Position numbers and translations under genes: made by a program. Shown piece by piece: positions 1-64,000 of a DNA stretch of 64,000 nt (positions within the stretch are counted from its first letter, which is position 1; each line of letters starts with the position of its first letter). The notes under the pieces are model-generated. The model searched no databases, was not told the origin of the DNA, and saw only the letters and a program-made list of their open reading frames with translations. Location: sequence record MH791411.1; one strand, written 5' to 3'. This stretch comes from Escherichia phage Ecwhy_1.

Positions 1-224
1 TACTTTTTCCAGTACTCTGGATTTGGTGGCACTTCACCACGAACGATACTGACATGTGCTCCCCATTGTGGGTCTTTAATATCAATATGTAAGTCAGTTC
101 TGATGAAGTACTGGTAGTATCGAACCAACTGTAATGGAAGTTGCAGTACTAACCAGAAGTCCTTCTTCTTTTTCATAGTGCCACGATCTGGATCATACAC
201 CAGAGTTCCTTCCATTTCAATCAT
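1..224 (-). CDS. hypothetical protein, truncated by window edge
   Basis: Open minus-strand frame from ATG at 224..222 (MIEMEGTLVYDPDRG...) with no stop before position 1; absent from track because incomplete. Confidence 0.35.
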   Translation of the reverse strand, partial: MIEMEGTLVYDPDRGTMKKKKDFWLVLQLPLQLVRYYQYFIRTDLHIDIKDPQWGAHVSIVRGEVPPNPEYWKK

Positions 225-231
225 ATTTTAC

Positions 232-435
232 CTATAAATTTACATATATATTTTTATTTTCAATACGAACATAAGTTTCTAAAACATCTTTCGGAATTTT
301 ATTACTTGTTTTGTACCATGTAGTATTATCTACTAAAACAAAAGTTTCACCTTCAGTTTCACCAAATGTACTTAGTGCATAAATGAAGTAGTTTGGTGAT
401 GCACTACAATAAACATCAGCATTAATTTCAATCAT
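232..435 (-). CDS. hypothetical protein
   Basis: Track ORF, 67 aa, packed against neighbours on minus strand; no motif recognised. Confidence 0.4.
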   Translation of the reverse strand: MIEINADVYCSASPNYFIYALSTFGETEGETFVLVDNTTWYKTSNKIPKDVLETYVRIENKNIYVNL

Positions 436-581
436 ATTTTACACCACAATAAAGCTTAATACAACGAGTGTAATAAACACACCCACAATGGCGGTCATTT
501 CAGGGTTAGCATCGTATGTATAACGGATGCACTTTAGAAAATCTTTACCAAACTTTTTTAGTCCATTCATATATTTTCCTT

Positions 582-938
582 TCATTTCTTGTGTAAAGGG
601 TCGGCACTTTCATAATAGATTGTATCATTGTTTCGCTCAATAGTAAAACTCTTTTGACACAACTCTTCAGCTAAACCCTTAGCATAGTTTAATACATCTC
701 GGTTGAGATATACTTCTTCTTTTGGGAAGCGTGGGTACTGAATAATACGAGCACACATTCCACTTTCAAGACCACCCGTGTAGATGTATTCACACGGAAT
801 CAATTGTACACAAAATCCAAGCTTGAATGCAAACTTTCGTGTGTACTCTCTTGCTGTTTGGATATCACCAGCAATATGAATATTCCAGTACTGTGTTTCA
901 ACTGTACCTTTGTCGATGTATTTCATACTCATCTCCAA
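582..938 (-). CDS. hypothetical protein
   Basis: Track ORF, 118 aa; no motif recognised. Confidence 0.5.
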   Translation of the reverse strand: MEMSMKYIDKGTVETQYWNIHIAGDIQTAREYTRKFAFKLGFCVQLIPCEYIYTGGLESGMCARIIQYPRFPKEEVYLNRDVLNYAKGLAEELCQKSFTIERNNDTIYYESADPLHKK

Positions 939-955
939 TTATAGCATAAAAAATC

Positions 956-1351
956 CTACTTGCCCAAATCTTCTATAATTCTTTTTATGATATCATTGTT
1001 TTCCAGACATAAAGTACTGAAATTTCTACCTGTTTTTTCATTGAGTTCATTAATCTCAAGCATAAGATAACCATAAGTGATATCTTGGACCCTACTTCGT
1101 TTTACCCTTGAGTACAGTCTGATGGGTACAGATACACGAGTATTCAAAAAGAATTCTGATAAATCATAACGATATACCAGGTATTCATTCTTGTAACGTT
1201 TACGACTGTACGATTCTAAACACTGTGGGAAACGTCTATCAAACATACTACTTCTTAGTTGAAGTGTGATTGGATCTAACTTATGCGAGAAATACTTTTT
1301 GATTATTTTATTAAATCTTGTTACATGTCGTTTACGCCATCTCATAATCAA
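956..1351 (-). CDS. hypothetical basic protein
   Basis: Track ORF, 131 aa, Arg/Lys-rich; 4-nt overlap with downstream gene. Confidence 0.5.
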   Translation of the reverse strand: MIMRWRKRHVTRFNKIIKKYFSHKLDPITLQLRSSMFDRRFPQCLESYSRKRYKNEYLVYRYDLSEFFLNTRVSVPIRLYSRVKRSRVQDITYGYLMLEINELNEKTGRNFSTLCLENNDIIKRIIEDLGK

Positions 1352-1791
1352 ACCTTAAAAAATATAATAGGAAAGTATTTTGTTTCCGAATCTGAAATAC
1401 TGTTACAGTAATCTTTCAATTCATCATGGATAACATTCAAATGAATAGTAGGATAGTTCATAGGTTTCTGTACTGGGCCAGTGGCATATACGCAATCTGT
1501 TCTATCCCAACTTACATATTGGGTTGGGTAATTATCTTTAGTACGTTCTTCAATAATAATATTATATTCTGGTGTATTGAATATATACATATCACATTGT
1601 GAAATGTACTGAACATTAAAATCACCGTCAGTGAGATGGATCATGTTCCCATCGCAATATAAGCATGATGGTTCAGTGTATCCTAAAATTGAAGATAAAG
1701 TTCTGAAGTTTGCTCCTGGACCCAAATATACCAAATTCGTGTGTAAACAAATATCAATGAAACGTTTGAAGACTTCAGTTTCGTTATGCAT
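1348..1791 (-). CDS. hypothetical protein
   Basis: Track ORF, 147 aa; no motif recognised. Confidence 0.5.
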   Translation of the reverse strand: MHNETEVFKRFIDICLHTNLVYLGPGANFRTLSSILGYTEPSCLYCDGNMIHLTDGDFNVQYISQCDMYIFNTPEYNIIIEERTKDNYPTQYVSWDRTDCVYATGPVQKPMNYPTIHLNVIHDELKDYCNSISDSETKYFPIIFFKV

Positions 1792-1834
1792 ATAGATACC
1801 TTAAAAAGACCCCACATAGTGAGGTCAAACACTT

Positions 1835-2059
1835 TTAAACGTTATCATCATCCAAAGCTTCACGGTAAACATAATAAACATGCGTACCTAGAAGAACAAT
1901 GAGTACAATGAATACTAACCAGAATGGTACAAAATGCAGTACAAGTGCAAATGCCATTACGGTAATAACCATCACTACTGAACTAAAAATAAGACTAGTC
2001 GCTTTTTTAAATCCAGATAGTACATCATTCAAAACGCGTTTCATAAATGAATCAACCAT
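1835..2059 (-). CDS. small membrane protein
   Basis: 74 aa with long hydrophobic stretch (VVMVITVMAFALVLHFVPFWLVFIVLIVLLG). Confidence 0.45.
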   Translation of the reverse strand: MVDSFMKRVLNDVLSGFKKATSLIFSSVVMVITVMAFALVLHFVPFWLVFIVLIVLLGTHVYYVYREALDDDNV

Positions 2060-2636
2060 TTTTATTCCTCATATAATCCATATAGCAAGTTCTGCATAGA
2101 CTCTTGTATGATTCATCACCACCAATAAAGACTTTATCAGTACTTTCAACTATACGGGCATTCATAGTGGCTTCTTTGCCACACTTCTGATTCTCACACA
2201 CGTTCTTAAGTTCATGTATGTCATCAGCTATTTCGAACAGTCTTTGTGAACCTTCAAAAAGATTGGATTCAAAATCTGTTCGTATTCCATAACAGGAAAC
2301 ATCAACACCATAATTATCTGCTATATCAGCTAAATGGTCAATTTGTTCTCTGTTTAAAAATTGACATTCATCAACATAGATACTGTTAATGTCAACGTCA
2401 TTTTTGAGTGTTTCTTTAACTTTAAGAAGAACACTAATGTCATTTTTTGGAATTACTTCAGCCACAGCTTCGATGCCAATTCTTGAAGTAATCTTTCCTG
2501 TTCCATAACGATCATCAAGTGCACTGGTTAAGTAAATTACCTTCATTCCATTTTTCTTATGGTTATATGCTTTTTGTAAAAGATGAGTACTTTTACCACT
2601 AGACATACTACCATAGTAATATACTAATTTACCCAT
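2052..2636 (-). CDS. tk: thymidine kinase
   Basis: P-loop YYYGSMSSGKSTHLL near N-terminus, DECQFL motif, C-terminal zinc ribbon CENQKCG...CRTCY; length 194 aa typical of Tk. Confidence 0.9.
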   Translation of the reverse strand: MGKLVYYYGSMSSGKSTHLLQKAYNHKKNGMKVIYLTSALDDRYGTGKITSRIGIEAVAEVIPKNDISVLLKVKETLKNDVDINSIYVDECQFLNREQIDHLADIADNYGVDVSCYGIRTDFESNLFEGSQRLFEIADDIHELKNVCENQKCGKEATMNARIVESTDKVFIGGDESYKSLCRTCYMDYMRNKNG

Positions 2637-2967
2637 TTTTAATCCTTAAGTACGTGTGCTTACATTTTAATCTATTACCATAGGATGAAATTGGGATATT
2701 GAACATTTCTATTTTACCCTCTTTTAAAAGACGTAAAATATCTGGATCGTTTTTGGTTTGTACACAATGAAGACCATTGACTTGAATTTCTAAACCATTC
2801 TTCAGAAATTCATAAATCTTCTGTCTACGCTTCCCACCGAAACTTTCATTTCGGATAACATCTCTTAGGTCTTTATATTCTTGTTTTAATTTCCTGTCAA
2901 AAAGTGTTCCATCTTTCTTTCTGATTTCTTCAATACACTTATATTGAGTTTGTCCTCTAAGAGCCAT
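2629..2967 (-). CDS. hypothetical protein
   Basis: Track ORF, 112 aa, basic; no confident motif. Confidence 0.45.
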   Translation of the reverse strand: MALRGQTQYKCIEEIRKKDGTLFDRKLKQEYKDLRDVIRNESFGGKRRQKIYEFLKNGLEIQVNGLHCVQTKNDPDILRLLKEGKIEMFNIPISSYGNRLKCKHTYLRIKNG

Positions 2968-3436
2968 ATTTGACCTCGTTGGGATATTTCTTCATTAACT
3001 CATGTAAACGTTGAATTTCCTGATTTTTCTTATGTTCTTCATCATACTTCTTAGAAAGATTCTTTCTTGTATTTGTTTCTAATAATCTAAAATTAGTACA
3101 GAATCTATCATTTTTAGCAACGTTCTTACGTAACGCATCAAAAACAGTACTGAAATAGTTATCCAATGGAAAAGAAGTATCAGTGTAATTATAAAAATCC
3201 ATTACATTTGTCATGTTCACATGTTCAATTACCGCACCATTGTGCGTTACAATAAACATTATATCACCATAATTACAATTTGCATCAGTACGGTACAGAT
3301 ATAAATGATCACGTAAATAATCTTTTAATTTATGTTCAATACCACTTTGTTCAGTACTTTGAAATACCAAAACTTCACCATAGATTGTATTACCTTCATA
3401 ATCATTTGGTTCGCGGATAATTGTAAGGTTATACAT
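2957..3436 (-). CDS. hypothetical protein
   Basis: Track ORF, 159 aa. Confidence 0.5.
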   Translation of the reverse strand: MYNLTIIREPNDYEGNTIYGEVLVFQSTEQSGIEHKLKDYLRDHLYLYRTDANCNYGDIMFIVTHNGAVIEHVNMTNVMDFYNYTDTSFPLDNYFSTVFDALRKNVAKNDRFCTNFRLLETNTRKNLSKKYDEEHKKNQEIQRLHELMKKYPNEVKYGS

Positions 3437-3444
3437 ATAACTCC

Positions 3445-3735
3445 TTATACCGGAGATACGGTACTCAGCATTAGTAGAGCAGTGTTTTCATCAATTTCAT
3501 GTTGATTGTCGCACACTAGTGTTTCCAATAGGTCTGGATTGTAATAATAATGTTCATAATCTGTATCATTTGGAATATGGTGATAGGTGAATACAATGTC
3601 AAATACATCATCATCATTTTCACTTTTGAAACGCTTTAATTCTTCTACACTTTCAACAAAACCATACTCTTCAAAAGCAGTAGTACCATCAGTAAGTTTC
3701 ATCCATGCACTTGCGACAATTTTCATAAATTTCAA
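3445..3735 (-). CDS. hypothetical acidic protein
   Basis: Track ORF, 96 aa. Confidence 0.45.
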   Translation of the reverse strand: MKFMKIVASAWMKLTDGTTAFEEYGFVESVEELKRFKSENDDDVFDIVFTYHHIPNDTDYEHYYYNPDLLETLVCDNQHEIDENTALLMLSTVSPV

Positions 3736-3739
3736 ATCC

Positions 3740-4327
3740 TTATTCTTTTGTAATGTTTAGTTTAGAAACGAAATGGTTTTTTGCTTCTTCAAATGTCATT
3801 GAAGTATATACTGGGTTCCAATTATCGTCAAGATCTGTAAGTACTTTAACTTCCATTACATCTTCAGGTGTGTAGAATTGCCATGTGTTATGATCTGGTT
3901 CATAATTAGGGTCTAGTGTGAAAACTGTTCCATTCTGACCATAAACTTGTCCATCCTCTAATAGCTCACGAAATAAGTCTTCCCCAGTTGTTGGGTCTTC
4001 GTATGCATTATAAAAAGGAAAAACAACATTCTCAACATCAGTTCGGGTAGTACCATCGTCTTCATCATATTCAACCAAACGGTCCTGATGAAATACTAGG
4101 TCAATAGCACCAATGCGAGGTTTATTATGTGGAGTTTTGATTTCTTGCTGGGAATTGTAATCCATACGTTCAGTACTGATGAATACACCACTTGGTGTGA
4201 TTTCAATACCAGATACATTTTCTGGTGAATAATAAGAGTCACACATATCATCAATATGCATGTGCTCATGATACACTTCCATTTCAGGGTTCTGCATCAA
4301 CAGTGCTGCTAGGTCTTTTGCTTTCAA
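3740..4327 (-). CDS. hypothetical protein, paralog of 5067..5684
   Basis: N-terminus MKAKDLAALLMQNPEMEVYH...TPSGVFIST matches MKSHDLAKLLLSQPNLDIYH...TPSGIFTT of 5067..5684. Confidence 0.5.
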   Translation of the reverse strand: MKAKDLAALLMQNPEMEVYHEHMHIDDMCDSYYSPENVSGIEITPSGVFISTERMDYNSQQEIKTPHNKPRIGAIDLVFHQDRLVEYDEDDGTTRTDVENVVFPFYNAYEDPTTGEDLFRELLEDGQVYGQNGTVFTLDPNYEPDHNTWQFYTPEDVMEVKVLTDLDDNWNPVYTSMTFEEAKNHFVSKLNITKE

Positions 4328-4716
4328 TCTTCAATCTCCATAGAGTCATCACTTTCGTAATCATCACTAGTGTACTTAGTTTTTACCTCAATACCATTCT
4401 CATGAAGGTATGTGATAAAGCCATTACCATGAACGAATTGATTATAATATGTATTTTCTTCTACATGTGAGTCATAATCATCTTCGTAATATGTGGGCAT
4501 TGTAACATCATGACCAGCACTTTGCAAGTACTGGAACAATTCTTTCAGAACTACTTCGATATCACCTTCTTCTGTGCCATAACAATATGCAGGTTCACCG
4601 TGAGTGAATTTGAATCCTTTACAGGAAACTGTATAAATGTCACTCATGTTCATACCACAATCATCACATTCATGTATAGAACAATGCTGGTGGAATTTAA
4701 TCTTTTTGATTTGCAT
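4324..4716 (-). CDS. hypothetical Cys-containing acidic protein
   Basis: Track ORF, 130 aa; HQHCSIHECDDCG cysteine/histidine cluster. Confidence 0.45.
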   Translation of the reverse strand: MQIKKIKFHQHCSIHECDDCGMNMSDIYTVSCKGFKFTHGEPAYCYGTEEGDIEVVLKELFQYLQSAGHDVTMPTYYEDDYDSHVEENTYYNQFVHGNGFITYLHENGIEVKTKYTSDDYESDDSMEIED

Positions 4717-5050
4717 TTAGAAAATCCTGTAAAGATGTAGTAGACATTGGACTATCAGCACCATCATACCACAGTGATGTATATGGCTGAACTGAACTAA
4801 TATCAATACAGAATCCTTCACGCTCACATTTTCGAGCGAATTCTTCAGTAGTTAGTTTGTTACCAAAAGAAATCTCAAATTCATAACTAGACATATCAAT
4901 ATCAGTACTGTAAATCAATGTACCATCATATGTAATATGGAGTTTAGAATCTGCGTCAAAAAGACGATCTGAAATAGCTTCATAATCATCTTCAGGAACT
5001 GCTTCAATAAGACGGGCCATTAGTCCAGATGTTACGCGGTAATCACTCAT
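4697..5050 (-). CDS. hypothetical protein
   Basis: Track ORF, 117 aa. Confidence 0.45.
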   Translation of the reverse strand: MSDYRVTSGLMARLIEAVPEDDYEAISDRLFDADSKLHITYDGTLIYSTDIDMSSYEFEISFGNKLTTEEFARKCEREGFCIDISSVQPYTSLWYDGADSPMSTTSLQDFLNANQKD

Positions 5051-5066
5051 TTTTTAATCCTTTTTT

Positions 5067-5684
5067 TTATTTTTCAAGTTTATCAATAATAGAAGGTGAT
5101 ACTTTTACATTGAATTCAGAATCAGGAAAATCTTTAGAAAATGAATCAATTTGTTCTTGTGAAAGTTCTTCTTTTTGTGGAAATAACATTTTAACTAAAT
5201 TTTTACCACATTCAATTGCTTCATCATACGACATAGTTTCCCATGTTCCATGCCAAGTACTAGGTTCATATTCTGTCAGTACAGAAATGAAATCAATATC
5301 ATCGGGTGTATACCAAACAGCATTTTGATTCCCTGATGGTGCTGATTGATTTTTACCTAATAAAACAATTGGCTTTTCATAAGGAATGTTAAATATCAAC
5401 CCAGATTCTAAGTTAAGAACAGTTTGAATAGATGAACCCTCCAATTTTGGAGTAATAGTACCATCCTTAAAGAAAATTTGTACATGACCCAAGAGTGGGG
5501 TTTCATATGGTGTAAGTACATTTTCAGAAACTGATGTGGGTTTTGCCGTTGTGAAAATACCAGATGGGGTGACCATTAATTTATTATCAAAATTCTGATA
5601 ATGCAATTCACTATCCACATCATAATGATAAATGTCTAGATTTGGTTGAGATAGTAGTAATTTTGCTAAATCATGAGATTTCAT
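5067..5684 (-). CDS. hypothetical protein, paralog of 3740..4327
   Basis: Start moved to internal ATG at 5684 (MKSHDLAKLL) by paralog alignment and GGAG-type RBS upstream; track start 5714 lies inside a terminator hairpin. Confidence 0.5.
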   Translation of the reverse strand: MKSHDLAKLLLSQPNLDIYHYDVDSELHYQNFDNKLMVTPSGIFTTAKPTSVSENVLTPYETPLLGHVQIFFKDGTITPKLEGSSIQTVLNLESGLIFNIPYEKPIVLLGKNQSAPSGNQNAVWYTPDDIDFISVLTEYEPSTWHGTWETMSYDEAIECGKNLVKMLFPQKEELSQEQIDSFSKDFPDSEFNVKVSPSIIDKLEK

Positions 5685-5693
5685 TTTATTTCT

Positions 5694-5725
5694 CCAAAAG
5701 AAAAGGAGAGTCACAATGACTCTCC
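5694..5725 (-). terminator. putative intrinsic terminator
   Basis: 9-bp stem GGAGAGTCA/TGACTCTCC with CAA loop, followed on the minus strand by a T-rich run; sits after gene 5733..6173. Confidence 0.4.
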
Positions 5726-5732
5726 ATATATT

Positions 5733-6173
5733 TTATTGTAAAACTTTGAGTTTGTAAAGCATTCCTTCACAAAAACTCATAATGTCTTCTAGCGTGTTAG
5801 TACTACCATAGTCTTCAGCCTCTTCTAGCATAGCATGAATGGCTTTACATTGACTAACATATTCTTCAAGAATTGGTACACAATCCTCGATAGGGGTAAA
5901 ACGATAACTGTTACCAGTACCTACCTGCAATGCCCCGCGAGTGTTCATAATACCCTCTACAAATGCATCAACGTACTCAGGTAACTCTTTGTATAGTTCA
6001 TCCAATTGTAGGTGCTTCGTGTAGAAATGGCTCTGTAAATGCCAGTTGTGAGCAGCAGCACTTAAAAATAAACTATTCTCAATAAATGTAAGTAGTACTT
6101 CATCATAAGAACTATCTTCTTCAGTATCTCCGATAAAGTCCATTACATGTCGTAAATCATTAATATTTTCCAT
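5733..6173 (-). CDS. hypothetical acidic protein
   Basis: Track ORF, 146 aa. Confidence 0.5.
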   Translation of the reverse strand: MENINDLRHVMDFIGDTEEDSSYDEVLLTFIENSLFLSAAAHNWHLQSHFYTKHLQLDELYKELPEYVDAFVEGIMNTRGALQVGTGNSYRFTPIEDCVPILEEYVSQCKAIHAMLEEAEDYGSTNTLEDIMSFCEGMLYKLKVLQ

Positions 6174-6203
6174 AAATCTCTCCTTAGAGTTATTCTATGG
6201 TAT

Positions 6204-6632
6204 TTAGTTAATAATAAAGGTAACTTCAGGATTCATTTCTGAAACTGCATTTCTCTTACTTCTATTCCATAGTACTCTATTGTTATATAATGAAGAATCA
6301 CAAATTATAAGTAAGCAATTCCTTAATCTACTTACAGTACTTTGATTACTTAAATCAGTTTCTGTAACAAAAAATACATTATCAGGAACTTCTACAGGAA
6401 TTGATTTATCAAAGAAGAAAACTACAATAGGTCTGTTTGTATGAACTAAATTAATAAAGTCTAAAATACTGTTATAAAATTCAGTTCCTTTGTTTAAACT
6501 TAATGGATCTTTGATTCTCTTCAAATAGGTCTGAACCAAATTATGATCGCTTTTGATTTGATACTCAAAATATTCTTTGAATAACATTTGTGTTAATTCA
6601 GATGTATTGGATATTTTCGTTGTGTTACTCAT
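6204..6632 (-). CDS. hypothetical protein
   Basis: Track ORF, 142 aa. Confidence 0.5.
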   Translation of the reverse strand: MSNTTKISNTSELTQMLFKEYFEYQIKSDHNLVQTYLKRIKDPLSLNKGTEFYNSILDFINLVHTNRPIVVFFFDKSIPVEVPDNVFFVTETDLSNQSTVSRLRNCLLIICDSSLYNNRVLWNRSKRNAVSEMNPEVTFIIN

Positions 6633-6718
6633 TCACTTCGTTCTCTCGTAACTCAAGAAGTCACTACGTTTACTTCGTAAACTAGTTCCTTCTGAAAATG
6701 ATAATGTACTTTAAAAGC

Positions 6719-7260
6719 TTGACGGGATTTGTTGAGGACTATTTCATCCCCCCGCAGGGGAATGAAGGTAATAAAAAAGAGACAATTAAGTCTCTCTTGA
6801 CGATGATGGCATCGGATATTATCGAATTGCGAATTTCTCAAATTTTGGACGGATCTTTCCTGTACCAAAATTTAGAGAGCGAAAGCGGGTTGCTCGGTTT
6901 CTCTCTATCGCAGTCATATGCAACGGTCGCTGGTCTTTTCATCAACAGCACTCAGTACTAAACTCTATTCGATCAAAGTAGTACCTGTTCTCAAATTTTG
7001 GACGCAACTTTCTTGTAAAATCGCGTCCACAATCCTTGAACTCCCTTAGCAAATTCGTAAGGTGCGAACCTTATACATCTATCTAGGAACTCTCTGTGTG
7101 CTTATTGGAGTTCTTTATACAGCCGTGTCGCCGTGATTCGTGGTCTTATCTCGTGTTTGTTTGATTGCCAGTACTCTAACAGGTTTCTTTTGCTGTTCGC
7201 TACAACGGTAAAGCTCATCTATCCTTTACATTTTCAAGAGAAGTAGGTTCTCATTATCCA
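6719..7260 (+). ncRNA. candidate structured non-coding element, copy A (paralogous to 57533..58016)
   Basis: Largest intergenic gap; long near-identical blocks shared with copy B; GNRA-capped hairpins in plus-strand sense (GC-GAAA-GC, TAAGGT-GCGA-ACCTTA); no conserved ORF; strand assignment tentative. Confidence 0.4.
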
Positions 7261-7322
7261 TTTTTCAATGTCCGTTGTCATTTTACAATATACATTATAT
7301 CACTAGGATGTATTATGTCCCG

Positions 7323-7736
7323 TTACATGTATACCTTTTTCAAATCCTTGGAACAACGGTCAAAAATTGTGTTGATGAATTCGACATCCTCTTTGATATT
7401 GGAGTCTATAGCATCATTCTCGTTTCTTGTTGTGTTCCTGTATTTGTGTTCAGGGTGATTGTATACCACCTTGACTACATTATTTAGGTCTACAAAAAAT
7501 GACGATTTTTGCGTATAGGAAGCCTGAAGCTTGATGAGTTTACCATCGTTTTGTAGATTAGTCTTGTGAATTAGTTCTTCAATACCATCTAAATGGCTAT
7601 AGCTATCCTGTTCTTTGACGAATGTAACAGTTACCAGTACTGACTTCTCATCTCCAAAGTCAGAGATATTTTTAACAGCACTGATGATTTCTAAGTTTGA
7701 AAAATCTAATTCTTTTAGCATTACAAATATTTCCAC
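7323..7736 (-). CDS. hypothetical protein
   Basis: Track ORF, 137 aa. Confidence 0.5.
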   Translation of the reverse strand: MEIFVMLKELDFSNLEIISAVKNISDFGDEKSVLVTVTFVKEQDSYSHLDGIEELIHKTNLQNDGKLIKLQASYTQKSSFFVDLNNVVKVVYNHPEHKYRNTTRNENDAIDSNIKEDVEFINTIFDRCSKDLKKVYM

Positions 7737-8077
7737 AAAGTTCGATAAGTGATAATTTCTTCTCTGGTAACAGAAACTTCATAGCACTTAACACCATCAG
7801 TTTCATTTCTGAATGGTTCTGCTGGTCTATCTTCTGTTAAACCTCGTTCATACGTACAATGATAATATTTGTTCGTGTTCATGTCAAGAAAAACTAGATC
7901 AAATTCTTCTGTCCATCGTCTATGCCCTTTACTTTCATTACTAATGATTTTGTACTTAACATCGGGATTGAATGATTCAGTACTGTCATCCCATGTACCA
8001 TAGTCAGTATATTCATCATCTTCATCTAACTCTGCCAGATGCCACATTAACTGCGGTAAAAAGATTTTAGATTTCAT
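7721..8077 (-). CDS. hypothetical protein
   Basis: Track ORF, 118 aa; same upstream hairpin/TTTTGGAGAAA arrangement as gene 5067..5684. Confidence 0.5.
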   Translation of the reverse strand: MKSKIFLPQLMWHLAELDEDDEYTDYGTWDDSTESFNPDVKYKIISNESKGHRRWTEEFDLVFLDMNTNKYYHCTYERGLTEDRPAEPFRNETDGVKCYEVSVTREEIITYRTLWKYL

Positions 8078-8088
8078 TTATTTTCTCC

Positions 8089-8121
8089 AAAAAAATAGGG
8101 ACTCGATTTCTCAAGTCCCTA
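8089..8121 (-). terminator. putative intrinsic terminator
   Basis: 8-bp stem TAGGGACT/AGTCCCTA followed on minus strand by T7 run; immediately downstream of HNH gene. Confidence 0.4.
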
Positions 8122-8131
8122 TCATAACATA

Positions 8132-8743
8132 TTAATTGTGATTATTCAATTTCTTTTGTTCTTTTTTTAGAGCTTTCATATGTCGTCCAAAATCACGAAC
8201 ATGCCATATATGGTCGGTTTCCCATAGTTCTGTACGTAAACGGCGTTCTTCCAATTCTTCTGGCGTAGGAATTTTAGATTTCTTCTTATCTTTATTGAAA
8301 AAATCATTCATATGTTCTTCCAGTAGATTTCTACCCTTAACTTTTTCCAGGAATTCATCTACTGATTCAGTTTTATTAGAACGAAGACTGTTACAACGTG
8401 AACACATGGTGTTGTAATTTGACTCTAAATCAGGTCCACCCTTAGATGCTAGTTGGTTATGATCTACTGTCATCAGTACTTCATATAGACCACAAACTGC
8501 ATAGACATTTAAGTGAGGTTTACCATATACCGGATCAGTGCTATGTGAACGCTCAATGCGAACTTCAGTGGCTTCAATACCACACGCAACGCATTTACGA
8601 TTCTTAACGAATGTAAGTACTTTTTGTGGGAAGTATCGGAAAGTAACACCGTTATATGTATAGCGTTTCATCTGTGTACTTCTTTGATTTAACTCATCAA
8701 GAAGTGATAGTTTGGCAACATAGTAGACCTGATATTTTGACAT
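8132..8743 (-). CDS. HNH endonuclease, possible homing endonuclease
   Basis: CVACG zinc-knuckle followed by TVDHNQLASKGGPDLESNYNTMCSRCNSLRSNK, matching the HNH pattern DH..GG....N...C..CN..K. Confidence 0.6.
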   Translation of the reverse strand: MSKYQVYYVAKLSLLDELNQRSTQMKRYTYNGVTFRYFPQKVLTFVKNRKCVACGIEATEVRIERSHSTDPVYGKPHLNVYAVCGLYEVLMTVDHNQLASKGGPDLESNYNTMCSRCNSLRSNKTESVDEFLEKVKGRNLLEEHMNDFFNKDKKKSKIPTPEELEERRLRTELWETDHIWHVRDFGRHMKALKKEQKKLNNHN

Positions 8744-8745
8744 TT

Positions 8746-9060
8746 TTAATCCTCGGATTTAATTTTAACCTTAACATCTTGATTTTGTAAATCACGAATA
8801 GTTTTAATTAATGCATCATGTTTTAGTGCACAGTCATTGTACATTGCATCCCATTTTACGAGTACTGCAAGAATTTCAGCACCATCATATCCTCTGAACC
8901 CGTTTTTATCGACCATGATTTTACTTGGTAGTGGTGTATTTTCGTCACAACGTTCAAGTAAGATTTCTTGTTCTACAATTGGCTTAGGTTGATACTTAAT
9001 TTCTTCAGCACAACCACTAATTAATAGAAAAGAAATTGCAAATACTAAAGCGTATTTCAT
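8746..9060 (-). CDS. lipoprotein, possible o-spanin
   Basis: Signal peptide with lipobox LISGC; 4-nt overlap with the upstream membrane/coiled-coil gene as in two-component spanins. Confidence 0.4.
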   Translation of the reverse strand: MKYALVFAISFLLISGCAEEIKYQPKPIVEQEILLERCDENTPLPSKIMVDKNGFRGYDGAEILAVLVKWDAMYNDCALKHDALIKTIRDLQNQDVKVKIKSED

Positions 9061-9431
9061 TTGAATTTATTCCTCGCTGCAAGGGAATTCTGTTTAAGTT
9101 CATTCAGAAGTTTAACGCCATCTTCATCTAGACATACGTTTTTGTAAACTTCTCTTTCTACTATAATAGGCACTTGTGTCTCAATAACTTTAGCATTATC
9201 TTGCATTATCTTTTTGGTTTCTATATAGTTTTTTGCATTTTCTTGCTGCATCTTAGCGAGTGCAGAATCAACTTTCTTTTCTATTTTTTGGTCAATACTT
9301 TCTTTATAACCAGTATAATAAGTATTTGCTGACCATCCACCGTAAACACAACCTGCCATTACTCCTACTACCAAAATTGGTTTCCAATATGGTATTAAAA
9401 CTTTTGAAACAATAATTTCTAGTACACTCAT
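9057..9431 (-). CDS. membrane-anchored coiled-coil protein, possible i-spanin
   Basis: N-terminal TM helix ILVVGVMAGCVYGGW then charged helical region; precedes lipoprotein gene. Confidence 0.4.
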   Translation of the reverse strand: MSVLEIIVSKVLIPYWKPILVVGVMAGCVYGGWSANTYYTGYKESIDQKIEKKVDSALAKMQQENAKNYIETKKIMQDNAKVIETQVPIIVEREVYKNVCLDEDGVKLLNELKQNSLAARNKFK

Positions 9432-9484
9432 AATAACATCTCCTATAGTTGGTAATATTATTTAGAGTGTACTATATTATATGT

Positions 9485-9940
9485 TTACAACATTTTTTGA
9501 ATATGATCTACGAGTTTATACAGTTTAGTGTTTTCATTCTCGTATTCCAAATCAACTTCAACTTTGAATTCTTCTTCAAGTTCCATGATCATTTCAATCC
9601 AGTCAAGCCAATCGAATTTAAATTTTTCCACGACTTCACATTTAGTAAGATGGAAGTTCATTGATACATCTTTTTCGGATGCATTTTTGTCGCGACTTGT
9701 AATGAATTTGACAATTGCTTTTTCAACGTCAGTTAATTCACGAGTGCGATATTCTGGTTCAAGATACCATTCGCCATTATTGATAGCTTCCAACGAAAGT
9801 CTAAGTTCATGCATTAGTTTATAACGATCAGTACTTTTATGGATGCGGTTAACTTCGCGATTCAGTACACGTAGTGCGTCTTTGATTTGTTCGTTTAGCA
9901 TAACAATCCTCTTATTTTTTACTGTACCATTGCATTTCAC
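9485..9940 (-). CDS. hypothetical protein with ACP-like C-terminal segment
   Basis: C-terminus DWLDWIEMIMELEEEFKVEVD resembles acyl-carrier helix II (DSLD.VELVMALEEEF) but the phosphopantetheine Ser is Trp. Confidence 0.45.
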   Translation of the reverse strand: MKCNGTVKNKRIVMLNEQIKDALRVLNREVNRIHKSTDRYKLMHELRLSLEAINNGEWYLEPEYRTRELTDVEKAIVKFITSRDKNASEKDVSMNFHLTKCEVVEKFKFDWLDWIEMIMELEEEFKVEVDLEYENENTKLYKLVDHIQKML

Positions 9941-11150
9941 GGATATCTAATAGTACCTTCGTAGCCAACTTTATGTTTGGTCGCTTCGGTAGATGGGTCT
10001 TATGATACGCCACATTTCGGATGTAGTCAACCTTTTCGTTGAAATAATCCATAACTTCTTGATACAACCACTTCCCGTTACGAATGTCCATCAACATAGC
10101 AGCATCCGGTCGGTGAACTTGGATGATACCAGTTTCAAGTGCTTCCTGTGCTGTATTCAGCAGCCTGACTGTATGCATTGCGTGTTTACAATCATAACCG
10201 TGGTGTGATTCAAGAATAGCACGTTTGGCATTACGATTCTGCTTCCATTTGTGATAACTCTTACGGTTCTCACTATTTTCTTTGTATTCTTTTTCATTGA
10301 ATTTTACAATGAGTTCAGGACGAACTTTCAATTCTTCTGTAGTACGTTCTTTGTTGAAGTAACGTAGTGAACCATCAGCATTCACTGTACTTTCATTCGG
10401 GTTGATAATTACCCCAAAGATGTTTTCACCGTAATGGATTAGTTCATATCCAGAATTGTAATTCAATAAATTGAAATCACGATCTAATACTTTATCAGTA
10501 CTATAATTATGTACTAAACGTACAAAATGATATTGTTTCAATGCTTGTGTTGAAACTAATTGTAATGAAGTATCACGCATGTATTTTTCAAAATCAATTT
10601 TTGTAGCATTGAATGGGTGAAGATTGGATTTATTCAAACGGTCAACCAAATACTGCGGAAATGTATCATACATCCATGAAAGTACTTCGTCAACTGGATG
10701 TTCTTCTAAAATTTCATTTAGTTTACGTTCAGCAATTCGTTCCTTATCGAGCCAGCCGTGGTGATTAGACATACGCTTAACCTGATTGTATGCATATCCA
10801 CTGTATGAGTGTGCAATCTTTGAACTCAATAATTGCTGATTGAATGAGCGTAGATAGTCATAGATTTCAGTACTTTCTACGATGTGTTCCGGTTTAACCC
10901 ATAGTGATTCAAGAATGTTTGGGTTAGCTTCAGTATACAGACTTAAGTACTGATTGATTTCATAAAATTTAGTATCTTCTTCAGAAGTATCTGAAACTTC
11001 CTTAACATTAAAAAAAGGAGTTAGGATATATTCTTTGTTTGCAAGGAAGATACCACGATAATCTGTATCACTTTCTGGTGTGCTTGTGCCATACGCCTGT
11101 GAACCAGCTAAGTGTTTCACAATAGTTTGTTCTAGAAAATTGTTTTTCAT
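9912..11150 (-). CDS. nucleotidyltransferase-fold protein (Pol-beta superfamily)
   Basis: N-terminal GSQAYGTSTPESDTDYRGIF fits GS-x(9-13)-D-x-D minimal nucleotidyltransferase signature; 412 aa; specific family not determinable by eye. Confidence 0.5.
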   Translation of the reverse strand: MKNNFLEQTIVKHLAGSQAYGTSTPESDTDYRGIFLANKEYILTPFFNVKEVSDTSEEDTKFYEINQYLSLYTEANPNILESLWVKPEHIVESTEIYDYLRSFNQQLLSSKIAHSYSGYAYNQVKRMSNHHGWLDKERIAERKLNEILEEHPVDEVLSWMYDTFPQYLVDRLNKSNLHPFNATKIDFEKYMRDTSLQLVSTQALKQYHFVRLVHNYSTDKVLDRDFNLLNYNSGYELIHYGENIFGVIINPNESTVNADGSLRYFNKERTTEELKVRPELIVKFNEKEYKENSENRKSYHKWKQNRNAKRAILESHHGYDCKHAMHTVRLLNTAQEALETGIIQVHRPDAAMLMDIRNGKWLYQEVMDYFNEKVDYIRNVAYHKTHLPKRPNIKLATKVLLDIREMQWYSKK

Positions 11151-11548
11151 AAGTAAATCGTTAACTCCTTTAGAAAACCATTATAGTATCGTTTAAAATC
11201 ATGATCCAGTACTTGATAGTCATTGTAACTAAATCCAAGATTGATGATGGTATCTTCTTGGAAGAATTTCTCTTCATTCATTACTTCGATGGGTTCGTAT
11301 TCTTTCCCACCTTTACATACTTTAGTAAAGAACATACCATCATTGTTAATTTCAACGTACATGAAATTATTTTCTGGATCTCGTGGACACACAATGTTTA
11401 GTGAACTTGTCCCATTGTTATTATATTCGTATGAAATAATATCAAAAGAATCGATGCCATAACATTTGGACTTTTCTTTGTCACCAAAGACTTTTCTATC
11501 TGTACTCATATTGCGTATAGTACTGTAGATATCATCGATTGTAGTCAT
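11147..11548 (-). CDS. hypothetical protein
   Basis: Track ORF, 133 aa. Confidence 0.45.
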   Translation of the reverse strand: MTTIDDIYSTIRNMSTDRKVFGDKEKSKCYGIDSFDIISYEYNNNGTSSLNIVCPRDPENNFMYVEINNDGMFFTKVCKGGKEYEPIEVMNEEKFFQEDTIINLGFSYNDYQVLDHDFKRYYNGFLKELTIYL

Positions 11549-11550
11549 AA

Positions 11551-12060
11551 TTAACCACCGTACTTTGACTTATATGTTTCTAAAGATAAAGAAATGCGAT
11601 TTTGCTTTTTAATTCTTTCATCAATATCCTTTGAATTCTTAACACTTCTGTATACATCAGCTAATAAATTATAATCTTCTTTATTTGAGCTATGTAATGC
11701 CCAACCTATATCTGTTTTGATTCGAACATATGCTTTATTTGATGTGAAATAAAAATTGAATCCGTTAGACCCATCAAAAATATCATAAGTATTTACCCAA
11801 TCTCCATAAGGAAAACTCATTGGTACTGACTCATAATCAATGGTGATATCCGATAAATTTTTAGAACAGTACTTTACAAAGTGGTAAACAATCGGATCAC
11901 ATTTTGATAATTCGTATTTGTATTCAATGATAGTTTTTCTATTAGTATCATTGATGGCATATTCTTTTATCAATGGACTTTTTTTGATGATAAGAGTCCA
12001 TAGAAACGATTCTAATCCAGTTTCATCAACTTTTTCTTTCTTTTTGAAAAATGAAATCAT
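11551..12060 (-). CDS. hypothetical protein, tandem paralog family member 3
   Basis: Shares ...TNRKTIIEYKYELSK... block with 12057..12578 and 12585..13151. Confidence 0.5.
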   Translation of the reverse strand: MISFFKKKEKVDETGLESFLWTLIIKKSPLIKEYAINDTNRKTIIEYKYELSKCDPIVYHFVKYCSKNLSDITIDYESVPMSFPYGDWVNTYDIFDGSNGFNFYFTSNKAYVRIKTDIGWALHSSNKEDYNLLADVYRSVKNSKDIDERIKKQNRISLSLETYKSKYGG

Positions 12061-12578
12061 TTATATAAACCCTTAATTTTCTGTCTATTATGTATATCAT
12101 TTTGCTGAATTTTCAAATTAGTAAGATTGTGTCTTACACCTTCAACGCCACGCATTATTTGTAACATAATTAGTGATTCGTCATATGTTAGAACATTGCT
12201 ATTATTATCGATATATACTTTCACTCCACTTTCAAGATAATCATTTTCTTTGGAGTTAAAGTTTCTAATAGCAAACTTAACGCCATTTGTTGCATCACTG
12301 AATACATATCGTTCCGCACCGTAGAATGTTTTTCCACGAAATAAACCGCCTTCTTCAAACTTCCAACGACTGGATTCATAATCATTAACGTAATCAATGA
12401 TTAATGGTAGCAAAGGGTGTTTGCTCAATTTATATTTTGCTTCTAACAGAACACGACGATCTTGATCTGTATTGATGATATCTTTAAGTGTGAAACTTTT
12501 TGATATAATTTTAAAGATAATTTCATGCCAAATTAAAGTACTGTTTTGTTTTCCAACTGGGCCAAAAAACATATTCAT
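12057..12578 (-). CDS. hypothetical protein, tandem paralog family member 2
   Basis: TDQDRRVLLEAKYKLSK ... SSRWKFEEGGLFRGKTFYG aligned to neighbours. Confidence 0.5.
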   Translation of the reverse strand: MNMFFGPVGKQNSTLIWHEIIFKIISKSFTLKDIINTDQDRRVLLEAKYKLSKHPLLPLIIDYVNDYESSRWKFEEGGLFRGKTFYGAERYVFSDATNGVKFAIRNFNSKENDYLESGVKVYIDNNSNVLTYDESLIMLQIMRGVEGVRHNLTNLKIQQNDIHNRQKIKGLYK

Positions 12579-12584
12579 TCCTCA

Positions 12585-13151
12585 TTAGTATAAATCAGTA
12601 ATGTCTTTGTATGCATTAATCTGTTTTTGTTGTAATGAAAGTTCATTGAGTTTAGTTACCATTTTATCTACACCAACACGTATATAGAAAATAATAAATG
12701 AATCTAACTTGCCTAGAGTAATTCTTGAACTGTAAGTTGAAAGTTTTCTTGCATAAACATAAATTTCTTCTTCACTTGGTAAACGTTTCTCAATCAGCAA
12801 GTTTTCCACACCATTCGGCTCATAATCAATCTCGAACTCTACGCCTATCACAGTATCTTGAATGATATCAGTATATGAACCACCGAAAAAAAACTCTCTT
12901 GGTTTGGTTCTCCAACGAGGACTAAATGGGTCAGATGCGTATTCTTTTACAAATTTGTAAAAGGACATTTTACTGAGCATATACTTCATCTCAATTAGTG
13001 CTTTGCGGTCATCATCAGTTTTAAACTCTGCTTTGAGCGATGGACTTTTACACAGTAACTTAACTAAATTGTTGTACATCTTTAATGTACGTTGGTCTTT
13101 CATTTCTTGGATTTTGTGACGCTTTGGTGGTGGTAGTAAAGATTTGACCAT
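12585..13151 (-). CDS. hypothetical protein, tandem paralog family member 1
   Basis: TDDDRKALIEMKYMLSK ... SPRWRTKPREFFFGGSYTD aligned to neighbours. Confidence 0.5.
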   Translation of the reverse strand: MVKSLLPPPKRHKIQEMKDQRTLKMYNNLVKLLCKSPSLKAEFKTDDDRKALIEMKYMLSKMSFYKFVKEYASDPFSPRWRTKPREFFFGGSYTDIIQDTVIGVEFEIDYEPNGVENLLIEKRLPSEEEIYVYARKLSTYSSRITLGKLDSFIIFYIRVGVDKMVTKLNELSLQQKQINAYKDITDLY

Positions 13152-13183
13152 AATTTCCTCCTGTATTTTCTAGCATTATACAC

Positions 13184-13214
13184 ATAAAAGAAAAGCCCGT
13201 CAATAGACGAGCTT
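13184..13214 (-). terminator. putative intrinsic terminator
   Basis: Imperfect 9-bp stem AAGCCCGTC/GACGAGCTT followed on minus strand by T-rich run, just after the tail-fibre gene stop. Confidence 0.35.
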
Positions 13215-13221
13215 AAAATTT

Positions 13222-15951
13222 TTAATGCCAACGTGTACCAGAGCTTGAAGGAACACCAGTACTTGCGGGGATAGCAGAACCACGCTTGGTCGTACTAGGT
13301 CTGTATGTCAAGAATCGGGTTACCTTTTCAGTATCAATTGACGTAATACTCGTACTTCCAGTAACAATATCACCAACATATACGTTTGTCAATGTCTCAT
13401 CAAGAAGAGTTGTACTGATAACGTATGCCGCTTTTCTTGTGTTACGGTTCATTTGAATGTAAAGATAAAAAGTACTGTTAGCTGGGTTAGTTTTAATAGT
13501 ACTTAATTCTATGGTTTGAATCGCCAATCTATCAAACATACCACCAAGGAATACCGGAACTTCACGGGTGAAGTACACAGTGAAACCTTCAGCAACATCT
13601 TGTGAAACTACTACGATTTTATCTTGTACAGTTCCTGAACCATCAATCAACCCATCCATCTGTGCTGATGTTGTCCCAAAGAGACTAAACACTGCTTTAG
13701 TTTGATAATCTGAATCTTGAAGATGATAGTATCCAAATCCAACACCTGGTATAACTCCGTGCTGGAATGCATTGCCATTATCTATGTAGCTGGATGACAT
13801 AAATCGGTTAGATGTAATCAAACCATTCACTGTTTTAGCAATCATCAATTTGAATTGAGCATTACCAGGTTGTGAAAACTGATGAACTGCATCAACACCA
13901 ATATAACCAAAACCAGAATACTTAGCAACAGTTAGACCAGTACAGCGTTTCATATAGGCTTCGGTTACAATACCTGTTACAGAATTAAGTGTTTCGTATC
14001 TAGAACTCACCATAGACGCAGAACTAATATTGGTTCCTGAAACCGTGACATCAACTTCAGAATATATTGCATAACCTTGGTTATTTCCTAAGTTATATGC
14101 AGAAACCACCGCAATAGATTTTGAGAAAGAACTATCTGGTACATAATATAAAGCAATTTTACCAGAAAATGCTCCTACTATTCCAATATTAGCAAGTATT
14201 TCTTGTTTTAATGTTTCCAGAACATTATCACCAATTGTATAAGAACCATCAAATTCTAAAGTATCTGGGTTAAACAAACCACCACTTGTTTTGTATACAC
14301 CTTCAATGAATGATGTCCCATAACATTTAACTGAACCGTCAGTATCAATTAGTGAAATCATACCTGTATATTTGAAATCATCACCAAGACGAGTTCGGTT
14401 AGCTTGTGGTGCAAAACCATTAAGTGTTGTATTGTTTTGTACTGAATTGAACTGGAAGGTTGGATCAGTACCAATTTCAGAAAATACTGTATTGTTATAA
14501 CCATATGACTCATCTTCATATGTTCCAGAACATGCTAACAGTACTTTACGTTTATCAATAAAACGTGTTCCTAAAAGGTTTTCACCTACTGCACTACCAT
14601 ATGTTGGGGCAACGTTTACAAATTTAGAATTGTTCGCTTTGCGAGTACTGGCAACCCAACTATCATATGGTGTTCCTGTTACGTTATAAACCTGAATACC
14701 ATAGGTTTCAGAAGAACTCCAACGAGCACGTGTGCTGAATACTAAACCGTCATAGGTTTGGCATATAGAACCAACGTTACCTAATTGTGGAACACCTAAC
14801 TGTGTACCCATGAAGTTATTCATCTCAATGGCAAATGGGTTTGTTAGTGTGAATCCATCAACATCATTATATTCCGCTGCTATTGGTGCTCTACTACTTC
14901 CATCAATTGATAATGATTTAGAGTTGATAGTATAAACAAAACTAAAACCACTAGCATAAACAGTACTAATATATAGATTTGATACTAAACGGTTAGTTGG
15001 GAATAATGTAATTCTAATCTTTGATAAATCTGGACTTACGTTTGCTTGTATATTATAATCTGTATAATCTGAATATTCAACTCGTGTAACTGGTGAAGTG
15101 CATTCAAATAATGAATCACTACTAGTTCCAACTGAATATAATCTTTCATAAATTTTCAAATTATTAGCACTTGTGTAGTTAACACTTCTTAAGGTTTGAC
15201 CAGAAAAACCAGTAACCTTAGCAAAAGTACTCATAGTACCATCTTTAATACTACTTGTATTAACAGTATATAATGTTAAAGCCAAACCATAGTTTGCTAT
15301 AGTAGTGTCTTTGCACCACACAAATACTTTATCATTAACGATATGTGCATACAATGGTTTATCTGTACCAAATGATGTAGCAGCGATAGAAGCGTGAATA
15401 TGTGCAACTTCGTTAAATGTACCATTTGTTAAAGTGAAAATATAATTACTTGCACTAGATAGGCTAACTAGTAATTCATAACCATTCGTTCCGATGAACT
15501 GTTTAACATTTTCAGTACTTGGAAGAATTCTAGGATGATATTTTGATGTAGTACTGATAACACTACTTTGTGTTAGTGCATCAATATTACGCAAATCACG
15601 AATGAATGCATAGTAATATCCTTCAGTACTACCATTTGTACCAGCACGTAATACCACACCAGTACCATCATCTTCGACTATTGTTGGTTGCATACGGTAT
15701 ACATCTGAAAGCGACGTTGCCCCTTCGTATGAACCATTAACGTTTAATGGTAGATAATCCATTTCCCCTATACGGGAGATTGGTAACATATCAAGTATTT
15801 TTTGAACTTCTGATCTTTTATAAATTGGATAGTCAACAATACCTGTATTTGCGTCTGGTGCTGTACCATTAAAAGTACGCATAGCGTACTTTCCACCAAT
15901 TGCCAAATTTCCAAGTATAGCAGCACTACCAATGATGCGTTTGGATGACAT
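13222..15951 (-). CDS. tail fibre / receptor-binding protein
   Basis: 909 aa, Ser/Thr/Gly/Asn/Tyr-rich fibre-like composition; shares N-terminal LPIS..G..YLP block and C-terminal ~130-aa block ending YRPSTTKRGSAIPASTGVPSSSGT with two adjacent genes. Confidence 0.55.
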   Translation of the reverse strand: MSSKRIIGSAAILGNLAIGGKYAMRTFNGTAPDANTGIVDYPIYKRSEVQKILDMLPISRIGEMDYLPLNVNGSYEGATSLSDVYRMQPTIVEDDGTGVVLRAGTNGSTEGYYYAFIRDLRNIDALTQSSVISTTSKYHPRILPSTENVKQFIGTNGYELLVSLSSASNYIFTLTNGTFNEVAHIHASIAATSFGTDKPLYAHIVNDKVFVWCKDTTIANYGLALTLYTVNTSSIKDGTMSTFAKVTGFSGQTLRSVNYTSANNLKIYERLYSVGTSSDSLFECTSPVTRVEYSDYTDYNIQANVSPDLSKIRITLFPTNRLVSNLYISTVYASGFSFVYTINSKSLSIDGSSRAPIAAEYNDVDGFTLTNPFAIEMNNFMGTQLGVPQLGNVGSICQTYDGLVFSTRARWSSSETYGIQVYNVTGTPYDSWVASTRKANNSKFVNVAPTYGSAVGENLLGTRFIDKRKVLLACSGTYEDESYGYNNTVFSEIGTDPTFQFNSVQNNTTLNGFAPQANRTRLGDDFKYTGMISLIDTDGSVKCYGTSFIEGVYKTSGGLFNPDTLEFDGSYTIGDNVLETLKQEILANIGIVGAFSGKIALYYVPDSSFSKSIAVVSAYNLGNNQGYAIYSEVDVTVSGTNISSASMVSSRYETLNSVTGIVTEAYMKRCTGLTVAKYSGFGYIGVDAVHQFSQPGNAQFKLMIAKTVNGLITSNRFMSSSYIDNGNAFQHGVIPGVGFGYYHLQDSDYQTKAVFSLFGTTSAQMDGLIDGSGTVQDKIVVVSQDVAEGFTVYFTREVPVFLGGMFDRLAIQTIELSTIKTNPANSTFYLYIQMNRNTRKAAYVISTTLLDETLTNVYVGDIVTGSTSITSIDTEKVTRFLTYRPSTTKRGSAIPASTGVPSSSGTRWH

Positions 15952-15967
15952 ATTCTTTTTCCTTTAA

Positions 15968-16555
15968 TTACCAGCCTAATGTACCAGTTTGTGTTGGATT
16001 TCCAGTACTGACTGGGAAAGATGAACCTTTTTGTGTTGTACTTGGTCTGTATGTATTGAATCGTGATACGCGTTCAATGTTGATAGCAGTAATACCAGAA
16101 GTTCCAACGGTAATAGTCCCGATGAACATTATAATCTGTGATTCTTGTAATTGTGAAGTTGAGATTCTATAAATTGGCTCTCCCAGTACTAAAGTAGCGT
16201 ATACATATTGTGTTTGTGTGCCTGATGCCACTGTTGGTGCTGTCACTGCAACAACAGGGTAATTATAAAGATAGCCACCGATGAATGCAGGTATCTCTCG
16301 GTTAAAACGTAATGAATAACCGCTTGATGTAATTGACAAACTAGATACATCATAAAGTTCACCATATTGTGATAATGGTAAACCGTTAACAATAGAATCA
16401 ACTTCATCTTTTGTTAAGAGGGGGAATGTACATTCCCCATTTGCGTCTGTTCGATACGATACGTCATTAATATCACTAATAGATAGTCCAGTGTTTTTAT
16501 TCTGGACTACGATTTGTGACATAGCTTCGATATCGGATCTTATAATATATGCCAT
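15968..16555 (-). CDS. short tail-fibre-like protein
   Basis: 195 aa; carries only the shared N-terminal (LPLSQYGELYDV) and C-terminal (RFNTYRPSTTQKGSSFPVSTGNPTQTGT) blocks of the flanking fibre genes. Confidence 0.5.
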   Translation of the reverse strand: MAYIIRSDIEAMSQIVVQNKNTGLSISDINDVSYRTDANGECTFPLLTKDEVDSIVNGLPLSQYGELYDVSSLSITSSGYSLRFNREIPAFIGGYLYNYPVVAVTAPTVASGTQTQYVYATLVLGEPIYRISTSQLQESQIIMFIGTITVGTSGITAINIERVSRFNTYRPSTTQKGSSFPVSTGNPTQTGTLGW

Positions 16556-16567
16556 AAGATTAATCCT

Positions 16568-19264
16568 TTACCAATTGATTGTTCCTGTTTGTGACGGTAG
16601 ACCATAACTAACTGGGAATGAAGAACCAGCAGCTTCAAGAGACGCACCGAAAATATCCAATCTTGAACGTTTTTGTATGTTAACATTTGATATTTGTAGT
16701 GAGTTTGTTTGTATAGTACCTATCCAGAAAATATTATATGCTGTAGAACCAGTTTCTGAAATAACATCAGTTGTTATTACATATTTTGCATTACCTTGTT
16801 CCATTTTAACATATACATGAAATAATGTGTTTGCTGGATTAGCCTTAACTGTAGTTAAGTTTATACTAGTAATCGGTAATGTAAATGCTTTACCAGAAAG
16901 AATTACTGGAGTTTCTTCTGTGAAGTACACAATAAAACCTTGAGCAACGTCTTGTGAAACTACGTTAATCGGTGCACCTTGAGCAGTCCAGTTATTATAA
17001 TCAGCAATTGTAGTACCACATTTTTGGAAAGTCATTTTGTTTACATAGTCTATTGCTTGGAAATAACCAAAACCAATACCAGGTAAAGCTGCTGGTTGAA
17101 TACCTTGCTCATAACTTGCATGTGAACCACTGATAATAAAACTATCAAATTGTGCAGTTGCTTTTGTTACATATGCTCTGAATTGGTGTGTGTTTGTATT
17201 ACCAATAGTTGGGTGAGATAATGGGTCAGAACCACCTATGAAGTAGAAAGAACCACCATCATATATTGTTAAACCAACAGAAGACGAAGCAAAACTACCA
17301 TTACCATTTGGTGTAAAGTTACTTCCGTAAACGTTTTCTAGTACTAAACGCTTGAAGGTAATTGTAGTGATATTACCTGAACGTGTATTCACATTCACTT
17401 CAGCAATTCTAATATAGTTCTGATATGTATTTGTAACTGTACTTAGCATTACGAATGCAGGTATATCAGTTTGTTGTGGAACAAACAATGTCATATCTTT
17501 ATAAGCAGCGGAAGATAAGTTCCAGTCGCTTAGTACTTTGGCGTATTCAGCATTTCTGAAATTATCAAGTACAGATTGAGTAACACTAATGATACCAGTT
17601 CCGTTCATATTTTTATCATATGATAGTGATTGGGAATATCTCTGACCTACCATGAATATCCCACCATTTGTAGTAACATTATTACCACTAATGGAACTAA
17701 TAAAAACTCTGTTGTTCGTGTTATCTGTCACATTAGCACGTTCTGTTGTTGGCTCATAACCTTGTATGGTTCCACGTGATAAAGAATTAAACGTAAAGTT
17801 AGGAGTACTTTTATGAACTGCATAAGATGGACGGAATGCACCAGAACCAGTTGAACGAGAATACTGTTTAGTACTGTTCCCTGGAAGCAATTCTACGCCG
17901 TTAATAAAAGAACCAACTGCTGAACCAAATGAAGGACGAACTATGCCATTTCTGAAATCAGTTGAAATGTTCGCACGTACATTAATCATGCTATATATTG
18001 ATTGTGCAGTAAATTTAGCTTTCTGCATAAGCAATGGTTCTGCTAAGTTTGGACATGCAGTACAGAATACTTCACCTGTATTCAGATAATAATATGAACT
18101 GTAAATGTTTCTTGCACCGCTATGGTCATATAAAGGATCTTTGTTGAGAACGTTACCAGTAGCAACCAATGCCGAACCTGTGTTTGTAACAACAAATGGT
18201 GCAGCAAATGTACCAATATCGTTCCCATTATCCAAGTTACATTGTTTAGTACTCATGTTAAAATTGAAACTATAACTATGCTGTGGTCGGGTATTGTAGT
18301 TTGCCATAGTGAACCATGCGTCACCATTCATTCTGAATCGGAAGTTCTGCGTTCCTGGCTCCTGAGCAACATATAAATCGATAGATGTCATATAAATCCC
18401 CATACCAGCCAAATTTTGTGGTACATAGACATATGGCTTATCAGCAATATTAGTTGAGTTAACATGGTCAGTAATGATTATATTATTCTGAGCAGTATAT
18501 GTAGTATTGTAAAAAGTTTTTGTTGTCCATCCCGTGATTCGGGTAGCAGTATAAGTACCGTTTGCAATATTCAATACAACACGAACAACAACAATCTGTA
18601 GTTTGTTATTTTCATTAAGGACGTTGAATACATAAACTGAACCGTCTTCTGCCATCATAGCATACTCAATCCCACCTTCAGGTGAAATATCAGCTTGGTT
18701 CACAAAAAGACCACTATGTTGTGTATCATCCAATGTACCATTCGTTACTGATATAAACAACCCATTAGTATTGGTAGATGTGTCATTGTAACGACCTAAT
18801 AGTATTTTTGAATCAGTATTGTATAAACCAATAGCAACACGGTTTGCCCCAAAATAGCCAGGCTTATACTGACGGCTTGTATTAACAGTACGGCTCATAT
18901 CGGTAACGGATAATGCGTTCGCTAGGTAAGAATAAAATAAACCTTCAACACTACCGTTTGTACCACTACGTAATAGTACTAATGTGCCATCGTTTTCTAA
19001 AAGTATTTTGTTTCTACGTTGGGATTGGTTTTCTGATGCACCATTAAAATCACCAGATACCCCAGCAGGTAGATAGTTATGTGTACCATAATGCGAGATT
19101 GGAAGTAAACTAATTACATCAAGTAATTCTTCTTTGGAATATGTATCAATTTCCATATTACCATTAGCATCAAATACTTGATCATTGATGCCCTGTACTG
19201 TTCTTTTCCCTTTAACTGTCACATTATGAGTGACGTCTAAGCCACCATATATTTTCTTTGACAT
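16568..19264 (-). CDS. tail fibre / receptor-binding protein
   Basis: 898 aa; fibre-like composition; N-terminal LPISHYGTHNYLP and C-terminal VYFTEETPVILSG...SSFPVSYGLPSQTGT blocks shared with 13222..15951. Confidence 0.55.
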   Translation of the reverse strand: MSKKIYGGLDVTHNVTVKGKRTVQGINDQVFDANGNMEIDTYSKEELLDVISLLPISHYGTHNYLPAGVSGDFNGASENQSQRRNKILLENDGTLVLLRSGTNGSVEGLFYSYLANALSVTDMSRTVNTSRQYKPGYFGANRVAIGLYNTDSKILLGRYNDTSTNTNGLFISVTNGTLDDTQHSGLFVNQADISPEGGIEYAMMAEDGSVYVFNVLNENNKLQIVVVRVVLNIANGTYTATRITGWTTKTFYNTTYTAQNNIIITDHVNSTNIADKPYVYVPQNLAGMGIYMTSIDLYVAQEPGTQNFRFRMNGDAWFTMANYNTRPQHSYSFNFNMSTKQCNLDNGNDIGTFAAPFVVTNTGSALVATGNVLNKDPLYDHSGARNIYSSYYYLNTGEVFCTACPNLAEPLLMQKAKFTAQSIYSMINVRANISTDFRNGIVRPSFGSAVGSFINGVELLPGNSTKQYSRSTGSGAFRPSYAVHKSTPNFTFNSLSRGTIQGYEPTTERANVTDNTNNRVFISSISGNNVTTNGGIFMVGQRYSQSLSYDKNMNGTGIISVTQSVLDNFRNAEYAKVLSDWNLSSAAYKDMTLFVPQQTDIPAFVMLSTVTNTYQNYIRIAEVNVNTRSGNITTITFKRLVLENVYGSNFTPNGNGSFASSSVGLTIYDGGSFYFIGGSDPLSHPTIGNTNTHQFRAYVTKATAQFDSFIISGSHASYEQGIQPAALPGIGFGYFQAIDYVNKMTFQKCGTTIADYNNWTAQGAPINVVSQDVAQGFIVYFTEETPVILSGKAFTLPITSINLTTVKANPANTLFHVYVKMEQGNAKYVITTDVISETGSTAYNIFWIGTIQTNSLQISNVNIQKRSRLDIFGASLEAAGSSFPVSYGLPSQTGTINW

Positions 19265-19311
19265 ACATATCCTTGTAATTTAGATATTAGTTACTGTATT
19301 TATGAATGTAA

Positions 19312-19334
19312 TAAAAAAGCACCCATTGGGTGCT
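19312..19334 (-). terminator. putative intrinsic terminator
   Basis: 7-bp GC-rich stem AGCACCC/GGGTGCT, ATT loop, T6 run on minus strand; directly downstream of nrdG stop. Confidence 0.5.
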
Positions 19335-19339
19335 TGTGT

Positions 19340-19810
19340 TTAAAAGTCTTTATTTTTATATAAAATTCGTTGGTTATTTGAACCACGAAATGGTAATGTT
19401 AAATTCTTTTCTTCTGAAACAAATTTACCATCAACTAATACATCTAAGTACTGAAGAATGTCTTTAGCATGATTATTCATAATCTCTTCTAAAGTATATC
19501 CACTCCAGCACCAAATAGTTTTATTGGGATAAGTCTCTTTTACAATCTTACATAGTTCTAAAATTGTTTCTATGTTCTTTTTCATTAGAGGATCTCCACC
19601 AAGGAGGGATAATCCACTAACGTAAGGCTTACTGAGTTCAGCTAAAATTATATCAATTGTATCAGTACTGAACTCTTGTCCACTTCTATAATCCCATGCT
19701 TCTTCATTGAAGCATCCGTCACACCCATGACTGCACCCACTAACAAAAAGGGAGCATCTTACTCCCTCCCCATTAATAAGGTCGTCTTTAATTATCGTCT
19801 GGTAATTCAT
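19340..19810 (-). CDS. nrdG: anaerobic ribonucleotide reductase activating protein (radical SAM)
   Basis: Cys cluster SGCSHGCDGCFNEEAW, 156 aa, immediately downstream of nrdD. Confidence 0.85.
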   Translation of the reverse strand: MNYQTIIKDDLINGEGVRCSLFVSGCSHGCDGCFNEEAWDYRSGQEFSTDTIDIILAELSKPYVSGLSLLGGDPLMKKNIETILELCKIVKETYPNKTIWCWSGYTLEEIMNNHAKDILQYLDVLVDGKFVSEEKNLTLPFRGSNNQRILYKNKDF

Positions 19811-20114
19811 CTAATATTGCACTCACTATCTCAACGAGAACATCACCATGACATGATTTCGGTTTACAGAAACAGCCAAGACGTTTCCCTGCTAACTCAA
19901 GTAAATCATCAATCTGAACTTCACCGTTAGAAATACGCTCAATAATGTATTCTCTGAACTTTTCGATTGATTCTTCCCTTGTAGCAACAATGAACTCGGC
20001 TTTGGTCTGTTTATCACTGATATGGGTAAATGGGTTGCCCCATTTAGACCCACGACCGATATACACATCATACGGTTCTTTATATTTGTTAACCACAATT
20101 GGCTTTAAATCCAT
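19788..20114 (-). CDS. conserved phage protein with GNPF motif (DUF4326-like)
   Basis: YIGRGSKWGNPF plus C-terminal GCFCKPKSCHGDVL cysteine/histidine cluster; family assignment from memory of the motif, unverified. Confidence 0.5.
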   Translation of the reverse strand: MDLKPIVVNKYKEPYDVYIGRGSKWGNPFTHISDKQTKAEFIVATREESIEKFREYIIERISNGEVQIDDLLELAGKRLGCFCKPKSCHGDVLVEIVSAILDELPDDN

Positions 20115-20122
20115 AATGTACC

Positions 20123-21955
20123 TTATTTGTGTTGTATACGCTCACAACATTCTTGTTGTTTGCCTTTGTTGAATCCACGAGACGATGGGTTCCCCAAATA
20201 TCCAGAAACACGACGAATCACTGAGATTGTCTTCTCATTGCGATTATCACATACTGGACAATGAAAACCGTGTTTATCTACACTGAACTCACCTTTATAC
20301 CCACACTCGTAACACTGGTCAATTGGCTGGTTGATGCCAAAATATGGAATCTTTGTGTAAGCGTAATTGACTAAAGTCTCAAGTGCTTGAATATTGTTAC
20401 TTAGGTTGGGTGATTCCACATAACTGATGTTTCCTCCATTACTGAGGTAAGCAAAGCCCTCTTCGTAGCTCCACTTATCAAATGCAGAACTTTCTACCCA
20501 TACTGGTTGATGGAAGGAATTTGTGATGTAATCACGTTTTAGTACTGAAGGGTATTTAGATTCGATGCAACGTGCAAATTTGTAGCAAAGTGACTCTGCT
20601 GGGGTTCCATATAGACTAAAAGCTATATTACTCTCTTTTTTGAACTCATCGCATTTTACTTTCATATAATTCAGTACTGACATACAGAACTCCTTACTGA
20701 TAGAACCAGTCAGAATTTCTGAACATTCAACTAAACCAACGTAACCAATACTAATACTAGCATATCCGTTATAAAATAGCTTGTCAATCGTTTCTTCTGC
20801 CCCTAAACGTGAAAGTGCACCTTCCATGAACAAAATCGGATTCTGCTTCGCTTTTGTGCCTTTTAAACGCTCTACGCGGTTCATCTGAGCACGATATGCA
20901 ATATTCATATGCTCGTCTATTTTATCAAAAAACTCTCCATCTGAGGCACTTTCAAGAGCAATTAGAGGTAAATTGATAGAAACCACGCCTAAGTTGAAAC
21001 GACCGTTATATTGCTCATTTCCATTGGAATCTTCCCATTTTCCTAAAAATGAACGACAACCCATAGGAGTTACTGCTGTACTGCTACTTCCTGTAACTTT
21101 GTGATTTAACGGCACAGAAACGAAGTCTGGGTAGATTCTCTTCGATGCACAACGCATTGCCAACTGTTTCATGTCATAGTTGCAATCATCGCTATTCATG
21201 TTGATTCCGTCCTGTAAAAAGAAAATTACTTTAGGAAACACAGGAGTGATCTTATCTTTACCTAAACCATTCTCATGTACTTTTAAGTACTGTTCAGTGA
21301 TTAATTTACCAAATTTTGAAGTATTCAGTCCTAAACTAAGAGAAATGAATGCTGCTTGACCATTTGTACTAATCATTGAATTTGTCTGGTAAAGTAAGGT
21401 TTGACACCCATCATAGACTTCTTTTCGTAATTCTTCCTCAATGTATTCAGTACTGAGATTATATGCCTTTTGCTTCGCTAATAGCTTATCCCACGACTTT
21501 TGGACGTAAGGTTCAAGACCAACGTCGATATGAGCCAACGATTGACCACCGTACTGGGAACTAGCAACAGCTTGTACAATTTGTGTCAGTACTGTACATG
21601 CTACACTAAAACTCTTTGGTTCTTCAATTTTGGCACAACCAATGGTAAATCCATTTTTTAGCATATCTGGGTAGTTAACTAAGCAACAGTTAGTTAATGG
21701 GCTGATATAGTAGTCTAAATCATGAATATGACCATAACCATCATTATGCCACTGCATTAGCTCCTTTGGAATAACATCTTGTGAATAATGCTTAGATAGG
21801 ATACCAGCAAGTAAATCCCTGTGTGTATTGACGCATTTCGCATCTTTGTTTGCATTTTCATTTGTAAGATCAGTATTGCTCTGATTTAGGAAATTTGTTA
21901 CGTCAGTATATAATTTATCTAATTGCATTTTACTTTCCTTGTATTTTGAAATCAT
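20123..21955 (-). CDS. nrdD: anaerobic ribonucleoside-triphosphate reductase
   Basis: 610 aa; C-terminal zinc ribbon CYECG...CPVCDNR followed by glycyl-radical motif RVSGYLG. Confidence 0.9.
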   Translation of the reverse strand: MISKYKESKMQLDKLYTDVTNFLNQSNTDLTNENANKDAKCVNTHRDLLAGILSKHYSQDVIPKELMQWHNDGYGHIHDLDYYISPLTNCCLVNYPDMLKNGFTIGCAKIEEPKSFSVACTVLTQIVQAVASSQYGGQSLAHIDVGLEPYVQKSWDKLLAKQKAYNLSTEYIEEELRKEVYDGCQTLLYQTNSMISTNGQAAFISLSLGLNTSKFGKLITEQYLKVHENGLGKDKITPVFPKVIFFLQDGINMNSDDCNYDMKQLAMRCASKRIYPDFVSVPLNHKVTGSSSTAVTPMGCRSFLGKWEDSNGNEQYNGRFNLGVVSINLPLIALESASDGEFFDKIDEHMNIAYRAQMNRVERLKGTKAKQNPILFMEGALSRLGAEETIDKLFYNGYASISIGYVGLVECSEILTGSISKEFCMSVLNYMKVKCDEFKKESNIAFSLYGTPAESLCYKFARCIESKYPSVLKRDYITNSFHQPVWVESSAFDKWSYEEGFAYLSNGGNISYVESPNLSNNIQALETLVNYAYTKIPYFGINQPIDQCYECGYKGEFSVDKHGFHCPVCDNRNEKTISVIRRVSGYLGNPSSRGFNKGKQQECCERIQHK

Positions 21956-22064
21956 CTGGGGGTGAAGTTATTTAACATCACCAGACACCATTATAGCGTC
22001 AGAACAGGGTATTTCTCTTGACCTATATCAAGGAAAGGTCACATTGCTTTATATTTGTACAAAT

Positions 22065-22087
22065 AGAAAAAGCACCACTAGGGTGCT
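22065..22087 (-). terminator. putative intrinsic terminator
   Basis: Stem AGCACC/GGTGCT with 5-nt loop and T5 run on minus strand; same AGCACC stem as the terminator at 19312. Confidence 0.45.
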
Positions 22088-22190
22088 TTAAAGTACTGCT
22101 AATATAAAAACTGCCCAAATTAGCAGTACTACATTGGTTGGAGCGGCAAAAAACATATATGCAGCAATTGCACTGCATCCGATTACAAGT

Positions 22191-22376
22191 TTAGCTAGTC
22201 TCATCTGGACTCCATGTAATAGTCACAGTAAATGTGCCTTCTTGGAAACCAAACTCATCTTGTGGGATTTGTCCAGCTAATGGGTTAAATCTTGAATCGA
22301 ATGCTTCATGTACGTCTCGCTGAATATCATAGAGACTTTCACCATCGTATTCTTTTTTAAAGATTTCATTCTGCAT
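22191..22376 (-). CDS. hypothetical protein
   Basis: Track ORF, 61 aa. Confidence 0.4.
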   Translation of the reverse strand: MQNEIFKKEYDGESLYDIQRDVHEAFDSRFNPLAGQIPQDEFGFQEGTFTVTITWSPDETS

Positions 22377-22776
22377 TTATACGTAACGACCCTCGTATTC
22401 TGTCTGGATATCCATCAAATAGATCAATGAATTGGTTTAACGCATAAGTACTGATGAATGGATTATTCTTTGCAAGTTCTATGCGTTTTTCAAAATCCAT
22501 TAATATAATCTCTGGTCTACTGAAATTTCCTTTACGTCTATATGTTAGTAAACGCTCGGTATGACCACTGAACTGAAATTCAAAATATGTTGATGCTGCA
22601 TAATCACTTCCATCAGGAACCGGAATTGAAAAATCAACATTGAACTTATTACCAAATGCGAAAAAATATCCACCATCTTCGTGTGGTATAGTTTTATCAT
22701 TTAGATGGAAATCTATTTCATCACCTAATATATCAAATATCTTGATACTTAGAGACATAAAATCATCGGCTAACAT
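22366..22776 (-). CDS. hypothetical protein
   Basis: Track ORF, 136 aa. Confidence 0.5.
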   Translation of the reverse strand: MLADDFMSLSIKIFDILGDEIDFHLNDKTIPHEDGGYFFAFGNKFNVDFSIPVPDGSDYAASTYFEFQFSGHTERLLTYRRKGNFSRPEIILMDFEKRIELAKNNPFISTYALNQFIDLFDGYPDRIRGSLRINAE

Positions 22777-22787
22777 TTCTTTTTACC

Positions 22788-23006
22788 TTATTTTATAACT
22801 CTACAATAGAAATGAATAATATACGGAAATATAGGATTATCTACGTATGTTGCAAAATTAGCTATGGTAATTTTTTTATAGTACGAGTTATGTATGGATA
22901 TAATGGTTTGTGGGTCGATTGCTTCTCTATTTGATAGTTCAACAAAACGACCACACTTCATATAAGCCTTACCATAATAATCGTAAGTTATCTCATATTG
23001 TTCCAT
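22788..23006 (-). CDS. hypothetical protein
   Basis: Track ORF, 72 aa. Confidence 0.4.
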   Translation of the reverse strand: MEQYEITYDYYGKAYMKCGRFVELSNREAIDPQTIISIHNSYYKKITIANFATYVDNPIFPYIIHFYCRVIK

Positions 23007-23408
23007 TTATTCTGGATCTTTGTTTTTATCCACTGTATTGTTTTTGTTTAGATCAATACCGAGTGCCACTGCTGCTGCCAGGTTTTCAATACCATCACCA
23101 TTCAAACGAAAACCTTGCTTGAGTAGGTTTTGTGTGTAGTATTTGTTGTAGAAAAATGCCCATACAAACATGGCGATGAAACCTAATGTACCAAAACTAA
23201 TAACGTTCAGGATTACAAAGATGACAAACGCACCGATGAATGTTAGAAAATCAGAACGGAATAGTGCAGGGATTGGACCAAAAAAGAATGTAGTCCATGA
23301 AAAACCATAGAAACCGTCTTTCTTGATTCCAGTACTTTCATTTTTTAAAGAAATAGTTTTAGCCATTGTTGACTCCTTACATGTTATGATTTGGTATACA
23401 GTACACAA
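23007..23408 (-). CDS. membrane protein
   Basis: Two hydrophobic segments (FLTFIGAFVIFVILNVISFGTLGFIAMFVWAFF); true start probably an internal ATG (MAKTISLK). Confidence 0.45.
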   Translation of the reverse strand: MCTVYQIITCKESTMAKTISLKNESTGIKKDGFYGFSWTTFFFGPIPALFRSDFLTFIGAFVIFVILNVISFGTLGFIAMFVWAFFYNKYYTQNLLKQGFRLNGDGIENLAAAVALGIDLNKNNTVDKNKDPE

Positions 23409-23646
23409 ATACTAAATTGGAAAAGTGTTCAGTACTGGAATATTTTGCTAAATCTGTTATATGGAAGTAGACATCTTTGAAATTATCATTCTCAAATGTC
23501 GTTATTTGTAAACAGTGTGTGGGTCTGAAAATATAATAATAAAATATATCATCTTCAGCCACAACTGTATGGTTTTTGTAGCGTTCAATTTTTTTCATGT
23601 GTGAATAATTTCTTTTACCCCATATTCCATAATTGCCAACGTACAA
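23377..23646 (-). CDS. hypothetical protein
   Basis: Track ORF, 89 aa; start uncertain because it overlaps the upstream gene. Confidence 0.4.
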   Translation of the reverse strand: MYVGNYGIWGKRNYSHMKKIERYKNHTVVAEDDIFYYYIFRPTHCLQITTFENDNFKDVYFHITDLAKYSSTEHFSNLVFVYCIPNHNM

Positions 23647-23963
23647 ATCTCACAAGGCTTGGCAGGGACTGGAATACCATCTTTACTTACCCGTGCAATC
23701 AACAAAGTATGAACTTCAGCACGAGAAGCCAGCAAACATGAGATTTCAGCATGAAGAAATTCACCTTGTGGACGACCAGCACGGATTGCAAAACCTTTCT
23801 GTACTGGGTGAGTATGTGTGTAAGAATTAGTACGTGTTGCCAATACACGACCTTTCTTATCAAGTGCACGAGCAATCACACGATAACGTTTGTAGCTCCC
23901 CACTTGCTCGATTGGTGGCATCCGTCGCAATTCTTCAATTAGTTTCTCAAGTTTACGATTCAT
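23595..23963 (-). CDS. cytidine/deoxycytidylate-deaminase-fold zinc deaminase
   Basis: FLHAEISCLL and AKPCEICTLAI match the H-A-E ... P-C-x-x-C zinc signature; only 122 aa, distinct from the dCMP deaminase at 34292. Confidence 0.55.
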   Translation of the reverse strand: MNRKLEKLIEELRRMPPIEQVGSYKRYRVIARALDKKGRVLATRTNSYTHTHPVQKGFAIRAGRPQGEFLHAEISCLLASRAEVHTLLIARVSKDGIPVPAKPCEICTLAIMEYGVKEIIHT

Positions 23964-24586
23964 AAGTCTAAGTCTATACCCTTTTCAAATGATTTCTCTA
24001 GAACCCAAAGTTTACATTCTTCACTCTCCAAATGCATCTTTGCCTCTTTCTGTTGTTCTATTGTACAAGACTTTATAAATTCACGCAAGGCTTCTATTGT
24101 ACTTTTTATATTTTTTATGTCTTCCAGAATTGTTTCTTTGGCTTCAGCATCAATTACAGATGAACTCCACCCGTGACGTTCTTCCCAAATTGTTTTTGTT
24201 GAATTGTAAATTGATGATGTAGAAATGACTGCATGGACCTTATTAAACGTATCGTCTGCTTCTTGTTGGGTGTAATCACCATAAGTGTTTAGCACATTTT
24301 TGTATAGTTCATCAATTGCCTCATCATAAGTATCACCACCGCAATCTAACTCATAATCATGTGCTTGTACCCATTCATCATCTTGCTCAACGTACATAGG
24401 TGAGATGAATTCTACCCAAAATTGTGTCTTTGTATTCAGAGCTTTAAATGATTCAATGCGGTTTGTGATTGGACACACATCATGTGGTTCGATATCAATC
24501 CTTGGGGGAACCATATCTCCGTTGATGAATTTAGGATGGCCCATAATCCACCAGTACTTTTCAGATGTAGTCATTGTAATCTCCAA
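23960..24586 (-). CDS. hypothetical acidic protein
   Basis: Track ORF, 208 aa. Confidence 0.5.
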   Translation of the reverse strand: MEITMTTSEKYWWIMGHPKFINGDMVPPRIDIEPHDVCPITNRIESFKALNTKTQFWVEFISPMYVEQDDEWVQAHDYELDCGGDTYDEAIDELYKNVLNTYGDYTQQEADDTFNKVHAVISTSSIYNSTKTIWEERHGWSSSVIDAEAKETILEDIKNIKSTIEALREFIKSCTIEQQKEAKMHLESEECKLWVLEKSFEKGIDLDL

Positions 24587-24619
24587 ATAAAAAGTACTGC
24601 CACTATAACAGTACTGATA

Positions 24620-24979
24620 TTAAATGTAACGTTTCTTTTTATAATCATACCCTACTTCTTTGTAAAAGTCAAACAAAGAAGCATGGGTAAACGTAGGTAA
24701 CAGATCATATGGGTGCTGATAGTTCGCAATACCAACAACTGCCAGCATTGATTCAGCCGTTCTGGAATTTTCACTATCCCATTCATCTAAACGCCACAGT
24801 GAACAAAGAACTTCACGTTCGTGTTGCTTACCAAGAAAGAATTCAGCTTCACGGTCACGAAATGCACCTACGCTGATAGTACTTTTGTACCAGTCTTTCT
24901 CACCATAAGCTGGCATACGGATAATGTGTTTTTCTTGAGCTTCACCAAAGCGATGAAGAAATGCCACATAATCACTCAT
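24620..24979 (-). CDS. hypothetical protein
   Basis: Track ORF, 119 aa. Confidence 0.5.
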   Translation of the reverse strand: MSDYVAFLHRFGEAQEKHIIRMPAYGEKDWYKSTISVGAFRDREAEFFLGKQHEREVLCSLWRLDEWDSENSRTAESMLAVVGIANYQHPYDLLPTFTHASLFDFYKEVGYDYKKKRYI

Positions 24980-25146
24980 AACTTATAACCCATTACTGGT
25001 TTTGAATAATCAGGTTCATAAAACTTTTCAGTACTGAACCCTCTGAAATTACCACGACCTGGCTTCGGACAAGCCATCCCTTCTACACCGTGCTTACCCT
25101 GAACCTTTCCGCAGTTTTTGCATTTGTATCCAATAACTTCTTTCAT
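24976..25146 (-). CDS. small zinc-ribbon-like protein
   Basis: 56-codon ORF not in track (below length cut-off): MKEVIGYKCKNCGKVQGKHGVEGMACPKPG; stop overlaps next start as ATGA. Confidence 0.35.
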   Translation of the reverse strand: MKEVIGYKCKNCGKVQGKHGVEGMACPKPGRGNFRGFSTEKFYEPDYSKPVMGYKL

Positions 25147-25391
25147 TGTGCATCCTTTGGAATAGTGTTAAGGCGTGTACGGTTTACAATCTTCCTGCAC
25201 ATGAGATTAAGATCTTGCCCATGACGCATCTCATGGCAAGCATACAATGTACCATCATAGTTAAGTTTAGTCAAATTCTGGCGAATGAACTCTGCATCAG
25301 CCTCCTGAACTTTAGGTGCACAGCCACAGAGAGTAATGGACACAAATATTGTTAATGTAATGAATATATTTTTCATGATATTTTTTCTCAT
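25143..25391 (-). CDS. putative lipoprotein
   Basis: Signal peptide ending ITLCGC (lipobox-like), 82 aa. Confidence 0.45.
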   Translation of the reverse strand: MRKNIMKNIFITLTIFVSITLCGCAPKVQEADAEFIRQNLTKLNYDGTLYACHEMRHGQDLNLMCRKIVNRTRLNTIPKDAQ

Positions 25392-26359
25392 TTTGGGCTA
25401 TAACCACTTTTAATTTTAGAAATTACTTTCTTCTCGAAGAACTTACGTGCTTCTTCAATAGTTTTGAATTCTTCACCATCTGTAGTACTGGTTTTACCAA
25501 TAGCACCATACTCAATAATTACTTCACACACTGGAGCATTCAATTCAATATTATAGAATTTGTTCGAAGAACCGTGAACATATTCCAAATGTACATTATC
25601 AGGAATGTTCTGCACATAATCATAGTTCTTGAAGATAATATCAATCATATTTTCTTCACCGCGATCAGGAAATAGTTCAGTATTATTCAGTACTAAACGC
25701 TGTGCAGCACGGAACATATCAAAATATTGTTCACCTTTTTTCAGTTCTTTTGTATCAGAACAGAAATGACCATAGTATTCTACATAATCATTCCAAGGAT
25801 AAATTCCTTCATCAGCAGTTTCAAAAGCGTAAGTTTCATCTTGTGGAACTTTAAAACCACGAGTTTTTGGATGAGAAATTAAGCACAGTGAAATATTATG
25901 ACCGATATCTGAATCATCAGTAATACTACCACCAACCATATGAACAACATTTTTAATACGTTCAAAATCTACATCTTCAATTTCATGATACATTAAATGT
26001 TCTTCAATATTACTTACTAGTAATGAATTACCATTTCCTGCATCGAATTCAAAAATGAAAAGTTCTACACAATCTTCTTCTTTCATTTCAATAGTATCAC
26101 TGAGTTTAATATACTCATTTTTTACTTGTTCAATATTTTCATGAGAACCAAAACTATAACGAGAACTGATATAACTACTACCATCCAACCATCCCATATC
26201 CCAAGGTTCTTCTGACATGTATTCGGTGCTATAGAAATCAGTCAAATCATCTCTCTGAGTACAAACCGTAAGAGAACGAACATTATTAAGACCTTGAACT
26301 TCAAGATTCAGTACTGTAGTGTTGCCGATTTTTTGTTCAGAAATAATTTTAGTTTTCAT
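25388..26359 (-). CDS. WGR-domain protein
   Basis: C-terminal ~60 aa KFYNIELNAPVCEVIIEYGAIGKT...KIKSGY fits the WGR fold pattern (W-G-R replaced by Y-G-A); N-terminal 260 aa unassigned. Confidence 0.45.
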   Translation of the reverse strand: MKTKIISEQKIGNTTVLNLEVQGLNNVRSLTVCTQRDDLTDFYSTEYMSEEPWDMGWLDGSSYISSRYSFGSHENIEQVKNEYIKLSDTIEMKEEDCVELFIFEFDAGNGNSLLVSNIEEHLMYHEIEDVDFERIKNVVHMVGGSITDDSDIGHNISLCLISHPKTRGFKVPQDETYAFETADEGIYPWNDYVEYYGHFCSDTKELKKGEQYFDMFRAAQRLVLNNTELFPDRGEENMIDIIFKNYDYVQNIPDNVHLEYVHGSSNKFYNIELNAPVCEVIIEYGAIGKTSTTDGEEFKTIEEARKFFEKKVISKIKSGYSPK

Positions 26360-26490
26360 TTAAAATACCTATTGAAATGATTTACGCCATTTGACTAGTT
26401 TAACATTCATGTAAGTAAGGAACTCACGTTCCATCTCTTCTGGACTCATATTATCGCATTGCAAAGCGAACATGTCAAGTGCACATCATC

Positions 26491-27138
26491 CTACTTTTTT
26501 GATTTATGTAATGCAATTTGTACTCGCGTAATGAACTCACGCTCTACTTCATCTGAATTAACACCATCATATTGTGTTTTGAATAGTTCCATAGCTTTGA
26601 TAGCCATCTGAACTGAAAGATCAGCAATACTTTCAGTACTGGTACTTTCAAATACATTTTTGAGGCTTAGTTCACCATCATCAATACATTCTTTTGGTTT
26701 GTTGATTTCTGGTACTTGGATGTATCGCAATGCTTTGTATTCTGCTTTGGTCAGATTCCCAGTCCATCTTGGTTCATTGAACAAGTCATGCATTGTAATG
26801 CCAGCTTCACCCATTAGGTGTACTAACTCTTCATTTCGGCGAATATGCTTTTCTTCATCTTTGAAATTTTTGTAAGTGTAAGCACAACGCATGATAGCCA
26901 AACGTACTTCACCACTTTTAGTAATTGTATACGTATGAATTGCATTATCGTAGTCACTTTCCCATTGTTGACCCGCATATTCGTACCAAAGGTCATTTGT
27001 CTCCCAACGGAGCATTTTACCTTCTAGTAGCTCGTCAATCATTTTAGCCATGTTACCATGATATTCACAACTGGTAATATTAAATCCACCATTGTACTTT
27101 GCAAGGTACAGAATCTTTTCTTGTGATACATTTTTCAT
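26491..27138 (-). CDS. hypothetical protein
   Basis: Track ORF, 215 aa; its 3' end is duplicated as a degenerate fragment at 26360..26490. Confidence 0.5.
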   Translation of the reverse strand: MKNVSQEKILYLAKYNGGFNITSCEYHGNMAKMIDELLEGKMLRWETNDLWYEYAGQQWESDYDNAIHTYTITKSGEVRLAIMRCAYTYKNFKDEEKHIRRNEELVHLMGEAGITMHDLFNEPRWTGNLTKAEYKALRYIQVPEINKPKECIDDGELSLKNVFESTSTESIADLSVQMAIKAMELFKTQYDGVNSDEVEREFITRVQIALHKSKK

Positions 27139-27476
27139 TACATGTAATCCTTGATGTATTTTAGCAGTTTAGATTTCTCTTCGGTACTTAATGATTTCTT
27201 GTTCATCAAGTGTTTCATTTCTTGACGTTCAATTTCTTCACATCTTTTAGATTCAGCTTCAATTCGTGTATGGTATTCTTCGTCAGTTTCTTCTCTGGTC
27301 CAAATTACATTGTATCCATCGAAACCACCGTAACCACCGTCTGGTGAAAGACTAATGTATCCCTTGTACTCTGAACGGTACTTATTAAGAGTGTCAATAA
27401 AGGTATCAATGCCACACTGTTCAATTTCAATATAACCAATCACGACAGCAACTTCAATTTTGTTCATAAAGTTCAC
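27138..27476 (-). CDS. hypothetical protein
   Basis: Track ORF, 112 aa. Confidence 0.5.
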   Translation of the reverse strand: MNFMNKIEVAVVIGYIEIEQCGIDTFIDTLNKYRSEYKGYISLSPDGGYGGFDGYNVIWTREETDEEYHTRIEAESKRCEEIERQEMKHLMNKKSLSTEEKSKLLKYIKDYM

Positions 27477-27494
27477 CTATAAAAATAGGGAGCA

Positions 27495-28052
27495 TTAGCT
27501 CCCTTTGTATTGATGTTTACGTTTAGTACTGTATTTCCAGCCAGTACTGTGTCTTGTTCTGATATCATCCCAATACGATGGTAGTGAACGCATCTTACGT
27601 CTTCCACGTATATCCGGTTCCCCCTCATCCTTCAGTACTGCACAAGCCATACGACGCTCTTGTTGGGTCTTAGGACGTTTGTATCTGGAGTGGTTATGTT
27701 TGTACATATACGAACGCTTGTGTCGCCATTCAGTGTCACGAGCATTTCGTTTATGATCCCAGTACTCATTATAGAGTATCATGTATTCACCCATAAGTAA
27801 ATCAGGAGATACAAGTAATCCTTTTTCAGTACAAAGATAATAACCTACGAACTTTTCTGGATACATTTCGTAATAGAAACGGTTCTTCCAAAATGTTTCA
27901 CGATTCTTTTTGTTGAATTCAGCTAAATCGAATTTCATCTTACTGTGGAAACGGTCTATACCGTCATGTTCCGCAATGTACTCTAACAGATTATCAATAA
28001 TCTCAACTTTACCTGAATCATGGTACAACGTAAATGTTTGGTCAAAAAACAT
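27495..28052 (-). CDS. hypothetical protein with basic C-terminus
   Basis: Track ORF, 185 aa. Confidence 0.5.
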   Translation of the reverse strand: MFFDQTFTLYHDSGKVEIIDNLLEYIAEHDGIDRFHSKMKFDLAEFNKKNRETFWKNRFYYEMYPEKFVGYYLCTEKGLLVSPDLLMGEYMILYNEYWDHKRNARDTEWRHKRSYMYKHNHSRYKRPKTQQERRMACAVLKDEGEPDIRGRRKMRSLPSYWDDIRTRHSTGWKYSTKRKHQYKGS

Positions 28053-28146
28053 ATATTTCTCCTTTAAGTTAAACTAACCTAATGGAATGTCATTCTTCCT
28101 TTACTACATGTTCTCATGGTTTAATCCTTTTGTCAATATCTAGAAA

Positions 28147-28174
28147 GAAAAAATCCCTGCCAAAAGACAGGGAT
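28147..28174 (-). terminator. putative intrinsic terminator
   Basis: Stem TCCCTG/CAGGGA with 8-nt loop and T6 run on minus strand. Confidence 0.5.
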
Positions 28175-28268
28175 GAAAAACTGAAATAACACATGGAGTT
28201 CTTTTTAAATTAATAAAAAGTATTATTATTCTTATGAAAGTATTTATCATGAACTCCAGTTTATTGCT

Positions 28269-28466
28269 TCAAATGCCCCAATAACCTTTTTGTGCTACTA
28301 TCTCACGGTATTGAGCACGAGTTAGAACACCTTGTTTACGTAGAGCTTGAAGACCTGATAGGGTTTCTGCTTTACGTAGTTCGTAATTGCGTTGTTCTTT
28401 AGATTGAATAACTTTAACTTTCTTAACTTTTGCTACTGGTTCTTTTTTCTTAGGTTGCTTTGCCAT
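28269..28466 (-). CDS. small basic protein
   Basis: 65 aa, Lys-rich N-terminus; AAGGAG RBS and TATAAT-like box upstream on minus strand. Confidence 0.45.
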   Translation of the reverse strand: MAKQPKKKEPVAKVKKVKVIQSKEQRNYELRKAETLSGLQALRKQGVLTRAQYREIVAQKGYWGI

Positions 28467-28532
28467 GAGTATTTCTCCTTTGTTGTTAACAATATTATTA
28501 TATCATGTATGGGACGAATGTCCCATACATTA

Positions 28533-29972
28533 TTACATATTTTCTTCAGCAAATTCTGCCAGTGGTGAACGAACGACACCTTCTAGTTCGATTACACGAC
28601 AACCGTCCCAGTTCTTGAACTTCTCGGTAACATAAGTTAGACCGCTGTTAACTGGACTAATGAATTTAGAGTCAATCTGGCTCAAGTTGCCCATAATAAC
28701 CACTTTACAGTTCATTCCTGCACGAGTCAGGATTGTTTTAGCCTGAGCAGGAGTAATGTTCTGGAATTCATCCACTACTAGGATAGTGTTTGTGAAAGAA
28801 CGCCCACGAACGAAGTTTAGTGCTTTGAACTGGATAACATTACGTTTCATGATTTCTTCGATACTGCCTTGTGGGTTAGCATCATCTTTGTGTAGGAATT
28901 CCAACGCATCAATGGCAGCTCCACAGAATGGAATCACCTTCTCTGCCTCAGAACCTGGCAAGAAACCAATGTCTTCGAATTGGGAATCTTGTGTTTTGGA
29001 GAAGATGATACGGTCGTATTTTTTCTTCTCTAGTACTAGCTCCAGTGCAGTAGCAATGGTGATCAATGTTTTACCAGTACCTGCGGAACCCAACAGTACT
29101 GTTAGATGAACATCAGGATCTAGGATACTGTTGATTGCTAGTGCTTGTTGAATATTCTTAGCCTTAATATCCCACACTTTAGCACGTAGAGCAACAGATT
29201 GTCCAATATCTTGGAATACAAGAATATCTTCTGGTGTTAAAGTACCATCATCTTCTTCAATTGCAGATTGGCCTTCGTACACAAATAGAACATCAGCATT
29301 ATCATATAGGTAATCACCGATGCAAATATTTTGTGGCATGATATGTTCAATCAAGCTTTTTGGAATGTAGTGATACAAACGGCGACCAACTTGTTCAGAT
29401 TGGATAGACACATCAGTTAGATTGCTATACACATCCCAAAAATCTAGGTCGAGGTGATGTTGACCAATGTGAATCAAATCACTATCACCAATCACGATAT
29501 CATGACGATAATCTTGAACTTCCACCCCGTAGCTTAGAGCCTTGATACGCATATTGATATCACGGGTAACCAGTACTGAATCAGTTGCTAATGCTACTAA
29601 AATGATTTTATCATCTGGTACTGTGCTTTTTAGAAGAGTTTGAACTTTCTCTTCGTTACCAGAAGTACGAATTAGTGCTTCAGCTTCTTCGCTTGTAATA
29701 ACAAACAATTTGCTTTCAGGACTCATATTAGTATGAACATCAGCAATATTAACACCAGTACTACTAATTTCTTCATGTGATGCATCAGAAAGGATAGCTT
29801 CAATGTTACGGATTGCAACACGAGCATCACGGGAAACATCCACATTACGACTTTTGATTGAATCCAATTCTTCAAGTACTGTGAACGGTAGAATGATAGC
29901 TGCTCCATCAAAAGCAATGGTAGCATTTGGATCAGATAGTAGTACGTTTGTGTCAATTGTATATTTTTTCAT
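28533..29972 (-). CDS. phoH: PhoH-like ATPase with N-terminal PIN domain
   Basis: N-terminal PIN-like MKKYTIDTNVLL...EELD; Walker A LLGSAGTGKTLITIA; 479 aa. Confidence 0.85.
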   Translation of the reverse strand: MKKYTIDTNVLLSDPNATIAFDGAAIILPFTVLEELDSIKSRNVDVSRDARVAIRNIEAILSDASHEEISSTGVNIADVHTNMSPESKLFVITSEEAEALIRTSGNEEKVQTLLKSTVPDDKIILVALATDSVLVTRDINMRIKALSYGVEVQDYRHDIVIGDSDLIHIGQHHLDLDFWDVYSNLTDVSIQSEQVGRRLYHYIPKSLIEHIMPQNICIGDYLYDNADVLFVYEGQSAIEEDDGTLTPEDILVFQDIGQSVALRAKVWDIKAKNIQQALAINSILDPDVHLTVLLGSAGTGKTLITIATALELVLEKKKYDRIIFSKTQDSQFEDIGFLPGSEAEKVIPFCGAAIDALEFLHKDDANPQGSIEEIMKRNVIQFKALNFVRGRSFTNTILVVDEFQNITPAQAKTILTRAGMNCKVVIMGNLSQIDSKFISPVNSGLTYVTEKFKNWDGCRVIELEGVVRSPLAEFAEENM

Positions 29973-30033
29973 AAAACATCCTTGAGTTATGAGTACATCC
30001 TTGTACTCGACTAATGGTTAGTGACTCGGAATA

Positions 30034-30336
30034 TTACATGCTCGGTTCGTATTCAACATAACATCTTGAACCACGAGCCTTTTCCTCCCAGCATTCCTGG
30101 TAAACTAGTTGACCAATTGATACTGGATCTCTTGATAACCCATTACGAACTTCACCAGTACTGGTTTTATAAGTAAATGAGCATTTATTTTCATTACATT
30201 GACCTAATCCTGTTACAGTCGCTGTATTGTAATGAATATTATAACGTTTAGTGTTCTCATGATATGAACTGAACCACAGAACACCTATACCTAATAGCGT
30301 TGTGCAAATAAGACTCTTGATATGTGTTGAAATCAT
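30034..30336 (-). CDS. secreted or membrane-anchored small protein
   Basis: N-terminal hydrophobic segment LICTTLLGIGVLWF, four Cys, 100 aa. Confidence 0.45.
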   Translation of the reverse strand: MISTHIKSLICTTLLGIGVLWFSSYHENTKRYNIHYNTATVTGLGQCNENKCSFTYKTSTGEVRNGLSRDPVSIGQLVYQECWEEKARGSRCYVEYEPSM

Positions 30337-30653
30337 AGTGCATTAAATCCATTAGTTAAGTAAGTTTCAATATTAACTTTCCCTACTGGATTACTACTAT
30401 GTACATAGTATTTAAATGGTTCTTTAATATTATGCTCAAACATATAATCAATTAGAAATTTGGCAAAAGTGTATCCAGTTTTCTCATCTGTACTCAAGTC
30501 ACCCAAGTCATGGTCAAATGAGACAAATGCTGGAATTCCATTTTTGATTACGTATTCACATGCACTTTCGTAGTCACGACACAATACCATCTCTTGGTCA
30601 GGATAATATTTTTGATAATCACGAATATCATCCAAGAACATTGAGTACGACAT
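30333..30653 (-). CDS. hypothetical protein
   Basis: Track ORF, 106 aa; 4-nt overlaps on both sides place it in the Sir2-Nudix operon. Confidence 0.5.
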   Translation of the reverse strand: MSYSMFLDDIRDYQKYYPDQEMVLCRDYESACEYVIKNGIPAFVSFDHDLGDLSTDEKTGYTFAKFLIDYMFEHNIKEPFKYYVHSSNPVGKVNIETYLTNGFNAL

Positions 30654-30662
30654 TTTAAACTC

Positions 30663-31214
30663 CTATAGATAGCTGATTAGTAAGTTTTCTTTTTGTACAA
30701 GATACTCTAATTCTTGTTTCGCAGTTCCGATGAAGTTCTGTGTCATAAGATTATTATATCCTGCTTCTCGATTTTGTCCCTTCGAATAACGAGAGATGTG
30801 ACATAAATTTACACCAGCCACCTCTGCACTAGCATGTTTGCCATATGCATAATTATCACGAAGTTTTTTAAGTTCAGCATAAGTCATTTCATAACTATAG
30901 CTATGTGAGTGACCCTCTGGAAACAATTCAAGTGATTTTAATGGAGACAGGCGACTTTTGTCAATGATATAGTTCATTTCTTCTTGTACTTCACGTTGTA
31001 ACGCATCTTCTAATGACTTATCAGTACTTTCAACTGTTCCACCACATGCACCCAACAATCCATCCCAACGCACTTGTAGGAGTACTAAGTTAACCACTGG
31101 AATATCATTTAGTTCATAACCAGAGTATGGGGTACATTCTTTTGCATAAAAGAAACAGAATACAAAATTTGCACGTTTCCCCAGTTGTCCCAGTGGTACT
31201 TCAGCTTTACTCAT
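30663..31214 (-). CDS. Nudix hydrolase
   Basis: GGTVESTDKSLEDALQREVQEEMNYI approximates the Nudix box (MutT GGKIEMGETPEQAVVRELQEEVGI) with one inserted residue. Confidence 0.6.
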   Translation of the reverse strand: MSKAEVPLGQLGKRANFVFCFFYAKECTPYSGYELNDIPVVNLVLLQVRWDGLLGACGGTVESTDKSLEDALQREVQEEMNYIIDKSRLSPLKSLELFPEGHSHSYSYEMTYAELKKLRDNYAYGKHASAEVAGVNLCHISRYSKGQNREAGYNNLMTQNFIGTAKQELEYLVQKENLLISYL

Positions 31215-31963
31215 CGCATTCGTTCCTTAATTATAGTTTCAACCTGTGGAATTGCTTTCGTCGCAGGTTTGATGACCTTCTCATTAAAAAGAAAATCATT
31301 ATCATTTTTTCGGATGTTAACATTTACACTATAGCATGGAAGTGCACCAGCTAGTCTGGACCATACCAGTACTGTATCACTACTTCCAATAACTACAACT
31401 GTATCATTTTCTGTGAGACTTTTCAACACTTCATTTCGTTCTTCATAAATGGGGAGACGTACCCCATCAACGTAGCGATGATACTCACCAATCATCACTA
31501 CATTTGGTTTTGCAAAAACATCAGCTTTAGGGATATATGGTTCATAACCACAATTAATGACATTGTAATCATCAGTATTAATAGAAAAGTTCTCAATTAC
31601 TTCACATAAATTGCCGTGTAGTTTGAGTTCGGTTCCACCAATTCTAGTATATAGATCATCCATATTAGAAGTCATGTGTAAAAAACAATCACCATACAAA
31701 TCTTCTAATGATTTAATAAAGTAATGCATTTCATTAGGATGACATTCACCTAATTTTACACGCAATGTATTATAAAATGAATGAACTATATGATACTTAG
31801 AACTAAGTCGTGCAATGTTACAAACATCATTAATTTTGAAATTGTCCCACAACCCATCATCAAAGCGGAATGGTTCCATCCCGCTCTCAACTGAAAGACC
31901 TGCCCCTGAAATTATAAGTAATCTTTTGTTCCCAGCATTTTGTATAAATTTATCTGATATCAC
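31211..31963 (-). CDS. Sir2-family NAD-dependent deacylase / ADP-ribosyltransferase-like protein
   Basis: ISGAGLSVESGMEPFR (GAGIS.ESGIP.FR motif), TSNMDDL, LHGNL catalytic-His motif, PNVVMIGE, VVVIGSSDTV; Zn-binding Cys tetrad degenerate (two Cys only). Confidence 0.65.
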   Translation of the reverse strand: MISDKFIQNAGNKRLLIISGAGLSVESGMEPFRFDDGLWDNFKINDVCNIARLSSKYHIVHSFYNTLRVKLGECHPNEMHYFIKSLEDLYGDCFLHMTSNMDDLYTRIGGTELKLHGNLCEVIENFSINTDDYNVINCGYEPYIPKADVFAKPNVVMIGEYHRYVDGVRLPIYEERNEVLKSLTENDTVVVIGSSDTVLVWSRLAGALPCYSVNVNIRKNDNDFLFNEKVIKPATKAIPQVETIIKERMR

Positions 31964-31972
31964 ATTTACTCC

Positions 31973-32164
31973 TTATATAAAAAGTATCAAGTTTAATACT
32001 AAAAATACAATGATAGCAATATGATAGACATACATCCACTTATTGTGTCCATGTTTATTACCATTCCTGAATTCTCGGTATAAACATTTAGTATGATTGT
32101 ATAACACCACACAAATAAACACAACTATGAAACAAAAAATCCACTCGTAAACTATGTATGCCAT
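31973..32164 (-). CDS. small membrane protein
   Basis: 63 aa, two hydrophobic helices. Confidence 0.4.
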   Translation of the reverse strand: MAYIVYEWIFCFIVVFICVVLYNHTKCLYREFRNGNKHGHNKWMYVYHIAIIVFLVLNLILFI

Positions 32165-32195
32165 CAGATATACTCTCTCTTTATAATTATTATTC

Positions 32196-32789
32196 TCAGT
32201 ATTTCAAAATATCAAACTCTGGACTAACACTTGTTACATTATCACTGACAATTTTGAAAATAGACTCAACACGTTCATGTAACTGAACATTGGTTTCTTC
32301 TTGAACTTCAATATACGCTGACATGGATGCAATTGCATGATAAGTCCCACTTCCGACAGCAGTAATTTGTGTTTTAGGTTGCAGTACTGAAAAGTCTTCT
32401 TGAACTTCATAAATCGTATGATTATGAAGAATAATGAACTGACCACCACCAACGTCTTGTGATGCATCACGAGCACCCCATTCATCTTTAAACATTTGAC
32501 GAATGATAGGAATAACTTTCAGTACTAGATACTGTGAAAAGGTTTCCCCTGCAACTTGTTCTGGTAGAGTTAGGTTGTAATTCAACAACTGTCCCATGCG
32601 GAACGAGGTAGTATACCCCAACGCCATTACTTCTTTAGTGCGAGAAAGACCATCCTCATTGAGTTTAATGAACTCTTTCTCAAATACTTTAGGCTCAGTT
32701 TGAACTGCTTTAGTGAAACCATTGCTTCCTAATTTATCACCAGCGATGAAGGAAGATGTGCCATTTGTGTGAGCGATAATACAAGTCAT
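32196..32789 (-). CDS. HslV / proteasome beta-subunit-like Ntn hydrolase
   Basis: Start set to ATG at 32789 preceded by AAGGAG RBS with 7-nt spacer; product begins MTCIIAHTNGTSSFIAGDKLGSNG (HslV [25 protein letters not shown]) and has ITAVGSGTYHAIASMSAY (HslV IAIGSGGPYAQAAARAL). Confidence 0.55.
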   Translation of the reverse strand: MTCIIAHTNGTSSFIAGDKLGSNGFTKAVQTEPKVFEKEFIKLNEDGLSRTKEVMALGYTTSFRMGQLLNYNLTLPEQVAGETFSQYLVLKVIPIIRQMFKDEWGARDASQDVGGGQFIILHNHTIYEVQEDFSVLQPKTQITAVGSGTYHAIASMSAYIEVQEETNVQLHERVESIFKIVSDNVTSVSPEFDILKY

Positions 32790-33046
32790 GAAATAACTCC
32801 TTGTGCAAAAAGGGCCGTATACAACCAGTATATCAACAACCCTAGTGTAAGTAAACATGCTCCATAAGAAATTGATAGAACATAGTAAATTCCTGCTTCT
32901 AACTTGGATGAAAATTTGTGTGTACTGGAATCCATAAAACCACGTTTGTAGTCTTTATAGATGAAACATGTTAAAACTAATGTAATGCAATATACAATAG
33001 TTGTTGCATAAAAAACAAGAGATGTTAAGTTTTGTAAATTTGTCAT
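32786..33046 (-). CDS. small membrane protein
   Basis: 86 aa, two hydrophobic helices. Confidence 0.45.
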   Translation of the reverse strand: MTNLQNLTSLVFYATTIVYCITLVLTCFIYKDYKRGFMDSSTHKFSSKLEAGIYYVLSISYGACLLTLGLLIYWLYTALFAQGVIS

Positions 33047-33138
33047 AGTTTATACACTCCTAGTGTATGTGAACTTATAACAAAGGATGTACCACTTTAT
33101 CATCCTCTTATTATAATATTATTATTTTGTATCTAATA

Positions 33139-33747
33139 CTAATGAATGATACTACCTAATTCGAGCAACTGATCTGGTGTAAGTCTTACAACTTCATTAC
33201 CACGAACCTTACTAACCTCCACTAACAATTCTGGAGGAATACCATTCGCTGCATATAACGCAAATAGAACACCAACCTTAGTTGATAGCTGTTCAGCAAA
33301 AATAGTCATTTGGCGAACTGATATGTATGTGTCATCACTATTTCGTGCTTTACTTTCGATTGACACATTATGTAGACCTAGAATTGAGTCCTTCATCATG
33401 TATCTGTTTTCTATATTAGCACTAAAGAATGCGATAGTGCAAGAAGAATTACAATATCTTTCAACAATAATTGTTAAATTGTTATCATTGACAAAATTTC
33501 CTAGTGCCACTCCCGCATCAAAATCACCACCTGGTGACGTAATGATGATCGTGTCAAATGGGTGTGTTTCTCTAAAAACCATCAAACGGTTTACAGTATT
33601 TTCAGTTAAAGTTGAAATGAACTGAACTGTCTGTTTAGATTCATCATATCTAATGATACTTTTTCTTTCAACACCTGCACTTGCAGGAAAGTTAATTAAG
33701 AAAATAATAATAATAGATTGGATGATTTCTTTACATAATCGTACCAC
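33139..33747 (-). CDS. secreted ClpP/S49-family serine peptidase-like protein
   Basis: GTG start with AAGAGGG RBS; N-terminal signal-like segment; TSPGGDFDAGVALGNFV resembles the ClpP/SppA xSPGG motif. Confidence 0.5.
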   Translation of the reverse strand: MVRLCKEIIQSIIIIFLINFPASAGVERKSIIRYDESKQTVQFISTLTENTVNRLMVFRETHPFDTIIITSPGGDFDAGVALGNFVNDNNLTIIVERYCNSSCTIAFFSANIENRYMMKDSILGLHNVSIESKARNSDDTYISVRQMTIFAEQLSTKVGVLFALYAANGIPPELLVEVSKVRGNEVVRLTPDQLLELGSIIH

Positions 33748-33787
33748 TGGTTAACCCTCTTAGTTGATTGTTGATTACATAAATAAT

Positions 33788-33814
33788 ATTATAGGAAGAT
33801 TTAACTTAAGTCAA
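33788..33814 (-). promoter_or_regulatory. possible sigma70-type promoter
   Basis: On minus strand TTGACT, 15-nt spacer, TATAAT, about 40 nt upstream of the GTG start at 33747; spacer is short. Confidence 0.25.
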
Positions 33815-34000
33815 ATTGTTTTTTATATCACTTCACAAATTCCCTCGCAGAATCACCCCGCCTTTTTACCTTCTTTGGAATGATTATATCACACTAATGT
33901 ATAATGTCTATGCTTTTGTCAACAAATAACGTGGTAGTACTGAACTCGTTGTTGGTTCTAAGAGTTTTCCTGAAATTCAAACAAGTTGTGTACTAACAAA

Positions 34001-34030
34001 AGAAAAAGGAGCCTTATGGCTCCTTTTTTT
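34001..34030. terminator. putative bidirectional intrinsic terminator
   Basis: Stem GGAGCC/GGCTCC with TTAT loop flanked by an A-run on one side and T7 on the other. Confidence 0.5.
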
Positions 34031-34295
34031 ATTCTACCGTATTAAGTTTCTGACAAATCATGTCAGCTTCAACACGGTCTTTATAATAAATGGTAAAACC
34101 AAATTTACCAGTTACTTTATACTCTTTACAAGTTAAACAATTTACAATGTAGTACTTGTTGTTTTGTGCTGAAAATCGTACTTCATGATTACGCATCACT
34201 GGTGGAGTAGTATTATCATTTAATACCATCATCACTAAAAGTACAAGAATCACAACTGCAAATGGAATACCTAAAATCAAGAAAGTCAAAGTCAC
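34029..34295 (-). CDS. small membrane protein
   Basis: 88 aa; N-terminal TM helix LILGIPFAVVILVLLVMMVL. Confidence 0.45.
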   Translation of the reverse strand: MTLTFLILGIPFAVVILVLLVMMVLNDNTTPPVMRNHEVRFSAQNNKYYIVNCLTCKEYKVTGKFGFTIYYKDRVEADMICQKLNTVE

Positions 34296-34768
34296 AACCC
34301 CTTATCATAAATGCAATTTACAATAATCCCAGCATCTTCCAGTACTTTAATAGCTTCTGGTGGAGTGCGAGGATAACTTTTGTGATAAATCACACGAGCA
34401 ATACCACTTCCCGCGATCAACTTAGAACAAGTATAGCATGGTTGTAGCGTTGTGTAAAGTGTTGCTCCCTGACGTTCAGTAGGTGAACTGTATAACAATG
34501 CATTCATTTCAGCATGGATTTCATGGATATTACTCCATTCATGGTGTTCATGCTTTGCGTCATCGCTAACCCAGTCTTGGAAACGTCCACCATTAACTAA
34601 GTGCTCATTAGCGTCACAGCAGTTAGGTTGTTTAGATGGAGTGCCATTATAACCAGTACTCAATACTCGGTTATTTTTAACAATAACACAACCAACTTTC
34701 TGTGAAATGCATTTACTCTCTTCAGCCACGACTTCGGCTATCTTCAACCACGTCAAGTGTTTCATCAT
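34292..34768 (-). CDS. cd: dCMP deaminase
   Basis: HAEMNALLYS and TLQPCYTCSKLIAGSGI zinc-binding motifs; 158 aa. Confidence 0.8.
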   Translation of the reverse strand: MMKHLTWLKIAEVVAEESKCISQKVGCVIVKNNRVLSTGYNGTPSKQPNCCDANEHLVNGGRFQDWVSDDAKHEHHEWSNIHEIHAEMNALLYSSPTERQGATLYTTLQPCYTCSKLIAGSGIARVIYHKSYPRTPPEAIKVLEDAGIIVNCIYDKGL

Positions 34769-35249
34769 ATACTCCTAGGGATTGTAATTTGGCTTTACAG
34801 TTCGAATGTATTTTAAGAATACGAAGGTAGTTTAGCACATCTGATTCTTCAATGTCAAATGGTTTCGCTGCATAAACGTCCCATGCTCCCATTAATTCTG
34901 TACAGAACTTGATATCACCCGAACCCAGCAACTTGTCACGGAATTGTTTAAACTCGATTTCTTCATCGGATAATGAAAAACCCAAATCCATAAAGCACAT
35001 ACCACCAGCACTGAAGCATGACCCAGATGATGTACCAATTAAAATATCATCCATCCCATATAAGCCGTAAAAAATATTGGAGTACCAAGTACTAAGTTTA
35101 CTTCGGTGATGATATTTAAGAACATTCTTCTTGATATTTACATCTAATGAATTAGCTGTTGATATCACTTTTTTGGTTAAAATAATAGTTTTGTTCAAAT
35201 TACTCAACCATACTTTAGTATCAGTTGGGCTAAGAGCAGTGTATTTCAT
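34722..35249 (-). CDS. hypothetical protein
   Basis: Track ORF, 175 aa. Confidence 0.5.
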   Translation of the reverse strand: MKYTALSPTDTKVWLSNLNKTIILTKKVISTANSLDVNIKKNVLKYHHRSKLSTWYSNIFYGLYGMDDILIGTSSGSCFSAGGMCFMDLGFSLSDEEIEFKQFRDKLLGSGDIKFCTELMGAWDVYAAKPFDIEESDVLNYLRILKIHSNCKAKLQSLGVYDETLDVVEDSRSRG

Positions 35250-35250
35250 G

Positions 35251-35775
35251 TTAATCCTCTAAATTCCATTCATCAACCATAGTTGAGCATAATTCCATGT
35301 GTCGGAAATATTTCTCATTAAGTGAATATGGACTCTTATAAAATTGTCGTACATCAGTGAATATATCATAGTTTCTATATATAAATGACATATTTTTATT
35401 CATGAATTCTATAATCTTCCATAACTTTTCTGTATCGTTTTGTATAGTTTCTGCACTCAATCCCGTCAATTTCATTAGACGCTTGATTTTGAAGCCTGAC
35501 TCTATTGACGTATTATTATGCTTAGTTAAGTAACTATAGCCGATAGAACTCTGTATTAGTTCGATACTATCAGTACTAGTTATTGTTCCTAGAAATGATT
35601 TTAAATTTCTATTCAACCAATACCATTTTTTGTTCTTGTTATAGCAAGAATACCACTTTTTAACTATAGCTATTGCCTCTGAATTTAAACTTTCGGCAAA
35701 TTCATCAATTAAAAACATGTGATTGAAAAATAAATCACTTTGATCTTCAGATAATTTATATTGCTGCATATCCAC
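35251..35775 (-). CDS. hypothetical protein
   Basis: Track ORF, 174 aa. Confidence 0.5.
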   Translation of the reverse strand: MDMQQYKLSEDQSDLFFNHMFLIDEFAESLNSEAIAIVKKWYSCYNKNKKWYWLNRNLKSFLGTITSTDSIELIQSSIGYSYLTKHNNTSIESGFKIKRLMKLTGLSAETIQNDTEKLWKIIEFMNKNMSFIYRNYDIFTDVRQFYKSPYSLNEKYFRHMELCSTMVDEWNLED

Positions 35776-35888
35776 CTACCCTATTAACAATTACACCTTG
35801 GGTATTTACCTCGTATGGATCAATTTTTGATCAATAATTTTTGATATGCAGCAAATAAAATGGGAATCATGAAAGATTCCCTAAGTAA

Positions 35889-36389
35889 TTATTTCTGGAA
35901 TGGAGTGTACTGGTACTGCTCACAATCAGATACAGTTAGTACACCTTCATCATAACCGTACTGGAGAATAAGATCAAATGCTTTATCAACCATAGCTACA
36001 ACGTCTTTGTAACGAACGATGGTATGTGCCTGTTTCTCAACTGCTTTCATAATACCCATCAACATCCAGCGACCTTCATCAGTGTGAAGTTTAGCAAAAC
36101 GAGGACGTTTAGTTGCTGCCATAATGTCAGTCCATTCTGCTTTAAACACTGATGGACGTTTAGGAATATCATACAGAGTTGTTGGGAATGTTACGTTGTT
36201 TTTCTTCATAGCTTCAGCTTGTGCAGCACGATAACCTTGACGGAATAGTGGGTGCTGTGATTTTAGCTGTTCATTGTTAAAAACTACTTTGTTTTTAAAC
36301 GCGGCAGAACCTTCTTTGTATTGTGCATTAGACATATTATTCTTTCCCCTCGTCAGTACTGATGAATTTTTTATCTGAGAATGTGCCAT
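35889..36389 (-). CDS. hypothetical protein
   Basis: Track ORF, 166 aa; start may be internal ATG (MSNAQYKEG) near 36335. Confidence 0.5.
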   Translation of the reverse strand: MAHSQIKNSSVLTRGKNNMSNAQYKEGSAAFKNKVVFNNEQLKSQHPLFRQGYRAAQAEAMKKNNVTFPTTLYDIPKRPSVFKAEWTDIMAATKRPRFAKLHTDEGRWMLMGIMKAVEKQAHTIVRYKDVVAMVDKAFDLILQYGYDEGVLTVSDCEQYQYTPFQK

Positions 36390-36666
36390 GTTCTTGACGC
36401 ATAGCTTCTGCGTGTTGAACTGCGTTAATTGGATTAATGTTCTTTTTAATAAGAACTTCTTGCATTAGTTCGAGAACAATAGAAAAACCATTGAGTACTC
36501 GTTCTGCCTCGTCAACACCTTTCAATTCAATAGCCACTGCACTAATCTGATCTAATGCGGTATTAATAAACTCTGAATCATCTAACACATCATTGACTTC
36601 AGTATTATTACGTACAAGAACTTTCATATAATCTCCAGAAATAAGATGCCCCAAATGAGGCATCAA
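36337..36666 (-). CDS. hypothetical protein
   Basis: Track ORF, 109 aa. Confidence 0.45.
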   Translation of the reverse strand: MMPHLGHLISGDYMKVLVRNNTEVNDVLDDSEFINTALDQISAVAIELKGVDEAERVLNGFSIVLELMQEVLIKKNINPINAVQHAEAMRQEHGTFSDKKFISTDEGKE

Positions 36667-36678
36667 ATGAAATTCAAA

Positions 36679-37374
36679 TTAGACCCACTCTTCCACGCCA
36701 CCGCGACGTTTGACGAGATACTTACCTTCTTCGTTGCGTGGACCAAGGATGATACCATCAATGAAACCATGTTCACCGTATTCGAGTGCTTCTTCAGCGT
36801 TCAACCACAGGTCACGATCCGCATCTTTCAGTAGTTGTTCGTGTGATACACCAACTGCTTCAGCAATTTCTTTAGTCAGTAGTGTGTTCAATGCATCAGA
36901 GTGTTTCAAGGAAATCTTCTGATCAGTAATCAGACCCTGAGTACCGGAACTTACTTGGTGACACATGAAGTAAGAACGCTTCCCGCCTAGACGGAAACCT
37001 TTAGTACCAACTACTGATTGTGTATAGCAACCCATTGATGCTGCATAACCCATTACTACTGTACGGATAGGAGATACACAAGACTTAGCAATGTCAGCGA
37101 TACCTAAACCTGCGTGTACTGAACCACCAGGAGAACTAATGTAGAAGGTAATTGGTTCAGAACCCTGAGAATCCAACCACACCAATTGTTGCTTGATGAT
37201 ATGTGCCATTTGGTCATTGAAGTCAGTATCAAGGAAAATGATACGGTCTTGCATCATACGAGATGCTAGATCATAAGTACGTTCTGCACCATTAACTTTT
37301 TCAACTACATAAGGAATAGAAATGTCGCGAACTTCACCACCAGCATAACCACCAAAATTGAATTGTTCAACCAT
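36679..37374 (-). CDS. clpP: ATP-dependent Clp protease proteolytic subunit
   Basis: YISSPGGSVHAGLGI, catalytic-Ser context GYAASMG, His in MCHQVS, Asp in DADRDLWLNAEEALEYG; 231 aa. Confidence 0.85.
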   Translation of the reverse strand: MVEQFNFGGYAGGEVRDISIPYVVEKVNGAERTYDLASRMMQDRIIFLDTDFNDQMAHIIKQQLVWLDSQGSEPITFYISSPGGSVHAGLGIADIAKSCVSPIRTVVMGYAASMGCYTQSVVGTKGFRLGGKRSYFMCHQVSSGTQGLITDQKISLKHSDALNTLLTKEIAEAVGVSHEQLLKDADRDLWLNAEEALEYGEHGFIDGIILGPRNEEGKYLVKRRGGVEEWV

Positions 37375-37433
37375 TGTTATTTTCCTCTATTGTTTCATTG
37401 ATGTGAGTATTATATCACAGTGTTCGTATTTGT

Positions 37434-37817
37434 CTACAAGTTTCTTAAAAAATCGAGTAAACCGCAAATTGTATGTTTATTAAACATATCGTGGTCAATC
37501 TTTAACAACTTAACCATAGCATTATCATACACCGTAGAGTCGGTAATGTCAAACAAAGAATTTGTGTAATAACGTTCATTTTCTACATAAATGTATAATT
37601 CATTTGATTTGTCAAGATCTTCATAGAAGTTAGCATCAAAGTACTCTGCATTTCCATCAATCCAAACCTCAACTGAATCATCATCTAAGCAGTAGTTTCT
37701 TGCTTCTTTTGAATATATTTCCAGCTTTCTGGCTGCACTGGAGTAATGTTTATAACCATTAATTACGTACTTTATTTCATCATTGTACTCAATTACATAC
37801 ACAACGATATTTTCCAT
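37434..37817 (-). CDS. hypothetical acidic protein
   Basis: Track ORF, 127 aa. Confidence 0.5.
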   Translation of the reverse strand: MENIVVYVIEYNDEIKYVINGYKHYSSAARKLEIYSKEARNYCLDDDSVEVWIDGNAEYFDANFYEDLDKSNELYIYVENERYYTNSLFDITDSTVYDNAMVKLLKIDHDMFNKHTICGLLDFLRNL

Positions 37818-38212
37818 CAGTACACCCCTATTGACGCAAGAGCATGAAGAAATTCATATCGTATACCAACTGGGATGTCATCAAAATCAATCTCAATCAT
37901 TCTTAGTGAATTTGAAAATTGTTCGTATTTAAAGAACGTATTAATTGATAAAGTACTGAATGGTAACACATCACCACGACTATCATCATGTACAAGAACA
38001 TACACCTTTCCCACAAATGAATCCAAATCGTCTGCTTGTCTTACATCACTGGTGAAGTTATACCTATCTTTCATCACAGTGCCAGTACCATCAGGATTGT
38101 AGTATTGGGTTTTATCACAAGAGTATAGTATACGCATACCCCATCGTCGATACAAATGACAGCTACCCAATATAACAAGCATTTTGTCTTTTATATGCAA
38201 TGTATATATCAT
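37817..38212 (-). CDS. hypothetical protein
   Basis: Track ORF, 131 aa. Confidence 0.5.
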   Translation of the reverse strand: MIYTLHIKDKMLVILGSCHLYRRWGMRILYSCDKTQYYNPDGTGTVMKDRYNFTSDVRQADDLDSFVGKVYVLVHDDSRGDVLPFSTLSINTFFKYEQFSNSLRMIEIDFDDIPVGIRYEFLHALASIGVY

Positions 38213-38221
38213 AGTAATTCC

Positions 38222-39013
38222 TTAGATTTCAAATACAAATTTAGGATCGTAATCGAAGTTCTCACATGCACCACTGTAAGATTCATAACCTCTTGGATTA
38301 CAAATGATACGAGTTTTCCCAATGTTGTAGTCAAAGCTACTATGAACGTGACCATGAATCCAAACATCAGCACCCAAATCTTCGATGTACTGGTCCATAT
38401 CAGAACAATAACATCCATTCAGTGAGTCATTCTTGTATCTCGGAGATACACTCTGATAACTTGGTGCATGATGTGTTACCACCACAACCTTGAAATCATT
38501 ATCATTCATTAGACGAACTGTGTTAACTGAATTTTTGATAAATTGTTTATCCTGATGATGCATGAACTCAACATCATCAGGTTTGAGCTTACGTTTCCAC
38601 GGTTCTGATGTTGTTCCATGACGAATGTGTTTATAATCATTCATCTTTTGTTGAGCATCAAACTTAACCAGTGCGTTGCCTTTATCAAAGTCAGTCCACA
38701 GTGTACTACCAACCAGCAGTACACCATCCAGCCATACAAATTTGTTTTGCAAAAAGATGAAATTTGGAATCTCATCTTGCATATCGGACAGTACTTTATT
38801 AGTCTTGTGAATGTTTGAACCGTAGTACTCATGATTACCAGGAACCAGTACTACATTCTTGAACTGCTTGCACAGGGATTCGATGCCAGTACGATAACGA
38901 CTACGTTTAACTTCATCAAAATCCCCAGCAATAATCAGTACTGTATCACTGTAATCACCACTATGGAGGTAATCAGTGCCACCGTGTACGTCTGACGTTA
39001 CAACAAATTTCAT
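38222..39013 (-). CDS. calcineurin-like metallophosphoesterase
   Basis: Motifs SDVHGG, IAGDFDE, VPGNHEYY, VTHHAP. Confidence 0.7.
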   Translation of the reverse strand: MKFVVTSDVHGGTDYLHSGDYSDTVLIIAGDFDEVKRSRYRTGIESLCKQFKNVVLVPGNHEYYGSNIHKTNKVLSDMQDEIPNFIFLQNKFVWLDGVLLVGSTLWTDFDKGNALVKFDAQQKMNDYKHIRHGTTSEPWKRKLKPDDVEFMHHQDKQFIKNSVNTVRLMNDNDFKVVVVTHHAPSYQSVSPRYKNDSLNGCYCSDMDQYIEDLGADVWIHGHVHSSFDYNIGKTRIICNPRGYESYSGACENFDYDPKFVFEI

Positions 39014-39032
39014 AATTACCTCCTATAAATGA

Positions 39033-40451
39033 TTAACCGAGTGATTCAAGAATACTATTAGAGAACACCTCAACAGCACTATCACGAATTTCTAAGATAC
39101 GAGTATAGTCGTCACAGGTGTTTTTGTCAAATCTAAATTCAATAAACACTGGTAAAAATAGTGATGGCTCGCCAGTTCGCTTATCGAACACAATATCATT
39201 GCACTCTACTGTCACTACTTGACCAATGAGTTCTTGCATTCTTTCCCAAATGGTTTTAAACGTCCATTCTGCGTCTTTCTCTTTAATTCCAGTGCCTACA
39301 TTAACTTTCAATGTACCACAAGCACTTTCCAGTTGTAAAGAACCAAGGCTACCTTTACGCTTACCTTCACCTTCATTGAAACCAACAATACGCAAGTCCA
39401 ATTGCATTTTAAGTTTCATTTTCAACTGCTTAGGAGAAGTGTGAGATTTCCAGATACCATCTTCACATTTCAGTACTGAACCCTCTTCACCTTCGTTCAT
39501 TAGTTCACTATTGTACTCAAATGCTTCTTTGATGTTTAGAACTTTACGGAATCCAACCATACGAACAAAATCACTACCGAGTTCGTTAATTGCATCTACT
39601 AAGATCTCGCGGCGTTCTTTGCGTTTTACATTCCATACACCTTCACAAAATGCATCATATGGAACAACATCCCAGAGAACGAATACAGTACGCATTGCTT
39701 CATTCTGACTGATGCTATCTTTACCAGCTTTCTGAATGATACCGTTACCAGTAGTGCGTGGGAGAATGGTTTCTCCATCATTGTCCAGTACTACACCTTC
39801 ACCCATAAAGACTACACCACTACTAAAACGTTCATCTTTACTTTGGATAATGTGAGCAAGACCTGCCATCTCACCATCACGACAACCTAGGAAGTCGTAT
39901 AGTTTACCATTACGGGATGTAGAAGTTAATGAACCATTAATGACAACGTGGTTCAAGTACTGACCATCCATTTTAACTTCTGATATAGCATAACCATAAT
40001 CTTTGAAGTTAATGTTCTTTGCAGTCTTTTTGTCAATCAAAGAACAACGCATGTATGGTTCGTCTTTGATGAAACCTTTCCCGAACACATCATTACAGTT
40101 CTTTTCTTGGATACCACAATCAAGGTTCTTCGTGAGCATTTTACGAAGAACTTCTTGGTCATCTTCTGATACAGAACCCAGTACTGAAGCAATGAAGTCA
40201 CGTCCAGCATTTCCGGTCACACCACGTTTGTAAATGCATTCTAGCTTATCAATTGCTTCGTCTAATGTCATATGTTGGTATAGATCATCAGCTTGTGGTA
40301 GCTTTTTATATCCACTTACAATTGAAGGGTCTAGTGTATATTTCAGTACTTTTTGTAATGTTTGATTATCTTTGTTTTGTTCAAGGATAGCTTTTTTACC
40401 CAGAGTACTGCTAGTATTTTTAATGCTTTCAAGAATTGCTAAAATGCTCAT
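39033..40451 (-). CDS. ATP-dependent DNA ligase (T4 gp30-like)
   Basis: N-terminus MSILAILESIKNTSSTLGKKAILEQNKDNQTLQKV parallels T4 ligase MILKILNEIASIGSTKQKQAILEKNKDNELLKRV; adenylation motif EVKMDGQ; 472 aa. Confidence 0.85.
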   Translation of the reverse strand: MSILAILESIKNTSSTLGKKAILEQNKDNQTLQKVLKYTLDPSIVSGYKKLPQADDLYQHMTLDEAIDKLECIYKRGVTGNAGRDFIASVLGSVSEDDQEVLRKMLTKNLDCGIQEKNCNDVFGKGFIKDEPYMRCSLIDKKTAKNINFKDYGYAISEVKMDGQYLNHVVINGSLTSTSRNGKLYDFLGCRDGEMAGLAHIIQSKDERFSSGVVFMGEGVVLDNDGETILPRTTGNGIIQKAGKDSISQNEAMRTVFVLWDVVPYDAFCEGVWNVKRKERREILVDAINELGSDFVRMVGFRKVLNIKEAFEYNSELMNEGEEGSVLKCEDGIWKSHTSPKQLKMKLKMQLDLRIVGFNEGEGKRKGSLGSLQLESACGTLKVNVGTGIKEKDAEWTFKTIWERMQELIGQVVTVECNDIVFDKRTGEPSLFLPVFIEFRFDKNTCDDYTRILEIRDSAVEVFSNSILESLG

Positions 40452-40462
40452 TGTATATTCCC

Positions 40463-41665
40463 TTATAGATAATACTTTCCAATGTAAAGTTTATTACTTA
40501 GTGATAGCTGGACGTGACAAGGTTTTTCTTGGTAGTAACGAGTTGATGCTGTTTTATTTTCAGTTGGTGGGAAGAAAGGAGAACGGTATCCATTCCATGT
40601 ACCAAATGATACATGTTCGTTTAAATCCACATCCATTGTCATAATACCATTAGCATCAATTTCAACTGGATACGCACTGTATCGTTCAAATACATCAGTG
40701 TATTGAAGAATATAATCACCATTGCGACCATAATAACTTCTGGTTGTATTGTTCTTTACACCAAAGAAAACACGATATGCCTGTTCATCAACTTTACACA
40801 TGAACGGTACGTTCTCATTGAATCGTCCATTACTCATTATATCATCAGGATTGATTTCTTCGTACTTTACTTTCAAATCTTGTGCTTTAAACGACTTATC
40901 ACTTATCAGTACTGGAATATTGCTTTCACATAATGGGTTACTGCGATTTCGTTGGATATTTTGCCAAAATGCATTAGCTTTAACAATTTCATCTTGAACT
41001 GTAGTTTTTACATTCAGTGCAGCACTTGGTTCTAACGCATAAGTTTCAAGACGAGCATTAAGAGCATATGTCCCACGAGTAGTATTATATACTAAGTGAT
41101 ACTTGGAACTCTTATCAGAAAATGAAAACTCTTTAGTTTTCTTGATACAAATAGCATTTACTTTACCACAATAATAGTAATCTTCCTTATTGTGTCTAAA
41201 ACCATCACCCACTTTCAATTTAGAAACAACTTCTTTTTGATGTTCTTTCTTATTCTCCTTCTCAACCAATTTAGCAAAGGTTTTAGTTTTACCGTTAATT
41301 AGTTCTAAACTATTATTAAAGAACATAGGTTCAACAAATACACCCTTAACAATATCATTGTTGATGATAAGGTCGTTCATGTTTTTAGCACTCACCAAGA
41401 ACTCGAAACCTTCAGGGTGACGTATGGTGAAGTATGTTTCGCGAGCATGAACAGTGAGCTTATGTACCACAGAAAACCCAATTGTAGGCACATTATCAAT
41501 CCATAGTGAAGGTAGATTGTTTTTCTTAGCCCAGTACTCGGCCTTTTCTTTTTTAGTCTCAAACGCTTTTGTGTGTGATTTTGTGGCATCTATAATGTAA
41601 CCAGTAACTTGGTTATGATTTACATATGAACGAGCCACAAATAACTTCTCTGGAAAATCCATCAA
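40463..41665 (-). CDS. hypothetical protein
   Basis: Track ORF, 400 aa; no motif recognised. Confidence 0.55.
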   Translation of the reverse strand: MMDFPEKLFVARSYVNHNQVTGYIIDATKSHTKAFETKKEKAEYWAKKNNLPSLWIDNVPTIGFSVVHKLTVHARETYFTIRHPEGFEFLVSAKNMNDLIINNDIVKGVFVEPMFFNNSLELINGKTKTFAKLVEKENKKEHQKEVVSKLKVGDGFRHNKEDYYYCGKVNAICIKKTKEFSFSDKSSKYHLVYNTTRGTYALNARLETYALEPSAALNVKTTVQDEIVKANAFWQNIQRNRSNPLCESNIPVLISDKSFKAQDLKVKYEEINPDDIMSNGRFNENVPFMCKVDEQAYRVFFGVKNNTTRSYYGRNGDYILQYTDVFERYSAYPVEIDANGIMTMDVDLNEHVSFGTWNGYRSPFFPPTENKTASTRYYQEKPCHVQLSLSNKLYIGKYYL

Positions 41666-42081
41666 ACAGTCCTCATTGTGCTAATTGCTTTTAATGTGTT
41701 AAACAATGCACCATATTTTACTTGCATTAGTTGATCCCCAGCAGGAAGATTCATACGCATAACAGACATGTCTTCAACCATTTCAGATGTACATAGTACT
41801 GCTACACATGTAGTTGCATCATTTAATCCGGCTTCATTGAATTTAGCGAATGGCACTTTTCCCTGCTTACAAAGGTCATCATAATAAGAATTTAACTTAT
41901 CATGACCACCAGCATTTAGTACTACAATAGTTTCGTGGTCATAATACCATTCATCAATAATAGTACTGAAAGCAGTACCTTCATATTCTTTAATTAGTTT
42001 TATGCCAGCATGAAATGCTTGAATGCCAGCTTGGACACCTTGACAGTACATGTTTGTTAAGCAATATAATTTCATTTCCAT
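41662..42081 (-). CDS. hypothetical protein, weak PTH2-like resemblance
   Basis: QGVQAGIQAFHAG loosely resembles the GK.AAQ..HA motif of peptidyl-tRNA hydrolase 2; weak. Confidence 0.4.
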   Translation of the reverse strand: MEMKLYCLTNMYCQGVQAGIQAFHAGIKLIKEYEGTAFSTIIDEWYYDHETIVVLNAGGHDKLNSYYDDLCKQGKVPFAKFNEAGLNDATTCVAVLCTSEMVEDMSVMRMNLPAGDQLMQVKYGALFNTLKAISTMRTV

Positions 42082-42299
42082 ACCTCTTGTTTTTCTACAA
42101 ACCCTTTACCATCACAATGTGGACAAGCATAATAACTGCGATAGTCTTCAGATGGAACTTGTTGTGTACCATTACATGTAGGGCACACTTTACGTGCTCC
42201 AGAAATAATACGTTCATGGTGTTCAGCTTGTTTTGCTGAATCAAAAATACGACCATCTTCAGTTTGGTATTTTTCTACCATAACTTGAATTACTTTCAT
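42072..42299 (-). CDS. small zinc-finger protein
   Basis: CPTCNGTQ and CPHCDGKG, DnaJ-type CxxCxGxG repeats; 75 aa. Confidence 0.5.
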   Translation of the reverse strand: MKVIQVMVEKYQTEDGRIFDSAKQAEHHERIISGARKVCPTCNGTQQVPSEDYRSYYACPHCDGKGFVEKQEVWK

Positions 42300-42309
42300 T
42301 TCTATTTCC

Positions 42310-42615
42310 TTATAAAAATGTTAAATCTTCAGTACTTAATTGTAATAATTTACCATCATATTCAATTTCAACATATACATTTTGGTCATAAACAGCAACT
42401 ACACGACTAATAACTCCACTCTTCACCACATTCTTTTTGTAGTTGAATTCAACTGAGCAACCAATAAGTTTCTTTGATAGAATCTCACGTATTTGATTAG
42501 CATGGTCTTTTAGGATAGAATTAATAGATTTTTTCACAACATATCTATCATTTAAGTATTTTTTAACTACATCATGCATATTATTACCTTTTGAAGCGGT
42601 TAAATGAGTACTCAT
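42310..42615 (-). CDS. hypothetical protein
   Basis: Track ORF; probable start at internal ATG (MHDVVKKY) near 42579. Confidence 0.45.
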   Translation of the reverse strand: MSTHLTASKGNNMHDVVKKYLNDRYVVKKSINSILKDHANQIREILSKKLIGCSVEFNYKKNVVKSGVISRVVAVYDQNVYVEIEYDGKLLQLSTEDLTFL

Positions 42616-43342
42616 CTTTTTCTTTACGTAAGTATCTCATCCCACCACTTTGGGGAGTTGCAAGAGTCAAATCACCAGTTAAGAACTGACTATCAATCCA
42701 GATACGATTACCATAAATGAGTGGGTCGGATACTGCGGTATGACCACTAAAGACGCAATGGATACCATCAAGTCTAGGGACGTAATATGTGTTATTTTTC
42801 TTGCAGTAGTCGAATGTATCACGGTCCCACAAGCACTTCTCAATTATATCAGCACTAAGTGATTTTGTCCCACTAACGAAACGTTCCCATGTGGTATATT
42901 CCAAAGGAACACCAGCATGAACCAGTCCAATCTTCAATCCTCGGTGATTGATTTGGATAATCATAGGGAGATCCTTTAAGTACTGACGGAAGAACTGTAT
43001 ACCTGTCTCACCAACTTCATCAATGAACTTATCTCCACCATTTTGTACCCAACAGTGATGCCAGTCACGGTGAGTTTCAGAATCAACGCACATGATCTCG
43101 TGGTTACCAGCAATCATAAAACGGTTTTCACCGAAAAGGAATTCAAACAGTAGTTTGGAATTCTGGTCACCACGGTCAATAACATCACCTACACAAAAAA
43201 CATAGTCATTATTGGTGATACCAAATTCTTTCTTGGTAGCATCCCACAGTTTTCCATTGCCGTGTAAATCACCAACGATATATAAATCTTTATCATCCGG
43301 TACTGTAACTTCCAAAAAATGTTTCATTATTGTTCCAACCAT
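42584..43342 (-). CDS. Ser/Thr protein phosphatase (lambda-PPase-like metallophosphatase)
   Basis: GDLHGN, GDVIDRGDQN, AGNHE motifs; 252 aa. Confidence 0.8.
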   Translation of the reverse strand: MVGTIMKHFLEVTVPDDKDLYIVGDLHGNGKLWDATKKEFGITNNDYVFCVGDVIDRGDQNSKLLFEFLFGENRFMIAGNHEIMCVDSETHRDWHHCWVQNGGDKFIDEVGETGIQFFRQYLKDLPMIIQINHRGLKIGLVHAGVPLEYTTWERFVSGTKSLSADIIEKCLWDRDTFDYCKKNNTYYVPRLDGIHCVFSGHTAVSDPLIYGNRIWIDSQFLTGDLTLATPQSGGMRYLRKEKDEYSFNRFKR

Positions 43343-43656
43343 ATAATGTTAGTGTGTTTTGTAACTTGTGTACCTGCAAAAGAACCATCTTTAAGATACG
43401 TATTAACTTTGAAACGCCATTCACCACCGCTAATATACATATCAGCGATAATGTACTTCCCATAACCCCTTGAGTTTATCAAACGTACTTCTTGTCCAAT
43501 ATACTTCGGCTTCAAATCATTAATAAAATCATCAGCCAAAGACATAAGATATCGCAAATGTGAATAGTCGGTGTTGAACATTATTTCTTTCTCTTGAAGT
43601 GGGATATGATATCTTTTGTTATTGAGATAAAAAGATACACCATAGTTACAGGCCAA
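43327..43656 (-). CDS. hypothetical protein
   Basis: Track ORF; start probably internal ATG (MFNTDYSH) near 43581. Confidence 0.45.
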   Translation of the reverse strand: MACNYGVSFYLNNKRYHIPLQEKEIMFNTDYSHLRYLMSLADDFINDLKPKYIGQEVRLINSRGYGKYIIADMYISGGEWRFKVNTYLKDGSFAGTQVTKHTNIIWLEQ

Positions 43657-43796
43657 ATTATAGCCATTAGTGCTGCTGATTGTAGACTCATTGCAGTTAT
43701 GATTTCATCTTTGAAACATTTCCAATTCAGTACTAGAAAGTTACATATAAATGAGCAAAACGCAACAAATCCATATATTGCAAAAAAGGTAGTCAT
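43581..43796 (-). CDS. small membrane protein
   Basis: 71 aa, two hydrophobic helices. Confidence 0.4.
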   Translation of the reverse strand: MTTFFAIYGFVAFCSFICNFLVLNWKCFKDEIITAMSLQSAALMAIIWPVTMVYLFISITKDIISHFKRKK

Positions 43797-43798
43797 TA

Positions 43799-44131
43799 TT
43801 ATTCCTCATCAACTTGAATAAGATATTCTAAACTTATTTCATCACCAAAGGCAGCGGCATCAATTGCATCGTGATTGATGTATTCTACTTGTGCAATTAA
43901 ACGTATACCGTATTTTAGAATTTCAATAATTCTCATTCTTGTATTGGAATTTATGTACTGGTAGTATGATTCATACTCTGGATCATCGTCCATTTCCGCA
44001 TATCGGTTGATGTACTCGTCAGTAAATTTTACTATCTTACCGACGAGTTCTGTTTCTGCACTTTTATAGAAATCATCTTTCATTTGATGCAACGCAATCA
44101 AGTACTGATTATATTGTGCAAGATGTTTCAT
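43799..44131 (-). CDS. hypothetical acidic protein
   Basis: Track ORF, 110 aa. Confidence 0.5.
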   Translation of the reverse strand: MKHLAQYNQYLIALHQMKDDFYKSAETELVGKIVKFTDEYINRYAEMDDDPEYESYYQYINSNTRMRIIEILKYGIRLIAQVEYINHDAIDAAAFGDEISLEYLIQVDEE

Positions 44132-44133
44132 TG

Positions 44134-44730
44134 TTAATCACAGCTACCGGAACTTGAACTAGAGCTTGAATCACAGCTAGAGCTATCATATGAACCAGTA
44201 TCAGCAGAAGAGATATATGGCGTTACGATTGCTGCGGTGGTGGCTGCTGTAATAATATGGGAAGTATGGTCGTGTGTACCTTGTTGTGGTTCATCTTGGA
44301 CTTTGTTTTTATTCTTCCCTTTAGTATAGCGAGCTTTCTTTGTAGTTTTGGTGTTCTTTGGTGCTTTAGTACTTTTCGGTGCTGCTTTAGGCTTTACTTC
44401 ATTAACTACAGGAACAACAGTAACATTAACTTTAGGGTCAGATTCATCAAGTGCATTGTGAACATTCACTTGCATTTGAACTTCAACTTTAAGTTCTTCT
44501 TGTTCTTCAGGAATAACTTTTTCAGGTTCTGGTGTAACCTGATCACGTTTATCATTAATCATGAAGTTGATATTACGTTCACCTAGCACTAATAAAGTAA
44601 CGATGGTGAGTACTGGGGTTAGTACTAGACTAAGTAGTACATAGCCGATAACACTACGATTGTAATTGTATGCAAGCATACCTGCAATAACTACACCAAG
44701 TACACTAATAACTGCTGCGATTGTTAACAT
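44134..44730 (-). CDS. membrane-anchored protein with Lys/Pro-rich linker and Ser/Cys-rich tail
   Basis: N-terminal TM helix, KAAPKSTKAPKNTKTTKK region, C-terminal SSSCDSSSSSSSGSCD. Confidence 0.5.
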   Translation of the reverse strand: MLTIAAVISVLGVVIAGMLAYNYNRSVIGYVLLSLVLTPVLTIVTLLVLGERNINFMINDKRDQVTPEPEKVIPEEQEELKVEVQMQVNVHNALDESDPKVNVTVVPVVNEVKPKAAPKSTKAPKNTKTTKKARYTKGKNKNKVQDEPQQGTHDHTSHIITAATTAAIVTPYISSADTGSYDSSSCDSSSSSSSGSCD

Positions 44731-45034
44731 ATTCTACTCCTTTGTATATAAATTTACCAATATCTTCGATGTATAAACAGATTCCACCTCGATCATTTAA
44801 CACAAGCCAATCACCAAAACCACAACTGATGTTGCATATATTAAATTCTTCAATACCATCCGGTGAATACGCAATGAATGGACATATTTCATCTGATATA
44901 CCATTTACATAGTTATTACATATTAAATCAAATATATGTGAACTATAAGAATTATCAGTACTGAAAATGTGCATTAATGAACTAGATAGAATTACTATTG
45001 TTTTTTCCCACATTTTTAAAAAATCGTTATTCAC
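44705..45034 (-). CDS. hypothetical protein
   Basis: Track ORF, 109 aa. Confidence 0.45.
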   Translation of the reverse strand: MNNDFLKMWEKTIVILSSSLMHIFSTDNSYSSHIFDLICNNYVNGISDEICPFIAYSPDGIEEFNICNISCGFGDWLVLNDRGGICLYIEDIGKFIYKGVEYVNNRSSY

Positions 45035-45091
45035 AACAACTACTCCATGTCAGTGTTGTAATGAAATTATATCACCGAATCAAGATATGTC

Positions 45092-45397
45092 TCATGAGAT
45101 TCGCATTTCATCCAGATATAAACTACATGCTTCGAAATTGTTGTCAGCACTTAAACCTAAATCAACCATCAGACCACAATGCGTTCCACAGAATTTCTTT
45201 ATGTATAGTTTCTTATTGTTTGTACCTAAGTCGTATACATATTCATTTTCGAAAATAGTTTTTAAATCATTACAAATACTTTTTACTATCTTCATTACAT
45301 CATTATGATACTCATATGGTATTCCATCTAGTTCATCAATGATAATAGCAAAACCATTGTCATAGTACTTTAGTTTATTGAATGTTTGTATATCCAT
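45092..45397 (-). CDS. hypothetical protein
   Basis: Track ORF, 101 aa. Confidence 0.45.
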   Translation of the reverse strand: MDIQTFNKLKYYDNGFAIIIDELDGIPYEYHNDVMKIVKSICNDLKTIFENEYVYDLGTNNKKLYIKKFCGTHCGLMVDLGLSADNNFEACSLYLDEMRIS

Positions 45398-45694
45398 TTA
45401 ATATATAATCTCACTTACTTCTATGGTGTAGACACCATCATCAGTCATTAATCTAACTGCAACTTTAATATTACTAGACATTCGTGTAACTATCAATCCA
45501 ATAATTATACCATTCTTTAAAGTACCATTATGGTATCTAACTTTTACTTCAGTTTTATTATCAATTAAGTATCTTCTAATTATGTGTATTTCCGTTCTAA
45601 ACAGTTCTAAATAAACTTCACTATACTCCTTATCAGAACCATCAGCACAGCTATACAATAAATGTACCTGTTCTAACAAAAGTTTTAAATTCAT
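45398..45694 (-). CDS. hypothetical protein
   Basis: Track ORF, 98 aa. Confidence 0.45.
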   Translation of the reverse strand: MNLKLLLEQVHLLYSCADGSDKEYSEVYLELFRTEIHIIRRYLIDNKTEVKVRYHNGTLKNGIIIGLIVTRMSSNIKVAVRLMTDDGVYTIEVSEIIY

Positions 45695-46050
45695 AAGAAC
45701 CTCACAGATTTAATATTACTTGTTACATGTTTAAACACAGTGTTATCGAACTTGTAAACAATTGTATTAAGTGATTTATGAAAATTAACCTCGCACACTA
45801 ATGCCTTGGAACCATTGATTGTACAGACCGTGGATGGTAAGTTGTTTGCTAATATCTCTTTTTCATCTAAACATAGTGAACTAATACAATCATAATAGAG
45901 AGGTTCAAGAACTTTTTCAGTACTAAGAAAATCGAAAGCAAGATCATCTATTTGTTTTATGTAATTGAATAAATTTTGATAGTACTCATTCATGGTCGAT
46001 CCTCTTGAATTTAGCATTATTCGAATAAGTATATGAATGTCCAAAATCAT
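45691..46050 (-). CDS. hypothetical protein
   Basis: Track ORF; start probably internal ATG (MNEYYQNLF) near 45993. Confidence 0.45.
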   Translation of the reverse strand: MILDIHILIRIMLNSRGSTMNEYYQNLFNYIKQIDDLAFDFLSTEKVLEPLYYDCISSLCLDEKEILANNLPSTVCTINGSKALVCEVNFHKSLNTIVYKFDNTVFKHVTSNIKSVRFL

Positions 46051-46240
46051 TTACACCATGCACATTCAATACACCGTCAATGAAATAGATTCGGTCGATT
46101 GTTAGTTCACGTTTATAATCCGAATCATCATACCAGCACAGAACACGAATACCTTTATACTTTGTAGTTAGCTCTTTTTCTAATGTAACTAAGTACTCGA
46201 TATAACTTTTGAATAGCTCTAAGTCCTGCTCAAACATCAT
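45986..46240 (-). CDS. hypothetical protein
   Basis: Track ORF, 84 aa. Confidence 0.45.
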   Translation of the reverse strand: MMFEQDLELFKSYIEYLVTLEKELTTKYKGIRVLCWYDDSDYKRELTIDRIYFIDGVLNVHGVNDFGHSYTYSNNAKFKRIDHE

Positions 46241-46497
46241 TGTTCCTCGTATAATTCCATGTCATCAACTCCAACTTGGCGAATTGCAGTACTTCTTTTA
46301 AATGTACCTTTTTCATATAAACATACAGTTAAACGTATTTCACACTTCAATGCACTGTAATAAATCATATCAATAACACCATATGTTTCATACATTTCTA
46401 AGTATACATTTCGTCCTAAGTACTTTTCTTCTAAATCAGTAATTAGACTATTGATAAGATTACCTATCTGTGATATATCTGTGTGAAATTTATCCAT
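46237..46497 (-). CDS. hypothetical protein
   Basis: Track ORF, 86 aa. Confidence 0.45.
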   Translation of the reverse strand: MDKFHTDISQIGNLINSLITDLEEKYLGRNVYLEMYETYGVIDMIYYSALKCEIRLTVCLYEKGTFKRSTAIRQVGVDDMELYEEQ

Positions 46498-46742
46498 TAC
46501 AATAATCCTCTCACATAAAACATTGATGAAAATAGATAATCTTCAGTACTAGAATTTAGTAGTTTATCAAAACTATATTTTTTATGCTTATTTTTATACA
46601 AAGACATTCTATAGAATCTTTCTATATTTTCTAAGTATTCATTTCGTAATAACATCTGTGTTGTTACATTCACTATAATGTACCTTAAAAGAAAAAGGGA
46701 CCAATATATGATCCCTTTTGTATTAGAAATTACCTTCAGCAA
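46497..46742 (-). CDS. hypothetical protein
   Basis: Track ORF, 81 aa. Confidence 0.4.
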   Translation of the reverse strand: MLKVISNTKGIIYWSLFLLRYIIVNVTTQMLLRNEYLENIERFYRMSLYKNKHKKYSFDKLLNSSTEDYLFSSMFYVRGLL

Positions 46743-47655
46743 CTTGCATTACTTTCAACCCAAGTAGCTTACGCCACATGAATACAACTTGTGATCTATC
46801 ATCATAAACCTTTTTAACATCGTAATGATCAACCACATTTTTCATGTACAGGTCGAATTTTACAACATCATCAGGACGTTTGTCATCGATGCCTCGCATA
46901 AACAACGCATCATAAGGAACACCCCAATTCTTAAGCCACTGTTCGGTATCAGCACGACACCCTTCAGTACGCCCACTCATGACGATAATCTTGCGTTTAT
47001 GAAAAACTGCTTCAGCGATAACAGATAAAATAACTTCTTCGTCTGGTGTATCCTGGAGTACAGTACTTTCATCGAACGGGTTACGTCCCCATTTATGAGC
47101 AAGAGTACCGTCGATATCAACGATAATAGCAGCTTCTCGTGAATTACCATAGTAACCAATGTGTAATGCCTTACTATAATAGTACGTATCTGCCATAGTG
47201 TCAATGATATTATCTTGTACTGAACGCTCACGCTGGAGGTTATATTTCTTACAAAGTTTTACGAACTCTTTAATCTTAAAGAATTCATGAACATCTGCAC
47301 CACGGTCTTCATTAGGTACAAAATCATCATAGAAGTTCTTTTCTTTGTAATCATAACCATTATCTATAGCCCATACTTTCCATAGATTACGGAAATGTTG
47401 TTTAAGGTTCGTATCGGATATGATGATGTTCCAACCATTCTCTGCTGCTGAATTTGCTGCACTGAACTGTAAATTAGTTACGTACTGCTCATTAGCATCG
47501 TTGAATTTGTAAGCATCATGTGACCCAGCCATAGATTCACGAATATCATCACGGTTGATGTTGATAGTCTTGGATTTGGCTTTTTTAATCTCTTGCACTG
47601 CCCATGTAGTTTTACCACACCCAGGCAATCCAACTGTTAGTGTGATAGTTGGCAT
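46723..47655 (-). CDS. pnk: polynucleotide 5'-kinase / 3'-phosphatase (T4 PseT-like)
   Basis: N-terminal P-loop TVGLPGCGKTTWA; HAD-type phosphatase motif AAIIVDIDGTLAH in C-terminal half; 310 aa. Confidence 0.85.
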   Translation of the reverse strand: MPTITLTVGLPGCGKTTWAVQEIKKAKSKTININRDDIRESMAGSHDAYKFNDANEQYVTNLQFSAANSAAENGWNIIISDTNLKQHFRNLWKVWAIDNGYDYKEKNFYDDFVPNEDRGADVHEFFKIKEFVKLCKKYNLQRERSVQDNIIDTMADTYYYSKALHIGYYGNSREAAIIVDIDGTLAHKWGRNPFDESTVLQDTPDEEVILSVIAEAVFHKRKIIVMSGRTEGCRADTEQWLKNWGVPYDALFMRGIDDKRPDDVVKFDLYMKNVVDHYDVKKVYDDRSQVVFMWRKLLGLKVMQVAEGNF

Positions 47656-47658
47656 CCA

Positions 47659-47988
47659 TTAATCCTCTAAAAATTTAACATGCTCTATATTATGATAGGT
47701 GAGCCATTCCTGTGGTGTTCCCTTGCGTATTAAAACACCAATATACGCAATACCATTAATTAGACCATTACTATCAGTATTCACATCAACTTTCACAATC
47801 TCGGAATCGTACCAGTGTTTGAATGTGTAATCCCAACATCTGACTTTCTTTCCAATAAGATTGCTCTTGTATTTGTCAATCATTTCATCGACGATAGTTT
47901 GTACTGAATTTTTAATTTCAGCTTCTACTGACTTTATATATAGTAAATTACTTTGTGCATTGTTTATCATTGTATTTCCCAATCCCAA
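47659..47988 (-). CDS. hypothetical protein
   Basis: Track ORF, 109 aa. Confidence 0.45.
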   Translation of the reverse strand: MGLGNTMINNAQSNLLYIKSVEAEIKNSVQTIVDEMIDKYKSNLIGKKVRCWDYTFKHWYDSEIVKVDVNTDSNGLINGIAYIGVLIRKGTPQEWLTYHNIEHVKFLED

Positions 47989-48184
47989 ATCGCTTGGAGA
48001 TTTTCACAAGTACAGATTCATCACAACGAATACTAGCAGTATCATTGGATGAACTGTACTTTAATGGGGTCCACTGTAATTGAGATTCTTCTAGGAACTT
48101 GATACATCTGAAATAATCTTTCAAGGAAAGAAATTTAACTACTGACATATCCTGAACAATACTATGCTGAACTTCAACTTTCAT
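47948..48184 (-). CDS. hypothetical protein
   Basis: Track ORF, 78 aa. Confidence 0.4.
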   Translation of the reverse strand: MKVEVQHSIVQDMSVVKFLSLKDYFRCIKFLEESQLQWTPLKYSSSNDTASIRCDESVLVKISKRFGIGKYNDKQCTK

Positions 48185-48193
48185 ATGAACTCC

Positions 48194-48451
48194 TTATAGT
48201 GGGTCGAATTTATTTTCACGTTTTGATGTATAGCGAGTTACATCATGTATTCTCGGCTTAACACCTTTTGGTTTCCTTTTCTTCTTGTATTCAGTACTAC
48301 TACACCCGAAAGTATTCTCGATTCGTTTCTTACTAATCTTCACACCTTTCTTAGAGCGTTTGTGCTGTAATTCATCGATTTCTTCTTGTATTTTCCTGAA
48401 TTCTGTCGGAGAAAGGGAACCGTCATTTTTATACTTAGGTTTAGCCATCAC
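48194..48451 (-). CDS. small basic protein
   Basis: 85 aa, Lys/Arg-rich. Confidence 0.45.
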   Translation of the reverse strand: MMAKPKYKNDGSLSPTEFRKIQEEIDELQHKRSKKGVKISKKRIENTFGCSSTEYKKKRKPKGVKPRIHDVTRYTSKRENKFDPL

Positions 48452-48477
48452 TTCTCCTTGTGCTAGGCTAGATAGTA

Positions 48478-49620
48478 CTAAAAATCCTTTAGTACAATTT
48501 TCATGTACTTAATAAGAGTCTCTTTGTAATCGACTTTCTTATTGTTGTACATTGCAAAGGCCAAGCCCTGACGATTCAGTTCATTAGTTAAACACTCCTG
48601 AACCTTCTTAGCGAATTCCTTTCGCTCCAAGTGCTTGTGTTCCTTGACGAAGCTTTCAACTTCATCTTGTAAAGCATTATAGCACGAAAAGACTAGTTGT
48701 TCCATTCTTAATATCTTTTGGGTAGCATATTCGTCAGTACTGAACAACTGTTTTAAATCATCACTCGAACCATTTAATACAGCTTCATATAAATGGGAAT
48801 CGAATATAATACTGTCTTTCGTTAAATGCAAAGAACAATACCAGTCGGTTTTGATTTTGCACATTGTACCATTATTTAGGATGCACACAAAACCTTCAAT
48901 GTCAAGCATTTTCTTAACTTCTTCAACACTTTCTTTGAATGTAGCACGAACAGGGAAAGTGTAATGAATATCTTTACCTGTCATGTTAGTACTGTACTGT
49001 GCAAGGCATGGAAACTTGTTACGTAATGCAGAACCACATAATAGTTCACCACTCTTGCGATGGCGAACGTTTAGTACAAATATTTGTTCAACCTGGTATG
49101 GTAATACAATACGGTACTCTGGACTTGTATACTCCAGATTAACAGTATAGCCCAAACGGTCTGCTTCGTCAATGTATTGATACAAATTTTGGTTCTCATT
49201 GAGAAGACGAGTACTGTTAATCGCATGGTCTGAATACAATGCAGTATGTGATTTACAACGAATTACACCATCATTATCACGGTAAGTACTGATTACTGAA
49301 CCATCCAACTTAGGCATCACTACTGCAATGTCATCGAATGTGGTATCAGCAGGGAACATTGTAGCAGGATTTTCGTAAGCATTGAAGAACTTTTTCATAG
49401 TACGAGCAGCACAACGAATCATATCACCGTCTTCATCAATTTCCCACATAGAACCACGGGTTTCTAATGCATTGGGTTGCATGAAATCGGTATATGATGC
49501 TAGACGATAACTGAATACACGATATGTTCCACCAGCAGGACTTTTATGATCCACATAAAAGAAAGCCTCACGAGTATTACATAAGTGCATTAAATCTTCA
49601 TATATTTGTAAAAGGGTCAT
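48478..49620 (-). CDS. rnlA: RNA ligase 1 (T4 gp63-like)
   Basis: FFYVDHKSPAGGTYRVFSYRLASYTDFMQPNALETRGSMWE parallels T4 Rnl1 [41 protein letters not shown]; motif I lysine in PKLDGSVISTY; 380 aa. Confidence 0.85.
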   Translation of the reverse strand: MTLLQIYEDLMHLCNTREAFFYVDHKSPAGGTYRVFSYRLASYTDFMQPNALETRGSMWEIDEDGDMIRCAARTMKKFFNAYENPATMFPADTTFDDIAVVMPKLDGSVISTYRDNDGVIRCKSHTALYSDHAINSTRLLNENQNLYQYIDEADRLGYTVNLEYTSPEYRIVLPYQVEQIFVLNVRHRKSGELLCGSALRNKFPCLAQYSTNMTGKDIHYTFPVRATFKESVEEVKKMLDIEGFVCILNNGTMCKIKTDWYCSLHLTKDSIIFDSHLYEAVLNGSSDDLKQLFSTDEYATQKILRMEQLVFSCYNALQDEVESFVKEHKHLERKEFAKKVQECLTNELNRQGLAFAMYNNKKVDYKETLIKYMKIVLKDF

Positions 49621-49925
49621 TTTATTACCTCTATATCTACATCTGTGCCATAGTAGGAAACGTAACCATTATCTGAATTACATTGAATTGATAACTCTGA
49701 TTCATAGTATGTTACTTTGATCACTGTTAGAACTTTTTCATCAATTTTTCCCGTTAAATAATCCATTTCACGAACACGAACTTTGGTTCCTTTTGGGAGT
49801 TCTTGTGCAATTTTATTAACAAGTTCAAAAGCAGCTTCTTCAAGTGTGTGCAACAATTGCAATCTATCTTGGATATTCATATTATTTCCACCAAGTTGTA
49901 TCACGACCACCAGACAAAGATTCAT
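49617..49925 (-). CDS. hypothetical protein
   Basis: Track ORF; start probably internal ATG (MNIQDRL) near 49880. Confidence 0.45.
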   Translation of the reverse strand: MNLCLVVVIQLGGNNMNIQDRLQLLHTLEEAAFELVNKIAQELPKGTKVRVREMDYLTGKIDEKVLTVIKVTYYESELSIQCNSDNGYVSYYGTDVDIEVIK

Positions 49926-50571
49926 TGTACTGATGCCTGAAATTAGTATTTGGATTATTTGTCATTGTACTAATAAAATCAAATTTAACATTCTCTTGAA
50001 TGTAATTAATAACATTATCTTTAAATTTAATAGTACTGAAATCTAAATCCAAATGTTCATACAATACCGGATGACAAAACTCATGTGTACGCAACGATGG
50101 CATGGTATCCTTAATGTATTGCACAGTGTTAATCATTGCATTGTATTCAGGCATAGCACGCATCATCATTAGCTGAAAGTGTTCTTCCTCTGACATTGAC
50201 TCATCCAAATCAATAACGACTTCATCATTTTTAGAGTCATATACTTTAATGGAACTCTTGGTTGGATCAAGCATAGCCCACTCTGGATACAGGCATGTTT
50301 TCCAAAAAGGATTATTGCACTGAAACATACTAATTAGATTTTGATTTTTATCAAAAATAGCAAACCCAAGATCCGAACTTGGCTGTACTTCACATACACA
50401 AATATCATAAGGGGAGTCTTCAGTACTGAATGAACCAACTACATTTGATATATGTGAATATGGAGTTTCTCTTGATTTTAATTCAAAGGCTCTCTCCATA
50501 CGATTAACCTGTGGTTGTAATGTAATTACACCCCTCAGTACATATAAAATTCTATCTAAATCTTTAATCAA
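49882..50571 (-). CDS. hypothetical protein with HExxH motif
   Basis: 229 aa; RTHEFCHPVLYEH contains an HExxH zinc-peptidase-type motif; weak. Confidence 0.45.
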   Translation of the reverse strand: MIKDLDRILYVLRGVITLQPQVNRMERAFELKSRETPYSHISNVVGSFSTEDSPYDICVCEVQPSSDLGFAIFDKNQNLISMFQCNNPFWKTCLYPEWAMLDPTKSSIKVYDSKNDEVVIDLDESMSEEEHFQLMMMRAMPEYNAMINTVQYIKDTMPSLRTHEFCHPVLYEHLDLDFSTIKFKDNVINYIQENVKFDFISTMTNNPNTNFRHQYNESLSGGRDTTWWK

Positions 50572-50575
50572 AATT

Positions 50576-50875
50576 CTATCCTCTTAGTTTAATAGTACTG
50601 GCTGGATAATCTACCATAGTACTATCTGGTAATCCTATACAGTAATAAGGAAAATATCCCATCATATTAATACCAATTAACATTCCTGTTTTATATGAAG
50701 TATTAATTTCATAGTGGTCGTCTATATCAACCGCCAGTCCATATAAGGATATGTTACAATCCTTGATGTATCGTTCAAAGATTTTATACATTGATGGGTA
50801 TACAGTTCCATTGGATTCTCTCACTACATCAGCCAACAACTTTATAGTACTGTTAATTAAATCTATACTAATCAT
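50576..50875 (-). CDS. hypothetical protein
   Basis: Track ORF, 99 aa. Confidence 0.45.
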   Translation of the reverse strand: MISIDLINSTIKLLADVVRESNGTVYPSMYKIFERYIKDCNISLYGLAVDIDDHYEINTSYKTGMLIGINMMGYFPYYCIGLPDSTMVDYPASTIKLRG

Positions 50876-50919
50876 CTTTGTACCTGCGAAAAAAGACCAG
50901 CAAACGCTGGCCTAAAAAT

Positions 50920-51201
50920 TTAAATTATTTCATATAGACAATATACACCATCAACGCCATCACAAGGAAAATCAACATAGAAATTCACACTAACAGTATC
51001 ATAATCAATCTCAGTGATGCGTCCGGTTTTACCTACACTCTTCACGAATAGGTCAGAGCCAAGATATACAAACTCAAACTCATCTGCATACTCTTTTATA
51101 ATATCAGCAAAATCACAACCATATCTGGGATCAGTATTAATAATCTCAAGATATAATGTAATGTATTGTTCGTATGACCATGTGTGTAGGTAAAAATCCA
51201 T
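50920..51201 (-). CDS. hypothetical protein
   Basis: Track ORF, 93 aa. Confidence 0.45.
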   Translation of the reverse strand: MDFYLHTWSYEQYITLYLEIINTDPRYGCDFADIIKEYADEFEFVYLGSDLFVKSVGKTGRITEIDYDTVSVNFYVDFPCDGVDGVYCLYEII

Positions 51202-51210
51202 AACAGTTCC

Positions 51211-51948
51211 TTAGAAATATACCATACCCATCAATTCTGAATCTTCAGGGCGAGTATAGCCTTGTTTCTTAACTTTAAAGTAGAAGGATTCATTGTCTTC
51301 TAAATTATAACGTTTCTTCAAGCAACGGGTATATGTCTGGCAATTAGGATGAACCCATTCATATATATGAACACCATCTTCATTATAACCATTTATACTA
51401 CAACGGTTGCCTTCATGTTTCTTGTAGTTCTTGCTTTTCTCGGTAAATTCTTTTACAGCAGTAGTACTTGGTGATTTATATTCAAAAGGAACTTCAGTCA
51501 TACGGAAATAATAATATTGATCGTCTTCATCATATCCCAAGAGCACTGTGTTAGTTTCACGTACATTGTAATGATTCTTACTTTTCAATTCATTTTCATA
51601 TATATCTTGAAGTACTTCTGCAAATACTGTAGTACTGTCAGCATTTGGGTTGGATACACCTGATACTCTTCGTTCAATAATAAAATCAGTATATTTGCGG
51701 TCTTCTGCAATGTCTTCATTCATATAAAGACTAACGAACTTATCCTTGTACGTCTTTACACTGTATTGTTTACTTTGAACTTCGCTATATACATCTGCTA
51801 ACATATTCTCCTGACCGCACTGCACACCACTTACAGAATAAGCACATGCATGTTCAGCCATCACTGATGTTAACATTTGAAAATTTGCCATGTTTAATTC
51901 ATTCGCCATCTCTGTAGCGAAACGGATACGGTCAAGCACTTTACACAC
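51211..51948 (-). CDS. hypothetical protein
   Basis: Track ORF, 245 aa. Confidence 0.5.
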   Translation of the reverse strand: MCKVLDRIRFATEMANELNMANFQMLTSVMAEHACAYSVSGVQCGQENMLADVYSEVQSKQYSVKTYKDKFVSLYMNEDIAEDRKYTDFIIERRVSGVSNPNADSTTVFAEVLQDIYENELKSKNHYNVRETNTVLLGYDEDDQYYYFRMTEVPFEYKSPSTTAVKEFTEKSKNYKKHEGNRCSINGYNEDGVHIYEWVHPNCQTYTRCLKKRYNLEDNESFYFKVKKQGYTRPEDSELMGMVYF

Positions 51949-51997
51949 TCCTTGTGTTAGTTATTGTTCCTCATCCAATATTATATCACTACTTGAG

Positions 51998-52300
51998 CTA
52001 TTGTCCCGCTTTGTAACAATAAAGATTCTCAAATTTAAAGTTCTCTATATCACATTCCTCACGAACTCGGTTCTTGTTCCAGAACAGAATACGAATCCTT
52101 TCATAATCACGATAAACACTAATAATACTTTTGTGTTTAGATTTGTAGTACTGCTGTATAACCTGAAGAGTTATATCCCTCAACTTGGACTTAATTGGGT
52201 AAGACAAATCATTACTAGTTGTTATGGCATAAACCATCTTCATTGTTTCAGCAACAAGTACTTCATTCGATTTATTTGCCATTAAAATCCTTACAAACAC
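51998..52300 (-). CDS. hypothetical protein
   Basis: Track ORF, 100 aa. Confidence 0.45.
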   Translation of the reverse strand: MFVRILMANKSNEVLVAETMKMVYAITTSNDLSYPIKSKLRDITLQVIQQYYKSKHKSIISVYRDYERIRILFWNKNRVREECDIENFKFENLYCYKAGQ

Positions 52301-52441
52301 TATGTAAAGTAAATCCTAAACCAACACCTACGAATGGGAATAGTAAATTAATGTACCAGACATTCATTGTCGAAAGGAAACAAATCCCACTTACTGTCAG
52401 TACTGCTAGTGAGAAAAGACTCCAGATAAAAAATAATGCTC

Positions 52442-52732
52442 TCATAAAAATGTTACCTCGTTAGATGGGTAGTTACGATATATTTGTGAATTATGTTCCA
52501 CACCATGAATTGTTATATGCCCGTTGTAGAAAAAAGTAATATCTACAACTTTGAGTTCTTTACGTTTTTTAGTACTGAAATATCTACCCACTAACGCAGC
52601 ATATATATAATCCCTGTACTCTTGAGTAATGAATTTATACATATTATGATTTGCACTACACTTTTCATCATAAGTATTAGTATATTCTTTCATCAGTATA
52701 GCATATGTTTTTTGTATCAATATAATATTCAT
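52442..52732 (-). CDS. hypothetical protein
   Basis: Track ORF, 96 aa. Confidence 0.45.
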   Translation of the reverse strand: MNIILIQKTYAILMKEYTNTYDEKCSANHNMYKFITQEYRDYIYAALVGRYFSTKKRKELKVVDITFFYNGHITIHGVEHNSQIYRNYPSNEVTFL

Positions 52733-52992
52733 CTATAGTTTAATATTGAAATGGGTAGACTATATATATGTACGTAAAGTTTATCAACTCTTTCCATATT
52801 CACTTTTAAAGTACTTCCAAGACGACTGATGCTATCTATGCGATAAAGCACGTCATTCAGCATCATTACGGTATCGGTGTAATCTTCACTAAGAGATTCA
52901 ATGTAGATATCTTCAAGTTTCACATCCGTGCGTGGGATATCTAAATCCCTCAATAAACGCAGTGTTTGCACGATCAGTTCAGCTTTAGTCAT
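52729..52992 (-). CDS. hypothetical protein
   Basis: Track ORF trimmed to internal ATG (MTKAELIVQ) at 52992 so it no longer overlaps the zinc-ribbon gene by 130 nt. Confidence 0.4.
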   Translation of the reverse strand: MTKAELIVQTLRLLRDLDIPRTDVKLEDIYIESLSEDYTDTVMMLNDVLYRIDSISRLGSTLKVNMERVDKLYVHIYSLPISILNYR

Positions 52993-53185
52993 GGATACGC
53001 TCACAATTAAGGCAATAAATGCACTCAATGTCAGGTCGCCATGATTTATCAAAATCTTTGTGCTGTTCTTCAGTGTATTCCGAATCATCATTGATGGGAA
53101 AGAAATCACCAGCACCAGTGGCCCAGTCTGAATCTAAACGGAAACGAGCTAATTGAGTACTGTTGCAATATGGACATTTATTCAA
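52985..53185 (-). CDS. small zinc-ribbon protein
   Basis: CPYCNS ... CIYCLNC, two CxxC pairs; 66 aa. Confidence 0.45.
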   Translation of the reverse strand: MNKCPYCNSTQLARFRLDSDWATGAGDFFPINDDSEYTEEQHKDFDKSWRPDIECIYCLNCERIHD

Positions 53186-53462
53186 AATTTATTCCTTCTA
53201 ACTGATATACGTTTAATGAAAATGACCCACTATTATTATCGCATCTGAAACACAGTGTTAAAGAACCATTAAAACTAACAACATCAGTACATATACATTT
53301 TTCACCATTGGATATGATAGATTTTCCTATATATAAATCTCTTACTATAGTACGGTAATGTTGCCATAAAAAATAATACACACTTTCATAGTACTCATCT
53401 TTTACATATGACAAGTATAAGAATTTATAAAATACTTGTATTTCCTTTAAGTTGTTTTTCAT
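53178..53462 (-). CDS. hypothetical protein, tandem five-member paralog family
   Basis: N-terminus MKNNLKEIQVFYKFLYL matches M..NLNDIQFTYKFLY of the four upstream genes. Confidence 0.5.
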   Translation of the reverse strand: MKNNLKEIQVFYKFLYLSYVKDEYYESVYYFLWQHYRTIVRDLYIGKSIISNGEKCICTDVVSFNGSLTLCFRCDNNSGSFSLNVYQLEGINFE

Positions 53463-53736
53463 TCTCCAACTCCAGTAAATTTACACCAATCCAATCAACA
53501 TCACTATCAGTACTTAATTCCAATCGTAGCTTACCGCTATGACTAACAATATCGCGGAATTTGTATATTTTATTATCACGAACTATACACAAATCATGGT
53601 AATATTCATGTAATTCATCCAAAAACTTTATCCATACCGAACGATAGATTTCACCGTAGAGATATTCTCCAGCATCAACCGTAGCGTATTGGATATACAA
53701 AAATTTGTATGTGAATTGTATATCATTAAGATTCAT
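53425..53736 (-). CDS. hypothetical protein, tandem five-member paralog family
   Basis: MNLNDIQFTYKFLYIQY. Confidence 0.5.
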   Translation of the reverse strand: MNLNDIQFTYKFLYIQYATVDAGEYLYGEIYRSVWIKFLDELHEYYHDLCIVRDNKIYKFRDIVSHSGKLRLELSTDSDVDWIGVNLLELENEKQLKGNTSIL

Positions 53737-53746
53737 ATGTCAATCC

Positions 53747-54058
53747 TTATAGGTCCGTTAACTTCAAAACTTTGATCTCCATAAATTCCCTATCAGTTTT
53801 TTCAAGAAATTCTACATGGATAATACCTTGATAAGATTTGACACCTGAATATTCGAATATATCATCTCCATCAGTGTAAGTACTGTAATTCTTTTTTATA
53901 TATTCAGCAATAGAATCTAAGTAATCATAGTAATTATGAATAAATGGTGATTCTTTTGATTCTACATGTTCACCAATCTTCCCACTAAAAAGATACATGT
54001 CATACAAACCGTATATATTTTTATATGTGAATTGAACATCATTCAAATTTAATTTCAA
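53747..54058 (-). CDS. hypothetical protein, tandem five-member paralog family
   Basis: MKLNLNDVQFTYKNIYGLY. Confidence 0.5.
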   Translation of the reverse strand: MKLNLNDVQFTYKNIYGLYDMYLFSGKIGEHVESKESPFIHNYYDYLDSIAEYIKKNYSTYTDGDDIFEYSGVKSYQGIIHVEFLEKTDREFMEIKVLKLTDL

Positions 54059-54315
54059 GGGAATATCTCCAGAGGAACACTCGTAAATCCAAAATCTGTG
54101 AAGAACTGTACCTCAACTTTACCATCGAGCTTAATGATTATATCTGAAAATTCTGCATGATCGTTATTAATAATTACAGTACTGAATTTTTCTTTAATCC
54201 TCTCACGCACAGTATTAATCATTTCATTACATGTATCTTCTAAAAATATACTATTATTTTTATTTGCTAGGTCACGAATGCACTTGAATGTTAATTGGAA
54301 ATCTTTATAATTCAT
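54055..54315 (-). CDS. hypothetical protein, tandem five-member paralog family
   Basis: MNYKDFQLTFKCI; weakest member. Confidence 0.45.
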   Translation of the reverse strand: MNYKDFQLTFKCIRDLANKNNSIFLEDTCNEMINTVRERIKEKFSTVIINNDHAEFSDIIIKLDGKVEVQFFTDFGFTSVPLEIFP

Positions 54316-54581
54316 ATATTCACCAAATCCACAGAGAATAGGTCGTTATCAAATTTATATGAAAGTACTAATCTACCACCGAAACTATCTACTCTAAGTA
54401 TCTTTCGTTTTTTTCCATTAATGACAATTTCAGTATTAACAAAATACTCACGTAATTCTTCTAGATAATTTGACCATATTTTATGGGTAAACGCATTTTT
54501 ATTAATTGTGTTAGTACTTCGGTGATTGTGGTGTAATTTAAATAATTCCATATAAGTGAATTGTATATGTTTGTAATTCAT
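54312..54581 (-). CDS. hypothetical protein, tandem five-member paralog family
   Basis: MNYKHIQFTYMELFKL. Confidence 0.5.
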   Translation of the reverse strand: MNYKHIQFTYMELFKLHHNHRSTNTINKNAFTHKIWSNYLEELREYFVNTEIVINGKKRKILRVDSFGGRLVLSYKFDNDLFSVDLVNI

Positions 54582-54627
54582 ATTTCCCCTTACAAAAATA
54601 GCCCGAACTTATGTCGGGCTATATGTA

Positions 54628-55242
54628 TTATTCATCGTCATCATCGTCGTCGAGATCTAGGTAAATGTCACTATCACCATCATCGAAGTACTCAACCACT
54701 ACACCAGGAATGTTCAGTGCTGTGAACATCGCATCATATTTTTCATCAGATGGGATAAGAACAAACTCATCAATGCTTTGAATTTCAGGCATACGATCTT
54801 CAGGAATACCCATTTGCAATAAGGATTGGATGATTTTTTCTTTGTATTCTTGGAACTTCTCTTCTGATTCAAAATCCATAATAAGTTGTGCTACATAACC
54901 ATCTTCGTTACCAAATGCGATTGACATTTGTGCATCAGTACCGACATATGACCATGTACGCTTGCCAGTATTTTTCTCAATGAAGTTCTGAATTTCAAGA
55001 ACGATTTCATGACGAGAACTATTGGCAATGTTGTTAAGGTTAGCAACACCAGCAATAATTTCTGAACTGTCATTGGATTCTTCGAATGTGCCATAGTCAC
55101 CTAATACATATTGAACACCATCACAATGTAATGCATATGCATAATCCAAATCAGCAAGTGAATCACACTTACCACGGATTGGGCGTAGGGAAAGCCCTAG
55201 GCGAAGATAACGAAAATATGTATTAGTATTTGTATTTGTCAA
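54628..55242 (-). CDS. hypothetical protein with poly-Asp C-terminus
   Basis: Track ORF begins at a TTG; start moved to in-frame TTG at 55242, 7 nt after AAGGAG; C-terminus DLDDDDDDE. Confidence 0.45.
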   Translation of the reverse strand: MTNTNTNTYFRYLRLGLSLRPIRGKCDSLADLDYAYALHCDGVQYVLGDYGTFEESNDSSEIIAGVANLNNIANSSRHEIVLEIQNFIEKNTGKRTWSYVGTDAQMSIAFGNEDGYVAQLIMDFESEEKFQEYKEKIIQSLLQMGIPEDRMPEIQSIDEFVLIPSDEKYDAMFTALNIPGVVVEYFDDGDSDIYLDLDDDDDDE

Positions 55243-55531
55243 CGTAATGCTCCTTAACAATATAAAAGTAGTTGCTGTTGTTGTCAAAAAAGATGACTAA
55301 TCCTTTGTAGACATTTACACCAATCTTGATTTGGCATATTTTATTCGATTTACAAGCCTCAGTCAATAACATTTTGTGCTCTTTACTGAAAGTGTGGAAG
55401 AGTGGTTTTACATGCCACATCTCCACACCATCTAGTACTGGAAAATGTTCACTGAATTTGATCATTGATTCTTGCAAAAAATAACCTGTTAGATTTGAAT
55501 CATCAGACATGTAAGTTCGCCAGGAAGTCAA
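55223..55531 (-). CDS. hypothetical protein
   Basis: Track ORF, 102 aa. Confidence 0.45.
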   Translation of the reverse strand: MTSWRTYMSDDSNLTGYFLQESMIKFSEHFPVLDGVEMWHVKPLFHTFSKEHKMLLTEACKSNKICQIKIGVNVYKGLVIFFDNNSNYFYIVKEHYVDKYKY

Positions 55532-55796
55532 TTACTTCGTCATGTGTTAACTTATCACTACGCTCTAGAACATTGATGATGAATGGTGTTTGACTATATA
55601 ATTCAGCCAGAAACGCAACTTCATCAGATGTATAAGAATATCCCATAGGAACAACTTGTGCAGTCCAGTTTCCTAAAGTTTTGTTTGCAATGATTGCAAC
55701 CACCGTATTACCTTTGAATTCAACATGGATTGAACGGAAACCCGAATCCTCATTCTGATCCCAAAGTACTGGGTTAGTTTTAAACAGTACTGACAT
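55503..55796 (-). CDS. hypothetical protein
   Basis: Track ORF, 97 aa. Confidence 0.45.
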   Translation of the reverse strand: MSVLFKTNPVLWDQNEDSGFRSIHVEFKGNTVVAIIANKTLGNWTAQVVPMGYSYTSDEVAFLAELYSQTPFIINVLERSDKLTHDEVIDFLANLHV

Positions 55797-55798
55797 AG

Positions 55799-56332
55799 TT
55801 ATTTCCTCATGTATTTTATTACATCTTCAAATAGTTTAGTTTTCAGTGCATCATCATTACCAGGTAGAAAAGTACTGAAGCTATTAAAATCTTCATTCTT
55901 GGCAAACTCACGCATCTGTGTGGAACTGTAGCGACTTATATTTCGGTCAATTCCAGCTTGAACTGCCTTGATTGAACAAAAATTATATAACTTCCCATTG
56001 TACGTGTCAAGTGTTTTTTGGAATGGTTCAAGTCTATCTGAACCACATATGAAAAGAACATCTAAGTACTTTCCATCCAGTTCTCTCATTATATCAAACA
56101 GATTATCTTCTGTATAGATATTTTCTTGTACAGATGGGTAAAATCCTTCTGTATAGTACATTTTCAGTTCAGGAGGTAATGGGTTTTTGATGGCATCAGT
56201 ACTGGTACTAAGGAATATTTTCAAATCAGCATTGTACTGTTCTTGTAGTGCTTGAGCTTTTTCAAACACTAAACCATGACCTCGATGTACAGGGTTAATT
56301 CTTCCGAATGTCACTACGCATGTTTCTTTCAT
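55799..56332 (-). CDS. nicotinamide/nicotinate mononucleotide adenylyltransferase-like nucleotidyltransferase
   Basis: FGRINPVHRGH (cytidylyltransferase-type H-x-G-H motif) and ISRYSSTQMRE (S-x-T-x-x-R region); 177 aa. Confidence 0.6.
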   Translation of the reverse strand: MKETCVVTFGRINPVHRGHGLVFEKAQALQEQYNADLKIFLSTSTDAIKNPLPPELKMYYTEGFYPSVQENIYTEDNLFDIMRELDGKYLDVLFICGSDRLEPFQKTLDTYNGKLYNFCSIKAVQAGIDRNISRYSSTQMREFAKNEDFNSFSTFLPGNDDALKTKLFEDVIKYMRK

Positions 56333-56853
56333 ATGTTCTTCATCACCTGACCAATAGATTTAAGATGGTTGATTTTAGCTGGAGTCAAATACTTATCCAG
56401 TACTATTAAACAACTAGGGAATGGAGCACTGTCAGTCTTTTTATCTGGTTCTTCAGGGATACCGAACTTTAAGCGACCTTTTATAAAACAAATACAATCA
56501 CAAACTTTCGCAGCATAATCCTGAAAGGCTATAGTATCAGTTCTTGATGGTACGAGAATCAGTACTGTAGCACCTTTGTTATATGCATCAACTGCCTTAG
56601 ATAACCACGTTTTCAAATCACTGTACGGTGGGTTGAGCCACACGATATTGTTTCCCCAGTCCTGTTCAAGTGAATTGTCTTCTGGTGTAAAGAAATTATC
56701 ACACAATGCTGTTTCTTTAACACATGCTGCATCTAGTGTAAATCCCCAGAGTTCATCCAAATCTTCAAAGAAATCCTTTGGAGTAGTCCAGTTATCTTTC
56801 CCAGTACTGAAATGTACTGATTGTTTTTTCTTCGAAGCATCCTTCTTCGACAT
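56329..56853 (-). CDS. dam: phage Dam-family DNA N6-adenine methyltransferase
   Basis: WTTPKDFFEDLDELWGFTLDAAC ... DWGNNIVWLNPPYS ... LVPSRTDT ... IKGRLKFG, catalytic NPPY motif. Confidence 0.8.
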   Translation of the reverse strand: MSKKDASKKKQSVHFSTGKDNWTTPKDFFEDLDELWGFTLDAACVKETALCDNFFTPEDNSLEQDWGNNIVWLNPPYSDLKTWLSKAVDAYNKGATVLILVPSRTDTIAFQDYAAKVCDCICFIKGRLKFGIPEEPDKKTDSAPFPSCLIVLDKYLTPAKINHLKSIGQVMKNI

Positions 56854-56869
56854 ACATAATTTCCTTTGA

Positions 56870-57415
56870 TTATAGACAGTTAAGTACTATGTCATCAAAA
56901 GTACTACTGTCAATGTTGTATTCATATAAAAATTTAAAATGTGATCCATAACGCATCATCAGATTAAACTCTTCTTCAGTATTAAATTTGTAATCATGAA
57001 GAGTTTCAAGGGTACATGTTAAACCTAAAAACTCAATAATTTCTGATGTTACATCATTTCCTGAATTGAAGTATTTAACCCAAACACATTTTCCTTGTGG
57101 GTTGAATTTTCTATATTCTCCTTCTAGTTCTCCATTGACGATATGTGCTTTCGCACTGATTAGATTATTACTATAACGCTCTTCGTAGTAGTTCCCATAA
57201 CGAGCTTTAAGAATTGTAGGCTTCTTGGTTGGGAATAACTTAATGGAAGTTAATTCAAAACCGCACTGCAACTCTTTGATGTACGAAATACATCCCTTTT
57301 CTTTAATCACAACAAAACCAGTAAAATTCTCTTGGTCTTGGTTCTGATTGTCTGAATCAACAAATTCTAGTGTTTTATAAGTGACGCTTTTAGATTTTTT
57401 AATAAATGACATCAT
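56870..57415 (-). CDS. hypothetical protein
   Basis: Track ORF, 181 aa; GELEGEYRKFNPQGKCVWVKYFNSGN is faintly MORN-repeat-like. Confidence 0.5.
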   Translation of the reverse strand: MMSFIKKSKSVTYKTLEFVDSDNQNQDQENFTGFVVIKEKGCISYIKELQCGFELTSIKLFPTKKPTILKARYGNYYEERYSNNLISAKAHIVNGELEGEYRKFNPQGKCVWVKYFNSGNDVTSEIIEFLGLTCTLETLHDYKFNTEEEFNLMMRYGSHFKFLYEYNIDSSTFDDIVLNCL

Positions 57416-57532
57416 TATTCCTATGGAAACATCAATGACTGTACATGGCGTTGACTACATCAACACCAGTCGAATTATACACGCTTCGCATGTCTAATTC
57501 GACGAAAGTACTATGATTTGTTTTAATTAATA

Positions 57533-58016
57533 TTGACGGGGTTTGCTTGAGCATATTTCATCCCCCCCGCAGGGGAAAGAACAAAAAAAGTTTGACGCTG
57601 GTGGCCTTCACATAGTTCATATCACGAATTCTCTTACGAGGCGAAAGCGGGTTGCTCTGTTTCTCTCTATCGCGGTTCTTGTAGCAACGGTCGTCGGTCT
57701 TAAACATCCCGACACATAATACAAATACCATATGACCAGTACTTGTATTTGATTTCACGAATTTTGGACGCAACTATATTGTATAAATTACGACCGCAAA
57801 TTTCTCATGAAATCTCCCTTAGATAATTGGTAAGGTGCGATCCTTATATGTCTATCGAGGAACTCTCTTTATCCTATTGGAGTTCTTTATACAGCCGCAT
57901 TGCCGTGAGTGGTTCAAACTATGCCATCATCTAACGGGTTTCATTTGCTGTTCGTACTGAAAGGACTACTCATCTACCCTCTACTTTTCGAGTGGATTAG
58001 GCTTTAATCATTTCCA
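57533..58016 (+). ncRNA. candidate structured non-coding element, copy B (paralogous to 6719..7260)
   Basis: Second-largest intergenic gap; shares the same conserved blocks as copy A; strand assignment tentative. Confidence 0.4.
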
Positions 58017-58034
58017 TATGGAACCTTTCAGGAT

Positions 58035-58067
58035 TAAAAAAAGGCGACAACATATTCTGCTGTCACC
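58035..58067 (-). terminator. putative intrinsic terminator
   Basis: On minus strand stem GGTGACA/TGTCGCC (one G-U) followed by T7; ends the upstream gene just before element copy B. Confidence 0.45.
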
Positions 58068-58097
58068 TTACATTATATCATAAACTTATGGTATGTC

Positions 58098-58946
58098 TCA
58101 GTTGTATTCTGTTTTTTCAGTGAAATTAGTTAAGATATCTGCACTTAAGCTTCTCATAACCTCAATCTTACTTGGCATGAACCTGTGCTTGTTTTTTACA
58201 TACAACTCATCATCTTCAATGAAAGATGTGAACATGAATACCATATCTTCACGTGGAATTGAGAGAATATTACAGTTTTCATTTTCAGCAACAGGGGAAT
58301 CATTGTAGTACTTAGAGAATGCAGTACTTTGACGACCGATTATGATAGAATTTCGGATTAGAAAATTACTACAGTACTGAAAATCTTTGTAGTACTTGTC
58401 AAGGATATATGGCATTATCGCTTCTTTCACTTCTTCATATCCATTGGTACTATCAATTTCAGTACAATAATCTTCTCGGTCTTTTTTCCCTCGATGATTA
58501 TCAAACTCGTACTCAAAGAATAAATTTTTATTTAATGAATCATTTGAACCAACTGATCCACTATAGTATGATTTTCTATCATTCATTCGATCATCCGGGC
58601 ATGATGCATACATAGAAATGTCATGTGTTGACGTACCGATATAAATTTTCTTAGTAATGTGATTGTACGCGATGTAATCATAATCTTGTACTCCAGTTAG
58701 CATTAACTGGAACATCAATTCATCAGGAACATCAATTAACGGGTACTCAAACTTCGAATATCTACTACGACAGAAATTCTTTTCAAATGCTCGATATGCG
58801 ATGAAATCTTTTAGGTTTGTAATAGATTCATGCTCATGTGTACTACTGGTGCGTACATTGACATTAGTAGACGAGCAATACCCTTCAGATTCTTCTGCGT
58901 AGTCATAATAACCCTTACTGTAGTCAACGATTAGATAAAGTTTCAT
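58098..58946 (-). CDS. hypothetical protein
   Basis: Track ORF, 282 aa. Confidence 0.5.
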   Translation of the reverse strand: MKLYLIVDYSKGYYDYAEESEGYCSSTNVNVRTSSTHEHESITNLKDFIAYRAFEKNFCRSRYSKFEYPLIDVPDELMFQLMLTGVQDYDYIAYNHITKKIYIGTSTHDISMYASCPDDRMNDRKSYYSGSVGSNDSLNKNLFFEYEFDNHRGKKDREDYCTEIDSTNGYEEVKEAIMPYILDKYYKDFQYCSNFLIRNSIIIGRQSTAFSKYYNDSPVAENENCNILSIPREDMVFMFTSFIEDDELYVKNKHRFMPSKIEVMRSLSADILTNFTEKTEYN

Positions 58947-58997
58947 ATATCTCCAGACAAAAAAAAGACGAGATATTATATCCCGTCCTTTGGTTTA

Positions 58998-59303
58998 TTA
59001 GTGGCTTGCCCAGCAGTAAACAGGACGTAGATTTTCCATTGGGTTTACTTCAGGCTTCAGTACTGTAACACGAACTTCATACGGAGTACCATCTGCATGA
59101 TGGAACGTTTCGTAATGAATACTCTCAATGAAGGTTTCATATTCTTCTTGAGAACGTGAACGAACTGATGGGGAATATTTCTTTTTGGTATCTGATTTTA
59201 GTGTAACACTTACTAGTTCTGATTCTTCACCATTTTCAAGTTTATTGAAATCGAACTCTGGTACACCTTCAAACATATCAAATTTCATTCCGTTGTCTTC
59301 CAT
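58998..59303 (-). CDS. hypothetical protein
   Basis: Track ORF, 101 aa. Confidence 0.5.
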   Translation of the reverse strand: MEDNGMKFDMFEGVPEFDFNKLENGEESELVSVTLKSDTKKKYSPSVRSRSQEEYETFIESIHYETFHHADGTPYEVRVTVLKPEVNPMENLRPVYCWASH

Positions 59304-59354
59304 TTTAAATTCCTTTTTATATAATGTTAGTTAGATAGTTTTTAATAAATCAGA

Positions 59355-59741
59355 TTAGATTACGTCATACGGTAGAGTACCGTGACGGAATTTATCAAGT
59401 TGTGCTAGAACTTCTTTACGTTCGATAATCTCTGGCACATCTTCTTGCAGTTGGTCACATACTTCAACGATGAAATCCCAATCGCTCTCACAACTCACAC
59501 GTACTGCTTCAATTGTTTTCCAATCAGCACTAATTTCACCTTCAGGATTTACATACGAAGGCCATACCTTTCCATAGTCTTGTACTGATTTGTCGTTAAG
59601 AACACGAATAGCATTGAAAATCTGTCCAGTACTGAAGTGTTTAGTATTCTTCATGTCTTCTAAGCAACATAGCTTAGGTTCACCCTGGACTTCAATCAGA
59701 AGTACACCACCAATAGCTTTTAGAACAGAACTTGTATTCAT
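59355..59741 (-). CDS. hypothetical protein
   Basis: Track ORF, 128 aa. Confidence 0.5.
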   Translation of the reverse strand: MNTSSVLKAIGGVLLIEVQGEPKLCCLEDMKNTKHFSTGQIFNAIRVLNDKSVQDYGKVWPSYVNPEGEISADWKTIEAVRVSCESDWDFIVEVCDQLQEDVPEIIERKEVLAQLDKFRHGTLPYDVI

Positions 59742-59812
59742 CTATATCTCCATTTATCAAAAAAAGATGTGAACATTATATCACAAGGAATTGTCATGTC
59801 CACAATATTTTA

Positions 59813-60106
59813 TCAAATAGTCAAACTTTCGTGCCAGTTATTGAAATCGTTAATAGCCAGCATAAACATATTCTCATCATTAAATTCTAGAATATGTTCA
59901 TTGTATAAGTAGCTAATGTACTTATTACTACAGTGTTTGCTATTCATAATTAGCATTTCAACTGCACGTTCATACGAACATGGGCTGAGATACAATTTTG
60001 TTCCATCAGGATGCTCAATCTCCACTGCACCAGGTGGAATAAAACGTTCACCAGTATAAGGGATATACGGCTCTGTTTTGAAAATAAGTTTGAATTTAGT
60101 ATCCAT
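59813..60106 (-). CDS. hypothetical protein
   Basis: Track ORF, 97 aa. Confidence 0.5.
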   Translation of the reverse strand: MDTKFKLIFKTEPYIPYTGERFIPPGAVEIEHPDGTKLYLSPCSYERAVEMLIMNSKHCSNKYISYLYNEHILEFNDENMFMLAINDFNNWHESLTI

Positions 60107-60122
60107 ACCAAATCCTCCATAA

Positions 60123-60971
60123 TTACATTGTTTCTTTTATGTTGCGTAACATAGTATTAACTATGTTCATCTTCCCACCTAACTTGAAGTAATATTCCAA
60201 TTTATTAATAATATTACTTTTTAATATCTCAAATATTTGATATTCATTTGTTTCGAAACCAAGTTCGAATTGGAAAGTATATAAATTGTTGAATAGATGT
60301 ACCAACGATGCATCAGGTGATTCCATTGTAAATGTGTAGTTGGTACGATAACCAGTACTAATCACCACTTCCGATGATTCACCTTTCATGAATATGTCAA
60401 TATTATACATCATTGGGCGACCAGTTGCAATATCTTTCATTCGGAAGAATGCAGTACTACGATACACAACACCATCTTCGGTAACCTTTTCTTGTATAGT
60501 GATATTTGAAACTTCACTCTCTTTGAATTTGGATTCGAATGAATGAATACGATTTGATTTTTCATCATCCGTATACATAGTGCATGTATATTTTCCAAAA
60601 TCATCTCTAGATGTATATGATTTATCGCTGGCGGTTTTATAAAACGAAACCCCATTGATGTGTTCTTCTTTGTACATCATTGTGTCATTGGATTTGTAGT
60701 ATGAACAATTAGGTGTTGAAAGAGATTCAAAATTGTTCACATCATGACAGTAAGAAATAGAAGAATCGCTATACAGTACTACATCACGAATTGCAACTTC
60801 TTTTGAAGTACCTTTTTTGACAGAAATTTGAAAGTCATTGCATGGGAAGATTCTATATCCATCGTATGTATCTGATGTACTGATACCAAATGGTGTTGGG
60901 GAATTCAGAAATTCGTTGATATGTTCAAGTACTGAATACTTTTTGAAATTACGAAAATCTGTTGTATCCAT
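60123..60971 (-). CDS. hypothetical protein
   Basis: Track ORF, 282 aa. Confidence 0.5.
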   Translation of the reverse strand: MDTTDFRNFKKYSVLEHINEFLNSPTPFGISTSDTYDGYRIFPCNDFQISVKKGTSKEVAIRDVVLYSDSSISYCHDVNNFESLSTPNCSYYKSNDTMMYKEEHINGVSFYKTASDKSYTSRDDFGKYTCTMYTDDEKSNRIHSFESKFKESEVSNITIQEKVTEDGVVYRSTAFFRMKDIATGRPMMYNIDIFMKGESSEVVISTGYRTNYTFTMESPDASLVHLFNNLYTFQFELGFETNEYQIFEILKSNIINKLEYYFKLGGKMNIVNTMLRNIKETM

Positions 60972-61004
60972 AGTAATACAATCTCCTAAATTTCGGACAA
61001 AAAA

Positions 61005-61136
61005 TTAGTCGAGAATAAATCTCGACTTGTGTTTTACTTTACCATTCTTCATTGCTTTTTTACGGTCCACATGTGTTTGAGGTTTATTAAACTCATTCAT
61101 ATGCTTTTGTACAAAGTTGTTTACATTTTTAGCCAT
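61005..61136 (-). CDS. small basic protein
   Basis: 43-aa ORF not in track (MAKNVNNFVQKHMNEF...); 3' end forms hairpin GTCGAG/CTCGAC followed by T-run on minus strand. Confidence 0.3.
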   Translation of the reverse strand: MAKNVNNFVQKHMNEFNKPQTHVDRKKAMKNGKVKHKSRFILD

Positions 61137-61138
61137 AC

Positions 61139-61612
61139 TTACTCCAAATCGGGATCTTTAACTGTTAGGCTTTCAATATCACTTGCGTAAAGAACTACAT
61201 TAGTTTGTGTCTCTGATACTTTAAAATCATGATAACTATCTTTCACTTTAAAATTATCCAAAATAAACCCTTTACTACAACACATCATGATTTTATCATC
61301 TTTGATGGTGTATGTATTCTTTTTCTTACGTACTTCAGATTGTGGGGTAATATTATCATTGTTACGAATAACACAATCAATGTACTCGTCATTTGTACTC
61401 ATAGGCATACCCATGATAAACGAATTACTAGTACTGATTGTTAGTATGAAAACATTAGTATTTGGATTGTGAAAGAAGTCGTGCATAGTTTTACTGCATA
61501 AAAACAAGCACTGAATTATGTCCTTTACATTGAACATTATATCATGAACTTTGAATGCGTCCAACTCTAAAATGTCATCTATCTTTCCATTCTCAACAGT
61601 TTTAATCTCCAT
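61139..61612 (-). CDS. hypothetical protein
   Basis: Track ORF, 157 aa. Confidence 0.5.
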   Translation of the reverse strand: MEIKTVENGKIDDILELDAFKVHDIMFNVKDIIQCLFLCSKTMHDFFHNPNTNVFILTISTSNSFIMGMPMSTNDEYIDCVIRNNDNITPQSEVRKKKNTYTIKDDKIMMCCSKGFILDNFKVKDSYHDFKVSETQTNVVLYASDIESLTVKDPDLE

Positions 61613-61654
61613 GATCTATCCTTGATCTTCAAAGGCACTCCATGTGCACATATA

Positions 61655-62155
61655 TTAGGTCACAGCTTTGTATTTCTCCATTGCTTCGGTGATATTCAAT
61701 ACTGCTTGCGGTACGTCACTTTTGTTGTATGCAATGGTTAGTTTTTCCATGTTATTGAGAAGACTTAGAAACAATGGAAGTACTTCTGCATTGTCACTGA
61801 AGTTACAATCATTGACAGTACTCAATTGAAATAACTCACCAGCATCAACATTGAGTGTGTTGTATTCTTTAACAATGTTTTCTTCAGTATTGAAGATGTA
61901 GAATACAGTCCCCATGTGGTGTAAGTATACACCAGTATCATTCTGAATATGACATGGGGTGATTACAATTGCTGTGTTATCAATATTATTTACTATTGTC
62001 AAACGCAGACTATGTAACCCAAAGATTACAGTACAATCCTTTGTACTGTGTTGGATCTGGTCACTAGTAAAGGAAGACCCACTATGATTTTTAGATCCAT
62101 TTAGTATTTCTTTGATAATTTTAAATGAATACTTCATCGAATTAGTTAAAAGCAT
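61655..62155 (-). CDS. hypothetical protein
   Basis: Track ORF, 166 aa. Confidence 0.5.
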   Translation of the reverse strand: MLLTNSMKYSFKIIKEILNGSKNHSGSSFTSDQIQHSTKDCTVIFGLHSLRLTIVNNIDNTAIVITPCHIQNDTGVYLHHMGTVFYIFNTEENIVKEYNTLNVDAGELFQLSTVNDCNFSDNAEVLPLFLSLLNNMEKLTIAYNKSDVPQAVLNITEAMEKYKAVT

Positions 62156-62555
62156 GAACTTTACCTTTAAGTAAATTAATTAATGATCGCATAGATTCAG
62201 TACTGACAGTACCAAAATCAACACCTAAGCACTCGTATTGAAAGAACTCAATAGAATCAATTGAGTCCAAAGGAATCTCAACAACCTGATTCCCTATACC
62301 AGACATAGTAACATTGCTTTTATTAATCGTCAAGAAGTTTTTTGAATAAGTATTAAATTTTAGTGAAATCGCATCGGGGTGCTTTGTAACAATGCAGTAC
62401 TGGGAGCCATACACATATAGTACTTTACTTTCACTAAGATCCGTTTTAAAAAAATGAATCCCATTGAAGTATTTCTCATTGGCTCCCATCGCCGCGATTA
62501 GTTCATCTGTTGTTGTTAACCTTGTTTCGTTCTTCGTTAAACTGTTGAAAAGCAT
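62142..62555 (-). CDS. hypothetical protein
   Basis: Track ORF, 137 aa. Confidence 0.5.
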   Translation of the reverse strand: MLFNSLTKNETRLTTTDELIAAMGANEKYFNGIHFFKTDLSESKVLYVYGSQYCIVTKHPDAISLKFNTYSKNFLTINKSNVTMSGIGNQVVEIPLDSIDSIEFFQYECLGVDFGTVSTESMRSLINLLKGKVHAFN

Positions 62556-62976
62556 AGAATACTACCTTAACCATTTGTAGTGTTTCAGACATTACTTCTG
62601 ATGAAAATTCAACATCATTGAATTTCAGCATAGTGTTCTGTGTAAAGAAAGTTGCTTCTAAGTCTTCCAGATTGAAGGGTTCATCAAACAAATTAGTACT
62701 GAACATGTCAGTCTTCTTCTTGTATGTGAACAAGAATTTGGAATTATAACGAAGAACTATTTCATCTTTATTAACCAAAATACGTGCAATGTTTTGACGT
62801 GTCAATGTGGTAATGTTTAAATTGAACACGTTCTTGCGTGTTTCAGTGATATCAACAAAATACCCATCTCCCTGATGGATATTACATCGTACATCCAACC
62901 CTTTCTGTACTGTATTGAACAGTGCATCTTGAATAAAATAATTTGCTGTATCGATGTTTCCTAAAATGTCTAACAT
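62503..62976 (-). CDS. hypothetical protein
   Basis: Track ORF, 157 aa. Confidence 0.5.
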   Translation of the reverse strand: MLDILGNIDTANYFIQDALFNTVQKGLDVRCNIHQGDGYFVDITETRKNVFNLNITTLTRQNIARILVNKDEIVLRYNSKFLFTYKKKTDMFSTNLFDEPFNLEDLEATFFTQNTMLKFNDVEFSSEVMSETLQMVKVVFYAFQQFNEERNKVNNNR

Positions 62977-63488
62977 AACTTCTCCTTGATTGCTGTCATA
63001 TTTAGAAGAAATTCTTCAAGCAATTCCTCTGTAACATACTCAACATACCAGAATATCACAATATCTTTTGAAAGTCGAGTATTCTTAAAAATATCTACTA
63101 ACTCTTTGTAGTACTCAAGATCATATACATCTTTTATAATTAGTGAGTACTGAAATAGTGATTCTTCAGTTAACTTAAATTCTGGATATAGTAAGTCATT
63201 AAATTCTAATGATTCTGATTGTACTTTTATTTTAGTGAAGTCATTTGTTAATCCACCATTACATCCATATAATGCAGCGTAATTCACGAACTTGGCTTTT
63301 GGATTAAAATCAAGAACAGTTTCACCATTATATGACAATCGGTGGAACGCCGTGAACTTTGTAATTTGCCACGGTTGCTTAATATCTAAGTCATTTATGT
63401 CTTTATTATTGTACATAAGAACAGTGAATATTTCAGCAATCTTCAATAATAATTTAGTACGTGCTAGTACTGTCATAGGTTCAATCAT
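62970..63488 (-). CDS. hypothetical protein
   Basis: Track ORF, 172 aa. Confidence 0.5.
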   Translation of the reverse strand: MIEPMTVLARTKLLLKIAEIFTVLMYNNKDINDLDIKQPWQITKFTAFHRLSYNGETVLDFNPKAKFVNYAALYGCNGGLTNDFTKIKVQSESLEFNDLLYPEFKLTEESLFQYSLIIKDVYDLEYYKELVDIFKNTRLSKDIVIFWYVEYVTEELLEEFLLNMTAIKEKLC

Positions 63489-63901
63489 TATACACCTTCA
63501 TATTCATCAAGGAAATCTTCGATGATCATTTCTGCGTCATCCATGTGCATAGCATCAACTTCGACAATGCGAACCTTAGACGTATCCCAAATCATATAGC
63601 TAGAAACTGTATCTGGTTCGTAATCGTTTTTGTACTGAACTGCATCATAGCCGTTAATTTCGCAGTACTCAATCACTCCACGCCATTCGTCATCACTGCC
63701 CATATCCGTCCACAGAAGCACGTTATCAACATCAACTTCTAAGGTATGTAAGTATACTGTATCAGCGTCAACAACGTTCAGTGGGCTTCTAAGCTTGCGT
63801 AATGCAGCTTCTAAAGCACTGTGTTTACCTCCCATATGAAGACCACCATACGGGATATAAAAGTTATCAATTTTTACAGTACTCGCATGATACAGTTTCA
63901 T
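63488..63901 (-). CDS. hypothetical acidic protein
   Basis: Track ORF, 137 aa. Confidence 0.5.
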   Translation of the reverse strand: MKLYHASTVKIDNFYIPYGGLHMGGKHSALEAALRKLRSPLNVVDADTVYLHTLEVDVDNVLLWTDMGSDDEWRGVIEYCEINGYDAVQYKNDYEPDTVSSYMIWDTSKVRIVEVDAMHMDDAEMIIEDFLDEYEGV

Positions 63902-64000
63902 AATTCATTCCTATTTCAGTACTTTGACCAGGGCTTTAACCGCTGTTTCAAGTTGTGCAAAGTCGTTGATTGTAAGATAATGAATACCCAATGTACTCAT

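What the first reader, a model, noticed from the sequence alone, without database searches (positions are those of the whole stretch)
46723..49620. T4-type tRNA repair pair (Pnk and Rnl1) separated by three small ORFs
Polynucleotide kinase/phosphatase and RNA ligase 1 together repair tRNAs cleaved by host anticodon nucleases such as PrrC; both are present with strong motif support, which suggests the host carries such nucleases. Three small unknown ORFs sit between them and could be accessory or anti-nuclease factors.
Basis: established knowledge. Interest (0 to 1): 0.4.

Follow-up and report, generated by a model that had tools for sequence, protein, structure and literature searches.

The report
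T4-type RNA repair genes, jumbo coliphage
This stretch of a giant E. coli phage genome carries the well-known phage enzyme pair, a polynucleotide kinase/phosphatase and an RNA ligase 1, that can mend cut tRNAs; this is ordinary and already annotated in close relatives, and the only new detail is that two tiny genes of unknown function always sit between the enzymes in this phage group.

Summary
The window is 100% identical to Escherichia phage fEgEco12, a 375-kb jumbo phage of the Asteriusvirus/RaK2-like group.

- **Pnk:** 46723-47655(-) encodes a 310-aa T4-type polynucleotide kinase/3'-phosphatase.
- **Rnl1:** 48478-49620(-) encodes a 380-aa T4 RnlA-family RNA ligase, including the C-terminal tRNA-specificity domain.
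- **Catalytic residues:** the catalytic lysine and the HAD aspartates are intact. Two minor deviations exist: Rnl1 motif Ia Lys is His, and the Pnk lid Arg is offset by one residue.
- **Intervening genes:** three small genes lie between the enzymes. All eight genes from g179 to pnk are tightly packed between two terminator hairpins.

The pair is already annotated in near-identical phages and was described as tRNA repair for RaK2 (2013) and for jumbo phages generally (2021). T4 itself has the same order, rnlA, four ORFs, then pseT.

What is new concerns the small genes. g183 (basic, 84 aa) and g184 (78 aa, ββαββα) are clade-restricted orphan genes. They lie between Rnl1 and Pnk in every relative examined, with g184 missing once, and both are under purifying selection. 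g185 is variable.

Nothing shows what they do. A role in repair or as anti-nuclease factors remains speculation. The claim about host nucleases cannot be tested here. Low interest.

The parts
46723..47655 (-). Polynucleotide 5'-kinase / 3'-phosphatase, T4 PseT type, 310 aa. It has an N-terminal P-loop kinase domain and a C-terminal HAD (DxDxT) phosphatase domain.
   Evidence: Pfam HAD_PNKP 5.8e-43 and AAA_33 1.1e-12. PHROG 505 3.5e-94. PDB 1ltq T4 Pnk 5.8e-38 and 4xrp Pnkp1 2.3e-29. Catalytic residues mapped. 33% identity to T4 PseT.
47659..47970 (-). g185, 103 aa, acidic to neutral, unknown function. It is the variable occupant of the slot just upstream of pnk. It has weak, transitive similarity to g181, the gene just upstream of rnl1.
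   Evidence: PHROG 31355 2.8e-56. No Pfam or NCBIfam hit. Only 34% identical to the G17 counterpart and absent from Erwinia, Mimasvirus, Munch and XaC1 relatives. Linked to g181 only through RaK2_463 at about 1e-5; the direct BLASTP is not significant. The 'transcriptional regulator' label in the GenBank record has no support here.
47948..48184 (-). g184 (family F3), 78 aa, a small alpha/beta protein (ββαββα) of unknown function. It is conserved between rnl1 and pnk throughout the RaK2-like jumbo phages.
48194..48448 (-). g183 (family F2), 84 aa, very basic (pI 10.1, 25 Lys+Arg), mostly helical, unknown function. It lies immediately downstream of rnl1 in every relative examined.
48478..49620 (-). 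RNA ligase 1, T4 RnlA family, 380 aa. It has a nucleotidyltransferase domain and the C-terminal Rnl1 domain.
   Evidence: Pfam RNA_lig_T4_1 and T4_Rnl1_C. PHROG 562 7.7e-108. PDB 2c5u 7.3e-57. NCBIfam TIGR02308 291 bits, above its cut-off. Motifs. 35% identity to T4 RnlA.
46693..46719 (-). Intrinsic-terminator-like hairpin plus T-run, 4 nt after the pnk stop codon. It is the probable 3' end of the transcription unit.
   Evidence: Pattern scan. RNA fold -14.4 kcal/mol, z -4.5. The equivalent site is annotated as a terminator in phage G17 and in Salmonella phage Munch.
50894..50913 (-). Terminator-like hairpin upstream of g179. It marks the upstream boundary of the tightly packed block g179-g180-g181-rnl1-g183-g184-g185-pnk.
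   Evidence: Pattern scan. RNA fold -12.9 kcal/mol, z -3.9. Gene junctions of -23 to +29 nt read from the sequence.
49617..49880 (-). g181, 87 aa, unknown function. Its stop codon overlaps the rnl1 start. It is a weak relative of g185 and of RaK2 ORF463, which holds the same position upstream of RaK2 rnlA.

Best explanation
The region is the RNA end-healing and sealing module of a RaK2-like jumbo coliphage, homologous to T4 pseT and rnlA.

**Proposed mechanism (inferred from T4).**
1. A host ribonuclease cuts an RNA, in the T4 paradigm a tRNA anticodon loop, leaving 2',3'-cyclic phosphate and 5'-OH ends.
2. The HAD domain of Pnk removes the 3' phosphate, and its P-loop domain phosphorylates the 5'-OH.
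3. Rnl1, adenylylated on Lys104, seals the break. Its C-terminal domain gives a preference for tRNA.

**Organisation.** The two genes lie in the same order and orientation as in T4, rnl1 first and pnk last. They sit in a tightly packed, probably co-transcribed block that ends at a terminator right after pnk.

**The genes in between.**
- g183 (basic, helical) and g184 (small alpha/beta) are conserved, lineage-restricted proteins of unknown function. They belong to a stable cassette Rnl1-g183-(F8)-g184-Pnk.
- g185 is a variable insert.

**Shown versus inferred.** Shown: homology, intact motifs, gene order and its conservation, purifying selection. Inferred: enzymatic activities, tRNA as the substrate, a counter-defence role, co-transcription. 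Any link between the small proteins and repair is neither shown nor excluded.
For: - **Enzyme identity:**
- **Catalytic residues:**
- **Source phage:** the window equals phage fEgEco12. Orthologues at 92-99% DNA identity are annotated as RNA ligase and polynucleotide kinase in PBECO4, 121Q, G17, phAPEC6 and others.
- **Same order in T4:** rnlA, alc, pseT.3, pseT.2, pseT.1, pseT.
- **Cassette conserved** in 8 genera or lineages of RaK2-like phages, 15 IMG/VR loci and 2 divergent metagenome contigs.
- **Packing and terminators:**
- **Purifying selection (dN/dS):** Rnl1 0.06, g183 0.02, g184 0.17, Pnk 0.08.
- **Literature:** RaK2 gp470 and gp464 were named as a tRNA repair pathway (PMC3622015). 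Rnl1 plus PNK-HAD were reviewed as jumbo-phage RNA repair (PMC7824862). T4 repair of PrrC-cut tRNA-Lys is covered in PMC10264068.
Against: - No biochemical or genetic data exist for this phage or its genus.
- T4 Rnl1 Lys119 (motif Ia), essential in T4 from my memory of Wang, Ho and Shuman 2003, is His125 here. It is His or Gln in most of the clade.
- The Arg matching T4 Pnk Arg126 is displaced by one position, next to a 20-residue insertion.
- T4 gp63 also has a ligase-independent tail-fibre attachment function, so conservation of rnl1 need not be due to RNA repair.
- The window has no tRNA genes, and no host nuclease is known for this phage.
- The transcription unit is inferred from hairpins and spacing only. 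The promoter scan was no better than shuffled sequence.
Confidence: 0.85

Rival explanations
1. g183 and/or g184 are dedicated parts of the repair pathway. They could be a basic RNA- or tRNA-binding adaptor, a small regulator or scaffold linking Pnk and Rnl1, or inhibitors of a host anticodon nuclease. On this reading the real functional unit is a four- to five-gene module, not a pair.
For: - Both genes are always located between rnl1 and pnk. This holds for g183 even where Rnl1 has diverged to 39% identity.
- g183 is the best-conserved gene of the cassette: 88-95% against CBB where Rnl1 is 77-86%, with dN/dS 0.02.
- g184 is more conserved between Asteriusvirus and Eneladusvirus (69%) than Rnl1 (58%) or Pnk (56%).
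- Flanking small ORFs turn over while these two persist.
- g183 is strongly basic.
Against: - There is no homology or fold link to any RNA-binding, nuclease-inhibitor or ligase-associated protein.
- Neither family occurs outside this one phage lineage. The association has therefore arisen once, and it cannot be separated from inherited synteny of a conserved genome backbone. g177 and downstream genes such as the DNA ligase are also syntenic.
- g184 is absent from contig L010, which keeps Rnl1 and Pnk.
- RaK2-type g183 lacks the central 17 residues.
- The T4 intervening genes are functionally unrelated to repair.
Confidence: 0.2
2. The two enzymes are kept mainly for purposes other than countering host tRNA cleavage. 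Rnl1 would act as a tail-fibre attachment catalyst, as T4 gp63 does. Pnk would act as a general 3'-phosphatase or kinase for DNA or RNA ends in nucleotide and nucleic-acid metabolism.
For: - PHROG 562 is named 'RNA ligase and tail fiber protein attachment catalyst'.
- T4 gp63 is bifunctional (annotation).
- The neighbourhood is rich in DNA and nucleotide metabolism genes: DNA ligase, phosphoesterases, nucleotide reductase, dCMP deaminase, thymidine kinase.
Against: - All ligase catalytic motifs and both Pnk active sites are under purifying selection. This would be unnecessary for a purely structural or chaperone role.
- The strict co-occurrence and adjacency of a healing enzyme with a sealing enzyme is what a repair pathway predicts.
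- The tRNA-specificity C-domain is retained.
Confidence: 0.12
3. The three small ORFs are unrelated passenger genes. Jumbo phages carry many small early or middle genes, and these happen to lie between rnl1 and pnk. g183 and g184 would be conserved for an independent function such as host takeover or nucleic-acid binding.
For: - T4 precedent: alc, spanins and pseT.1 lie between rnlA and pseT.
- The slot accepts insertions and losses: g185, G17_484, RaK2 ORFs 467-469, F8 present or absent.
- No functional signature ties the ORFs to RNA repair.
Against: The persistence of g183 and g184 in exactly this slot, amid turnover of neighbours, is at least suggestive of co-regulation.
Confidence: 0.6

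Closest known systems
Bacteriophage T4 PseT (polynucleotide kinase/phosphatase) and RnlA/gp63 (RNA ligase 1), the tRNA-Lys repair pathway that counters the PrrC anticodon nuclease
   Same: - Same two-domain Pnk and same Rnl1 architecture, including the C-terminal domain.
- 33-35% identity, with catalytic residues conserved.
- Same gene order and strand, rnlA upstream and pseT downstream, with a few small ORFs between.
- Similar nucleotide-metabolism neighbourhood.
   Different: - The intervening genes are not homologous. T4 has alc, pseT.3, pseT.2 and pseT.1; this phage has g183, g184 and g185.
- Rnl1 motif Ia Lys119 is His.
- Pnk carries an insertion of about 20 residues in the kinase domain.
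- No Stp or PrrC context is known for this phage.
RaK2-like jumbo phage RNA repair genes (Klebsiella phage RaK2 gp464 RnlA and gp470 PseT; PBECO4, 121Q, G17, phAPEC6 orthologues)
   Same: - Orthologous genes and the same cassette.
- Already interpreted as a tRNA repair pathway in PMC3622015 and surveyed in PMC7824862.
   Different: - Number and identity of intervening ORFs differ: three here, four in G17 and 121Q, five in RaK2. Most other genera have three, with F8 in place of g185.
- In the fEgEco12 record Rnl1 is labelled hypothetical.
Bacterial Pnkp-based RNA repair systems (e.g. Capnocytophaga Pnkp1 of the Pnkp1-Rnl-Hen1 system, PDB 4xrp)
   Same: The Pnk kinase-phosphatase module is detectably homologous (2.3e-29).
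   Different: - Those systems use a different ligase arrangement and a Hen1 methyltransferase that makes the repaired junction nuclease-resistant.
- No Hen1 was seen among the annotated genes of the window.

Membership tests
T4 PseT-type polynucleotide kinase/phosphatase | N-terminal P-loop (GxxGxGK[ST]) kinase domain with catalytic Asp35 and Arg38 equivalents | tested here: met
   G9-L-P-G-C-G-K15-T16, D36 and R39 align with T4 G9..K15-S16, D35 and R38. Pfam AAA_33 1.1e-12.
T4 PseT-type polynucleotide kinase/phosphatase | Lid arginine equivalent to T4 Arg126 | tested here: inconclusive
   T4 R126 aligns with Q141. A clade-invariant Arg (R142) lies one position later, next to an insertion of about 20 residues. 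A register shift is probable but not proven.
T4 PseT-type polynucleotide kinase/phosphatase | C-terminal HAD phosphatase with the DxDxT nucleophile motif and T4 R176, S211, R213, D254, K258, D277, D278 equivalents | tested here: met
   D180-I-D182-G-T184, R191, S227, R229, D262, K266, D285, D286. Pfam HAD_PNKP 5.8e-43, full length.
T4 PseT-type polynucleotide kinase/phosphatase | 5'-OH kinase and 3'-phosphatase / 2',3'-cyclic phosphodiesterase activity | not testable with these tools
   Requires enzyme assays.
T4 RnlA (Rnl1) RNA ligase family | Motif I KxDG with the adenylylated lysine | tested here: met
   K104-L-D-G-S aligns with T4 K99-E-D-G-S.
T4 RnlA (Rnl1) RNA ligase family | Motifs III, IV (EGxV) and V (KxK), plus the Rnl1-specific upstream residues R54, K75 and F77 | tested here: met
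   E163, E242-G243, K255 and K257, R55, K77, F79.
T4 RnlA (Rnl1) RNA ligase family | Motif Ia Ser-Lys (T4 S118-K119; the essentiality of Lys119 is from my memory of Wang, Ho and Shuman 2003, not checked here) | tested here: not met
   The window has K123-S124-H125. The clade shows KSH, KSQ (XbC2) or KSK (XaC1). This is a substitution at one conserved position, and whole-protein family thresholds are still passed.
T4 RnlA (Rnl1) RNA ligase family | C-terminal all-helical Rnl1 domain (tRNA specificity in T4) and a whole-protein score above the curated family cut-off | tested here: met
   Pfam T4_Rnl1_C 1.7e-16 over residues 268-379. NCBIfam equivalog TIGR02308 291 bits against a cut-off of 242.
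T4 RnlA (Rnl1) RNA ligase family | ATP-dependent sealing of 3'-OH/5'-PO4 RNA ends, preferentially in a tRNA anticodon loop | not testable with these tools
   Requires enzyme assays.
Phage counter-defence against host anticodon nucleases (T4/PrrC paradigm) | Healing and sealing enzymes encoded together and co-expressed | tested here: met
   Both are present 0.8 kb apart on one strand, in a tightly packed block bounded by terminator hairpins. Co-expression itself is inferred, not measured.
Phage counter-defence against host anticodon nucleases (T4/PrrC paradigm) | A host nuclease (PrrC, RloC or other) that restricts pnk or rnl1 mutants | not testable with these tools
   The host genome is not in the window, and no genetics are available for this phage group in the papers read.

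The most novel reading that the evidence does not exclude
In RaK2-like jumbo phages the RNA repair unit would be a conserved four- to five-gene module, not a two-enzyme pair. The orphan proteins g183 (basic, helical, the most conserved gene of the cassette) and g184 (small ββαββα domain) would act with Pnk and Rnl1. Possible roles are a tRNA-binding adaptor or chaperone and a scaffold or regulator, or inhibitors of a host anticodon nuclease. Either way they would be previously unrecognised components of phage RNA repair.
Probability: 0.15. Interest if true: 0.5.

Novelty: already known. Interest (0 to 1): 0.15.

Why it matters
- **Already known:** the Pnk and Rnl1 pair is textbook phage biology. 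It is annotated in close relatives and discussed for this phage group, so confirming it adds little.
- **Annotation clean-up:** in the fEgEco12 record Rnl1 is 'hypothetical protein' and Pnk is 'polynucleotide 5'. In phage Sharanji the Pnk orthologue is described as a 'zeta toxin' lysis protein.
- **A small, testable lead:** two lineage-restricted small proteins are fixed between the enzymes across every relative examined (8 named phages, 15 IMG/VR loci and 2 metagenome contigs), with g184 missing from one contig. If they do take part in RNA repair or nuclease evasion, they would extend a pathway thought to need only two proteins. That is relevant now that tRNA-targeting defences (PrrC, RloC, PARIS, retrons, Cas13) are recognised as widespread.

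Tried and rejected
1. **Homology of the intervening ORFs to the T4 intervening genes** (alc, pseT.3, pseT.2, pseT.1). BLASTP found nothing, and hhalign of the g184 profile against PseT.1 gave probability 0.4%. Rejected.
2. **A gene fusion of g184 with Pnk in Xanthomonas phage XbC2**, suggested by the feature list. The g184 homologue is merely unannotated there and is a separate ORF. Rejected.
4. **g183 as a ribosomal-protein-like protein.** Only stray sub-threshold Pfam hits. Rejected.
6. **A large paralogous family of 'N-helix plus beta' small ORFs including g185, g181, g188, g189 and g191.** phmmer and an iterated HMM link only g185 and g181, and only transitively through RaK2_463. Mostly rejected.
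7. **Structured RNAs or tRNAs in the region.** None found.
8. **Sigma-70 promoters.** No enrichment over shuffled sequence.
9. **Literature check of Rnl1 Lys119 essentiality.** Nothing found in the searchable library.
10. **Host anticodon nuclease check.** Not possible from the window.
Full report
**1. What the window is**

A megablast of window 46000-50600 gives a 100% identical match over its full length to Escherichia phage fEgEco12 (PP777464.1, 374,733 bp). It also matches some 30 other E. coli and Salmonella jumbo phages of the Asteriusvirus group at 92-99.7% identity, including PBECO4, 121Q, G17, phAPEC6, SP27 and Sharanji. G+C is 32-38% throughout, and almost all genes are on the minus strand.

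**2. The observation**

The minus strand between 46723 and 49620 carries five ORFs:
- Pnk, 46723-47655, 310 aa.
- g185, 47659-47970, 103 aa from the ATG used in the GenBank record.
- g184, 47948-48184, 78 aa.
- g183, 48194-48448, 84 aa.
- Rnl1, 48478-49620, 380 aa.

Pnk matches:
- Pfam HAD_PNKP (5.8e-43, full-length domain) and AAA_33 (1.1e-12).
- PHROG 505 'polynucleotide kinase' (3.5e-94).
- The T4 Pnk crystal structure sequence 1ltq (5.8e-38).

Rnl1 matches:
- Pfam RNA_lig_T4_1 and T4_Rnl1_C.
- PHROG 562 (7.7e-108).
- T4 Rnl1 structures 2c5u, 5tt6 and 9do4 (about 1e-56).
- The NCBIfam equivalog TIGR02308 'T4 RnlA family RNA ligase', above its curated cut-off (291 vs 242 bits).

**3. Careful alignment of catalytic residues**

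Pnk keeps:
- The P-loop (G9..G12..G14-K15-T16).
- The general acid D36 and R39 (T4 D35 and R38).
- The HAD nucleophile motif D180-I-D182-G-T184.
- The T4 R176, S211, R213, D254, K258, D277 and D278 equivalents (R191, S227, R229, D262, K266, D285, D286).

Rnl1 keeps:
- R55, K77 and F79.
- Motif I K104-L-D-G-S (T4 K99).
- E163, motif IV E242-G243, and motif V K255 and K257.

Two deviations are worth recording:
- T4 Pnk R126 aligns with Q141. An Arg invariant in the whole clade (R142) lies one residue later, next to an insertion of about 20 residues, so a register shift is likely.
- T4 Rnl1 motif Ia Lys119 is His125 here. My recollection of Wang, Ho and Shuman 2003 is that this lysine is essential, but I could not verify that in the searchable library. 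Across the clade the position is H in most members, Q in XbC2 and K in XaC1.

**4. Surroundings and expression unit**

Gene junctions are tight:
- g181 and rnl1 overlap by 4 nt.
- rnl1 to g183: 29 nt.
- g183 to g184: 9 nt.
- g184 and g185 overlap by 23 nt.
- g185 to pnk: 3 nt.

Shine-Dalgarno sequences precede g183, g184 and pnk.

Two terminator-like features bound the block:
- A strong hairpin plus T-run lies 4 nt after the pnk stop (46719-46693; -14.4 kcal/mol, z -4.5). The same site is annotated as a terminator in G17 and after the Pnk gene of Salmonella phage Munch.
- Another terminator-like hairpin lies at 50913-50894, just upstream of g179.

The block g179-g180-g181-rnl1-g183-g184-g185-pnk is therefore plausibly one transcription unit. 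This is inferred, not shown. The sigma-70 consensus scan found no more sites than in shuffled sequence.

There are no tRNA genes in the window and no Rfam matches in 44000-52500. The wider neighbourhood is nucleotide and DNA metabolism: DNA ligase, two phosphoesterases, nucleotide reductases, dCMP deaminases, thymidine kinase, Sir2-like, NUDIX and PhoH-like genes. This resembles the T4 context of pseT and rnlA.

**5. The three small ORFs**

None has a Pfam or NCBIfam match. Each belongs to a PHROG of unknown function.

*Comparative panel.* I compared eight phages: fEgEco12, G17, Erwinia pEa_SNUABM_12, Xanthomonas XbC2 and XaC1, Klebsiella RaK2, Salmonella Munch and Pectobacterium CBB. They share a common cassette: Rnl1, F2 (= g183), an optional F8 of about 75 aa, F3 (= g184), optional variable inserts, Pnk, then a terminator.
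- F2 and F3 are present in all eight.
- F8 is absent from Asteriusvirus and RaK2.
- g185 is specific to Asteriusvirus. It is only 34% identical between fEgEco12 and G17, which also has an extra ORF.
- RaK2 has three other ORFs in the slot.

*Further loci.* Fifteen IMG/VR loci and two divergent metagenome contigs show the same colinear order. Rnl1 in those two contigs is 49% and 39% identical to the window's. F2 is present in 17 of 17 and F3 in 16 of 17; F3 is missing from L010.

*g184 (F3).*
- Found in 70 phage records at 60% identity or more.
- Found in 35 clusters of the 5.8-billion-protein set.
- An exhaustive profile search of 1.84 billion representatives found only three 50%-identity clusters, plus spurious hits to long repetitive proteins. 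It is an orphan family of this lineage.
- AlphaFold (pLDDT 83) gives a ββαββα sandwich.

*g183 (F2).*
- It has 25 Lys+Arg in 84 residues and a pI of 10.1.
- It is found in 55 phage records and 63 protein clusters, all from this lineage.
- It is predicted as one long helix plus a short helix (pLDDT 78).
- It has no structural or profile match.

*Selection.* Both are under purifying selection against G17. dN/dS is 0.02 for g183 and 0.17 for g184, compared with 0.06 for Rnl1 and 0.08 for Pnk. Among Mimasvirus and Eneladusvirus relatives, F2 is the best-conserved gene of the cassette.

*g185.* It is weakly and only transitively related to g181, the gene just upstream of rnl1. The link runs through RaK2 ORF463, which occupies the same position upstream of RaK2 rnlA.

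**6. How it most likely works**

By homology with T4, Pnk heals 2',3'-cyclic-phosphate and 5'-OH ends left by metal-independent ribonucleases. Rnl1, adenylylated on K104, then seals the break. The retained C-terminal domain suggests tRNA anticodon-loop substrates. This is established knowledge for T4 (Amitsur et al. 1987, as cited). The steps are inferred for this phage.

The counter-defence role is plausible, given the growing list of tRNA-targeting defences in E. coli (PMC10264068, PMC11464382, PMC12409363). It is untested for any RaK2-like phage. The host nuclease cannot be inferred from the window.

Sharanji, a member of the same genus, carries seven tRNAs and none for lysine (PMC11895373). 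That is compatible with reliance on repair for the classical PrrC target, but it proves nothing.

**7. Comparison with what is known**

T4 has the same order and strand, with four unrelated genes in between: alc, the spanin genes pseT.3 and pseT.2, and pseT.1. None is similar to g183, g184 or g185.

The RaK2 paper already named gp470 (Pnk) and gp464 (RNA ligase) as a tRNA repair pathway (PMC3622015). Iyer et al. 2021 reviewed Rnl1 plus PNK-HAD enzymes as jumbo-phage RNA repair (PMC7824862). GenBank records of near-identical phages annotate both genes. The finding is therefore already known.

The one element I did not find in any of the papers I read is the conserved pair of lineage-specific small proteins between the enzymes. 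Because both families occur only in this one lineage, their fixed position cannot be distinguished from inherited synteny. The T4 precedent also shows that genes between rnlA and pseT need not relate to repair.
- Direct role in repair or nuclease evasion: about 15-20%.
- Independent function: about 60%.

**8. Verdict**

Novelty: already known. Interest: low (0.15).

Noticed in passing
window 46723-47655 and 48478-49620; records PP777464.1 and OR545507.1: Several public annotations of these genes look wrong. In the fEgEco12 record Rnl1 is 'hypothetical protein', Pnk is truncated to 'polynucleotide 5', and g185 is called 'transcriptional regulator' without support from Pfam or NCBIfam. In phage Sharanji the Pnk orthologue is annotated 'zeta toxin' and discussed as a lysis protein. 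The Zeta_toxin Pfam hit here is sub-threshold (19.7 bits against a cut-off of 22.3).
   Followed up: partly
window 48478-49620 (Rnl1 residue 125): Rnl1 motif Ia reads K-S-H instead of the T4 K-S-K (Lys119). The clade shows His in most members, Gln in XbC2 and Lys in XaC1. This may indicate relaxed or altered chemistry at a position reported as essential in T4 (from my memory).
   Followed up: partly
window 46723-47655 (Pnk residues ~109-130): Relative to T4 Pnk there is an insertion of about 20 residues in the kinase domain, just before the lid region. It is conserved in the RaK2-like clade.
   Followed up: no
window 13222-19264 (-): Two large paralogous genes of about 900 aa each (13222-15951 and 16568-19264, phmmer 2.6e-58) flank a 195-aa relative (15968-16555). 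All are annotated hypothetical (g242-g244).
   Followed up: no
window 53178-54581 (-), 11551-13151 (-), 3740-5714 (-): Tandem arrays of small paralogous genes: four ORFs of about 90-100 aa at 53.2-54.6 kb, three of about 170-190 aa at 11.5-13.2 kb, and a pair at 3.7-5.7 kb. These are unexplored gene-family expansions of the kind expected in jumbo phages.
   Followed up: no
window 51211-51939 (-), g177: A 242-aa protein with no Pfam match is conserved at 48-70% identity. It lies upstream of the Rnl1 cassette in most RaK2-like relatives, including the divergent metagenome contigs. Its function is unknown.
   Followed up: partly
L004:6386-6616, L009:3264-3488, L011:5242-5469 (family F8): A third conserved small ORF of about 75 aa lies between g183-like and g184-like genes in most genera. 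It has been lost from Asteriusvirus (this window) and RaK2 and has no Pfam match.
   Followed up: partly
window 44134-44730, 45398-45694, and near window 1-600: Several product names in the fEgEco12 record look implausible for a phage and are probably weak-hit artefacts: 'ribosome biogenesis protein Nop10', 'SAM-dependent 2'-O-MTase domain-containing protein' (98 aa), 'viral L protein' and 'nucleocapsid protein'.
   Followed up: no

Follow-up and report, generated by a model that had tools for sequence, protein, structure and literature searches.

A tandem family of small paralogous genes with one predicted fold at a single site in Asteriusvirus genomes

Five adjoining minus-strand genes, arranged in the order E-D-C-B-A from 54581 to 53178, encode products of 86-103 aa that are homologous over their full length, beyond the N-terminus. 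With two candidate remote members lying downstream, they form an old family of one predicted fold, restricted to Asteriusvirus-like phages, whose small, soluble and non-virion products we regard, with slightly better than even confidence, as putative accessory host-interaction binding proteins.

The window is the whole 64-kb stretch of DNA analysed, and all positions refer to it. The phage belongs to the genus Asteriusvirus (fEgEco12/WPEC3). An ORF check recovered all five genes of the array claimed by the first-pass annotation, on the minus strand, and the N-terminal peptides quoted there are correct. Paralogs E to A correspond to fEgEco12 g167-g171, each annotated 'hypothetical protein'. Together with a Zn-ribbon gene, g173 and F, they constitute one tightly packed same-strand block with overlapping stop and start codons:

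54312..54581, minus strand: paralog E, first in the array; 89 aa, pI 9.5; family profile E-value 1e-30
54055..54315, minus strand: paralog D; 86 aa, pI 4.8; family profile E-value 2e-25
53747..54058, minus strand: paralog C; 103 aa, TTG start, pI 4.8; family profile E-value 6e-28
53425..53736, minus strand: paralog B; 103 aa, pI 4.9
53178..53462, minus strand: paralog A; 94 aa, pI 5.8, 4 Cys; family profile E-value 5e-31
52985..53185, minus strand: Zn-ribbon gene g172; 66 aa, CPYC...CLNC, TTG start
52729..52992, minus strand: g173; 87 aa, candidate remote family member by hhalign
52442..52732, minus strand: F (g174); 96 aa, pI 8.95, candidate remote family member by profile and model

The stop codon of E overlaps the start of D (ATGA), that of D overlaps the TTG start of C (TTGA), and the last 12 codons of B overlap the start of A in another frame (overlap of 38 nt). 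Both g173 and F lie downstream of A, with the Zn-ribbon gene between A and g173.

No function has been assigned to over 80% of the genes of Asteriusvirus (PMC7247149). The present analysis unites a minimum of five and probably seven 'hypothetical' genes, separate in PHROGs, into one fold family, and defines the block that surrounds them (terminator, paralogs and Zn-ribbon gene). With its relaxed constraint, its exchange of alleles in cassette fashion and its changes in copy number, this block stands out as a variable, probably host-interaction, region. Phages of this group are under development for therapy against APEC, UPEC and STEC strains, and the block provides a short, concrete list of genes for toxicity, partner-binding and host-range work.

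Homology of the core paralogs

Pairwise BLASTP connected A with B (E-value 9e-9), A with E (7e-8), B with E (3e-7) and B with C (1.5e-6), while D, the core member with the greatest divergence, was joined to the rest via C (C-D, 5e-3). The family profile returned E-values of 1e-23 to 1e-34 for all five core members in every genome searched, and the similarity among them is far above chance. Alignments revealed that the five proteins, mutually 17-32% identical, are collinear end to end, with a 10-residue insertion in C at the helix 1/helix 2 junction. The N-terminal motif N-x-x-D-[IVL]-Q-F-T-Y-K is followed in the beta part by a second conserved block, V-x-S-x-x-G-x-L-x-L-x-F; the sole invariant residue of the family is the turn glycine Gly68. 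The first-pass description of N-termini that are alike and then diverge thus gives way to a full-length alignment with a second conserved block, and the serial tandem duplication it proposed is confirmed.

A search of 1.84 billion representative proteins with the five-member profile matched syntenic orthologs and paralogs only, down to an E-value of 6e-29. Two 1,200-aa repeat proteins also surfaced in the exhaustive protein search and were rejected. The Mycoplasma-type repeat surface protein P0027 collected 77 bits over 13 stretches of about 6-7 bits each, which is repeat-summed noise, and the ankyrin-repeat protein P0036 collected 44 bits over 6 stretches of the same strength, a sum over repeats with no homology.

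The resemblance at the 5' ends could instead stem from a signal in the nucleic acid itself, whether promoter, translation-initiation element or recombination site at the DNA or RNA level, with the peptide similarity as a by-product, as the first-pass annotation had itself envisaged with an overlapping regulatory sequence. A 34-nt direct repeat is indeed present in four copies at gene 5' ends (71-79% identity), and the D-I-Q-F codons spell TACAAT, giving an 11/12 sigma70 match before B. Analysis of codons 2-14 of the core five, however, yielded identities of 0.69, 0.75 and 0.41 at codon positions 1, 2 and 3, respectively, and the 30 nt upstream of the starts were 26% identical versus 30% expected at random. 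Since conservation at positions 1 and 2 is well above that at position 3, and no similarity extends beyond the start codon, the resemblance is one of protein homology and not of a shared DNA signal. The homology moreover runs through the whole protein, the peptide motif persists even where the DNA of a lineage has reached saturation, half of the lineages lack the -35 element before B, and an Rfam search gave no matches, which makes a nucleic-acid-level origin highly improbable.

Remote members and predicted fold

The array proved larger than the five genes first counted, with F and g173 added as remote members. F matched the core-only profile with an E-value of 6e-5, its orthologs in 5 loci matched as well, and hhalign aligned it with the core family over 78 collinear columns (E-value 8e-5, probability 61%). 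The independent AF2 model of F (pLDDT 90.9, pTM 0.78) displays the elements H-H-E-E-E-E in the same order as the model of B (pLDDT 84, pTM 0.74). Both proteins are accordingly modelled with one common architecture, in which a small beta-sheet comes after a helical hairpin, and this predicted architecture, combined with the profile match, points to F as a member of the paralog family. In the predicted family fold, the N-terminal helices form a hairpin that packs on a beta-sheet of 4-5 strands.

For g173, hhalign returned a probability of 89% and an E-value of 2e-6 against the core family, over 46 columns only, and the core-only profile gave 2.5e-5 to 0.09 depending on the lineage. The motifs TYK and YIGKS...DV are common to g173 and the family. 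Its E-value of 4e-13 against the superfamily profile is circular, because g173 sequences are included in that profile. The gene occurs as two strongly differing allele classes, with about 32% identity between them.

Among PHROGs, B and C matched phrog_21004 (2e-44 and 4e-35), E phrog_32291 (5e-31), D phrog_35943 (6e-45) and F phrog_28826 (8e-28), all four labelled 'unknown function', while A is without a strong PHROG family (best 1.6e-4). PHROGs thus scatter the family over four or more groups that look unrelated, which are merged here, with g173 included, into one superfamily. This merger, supported by profile, profile-profile and structure-prediction evidence, covers no fewer than five genes and probably seven.

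No member reached a curated cutoff in Pfam-A, no significant match for the family was found among annotated PHROGs, and sequence-profile searches of the PDB returned nothing significant (best E-value 0.96). For F, PF25742 (Phage_Gene33) scored 17.6 bits (E-value 0.0047), under its gathering threshold of 27 bits, and was rejected; this entry was matched by just 2 of 32 superfamily members. A window-wide search for further members produced one borderline match, at 45398-45694 (E-value about 1e-3, versus 0.03 for the best reversed-sequence control), and no additional member is claimed elsewhere in the 64-kb window. The genome papers of fEgEco12, phAPEC6 and Sharanji, together with keyword literature searches, contained nothing on these genes. 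At the structural level, the B model matched a 96-aa slurp01 protein in BFVD (TM 0.68-0.72), which counts towards the placement of F in the family, and Foldseek found no significant match for it in the PDB.

Selection, copy number and allele exchange

The family evolves faster than its neighbours, with an omega of 0.14-0.65 versus 0.03-0.13 in the flanking genes g162-g166. For individual ortholog pairs, NG86 omega ranged from 0.13 to 0.76. Pooled pN/pS amounted to 0.35 in helix 1, 0.52 in helix 2 and 0.45 in the beta part. Helix 2 and its loop are the most variable part and the beta part holds a conserved block, so that the 'C-terminal diversification' proposed earlier is inaccurate. Diversifying selection was not borne out either: omega exceeded 1 neither gene-wide nor within any of these three parts, and positive selection or an arms race is therefore not demonstrated. 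The family is under relaxed purifying selection.

Matches to the family are confined to Asteriusvirus-like genomes and are all located between the Dam methylase and Rnl1/PNK genes; the family thus belongs to a single clade of phages and always occupies the same syntenic position. Both copy number and composition differ between lineages. The core comprises 5 copies in most lineages and 3 in L017. One lineage carries three E-like genes together with B and A, without the C and D types, as established by an NJ tree and identity tables, and L007 possesses two F-type copies. The duplications are ancient, older than the genus, and the five types are retained as ortholog groups, so that the array is no recent expansion.

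Comparison of closely related genomes revealed replacement of individual genes. In WPEC5, the B allele is 67% identical and all other genes are 96-100% identical, with a breakpoint in the 3' end of B. A is 96-100% conserved in most lineages, with alleles of 60% in ph0011 and 38% in L008. Single genes are exchanged by recombination between otherwise near-identical genomes, and the family as a whole undergoes birth-and-death turnover. The Zn-ribbon gene g172 is the most conserved of the neighbourhood, with 95-100% aa identity in all lineages and an omega of 0.02-0.07, and is also present in L017.

Given that every gene is annotated 'hypothetical', that omega is raised relative to the neighbours and that truncated or fused forms of C occur in two Salmonella-phage assemblies, one might regard these genes as decaying or non-functional duplicates, or as spurious ORFs without a selected function. 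For C, D and E, omega nevertheless amounts to 0.14-0.3 at a high dS of 0.8-1.8, well short of 1. All good assemblies preserve the reading frames, even between lineages that retain just 23-40% identity, the folds are predicted with confidence, and the truncations of C fall in frameshift-rich assemblies. Loss of function is, in our judgement, very unlikely.

Transcriptional context and possible function

Four transcription-related features were identified in or upstream of the array:

54598..54622, minus strand: intrinsic-terminator-like hairpin and T-run, 16 nt upstream of the start codon of E
55259..55287, minus strand: sigma70-like match TTGACA-17-TATATT, upstream of g166
55982..56010, minus strand: perfect sigma70 consensus TTGACA-17-TATAAT, inside g163
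53715..53743, minus strand: sigma70-like match TTGACA-17-TACAAT, across the C/B junction, the -10 being the codons for D-I-Q-F

Every lineage retains the terminator-like hairpin; in L009 the pair at the base of its stem has changed from A-T to T-A, and L017 carries a different stem. No recognisable promoter was found between the hairpin and the array. The two conserved upstream sigma70-like sites stand 0.7-1.4 kb upstream of the array. The match at 55259..55287, kept in five close lineages but not in L009, might feed read-through transcripts into the array. At 55982..56010, both hexamers are kept in six lineages despite the saturated synonymous sites of g163. An internal promoter before B is doubtful, since the -35 element at 53715..53743 is found in only 4 of 8 lineages. 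Strong sigma70-like sites numbered 16 on the coding strand and 1 on the opposite strand, where the expected number was 2.7. The searched literature contained no transcriptome for the genus Asteriusvirus.

In the model that we favor, the paralogs would be non-enzymatic binding modules expressed early or delayed-early from promoters read by host RNA polymerase. Consensus promoter matches hint at this timing, and the conserved terminator directly before the array counts against it. The scaffold would consist of helix 1 and the beta-sheet, and the variable helix 2, loops and tails would give every paralog a partner of its own among host or phage macromolecules. The proteins may thereby act, largely independently of each other, as accessory host-interaction, takeover or counter-defence factors. 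No enzyme signature is apparent, given the lack of Pfam, PDB or annotated PHROG matches and a single invariant residue that is a turn glycine. The phAPEC6 virion proteome (PMC7247149, Table 1) includes no gp37x-gp40x protein, and the orthologs of the B-E types, gp386c-gp389c, are absent from it, although for proteins of this size a single virion proteome provides weak negative evidence. A putative link to defence inhibition or host takeover is suggested by genomic context: the neighbouring Dam, Rnl1 and PNK are typical counter-defence genes (PMC7247149 notes the anti-Prr role), consistent with an early-type setting. Pfam searches and PDB sequence and fold searches gave no match to the characterised inhibitors covered there (Ocr, Arn, Tad, Acb, Gad, Acr). 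The near-invariance of slot A and of the Zn-ribbon gene in most lineages fits a housekeeping phage function as well as an accessory one. A bolder version, possible but less likely than not, is that the seven genes form an unrecognised fold family of modular inhibitors, each directed against a different host or defence factor. Single-gene allele swaps between near-identical phages, such as that of B in WPEC5, would then re-tune the host range of Asteriusviruses, and the Zn-ribbon protein could be a common partner or regulator of the paralogs.

The tight packing also invites a different interpretation, in which the paralogs make up a single hetero-oligomeric complex, possibly joined by the Zn-ribbon protein, with translational coupling setting the stoichiometry of the subunits. 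The ATGA, TTGA and 38-nt overlaps, the retention of the five types in most lineages, the strongly conserved Zn-ribbon gene inside the block and the mixed charges (pI 4.8-9.5), which could pair, are all compatible with it. Such overlaps, however, are common throughout compact phage genomes, and the lineage in which three E-like genes stand in place of the C and D types does not suit an assembly of fixed composition. The allele swap at the B slot of WPEC5 and the existence of a 3-copy lineage argue against an obligate fixed hetero-oligomer, and a complex of this kind seems unlikely. We ascribe a similarly low probability to the proposal that the paralogs are small nucleic-acid- or RNA-polymerase-binding regulators that redirect host transcription or RNA metabolism through an SH3/Tudor-like beta half (CarD/Mfd-RID, the PcrA Tudor domain, WYL domains and Rof being the barrel models named). 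Its attraction lies in the weak Foldseek PDB matches of the beta half of B, nearly all to barrels of the SH3/Tudor/WYL type that include several RNA-polymerase binders, in the basic character of E and F, and in the reliance of the phage on the RNA polymerase of its host, together with a sigma factor of its own (PMC11895373). These matches, best for CarD/Mfd-RID, the C-terminal Tudor of PcrA and WYL, provide a lead only: no significant superposition of the five-stranded barrel and no Pfam or sequence-profile match supported a CarD_CdnL_TRCF-type RNA-polymerase-interacting domain or WYL, and the N-terminal helical hairpin is without counterpart in those domains.

The favored accessory-binding model can be set beside known systems. 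Tandem families of small accessory proteins are frequent in large phages, and the array is not surprising in kind. In T4-like phages, hyperplastic (plastic) regions lie between the conserved core modules and are made up of small accessory ORFs on one strand, driven by early promoters. The present block resembles them in its small same-strand ORFs with overlapping stops and starts, its enrichment of sigma70-type promoters on the coding strand, its apparently non-virion products (judged by the phAPEC6 virion proteome), its counter-defence neighbours and its far greater variability than the flanks, with mosaicism via recombination. It differs in consisting of one paralogous family with a common predicted fold rather than unrelated ORFans, in an unusually stable slot number and in the highly conserved Zn-ribbon gene embedded in it, and its early timing is putative.

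Large DNA viruses likewise harbor tandem multigene families of host-interaction factors, such as the 'gene accordions' and host-range families of poxviruses. Unlike these, the paralogs examined here bear no sign of recent amplification: their mutual identity is low and the duplications predate the genus. No positive selection was detected. The array nonetheless has in common with the poxvirus families its tandem duplication, birth-and-death turnover, lineage-specific copy number and composition, and fixed locus.

Organisation and distribution of the paralog array

At 52400-55600, the sequence is 100% identical to that of WPEC3 and of Escherichia phage fEgEco12 (PP777464), whose genus is Asteriusvirus (PMC13070987); about 30 further phages of the 121Q/PBECO4 group, jumbo coliphages and Salmonella phages, match it at 84-98% identity. 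Across the whole window, the G+C content is about 34% and coding lies almost entirely on the minus strand. The array of five tandem paralogs described in the first-pass annotation was borne out, the ORFs E, D, C, B and A fully matching that description; they correspond to fEgEco12 g167-g171, all five annotated as 'hypothetical protein'.

Features of the paralog block
54622-54598, minus strand: hairpin and T-run, 3′ of the g166 stop codon, ending 16 nt before the ATG of E
54312-54581, minus strand: ORF, paralog E
54055-54315, minus strand: ORF, paralog D
53747-54058, minus strand: ORF, paralog C, TTG start
53425-53736, minus strand: ORF, paralog B
53178-53462, minus strand: ORF, paralog A
52985-53185, minus strand: Zn-ribbon gene, 66 aa, CPYC...CLNC, TTG start, within the paralog block

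The terminator-like hairpin is kept in all lineages, with an A-T to T-A swap at the base of the stem in one recovered locus (L009) and a different stem sequence in another (L017). Just a Shine-Dalgarno sequence occupies the gap between this hairpin and E, where no promoter was recognisable. E and D overlap by ATGA, D and C overlap by TTGA, C and B are spaced by 10 nt, and B and A overlap by 38 nt, so that the last 12 residues of B come from the conserved N-terminal codons of A read in another frame. The stop codon of A overlaps the start of the Zn-ribbon gene, which is followed, again with overlaps, by g173 (87 aa) and F (96 aa). The Zn-ribbon gene is the most conserved locally (95-100% amino acid identity in all lineages, omega 0.02-0.07), in striking contrast to its fast-evolving neighbours.

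Searching 5.8 billion clustered proteins with a profile yielded 26 matches; an exhaustive HMMER search, run over 1.84 billion representatives, yielded 17. All real matches were proteins of 83-105 aa from Asteriusvirus-like phages or from E. coli assemblies containing them; two long matches were discarded as repeat proteins, whose score was summed from many stretches of about 6 bits. The 35 phage records retrieved by tblastn with B were all Escherichia or Salmonella jumbo phages, and a superfamily-level profile search reached nothing annotated. Gene order was uniform in every contig recovered for divergent homologs: Dam methylase, nucleotidyltransferase, two small genes, g166, terminator and array, then Zn ribbon, g173, F and, further on, Rnl1 and PNK.

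The Dam methylase gene lies upstream of the array at 56329-56853. A few kb downstream, on the minus strand, are a T4-type polynucleotide kinase/phosphatase (about 46723-47655) and an Rnl1 RNA ligase (about 48478-49620), both positions being approximate and taken from the annotation of the recovered locus L001. Together, PNK and Rnl1 carry out the tRNA repair that counteracts the PrrC anticodon nuclease.

Homology, fold and remote members

The N-terminal likeness of the paralogs was confirmed; its confinement to the N-terminus was not, as the alignment spans the full length of the proteins and contains a second conserved block, V-x-S-x-x-G-x-L-x-L-x-F, in which Gly68 is invariant. BLASTP connected A with B (9e-9) and E (7e-8), and B with E (3e-7) and C (1.5e-6), D being linked to the family through C (5e-3), while a broader family profile scored E to A at 1e-23 to 1e-34 in every examined genome.

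The first-pass annotation had named a shared regulatory sequence as the alternative to protein homology. Between paralogs, pairwise identity over codons 2-14 was 0.69, 0.75 and 0.41 at the first, second and third positions, and the 30 nt 5′ of the aligned starts shared 26% identity, against the 30% that composition alone predicts. Each of B, C, D and E carries a 34-nt direct repeat at its 5′ end (71-79% identity); this repeat is the N-terminal coding sequence itself, and an Rfam search matched no family. The codon-position pattern and the random-level upstream identity speak against a regulatory DNA signal as the source of the N-terminal likeness; together with the Rfam result, they show that the resemblance among the five proteins is protein homology, and we give a DNA-level signal very little credence.

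Searches of Pfam, PDB sequences and PHROGs found no annotated family. The paralogs are outside all described protein families, their sole memberships being unannotated PHROGs, where B and C, E, D, and F fall into four separate 'unknown' families. They have negative GRAVY values, pI values from 4.8 to 9.5 and no predicted helix of membrane-spanning length. The AlphaFold2 model of B (pLDDT 84, pTM 0.74) consists of H3-18, H22-45, E50-53, E56-66, E69-75 and E82-86, and ends in a short helix and one more strand. Foldseek gave no PDB match below E 0.09; the weak matches to the beta half were nearly all SH3/Tudor/WYL-type barrels (PafBC, Mfd-RID, CarD, PcrA Tudor, eIF5A, integrase CTD and Rof), which we treat as a lead towards a possibly SH3/Tudor/WYL-like beta half, not as a match. 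BFVD returned the family's own members, a 96-aa slurp01 protein (TM 0.68-0.72), likened by length alone to PSLUR01_00329, the 96-aa F ortholog of that phage, and, as weaker neighbours, small proteins of RaK2 and other phages.

The array extends beyond the five core genes. The N-terminus of F, MNIILIQKTYAIL, is similar to that of the family, as is that of g173 (MTKAELIVHTYKMI in the 121Q-type allele, ...VQTLRLL... in the window allele), in which a 'YIGKS...DV' block is also family-like. With a core-only profile, F and its orthologs were detected at five loci (E 6e-5 to 6e-3), and g173 orthologs were retrieved as well (E 2.5e-5 to 0.09). Profile-profile comparison gave E 8e-5 over 78 collinear columns for F (probability 61%) and E 2e-6 for g173 (probability 89%), the latter over 46 columns only. 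The AlphaFold2 model of F, built from F orthologs only, was confident (pLDDT 90.9, pTM 0.78), and its elements (H3-19, H27-47, E51-53, E60-67, E73-79 and E85-89) follow the same order as in B. We count F in the family and regard g173 as probably belonging to it.

The F slot duplicates too, since the metagenomic lineage L007 carries two F-type genes (1096-1386 and 1595-1885; 49% and 72% identical to window F) with a DUF7205 gene between them. In g173, two allele classes about 32% identical to each other (52729-52992 on the minus strand of the window versus the loci L003, L004 and L009) are spread independently of overall genome relatedness, one in fEgEco12, ph0011, WPEC5 and L007 and the other in 121Q, slurp01, UE-S1 and the GCA lineage. 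Elsewhere in the window, the sole borderline extra match to the superfamily profile was a 98-aa ORF at 45398-45694 (minus strand), matched over its full length at E of about 1e-3 where the best reversed-sequence control reached 0.03. We do not claim it as a member; lying in a run of ORFs of about 100 aa (45092-46050), it is perhaps a very remote relative, part of another cluster of small genes.

Turnover, allele exchange and selection

Five core genes are present in fEgEco12, ph0011, slurp01, 121Q, UE-S1, phAPEC6, WPEC5 and several metagenomic lineages, and a neighbour-joining tree resolved A-, B-, C-, D- and E-type clades older than these lineages. The array consists of old duplicates in stable number. 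It also undergoes birth-and-death turnover: the five genes of the GCA_973721985 lineage are three E-like genes, B and A, without a C or D type, and in L017 just three core genes precede the Zn-ribbon gene.

Single genes are exchanged in a cassette-like manner. WPEC5 and the window share 96-100% identity in all other compared genes from g173 through g162 but only 67% in B, which in WPEC5 is a ph0011-type allele joined to a window-type C-terminal tail. In A and B, the window matches 121Q and slurp01 at 97-100% identity; in C, D and E, identity falls to 61-76% with these phages and is 82-86% with ph0011, which places a breakpoint between B and C in the window. The GCA lineage matches the window at 96% in A and 97% in the Zn ribbon, and falls to 23-43% in B to E.

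Nei-Gojobori omega was 0.03-0.13 in the flanking genes g162-g166, 0.14-0.30 in C, D and E, and 0.45-0.65 in the divergent A and B alleles. Helix 1 was the most constrained region (pooled pN/pS 0.35, column entropy 1.53 bits) and helix 2 with its loop the least (0.52, 2.21 bits), the beta part being in between (0.45, 2.04 bits); in none of the three was a value consistently above 1. These values and the allele swaps show that the family evolves fast, with purifying selection relaxed and alleles often exchanged. The diversifying selection previously proposed was not borne out, and the overall interpretation to which it belonged, duplication followed by C-terminal diversification, is supported in part.

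A protein of Salmonella phage SD-6_S16 (P0025) fuses a D-type N-terminal half to pieces of a C-type gene, and SD-2_S15 carries a truncated C (L006, 4363-4485) in a region full of very short annotated ORFs. Both could be real inter-paralog deletions or assembly errors.

Transcriptional context and proposed role

Counting sites that agree with the sigma70 consensus in at least 11 of the 12 positions gave 16 on the coding (minus) strand of the whole window and one on the plus strand, against 2.7 +/- 1.7 expected from a first-order Markov model.

Sigma70-type sites
56010-55982, minus strand: perfect site, TTGACA-17-TATAAT, inside g163
55287-55259, minus strand: sigma70-like site, 11 or 12/12 consensus match, 17 nt upstream of g166
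59802-59775, minus strand: sigma70-like site, 11 or 12/12 consensus match

Both hexamers of the perfect site are kept in six lineages although synonymous sites of g163 are saturated. For transcription, these phages rely on the RNA polymerase of the host together with a sigma factor of their own (PMC7247149; PMC11895373). Early-type transcription would reach the array by read-through of the hairpin, in a delayed-early-like manner. The phAPEC6 orthologs are gp386c-389c, and the 62-protein virion proteome table of that phage (PMC7247149) contains no gp37x-40x protein. The records of fEgEco12 and 121Q call g163 (55799-56332, minus strand) 'ribonucleotide reductase A', and those of ph0011, UE-S1, phAPEC6 and WPEC5 call it 'cytidyltransferase'; its single Pfam match is a weak one of nucleotidyltransferase type (FAD_syn, E 0.002), and the reductase label looks wrong.

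We lean towards a family of non-enzymatic binding modules that would serve as accessory host-interaction, takeover or counter-defence factors, because the proteins are small, lack an enzyme signature, keep only a turn glycine invariant and are apparently non-virion, with a conserved scaffold and variable surfaces by which each paralog may bind its own partner. The early-type, counter-defence-rich neighbourhood, the cassette exchange and the changes in copy number argue for the same reading. What is shown is the family and the way in which it evolves; its binding role and timing are inferred. A single hetero-oligomeric complex that includes the Zn-ribbon protein seems unlikely, as single-slot swaps and the three-copy lineage count against an obligate assembly. 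SH3/Tudor-like binders of nucleic acid or RNA polymerase, to which the weak barrel matches would correspond, are about as improbable, and non-functional ORFs scarcely credible.

In kind, the block is ordinary for a jumbo phage. Its behaviour recalls that of the hyperplastic regions in T4-like phage genomes, which hold accessory genes, and that of host-interaction genes forming tandem families in large DNA viruses. The new points are that these genes are brought together as a single fold family, that the terminator-array-Zn-ribbon module is conserved and that allele replacement is documented for single genes.

Other paralogs occur in the window, all on the minus strand: another tandem family of three adjacent large ORFs (13222-15951, 15968-16555 and 16568-19264; BLASTP 6e-35, 5e-21 and 5e-15), and the gene pairs 3740-4327/5067-5714 (2e-9) and 12057-12578/12585-13151 (1e-13).

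Follow-up and report, generated by a model that had tools for sequence, protein, structure and literature searches.

A conserved intergenic element of Rak2-like jumbo phages as a probable gene for a large structured RNA

Introduction

The question addressed here is what is encoded by an intergenic element of Escherichia phage Ecwhy_1 (sequence record MH791411.1), located at positions 57,533 to 58,016 of the 64,000-nucleotide stretch of DNA that was analysed (the window). An initial annotation, made from the letters of the sequence, described it as copy B of a two-copy conserved non-coding element. Large, intricately folded RNAs are rare, and wherever a role is known, the RNA is either a ribozyme or forms the core of a major ribonucleoprotein machine. 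GOLLD and ROOL are large ornate non-coding RNAs often found on phages or prophages; neither a biochemical role nor a linked protein gene is known for them. Each new class of large RNA (OLE, GOLLD, ROOL and raiA) has opened structural and functional work.

Results

Location, copies and boundaries

The window was 100% identical to Escherichia phage fEgEco12, an Asteriusvirus and Rak2-like jumbo phage. Scanning the 64-kb window with the family profile (nhmmer) returned two matches only, both on the minus strand: copy B at 58038..57529 (E 5.1e-123) and copy A at 7285..6717 (E 1.4e-109). The third-best match had an E of ~0.1. Pairwise alignment of the copies showed 78% column identity with several indels, and copy B is indeed a second copy of the copy A element. 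The two-copy description is accurate for the window but not for whole genomes: Asteriusvirus genomes contain three full copies, and those of Mimasvirus and Eneladusvirus contain five. The extent of the paralog is as follows.

6717..7321, minus strand: copy A, with its body at 7285..6717

The left boundary proposed for copy B, 57533, is exactly the last conserved base, whereas the right boundary, 58016, was drawn too short: the conserved body extends ~22 nt further, to 58038, and the likely start lies at ~58065, ~50 nt past the proposed boundary. The flanking ORFs of copy B were present as described (upstream 58098..58946 and downstream 56870..57415, both on the minus strand, the latter starting at 57415). 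By blastp, the flanking ORFs of copies A and B are unrelated, in agreement with the statement that the element is not part of a duplicated gene block; the ORF upstream of copy A encodes a DUF7325 protein. The element lies outside coding sequence, between transcription units, and holds no conserved ORF. A 73-nt direct repeat with 79% identity, 3.35 kb apart at 13539..13611 and 16891..16963, was also observed in the window; it is unrelated to the element and is probably paralogous coding sequence.

Promoter and transcription unit

A promoter was identified directly upstream of the element in all 37 aligned copies, a set comprising the non-identical copies first collected from phage genomes and IMG/VR. 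It contains a TGRRAC-type box, a 14-nt spacer and TGnTATAAT. The hexamer TATAAT was present in 36 of the 37 copies, mostly as TGnTATAAT (TATACT in the remaining one, L024), and the box 14 nt upstream of the -10 element read TGAAAC, TGGAAC, TGAGAC or GGGACA. The following elements were located in the window.

58072..58100, minus strand: copy B promoter, with TGAGAC box (58100..58095), 14-nt spacer and extended -10 element TGATATAAT (58080..58072)
7321..7316 and 7302..7294, minus strand: copy A promoter, GGGACA box and -10 element TGATATAAT, respectively
58034..58069, minus strand: terminator hairpin of the upstream ORF 58098..58946, a 12-pair stem and T-run, U7 in the RNA

Conservation starts at the predicted transcription start site. 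The ends of the RNA, as well as its abundance and stability, are inferred, with predicted start sites at ~58065 for copy B and ~7287 for copy A.

The window contains five promoters of this class (TG[AG][AG]AC, 14-15 nt, TGnTATAAT), all of them on the gene strand.

58100..58072, minus strand: promoter-class site
48704..48676, minus strand: promoter-class site
45094..45066, minus strand: promoter-class site
42872..42843, minus strand: promoter-class site, within apparent coding sequence
28525..28497, minus strand: promoter-class site, preceding a gene with a good ribosome-binding site

The class corresponds to the TGAAACG/-10 promoters of phages CBB and GAP32, which are mostly located upstream of DNA-synthesis genes (PMC5259590), and is probably the middle-type promoter of Rak2-like phages.

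The upstream gene had been described as closed off by a terminator right before the element. The terminator-like hairpin with its T-run is present (58069..58041, minus strand), but it does not simply precede the element; it sits between the -10 box and the body of the RNA and consequently overlaps the RNA 5' end, covering the first ~30 nt. A start at ~58065, as predicted from the promoter, would truncate the 5' arm of this hairpin and give a weaker one. Orthologous copy-B-type genes contain other hairpin sequences at the same place between the -10 element and the body, and in genes of this type a terminator so close behind the start site could lower expression driven by the promoter. Additionally, the TGA stop codon of the upstream ORF (58098..58100) is embedded in the -35-like box (58095..58100), and the arrangement of a stop within the box and a terminator downstream looks like an insulation device.

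Strand assignment

The plus strand had been taken implicitly as the sense of the element; the functional strand is instead the minus strand. Helices predicted identically on both strands contained, in the plus sense, 67 A-C against 23 G-T combinations. An A-C combination in the plus sense is a G-U pair in the minus sense, so the count of wobble pairs points to the minus sense. Alternation of G-U with G-C or A-U was likewise seen at many pairs when read in the minus sense, and not in the plus sense, and the folding z-score of copy B against shuffled sequences was -1.76 in the minus sense and -0.05 in the plus sense. A plus-strand RNA was ruled out by the wobble-pair asymmetry, the promoter and the folding z-scores. 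In G17 and CBB, the copies adjoining endonuclease VII are antisense to both neighbours and have kept the promoter, which indicates an independent gene and not merely a leader.

Secondary structure of the core

A curated model was built on the 37-sequence alignment and contains 14 helices and 77 pairs, including two pseudoknots; hairpin P2 and a small helix before R1 were aligned too inconsistently for pair counts. Overall, the fold has at least 14 helices, of which two are pseudoknots, and contains loops whose sequence is invariant. The positions in copy B are given below.

57583..58038, minus strand: folded RNA core, from covariation in the 37-sequence alignment
58031-58024/57964-57957, minus strand: P1
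57951-47/57895-91, minus strand: P3
57937-34/57906-03, minus strand: P4
57885-80/57865-60, minus strand: P5
57846-43/57834-31, minus strand: P6
57814-11/57754-51, minus strand: P7
57749-38/57729-18, minus strand: P8
57714-11/57695-92, minus strand: P9
57674-70/57627-23, minus strand: P10
57667-63/57647-43, minus strand: P11
57640-38/57633-31, minus strand: P12
57616..57736, minus strand: pseudoknot PK1, the P8 loop (57736..57730) pairing with 57622..57616 just 3' of P10
57651..57688, minus strand: pseudoknot PK2, GUUGC (57688..57684) of the invariant CGACCGUUGC pairing with GCAAC (57655..57651)

Standard pairs were formed in 97.4% of cells with the model, compared to 36-43% when the 3' partner was slid by 1-3 columns. 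Compensatory double changes were observed at 53 of the 77 pairs (14-22 when slid), and the covariation score was 0.516 (0.06-0.10 when slid). None of 500 shuffles reached any of the observed pairing or covariation values. All seven pairs of PK1 covary (e.g. AU18/UA14/GC3 and CG21/UA16), and PK2, whose GCAAC partner lies within the 15-nt loop of P11, likewise shows covariation (GC32/AU4/GU1 and CG23/UA12/AU1/GC1). Divergent members found later, namely those of RaK2 and Muenster and a fifth paralog type, keep the pairings, including the pseudoknots, through other sequences. This strong compensatory covariation, together with the lack of a conserved ORF, upheld the description of the element as conserved, structured and non-coding, and it refuted the alternative that both copies are inert remnants with no structure conservation.

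Differences between copies A and B were concentrated in loops, as first annotated, and the loop difference quoted at that time lies in hairpin P5 (57885..57860 in copy B, 7113..7087 in copy A). Optional hairpin modules inserted at fixed points account for the indels between the two copies. A recurring hairpin module, ending in CGUCCAAAAUU, was present once in copy B (57771..57760) and twice in copy A (7005..6994 and 6852..6841), where the second is inserted in the P12 loop; within the family it behaves like a portable structural module.

The 3' module and its coupled repeats

The core is followed, in order, by a repeat R1, a U-run or intrinsic terminator, a G+C-rich hairpin (P13), a second repeat R2 and AT-rich DNA.

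57592..57602, minus strand: R1 core M1 of copy B, ACCAGCGUCAA, then U7 at 57589..57583
57557..57581, minus strand: P13 of copy B, UUCUUUCCCC-UGC-GGGGGGGAUGAA, 10 bp
57533..57542, minus strand: R2 core M2 of copy B, ACCCCGUCAA, the last conserved bases of the element
57416..57532, minus strand: trailer from the element to the next gene (start 57415), with small hairpins and a TGTATAAT box
6807..6797, minus strand: M1 of copy A
6795..6773, minus strand: terminator-like AGAGAC-UUAAUU-GUCUCU and U6 of copy A
6766..6743, minus strand: P13 of copy A
6728..6719, minus strand: M2 of copy A

The consensus is A[U/C]CA[U/G/A]CGUCA[G/A] for M1 and A[U/C]CNCGUCA[G/A] for M2. P13 shows G-U/G-C alternation in the minus sense only (UG21/CG16 and others). 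No strong hairpin precedes the U7 that follows R1 in copy B, and in the fifth (E-type) paralog M1 is the 5' arm of a clear terminator, GUCAGA-UAUUAU-UCUGAC followed by U8. Conservation ends exactly at R2, and the next 30 nt contain 13-27% G+C. The trailer probably serves the next gene as its promoter or leader. Small hairpins with ACG[AT]AGUGA (CAC-GNA-GUG) loops were observed in the trailers of most family members (e.g. L006, L012 and L051), also behind a copy that has no co-oriented downstream gene. On the gene strand of the window this motif was found behind copy A only (6633..6669, minus strand). The hairpins could be operator sites or an RNA 3' trailer.

R1 and R2 are direct repeats of ~25 nt that co-vary within each copy, as determined from 82 distinct members. 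The types AUC/AUC, ACC/ACC and ACG/ACG always match between R1 and R2, with no genuine exception among the 82, and the G/A position matches in ~94% of them. CGUCA is changed to CUUCA in both repeats of the RaK2 clade, and to UGUCA in both repeats of one member. The likeness also spans the hypervariable 5' part (e.g. GAAAUGU, AUAAAC and AAUUGCC). Mean alignment scores were 5.7 for the two repeats of one member, 2.7 for repeats taken from different members and -4.3 for shuffled repeats. Different repeat types coexist within one genome, and a lineage-specific protein therefore fails to explain the coupling.

The RNA and its flanks were searched for a complement of the repeat cores (9 or more of 10 pairs, counting G-U) and of the variable 5' part, and none was found at a conserved place. 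An alternative helix between the Px 5' arm and R2 is feasible in some short types but fails in the Asteriusvirus copies. The 200-nt trailers contained no conserved plus-strand promoter, 28 of 99 having a sigma-70-like match at scattered positions, and an antisense RNA reading both repeats was ruled out on this basis. The only route by which direct repeats can read each other is through complementary DNA strands. The coupling could reflect a shifted-register RNA-DNA hybrid, slipped DNA or recombination; passive sequence conversion between the repeats is an alternative.

Coding potential and comparison with known RNA families

An open frame across the most conserved 210 nt, in any frame, was found in only 3 of 82 members, and indels of 1-2 nt were frequent. 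Protein-coding small genes were ruled out, as no frame is conserved across homologs. Many GenBank records annotate 3-5 short "hypothetical protein" CDS over the RNA genes (e.g. 7t3, WPEC3, WPEC5, JP4 and the SD-* Salmonella phages); given that no frame is conserved, these are very probably false gene calls.

Searching the whole window against Rfam 15 at gathering scores returned 0 matches, and permissive searches with both copies (E<=10) and with nine diverse members (E<=1) returned chance hits outside the element or at less than one third of the gathering score. GOLLD (RF01998), ROOL, OLE, HEARO, raiA, RNase P, tmRNA, 6S and self-cleaving ribozymes were accordingly set aside, none having an Rfam 15 match. 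ARAGORN detected no tRNA or tmRNA in the window. No transposase, homing endonuclease or intron signature was found at the element. A group I/II intron or homing-endonuclease remnant was rejected because the element lies between genes, is preceded by a promoter of its own at constant spacing, matches no intron model, has no conserved ORF and is flanked by complete, unrelated ORFs.

The element is not mentioned in the fEgEco12 genome paper, the CBB paper (PMC5259590) or a 2026 jumbo-phage review, nor does it appear under the terms jumbo, GAP32 and 121Q in the main text of a 2023 catalogue of viral structured-RNA candidates. A literature search covering these phages and the non-coding RNAs of jumbo phages turned up no account of it, nor a transcriptome of any Rak2-like phage. 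With no Rfam 15 match and no account in the literature searched, the element was filed as a new RNA class.

Distribution and genome spacing

The element, used as a BLAST query, matched 61 phage records at 4-5 places each; the count of three copies in Asteriusvirus refers to full copies and leaves out the fourth BLAST place in those genomes. The pattern GACCGTTG, 14-26 nt, GAAACNGNNNAACCCGC was found in 53 IMG/VR stretches, all in ~350-kb Rak2-like contigs or their fragments, and a looser scan for the 3' hairpin gave mostly chance matches in unrelated contigs. A metagenome scan contributed 65 further loci confirmed by the profile, 51 of them full-length. Full-length homologs were identified in RaK2, K64-1 and Muenster (E ~1e-39), with two copies located in RaK2-like phages.

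Scanning bacterial genomes yielded three true copies, on contigs resembling phage DNA. All three are full-length, in Silvania hatchlandensis H19S6 NODE_11 (185 kb), Enterobacteriaceae bacterium RIT714 contig 4 (299 kb) and a 2.8-kb contig binned as Clostridium sp. UBA10317. The most likely source of these copies is DNA of Rak2-like jumbo phages, present as a carrier state or as contamination, or else mis-binning of the contigs. The range of the family is limited to ~350-kb Rak2-like jumbo phages (Asteriusvirus, Mimasvirus, Eneladusvirus and Alcyoneusvirus). The paralogs cluster by type across genera, which makes the duplications old.

Read in the RNA sense, the three full Asteriusvirus copies follow each other as B, A 51 kb on and C 84 kb on, with ~215 kb thereafter. 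Five genes were located in both GAP32 and CBB, on one strand and with gaps of 52-84 kb.

GAP32, all plus strand: RNA genes at 35.2, 98.8, 177.5, 261.5 and 340.7 kb
CBB, all plus strand: RNA genes at 32.4, 94.3, 174.4, 258.1 and 336.3 kb

A fifth copy had been predicted near 100 kb and was located afterwards. For five random points on a circle, the chance of all gaps being this large is ~0.005, a statistic computed post hoc on genomes that share gene order and hence are not independent. An extra Asteriusvirus copy, predicted ~84 kb past copy C, was absent from 72-112 kb of G17, and the even spacing thus stops short of Asteriusvirus. No GC-skew inflection was found at copies A and B. Two ORF-free gaps of ~400 bp were observed in G17, at 78.2-78.6 kb (in a tRNA cluster; L269:6199-6604) and 99.2-99.6 kb (L269:27239-27640); they are unrelated to this RNA family and could hold other non-coding RNAs.

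Discussion

The element is almost certainly a gene for a large structured RNA. The features of a stand-alone large non-coding RNA gene that can be read from sequence were found, namely its own promoter, the absence of an ORF, compensatory structure and an orientation independent of the neighbouring genes. Our preferred reading, held with about even confidence, is that it represents a new class of large structured RNA in which the folded core is itself the product, either a stable RNA serving as a scaffold or a catalytic or self-assembling one. On this reading copy B is a minus-strand gene for a structured non-coding RNA of ~450-510 nt that belongs to an undescribed family, and the RNA would be made in mid-infection. 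The core would be released at the U-run or terminator after R1 and would remain as a stable folded RNA, functioning either as a scaffold for proteins or, in the manner proposed for GOLLD, ROOL and OLE, as a catalyst or self-assembling RNA. Setting or processing of the RNA 3' end would fall to the 3' module (R1, terminator, G+C hairpin and R2), which may also tie the transcript to the DNA locus it came from. The main argument for preferring a stable RNA is the complexity of the fold together with its invariant loops. A purely trans-acting RNA does not explain the co-variation of R1 and R2 without a complementary RNA partner, nor the single strand and near-even spacing of the five GAP32 and CBB genes. 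It is doubtful, yet conceivable, that the RNAs act at their own loci, being tethered or priming replication through a shifted-register hybrid of R1 with the R2 template, in which case the three to five co-oriented genes, evenly spaced in some genomes, would be replication origins defined by RNA or RNA anchors organising a 350-kb phage chromosome.

The main rival explanation, though somewhat unlikely, is that the transcript is a pre-primer like ColE1 RNA II or the RNA of an R-loop origin, the dispersed copies being replication origins of the phage. R1 RNA would hybridise out of register with the DNA template of R2, a repeat almost identical to R1, and the persistent RNA-DNA hybrid, trimmed at ...CGUCAR, would prime the leading strand into AT-rich DNA. 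The direct repeat does supply an upstream stretch of RNA that can pair with template DNA close to the RNA 3' end. In line with such pairing, R1 and R2 co-vary in each copy, the hypervariable 5' part included, there is no complementary RNA partner, and repeat types coexist in one genome. Conservation ends sharply at R2 with AT-rich DNA beyond it, the promoter class is that found upstream of DNA-synthesis genes, and the RNA is similar in size to ColE1 RNA II. The GAP32 genes are co-oriented with gaps of 53-84 kb (chance ~0.005), although this spacing statistic is post hoc and the genomes, with their common gene order, are non-independent. However, it is not obvious why a primer RNA would require 14 conserved helices, two pseudoknots and invariant loops, and a terminator between R1 and R2 would free most transcripts before R2. 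The three full Asteriusvirus copies, with gaps of 51, 84 and ~215 kb and none in G17 72-112 kb, the two copies located in RaK2-like phages and the absence of a GC-skew inflection at either copy in the window also argue against origins, as does the lack of a conserved plus-strand promoter for a cis-encoded, RNA I-like antisense regulator.

Two further explanations concern the downstream genes and the nature of the element itself. That it is a cis-acting giant 5' leader, such as an attenuator sensing a signal or an RNA for processive antitermination, controlling downstream read-through with the terminator and R1/R2 as expression platform, is improbable. The next genes are co-oriented in most copies, no strong terminator follows R2, and a U-run or intrinsic terminator, very clear in the E-type paralog, lies inside the element after R1, all of which such a leader would account for. 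Yet no co-oriented gene follows the copies adjoining endonuclease VII, the genes downstream of the various copies are unrelated to one another, and no alternative pairing partner was found for the repeats. Moreover, R2 is transcribed after the terminator and so cannot affect the termination decision, and a sensing domain of ~450 nt would be far above any known riboswitch or leader. It is very improbable that the element is not an RNA at all, and functions as a single-stranded DNA structure (a priming or nicking signal) or is a decaying mobile element, an intron or a set of small genes. This would fit the 3-5 small "hypothetical proteins" annotated over the element in several GenBank records, and because G-T wobble is tolerated in folded single-stranded DNA too, the strand bias alone is no proof of RNA. 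The -10 element and upstream box are nevertheless correctly placed in every copy, conservation starts at the predicted start site, and 14 helices and two pseudoknots are held by compensatory change across genera, while there is no conserved frame and no transposase, homing endonuclease, intron signature or group I/II match.

In kind, the structured RNA comes closest to the large ornate non-coding RNAs; its mechanism may be most like that of ColE1 RNA II or of the R-loop origins of T4. GOLLD and ROOL, and the cellular analogues OLE and raiA, resemble the family in size (~500-800 nt), covarying helices and pseudoknots, but the family shows no similarity to their Rfam models. GOLLD and ROOL belong to Lactobacillales or rumen phages, whereas the present family belongs to enterobacterial Rak2-like jumbo phages. 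Unlike them, it has 3-5 dispersed paralogs, each with a conserved promoter and not beside tRNA genes, and it ends in a 3' module whose two direct repeats change together in every copy. ColE1 RNA II, the pre-primer RNA of a plasmid, is ~550 nt long, and its upstream G-run pairs with a downstream C-run of the DNA. Its likeness to the family is that of a promoter-driven structured RNA with an upstream segment matching a downstream one, which in ColE1 lets the RNA pair with template DNA and start a persistent hybrid at the origin; the family is a phage RNA with a much more elaborate fold and no conserved RNA I-like promoter. The T4 origins oriF(uvsY) and oriG(34) are R-loop origins with middle promoters. 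They share with the family several dispersed sites, a T4-like replisome and a middle-type promoter, and the transcript would likewise act at its own locus, but they share no homologous structured RNA, and the family transcripts are 10 times longer and conserved across genera. The phi29 pRNA (174 nt, single-copy) is part of the packaging motor and resembles the family as a phage-encoded structured RNA with covarying loop-to-strand pairings. PK1 could be intra- or intermolecular, as in the phi29 comparison, although the family shows no sign of a packaging role. In PA5oct, a jumbo phage of the same broad clade as the phages carrying the family, RNA-seq defined four ORF-less regions of 236-619 nt (ncRNA001-004) with unknown function, two of them highly expressed (PMC7318152). 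No homology to these four loci was detected (nhmmer --max, E<=10), and the signature motifs were absent from them.

A practical gain from these results is the recognition of spurious "hypothetical proteins" over RNA loci in dozens of GenBank phage records. The family occurs in cultured, genetically tractable E. coli phages (fEgEco12, 121Q, PBECO4 and G17) and is therefore directly testable. To our knowledge, almost nothing is known about the replication and organisation of very large phage genomes, and we know of no structured-RNA origin or anchor system described for any phage. Two features set the family apart from other large RNAs, namely direct repeats that co-vary within each copy and genes that lie on one strand and, in some genomes, are evenly spaced. 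Together, these features hint that a folded RNA may be tied to the way in which a very large phage genome is replicated or organised.
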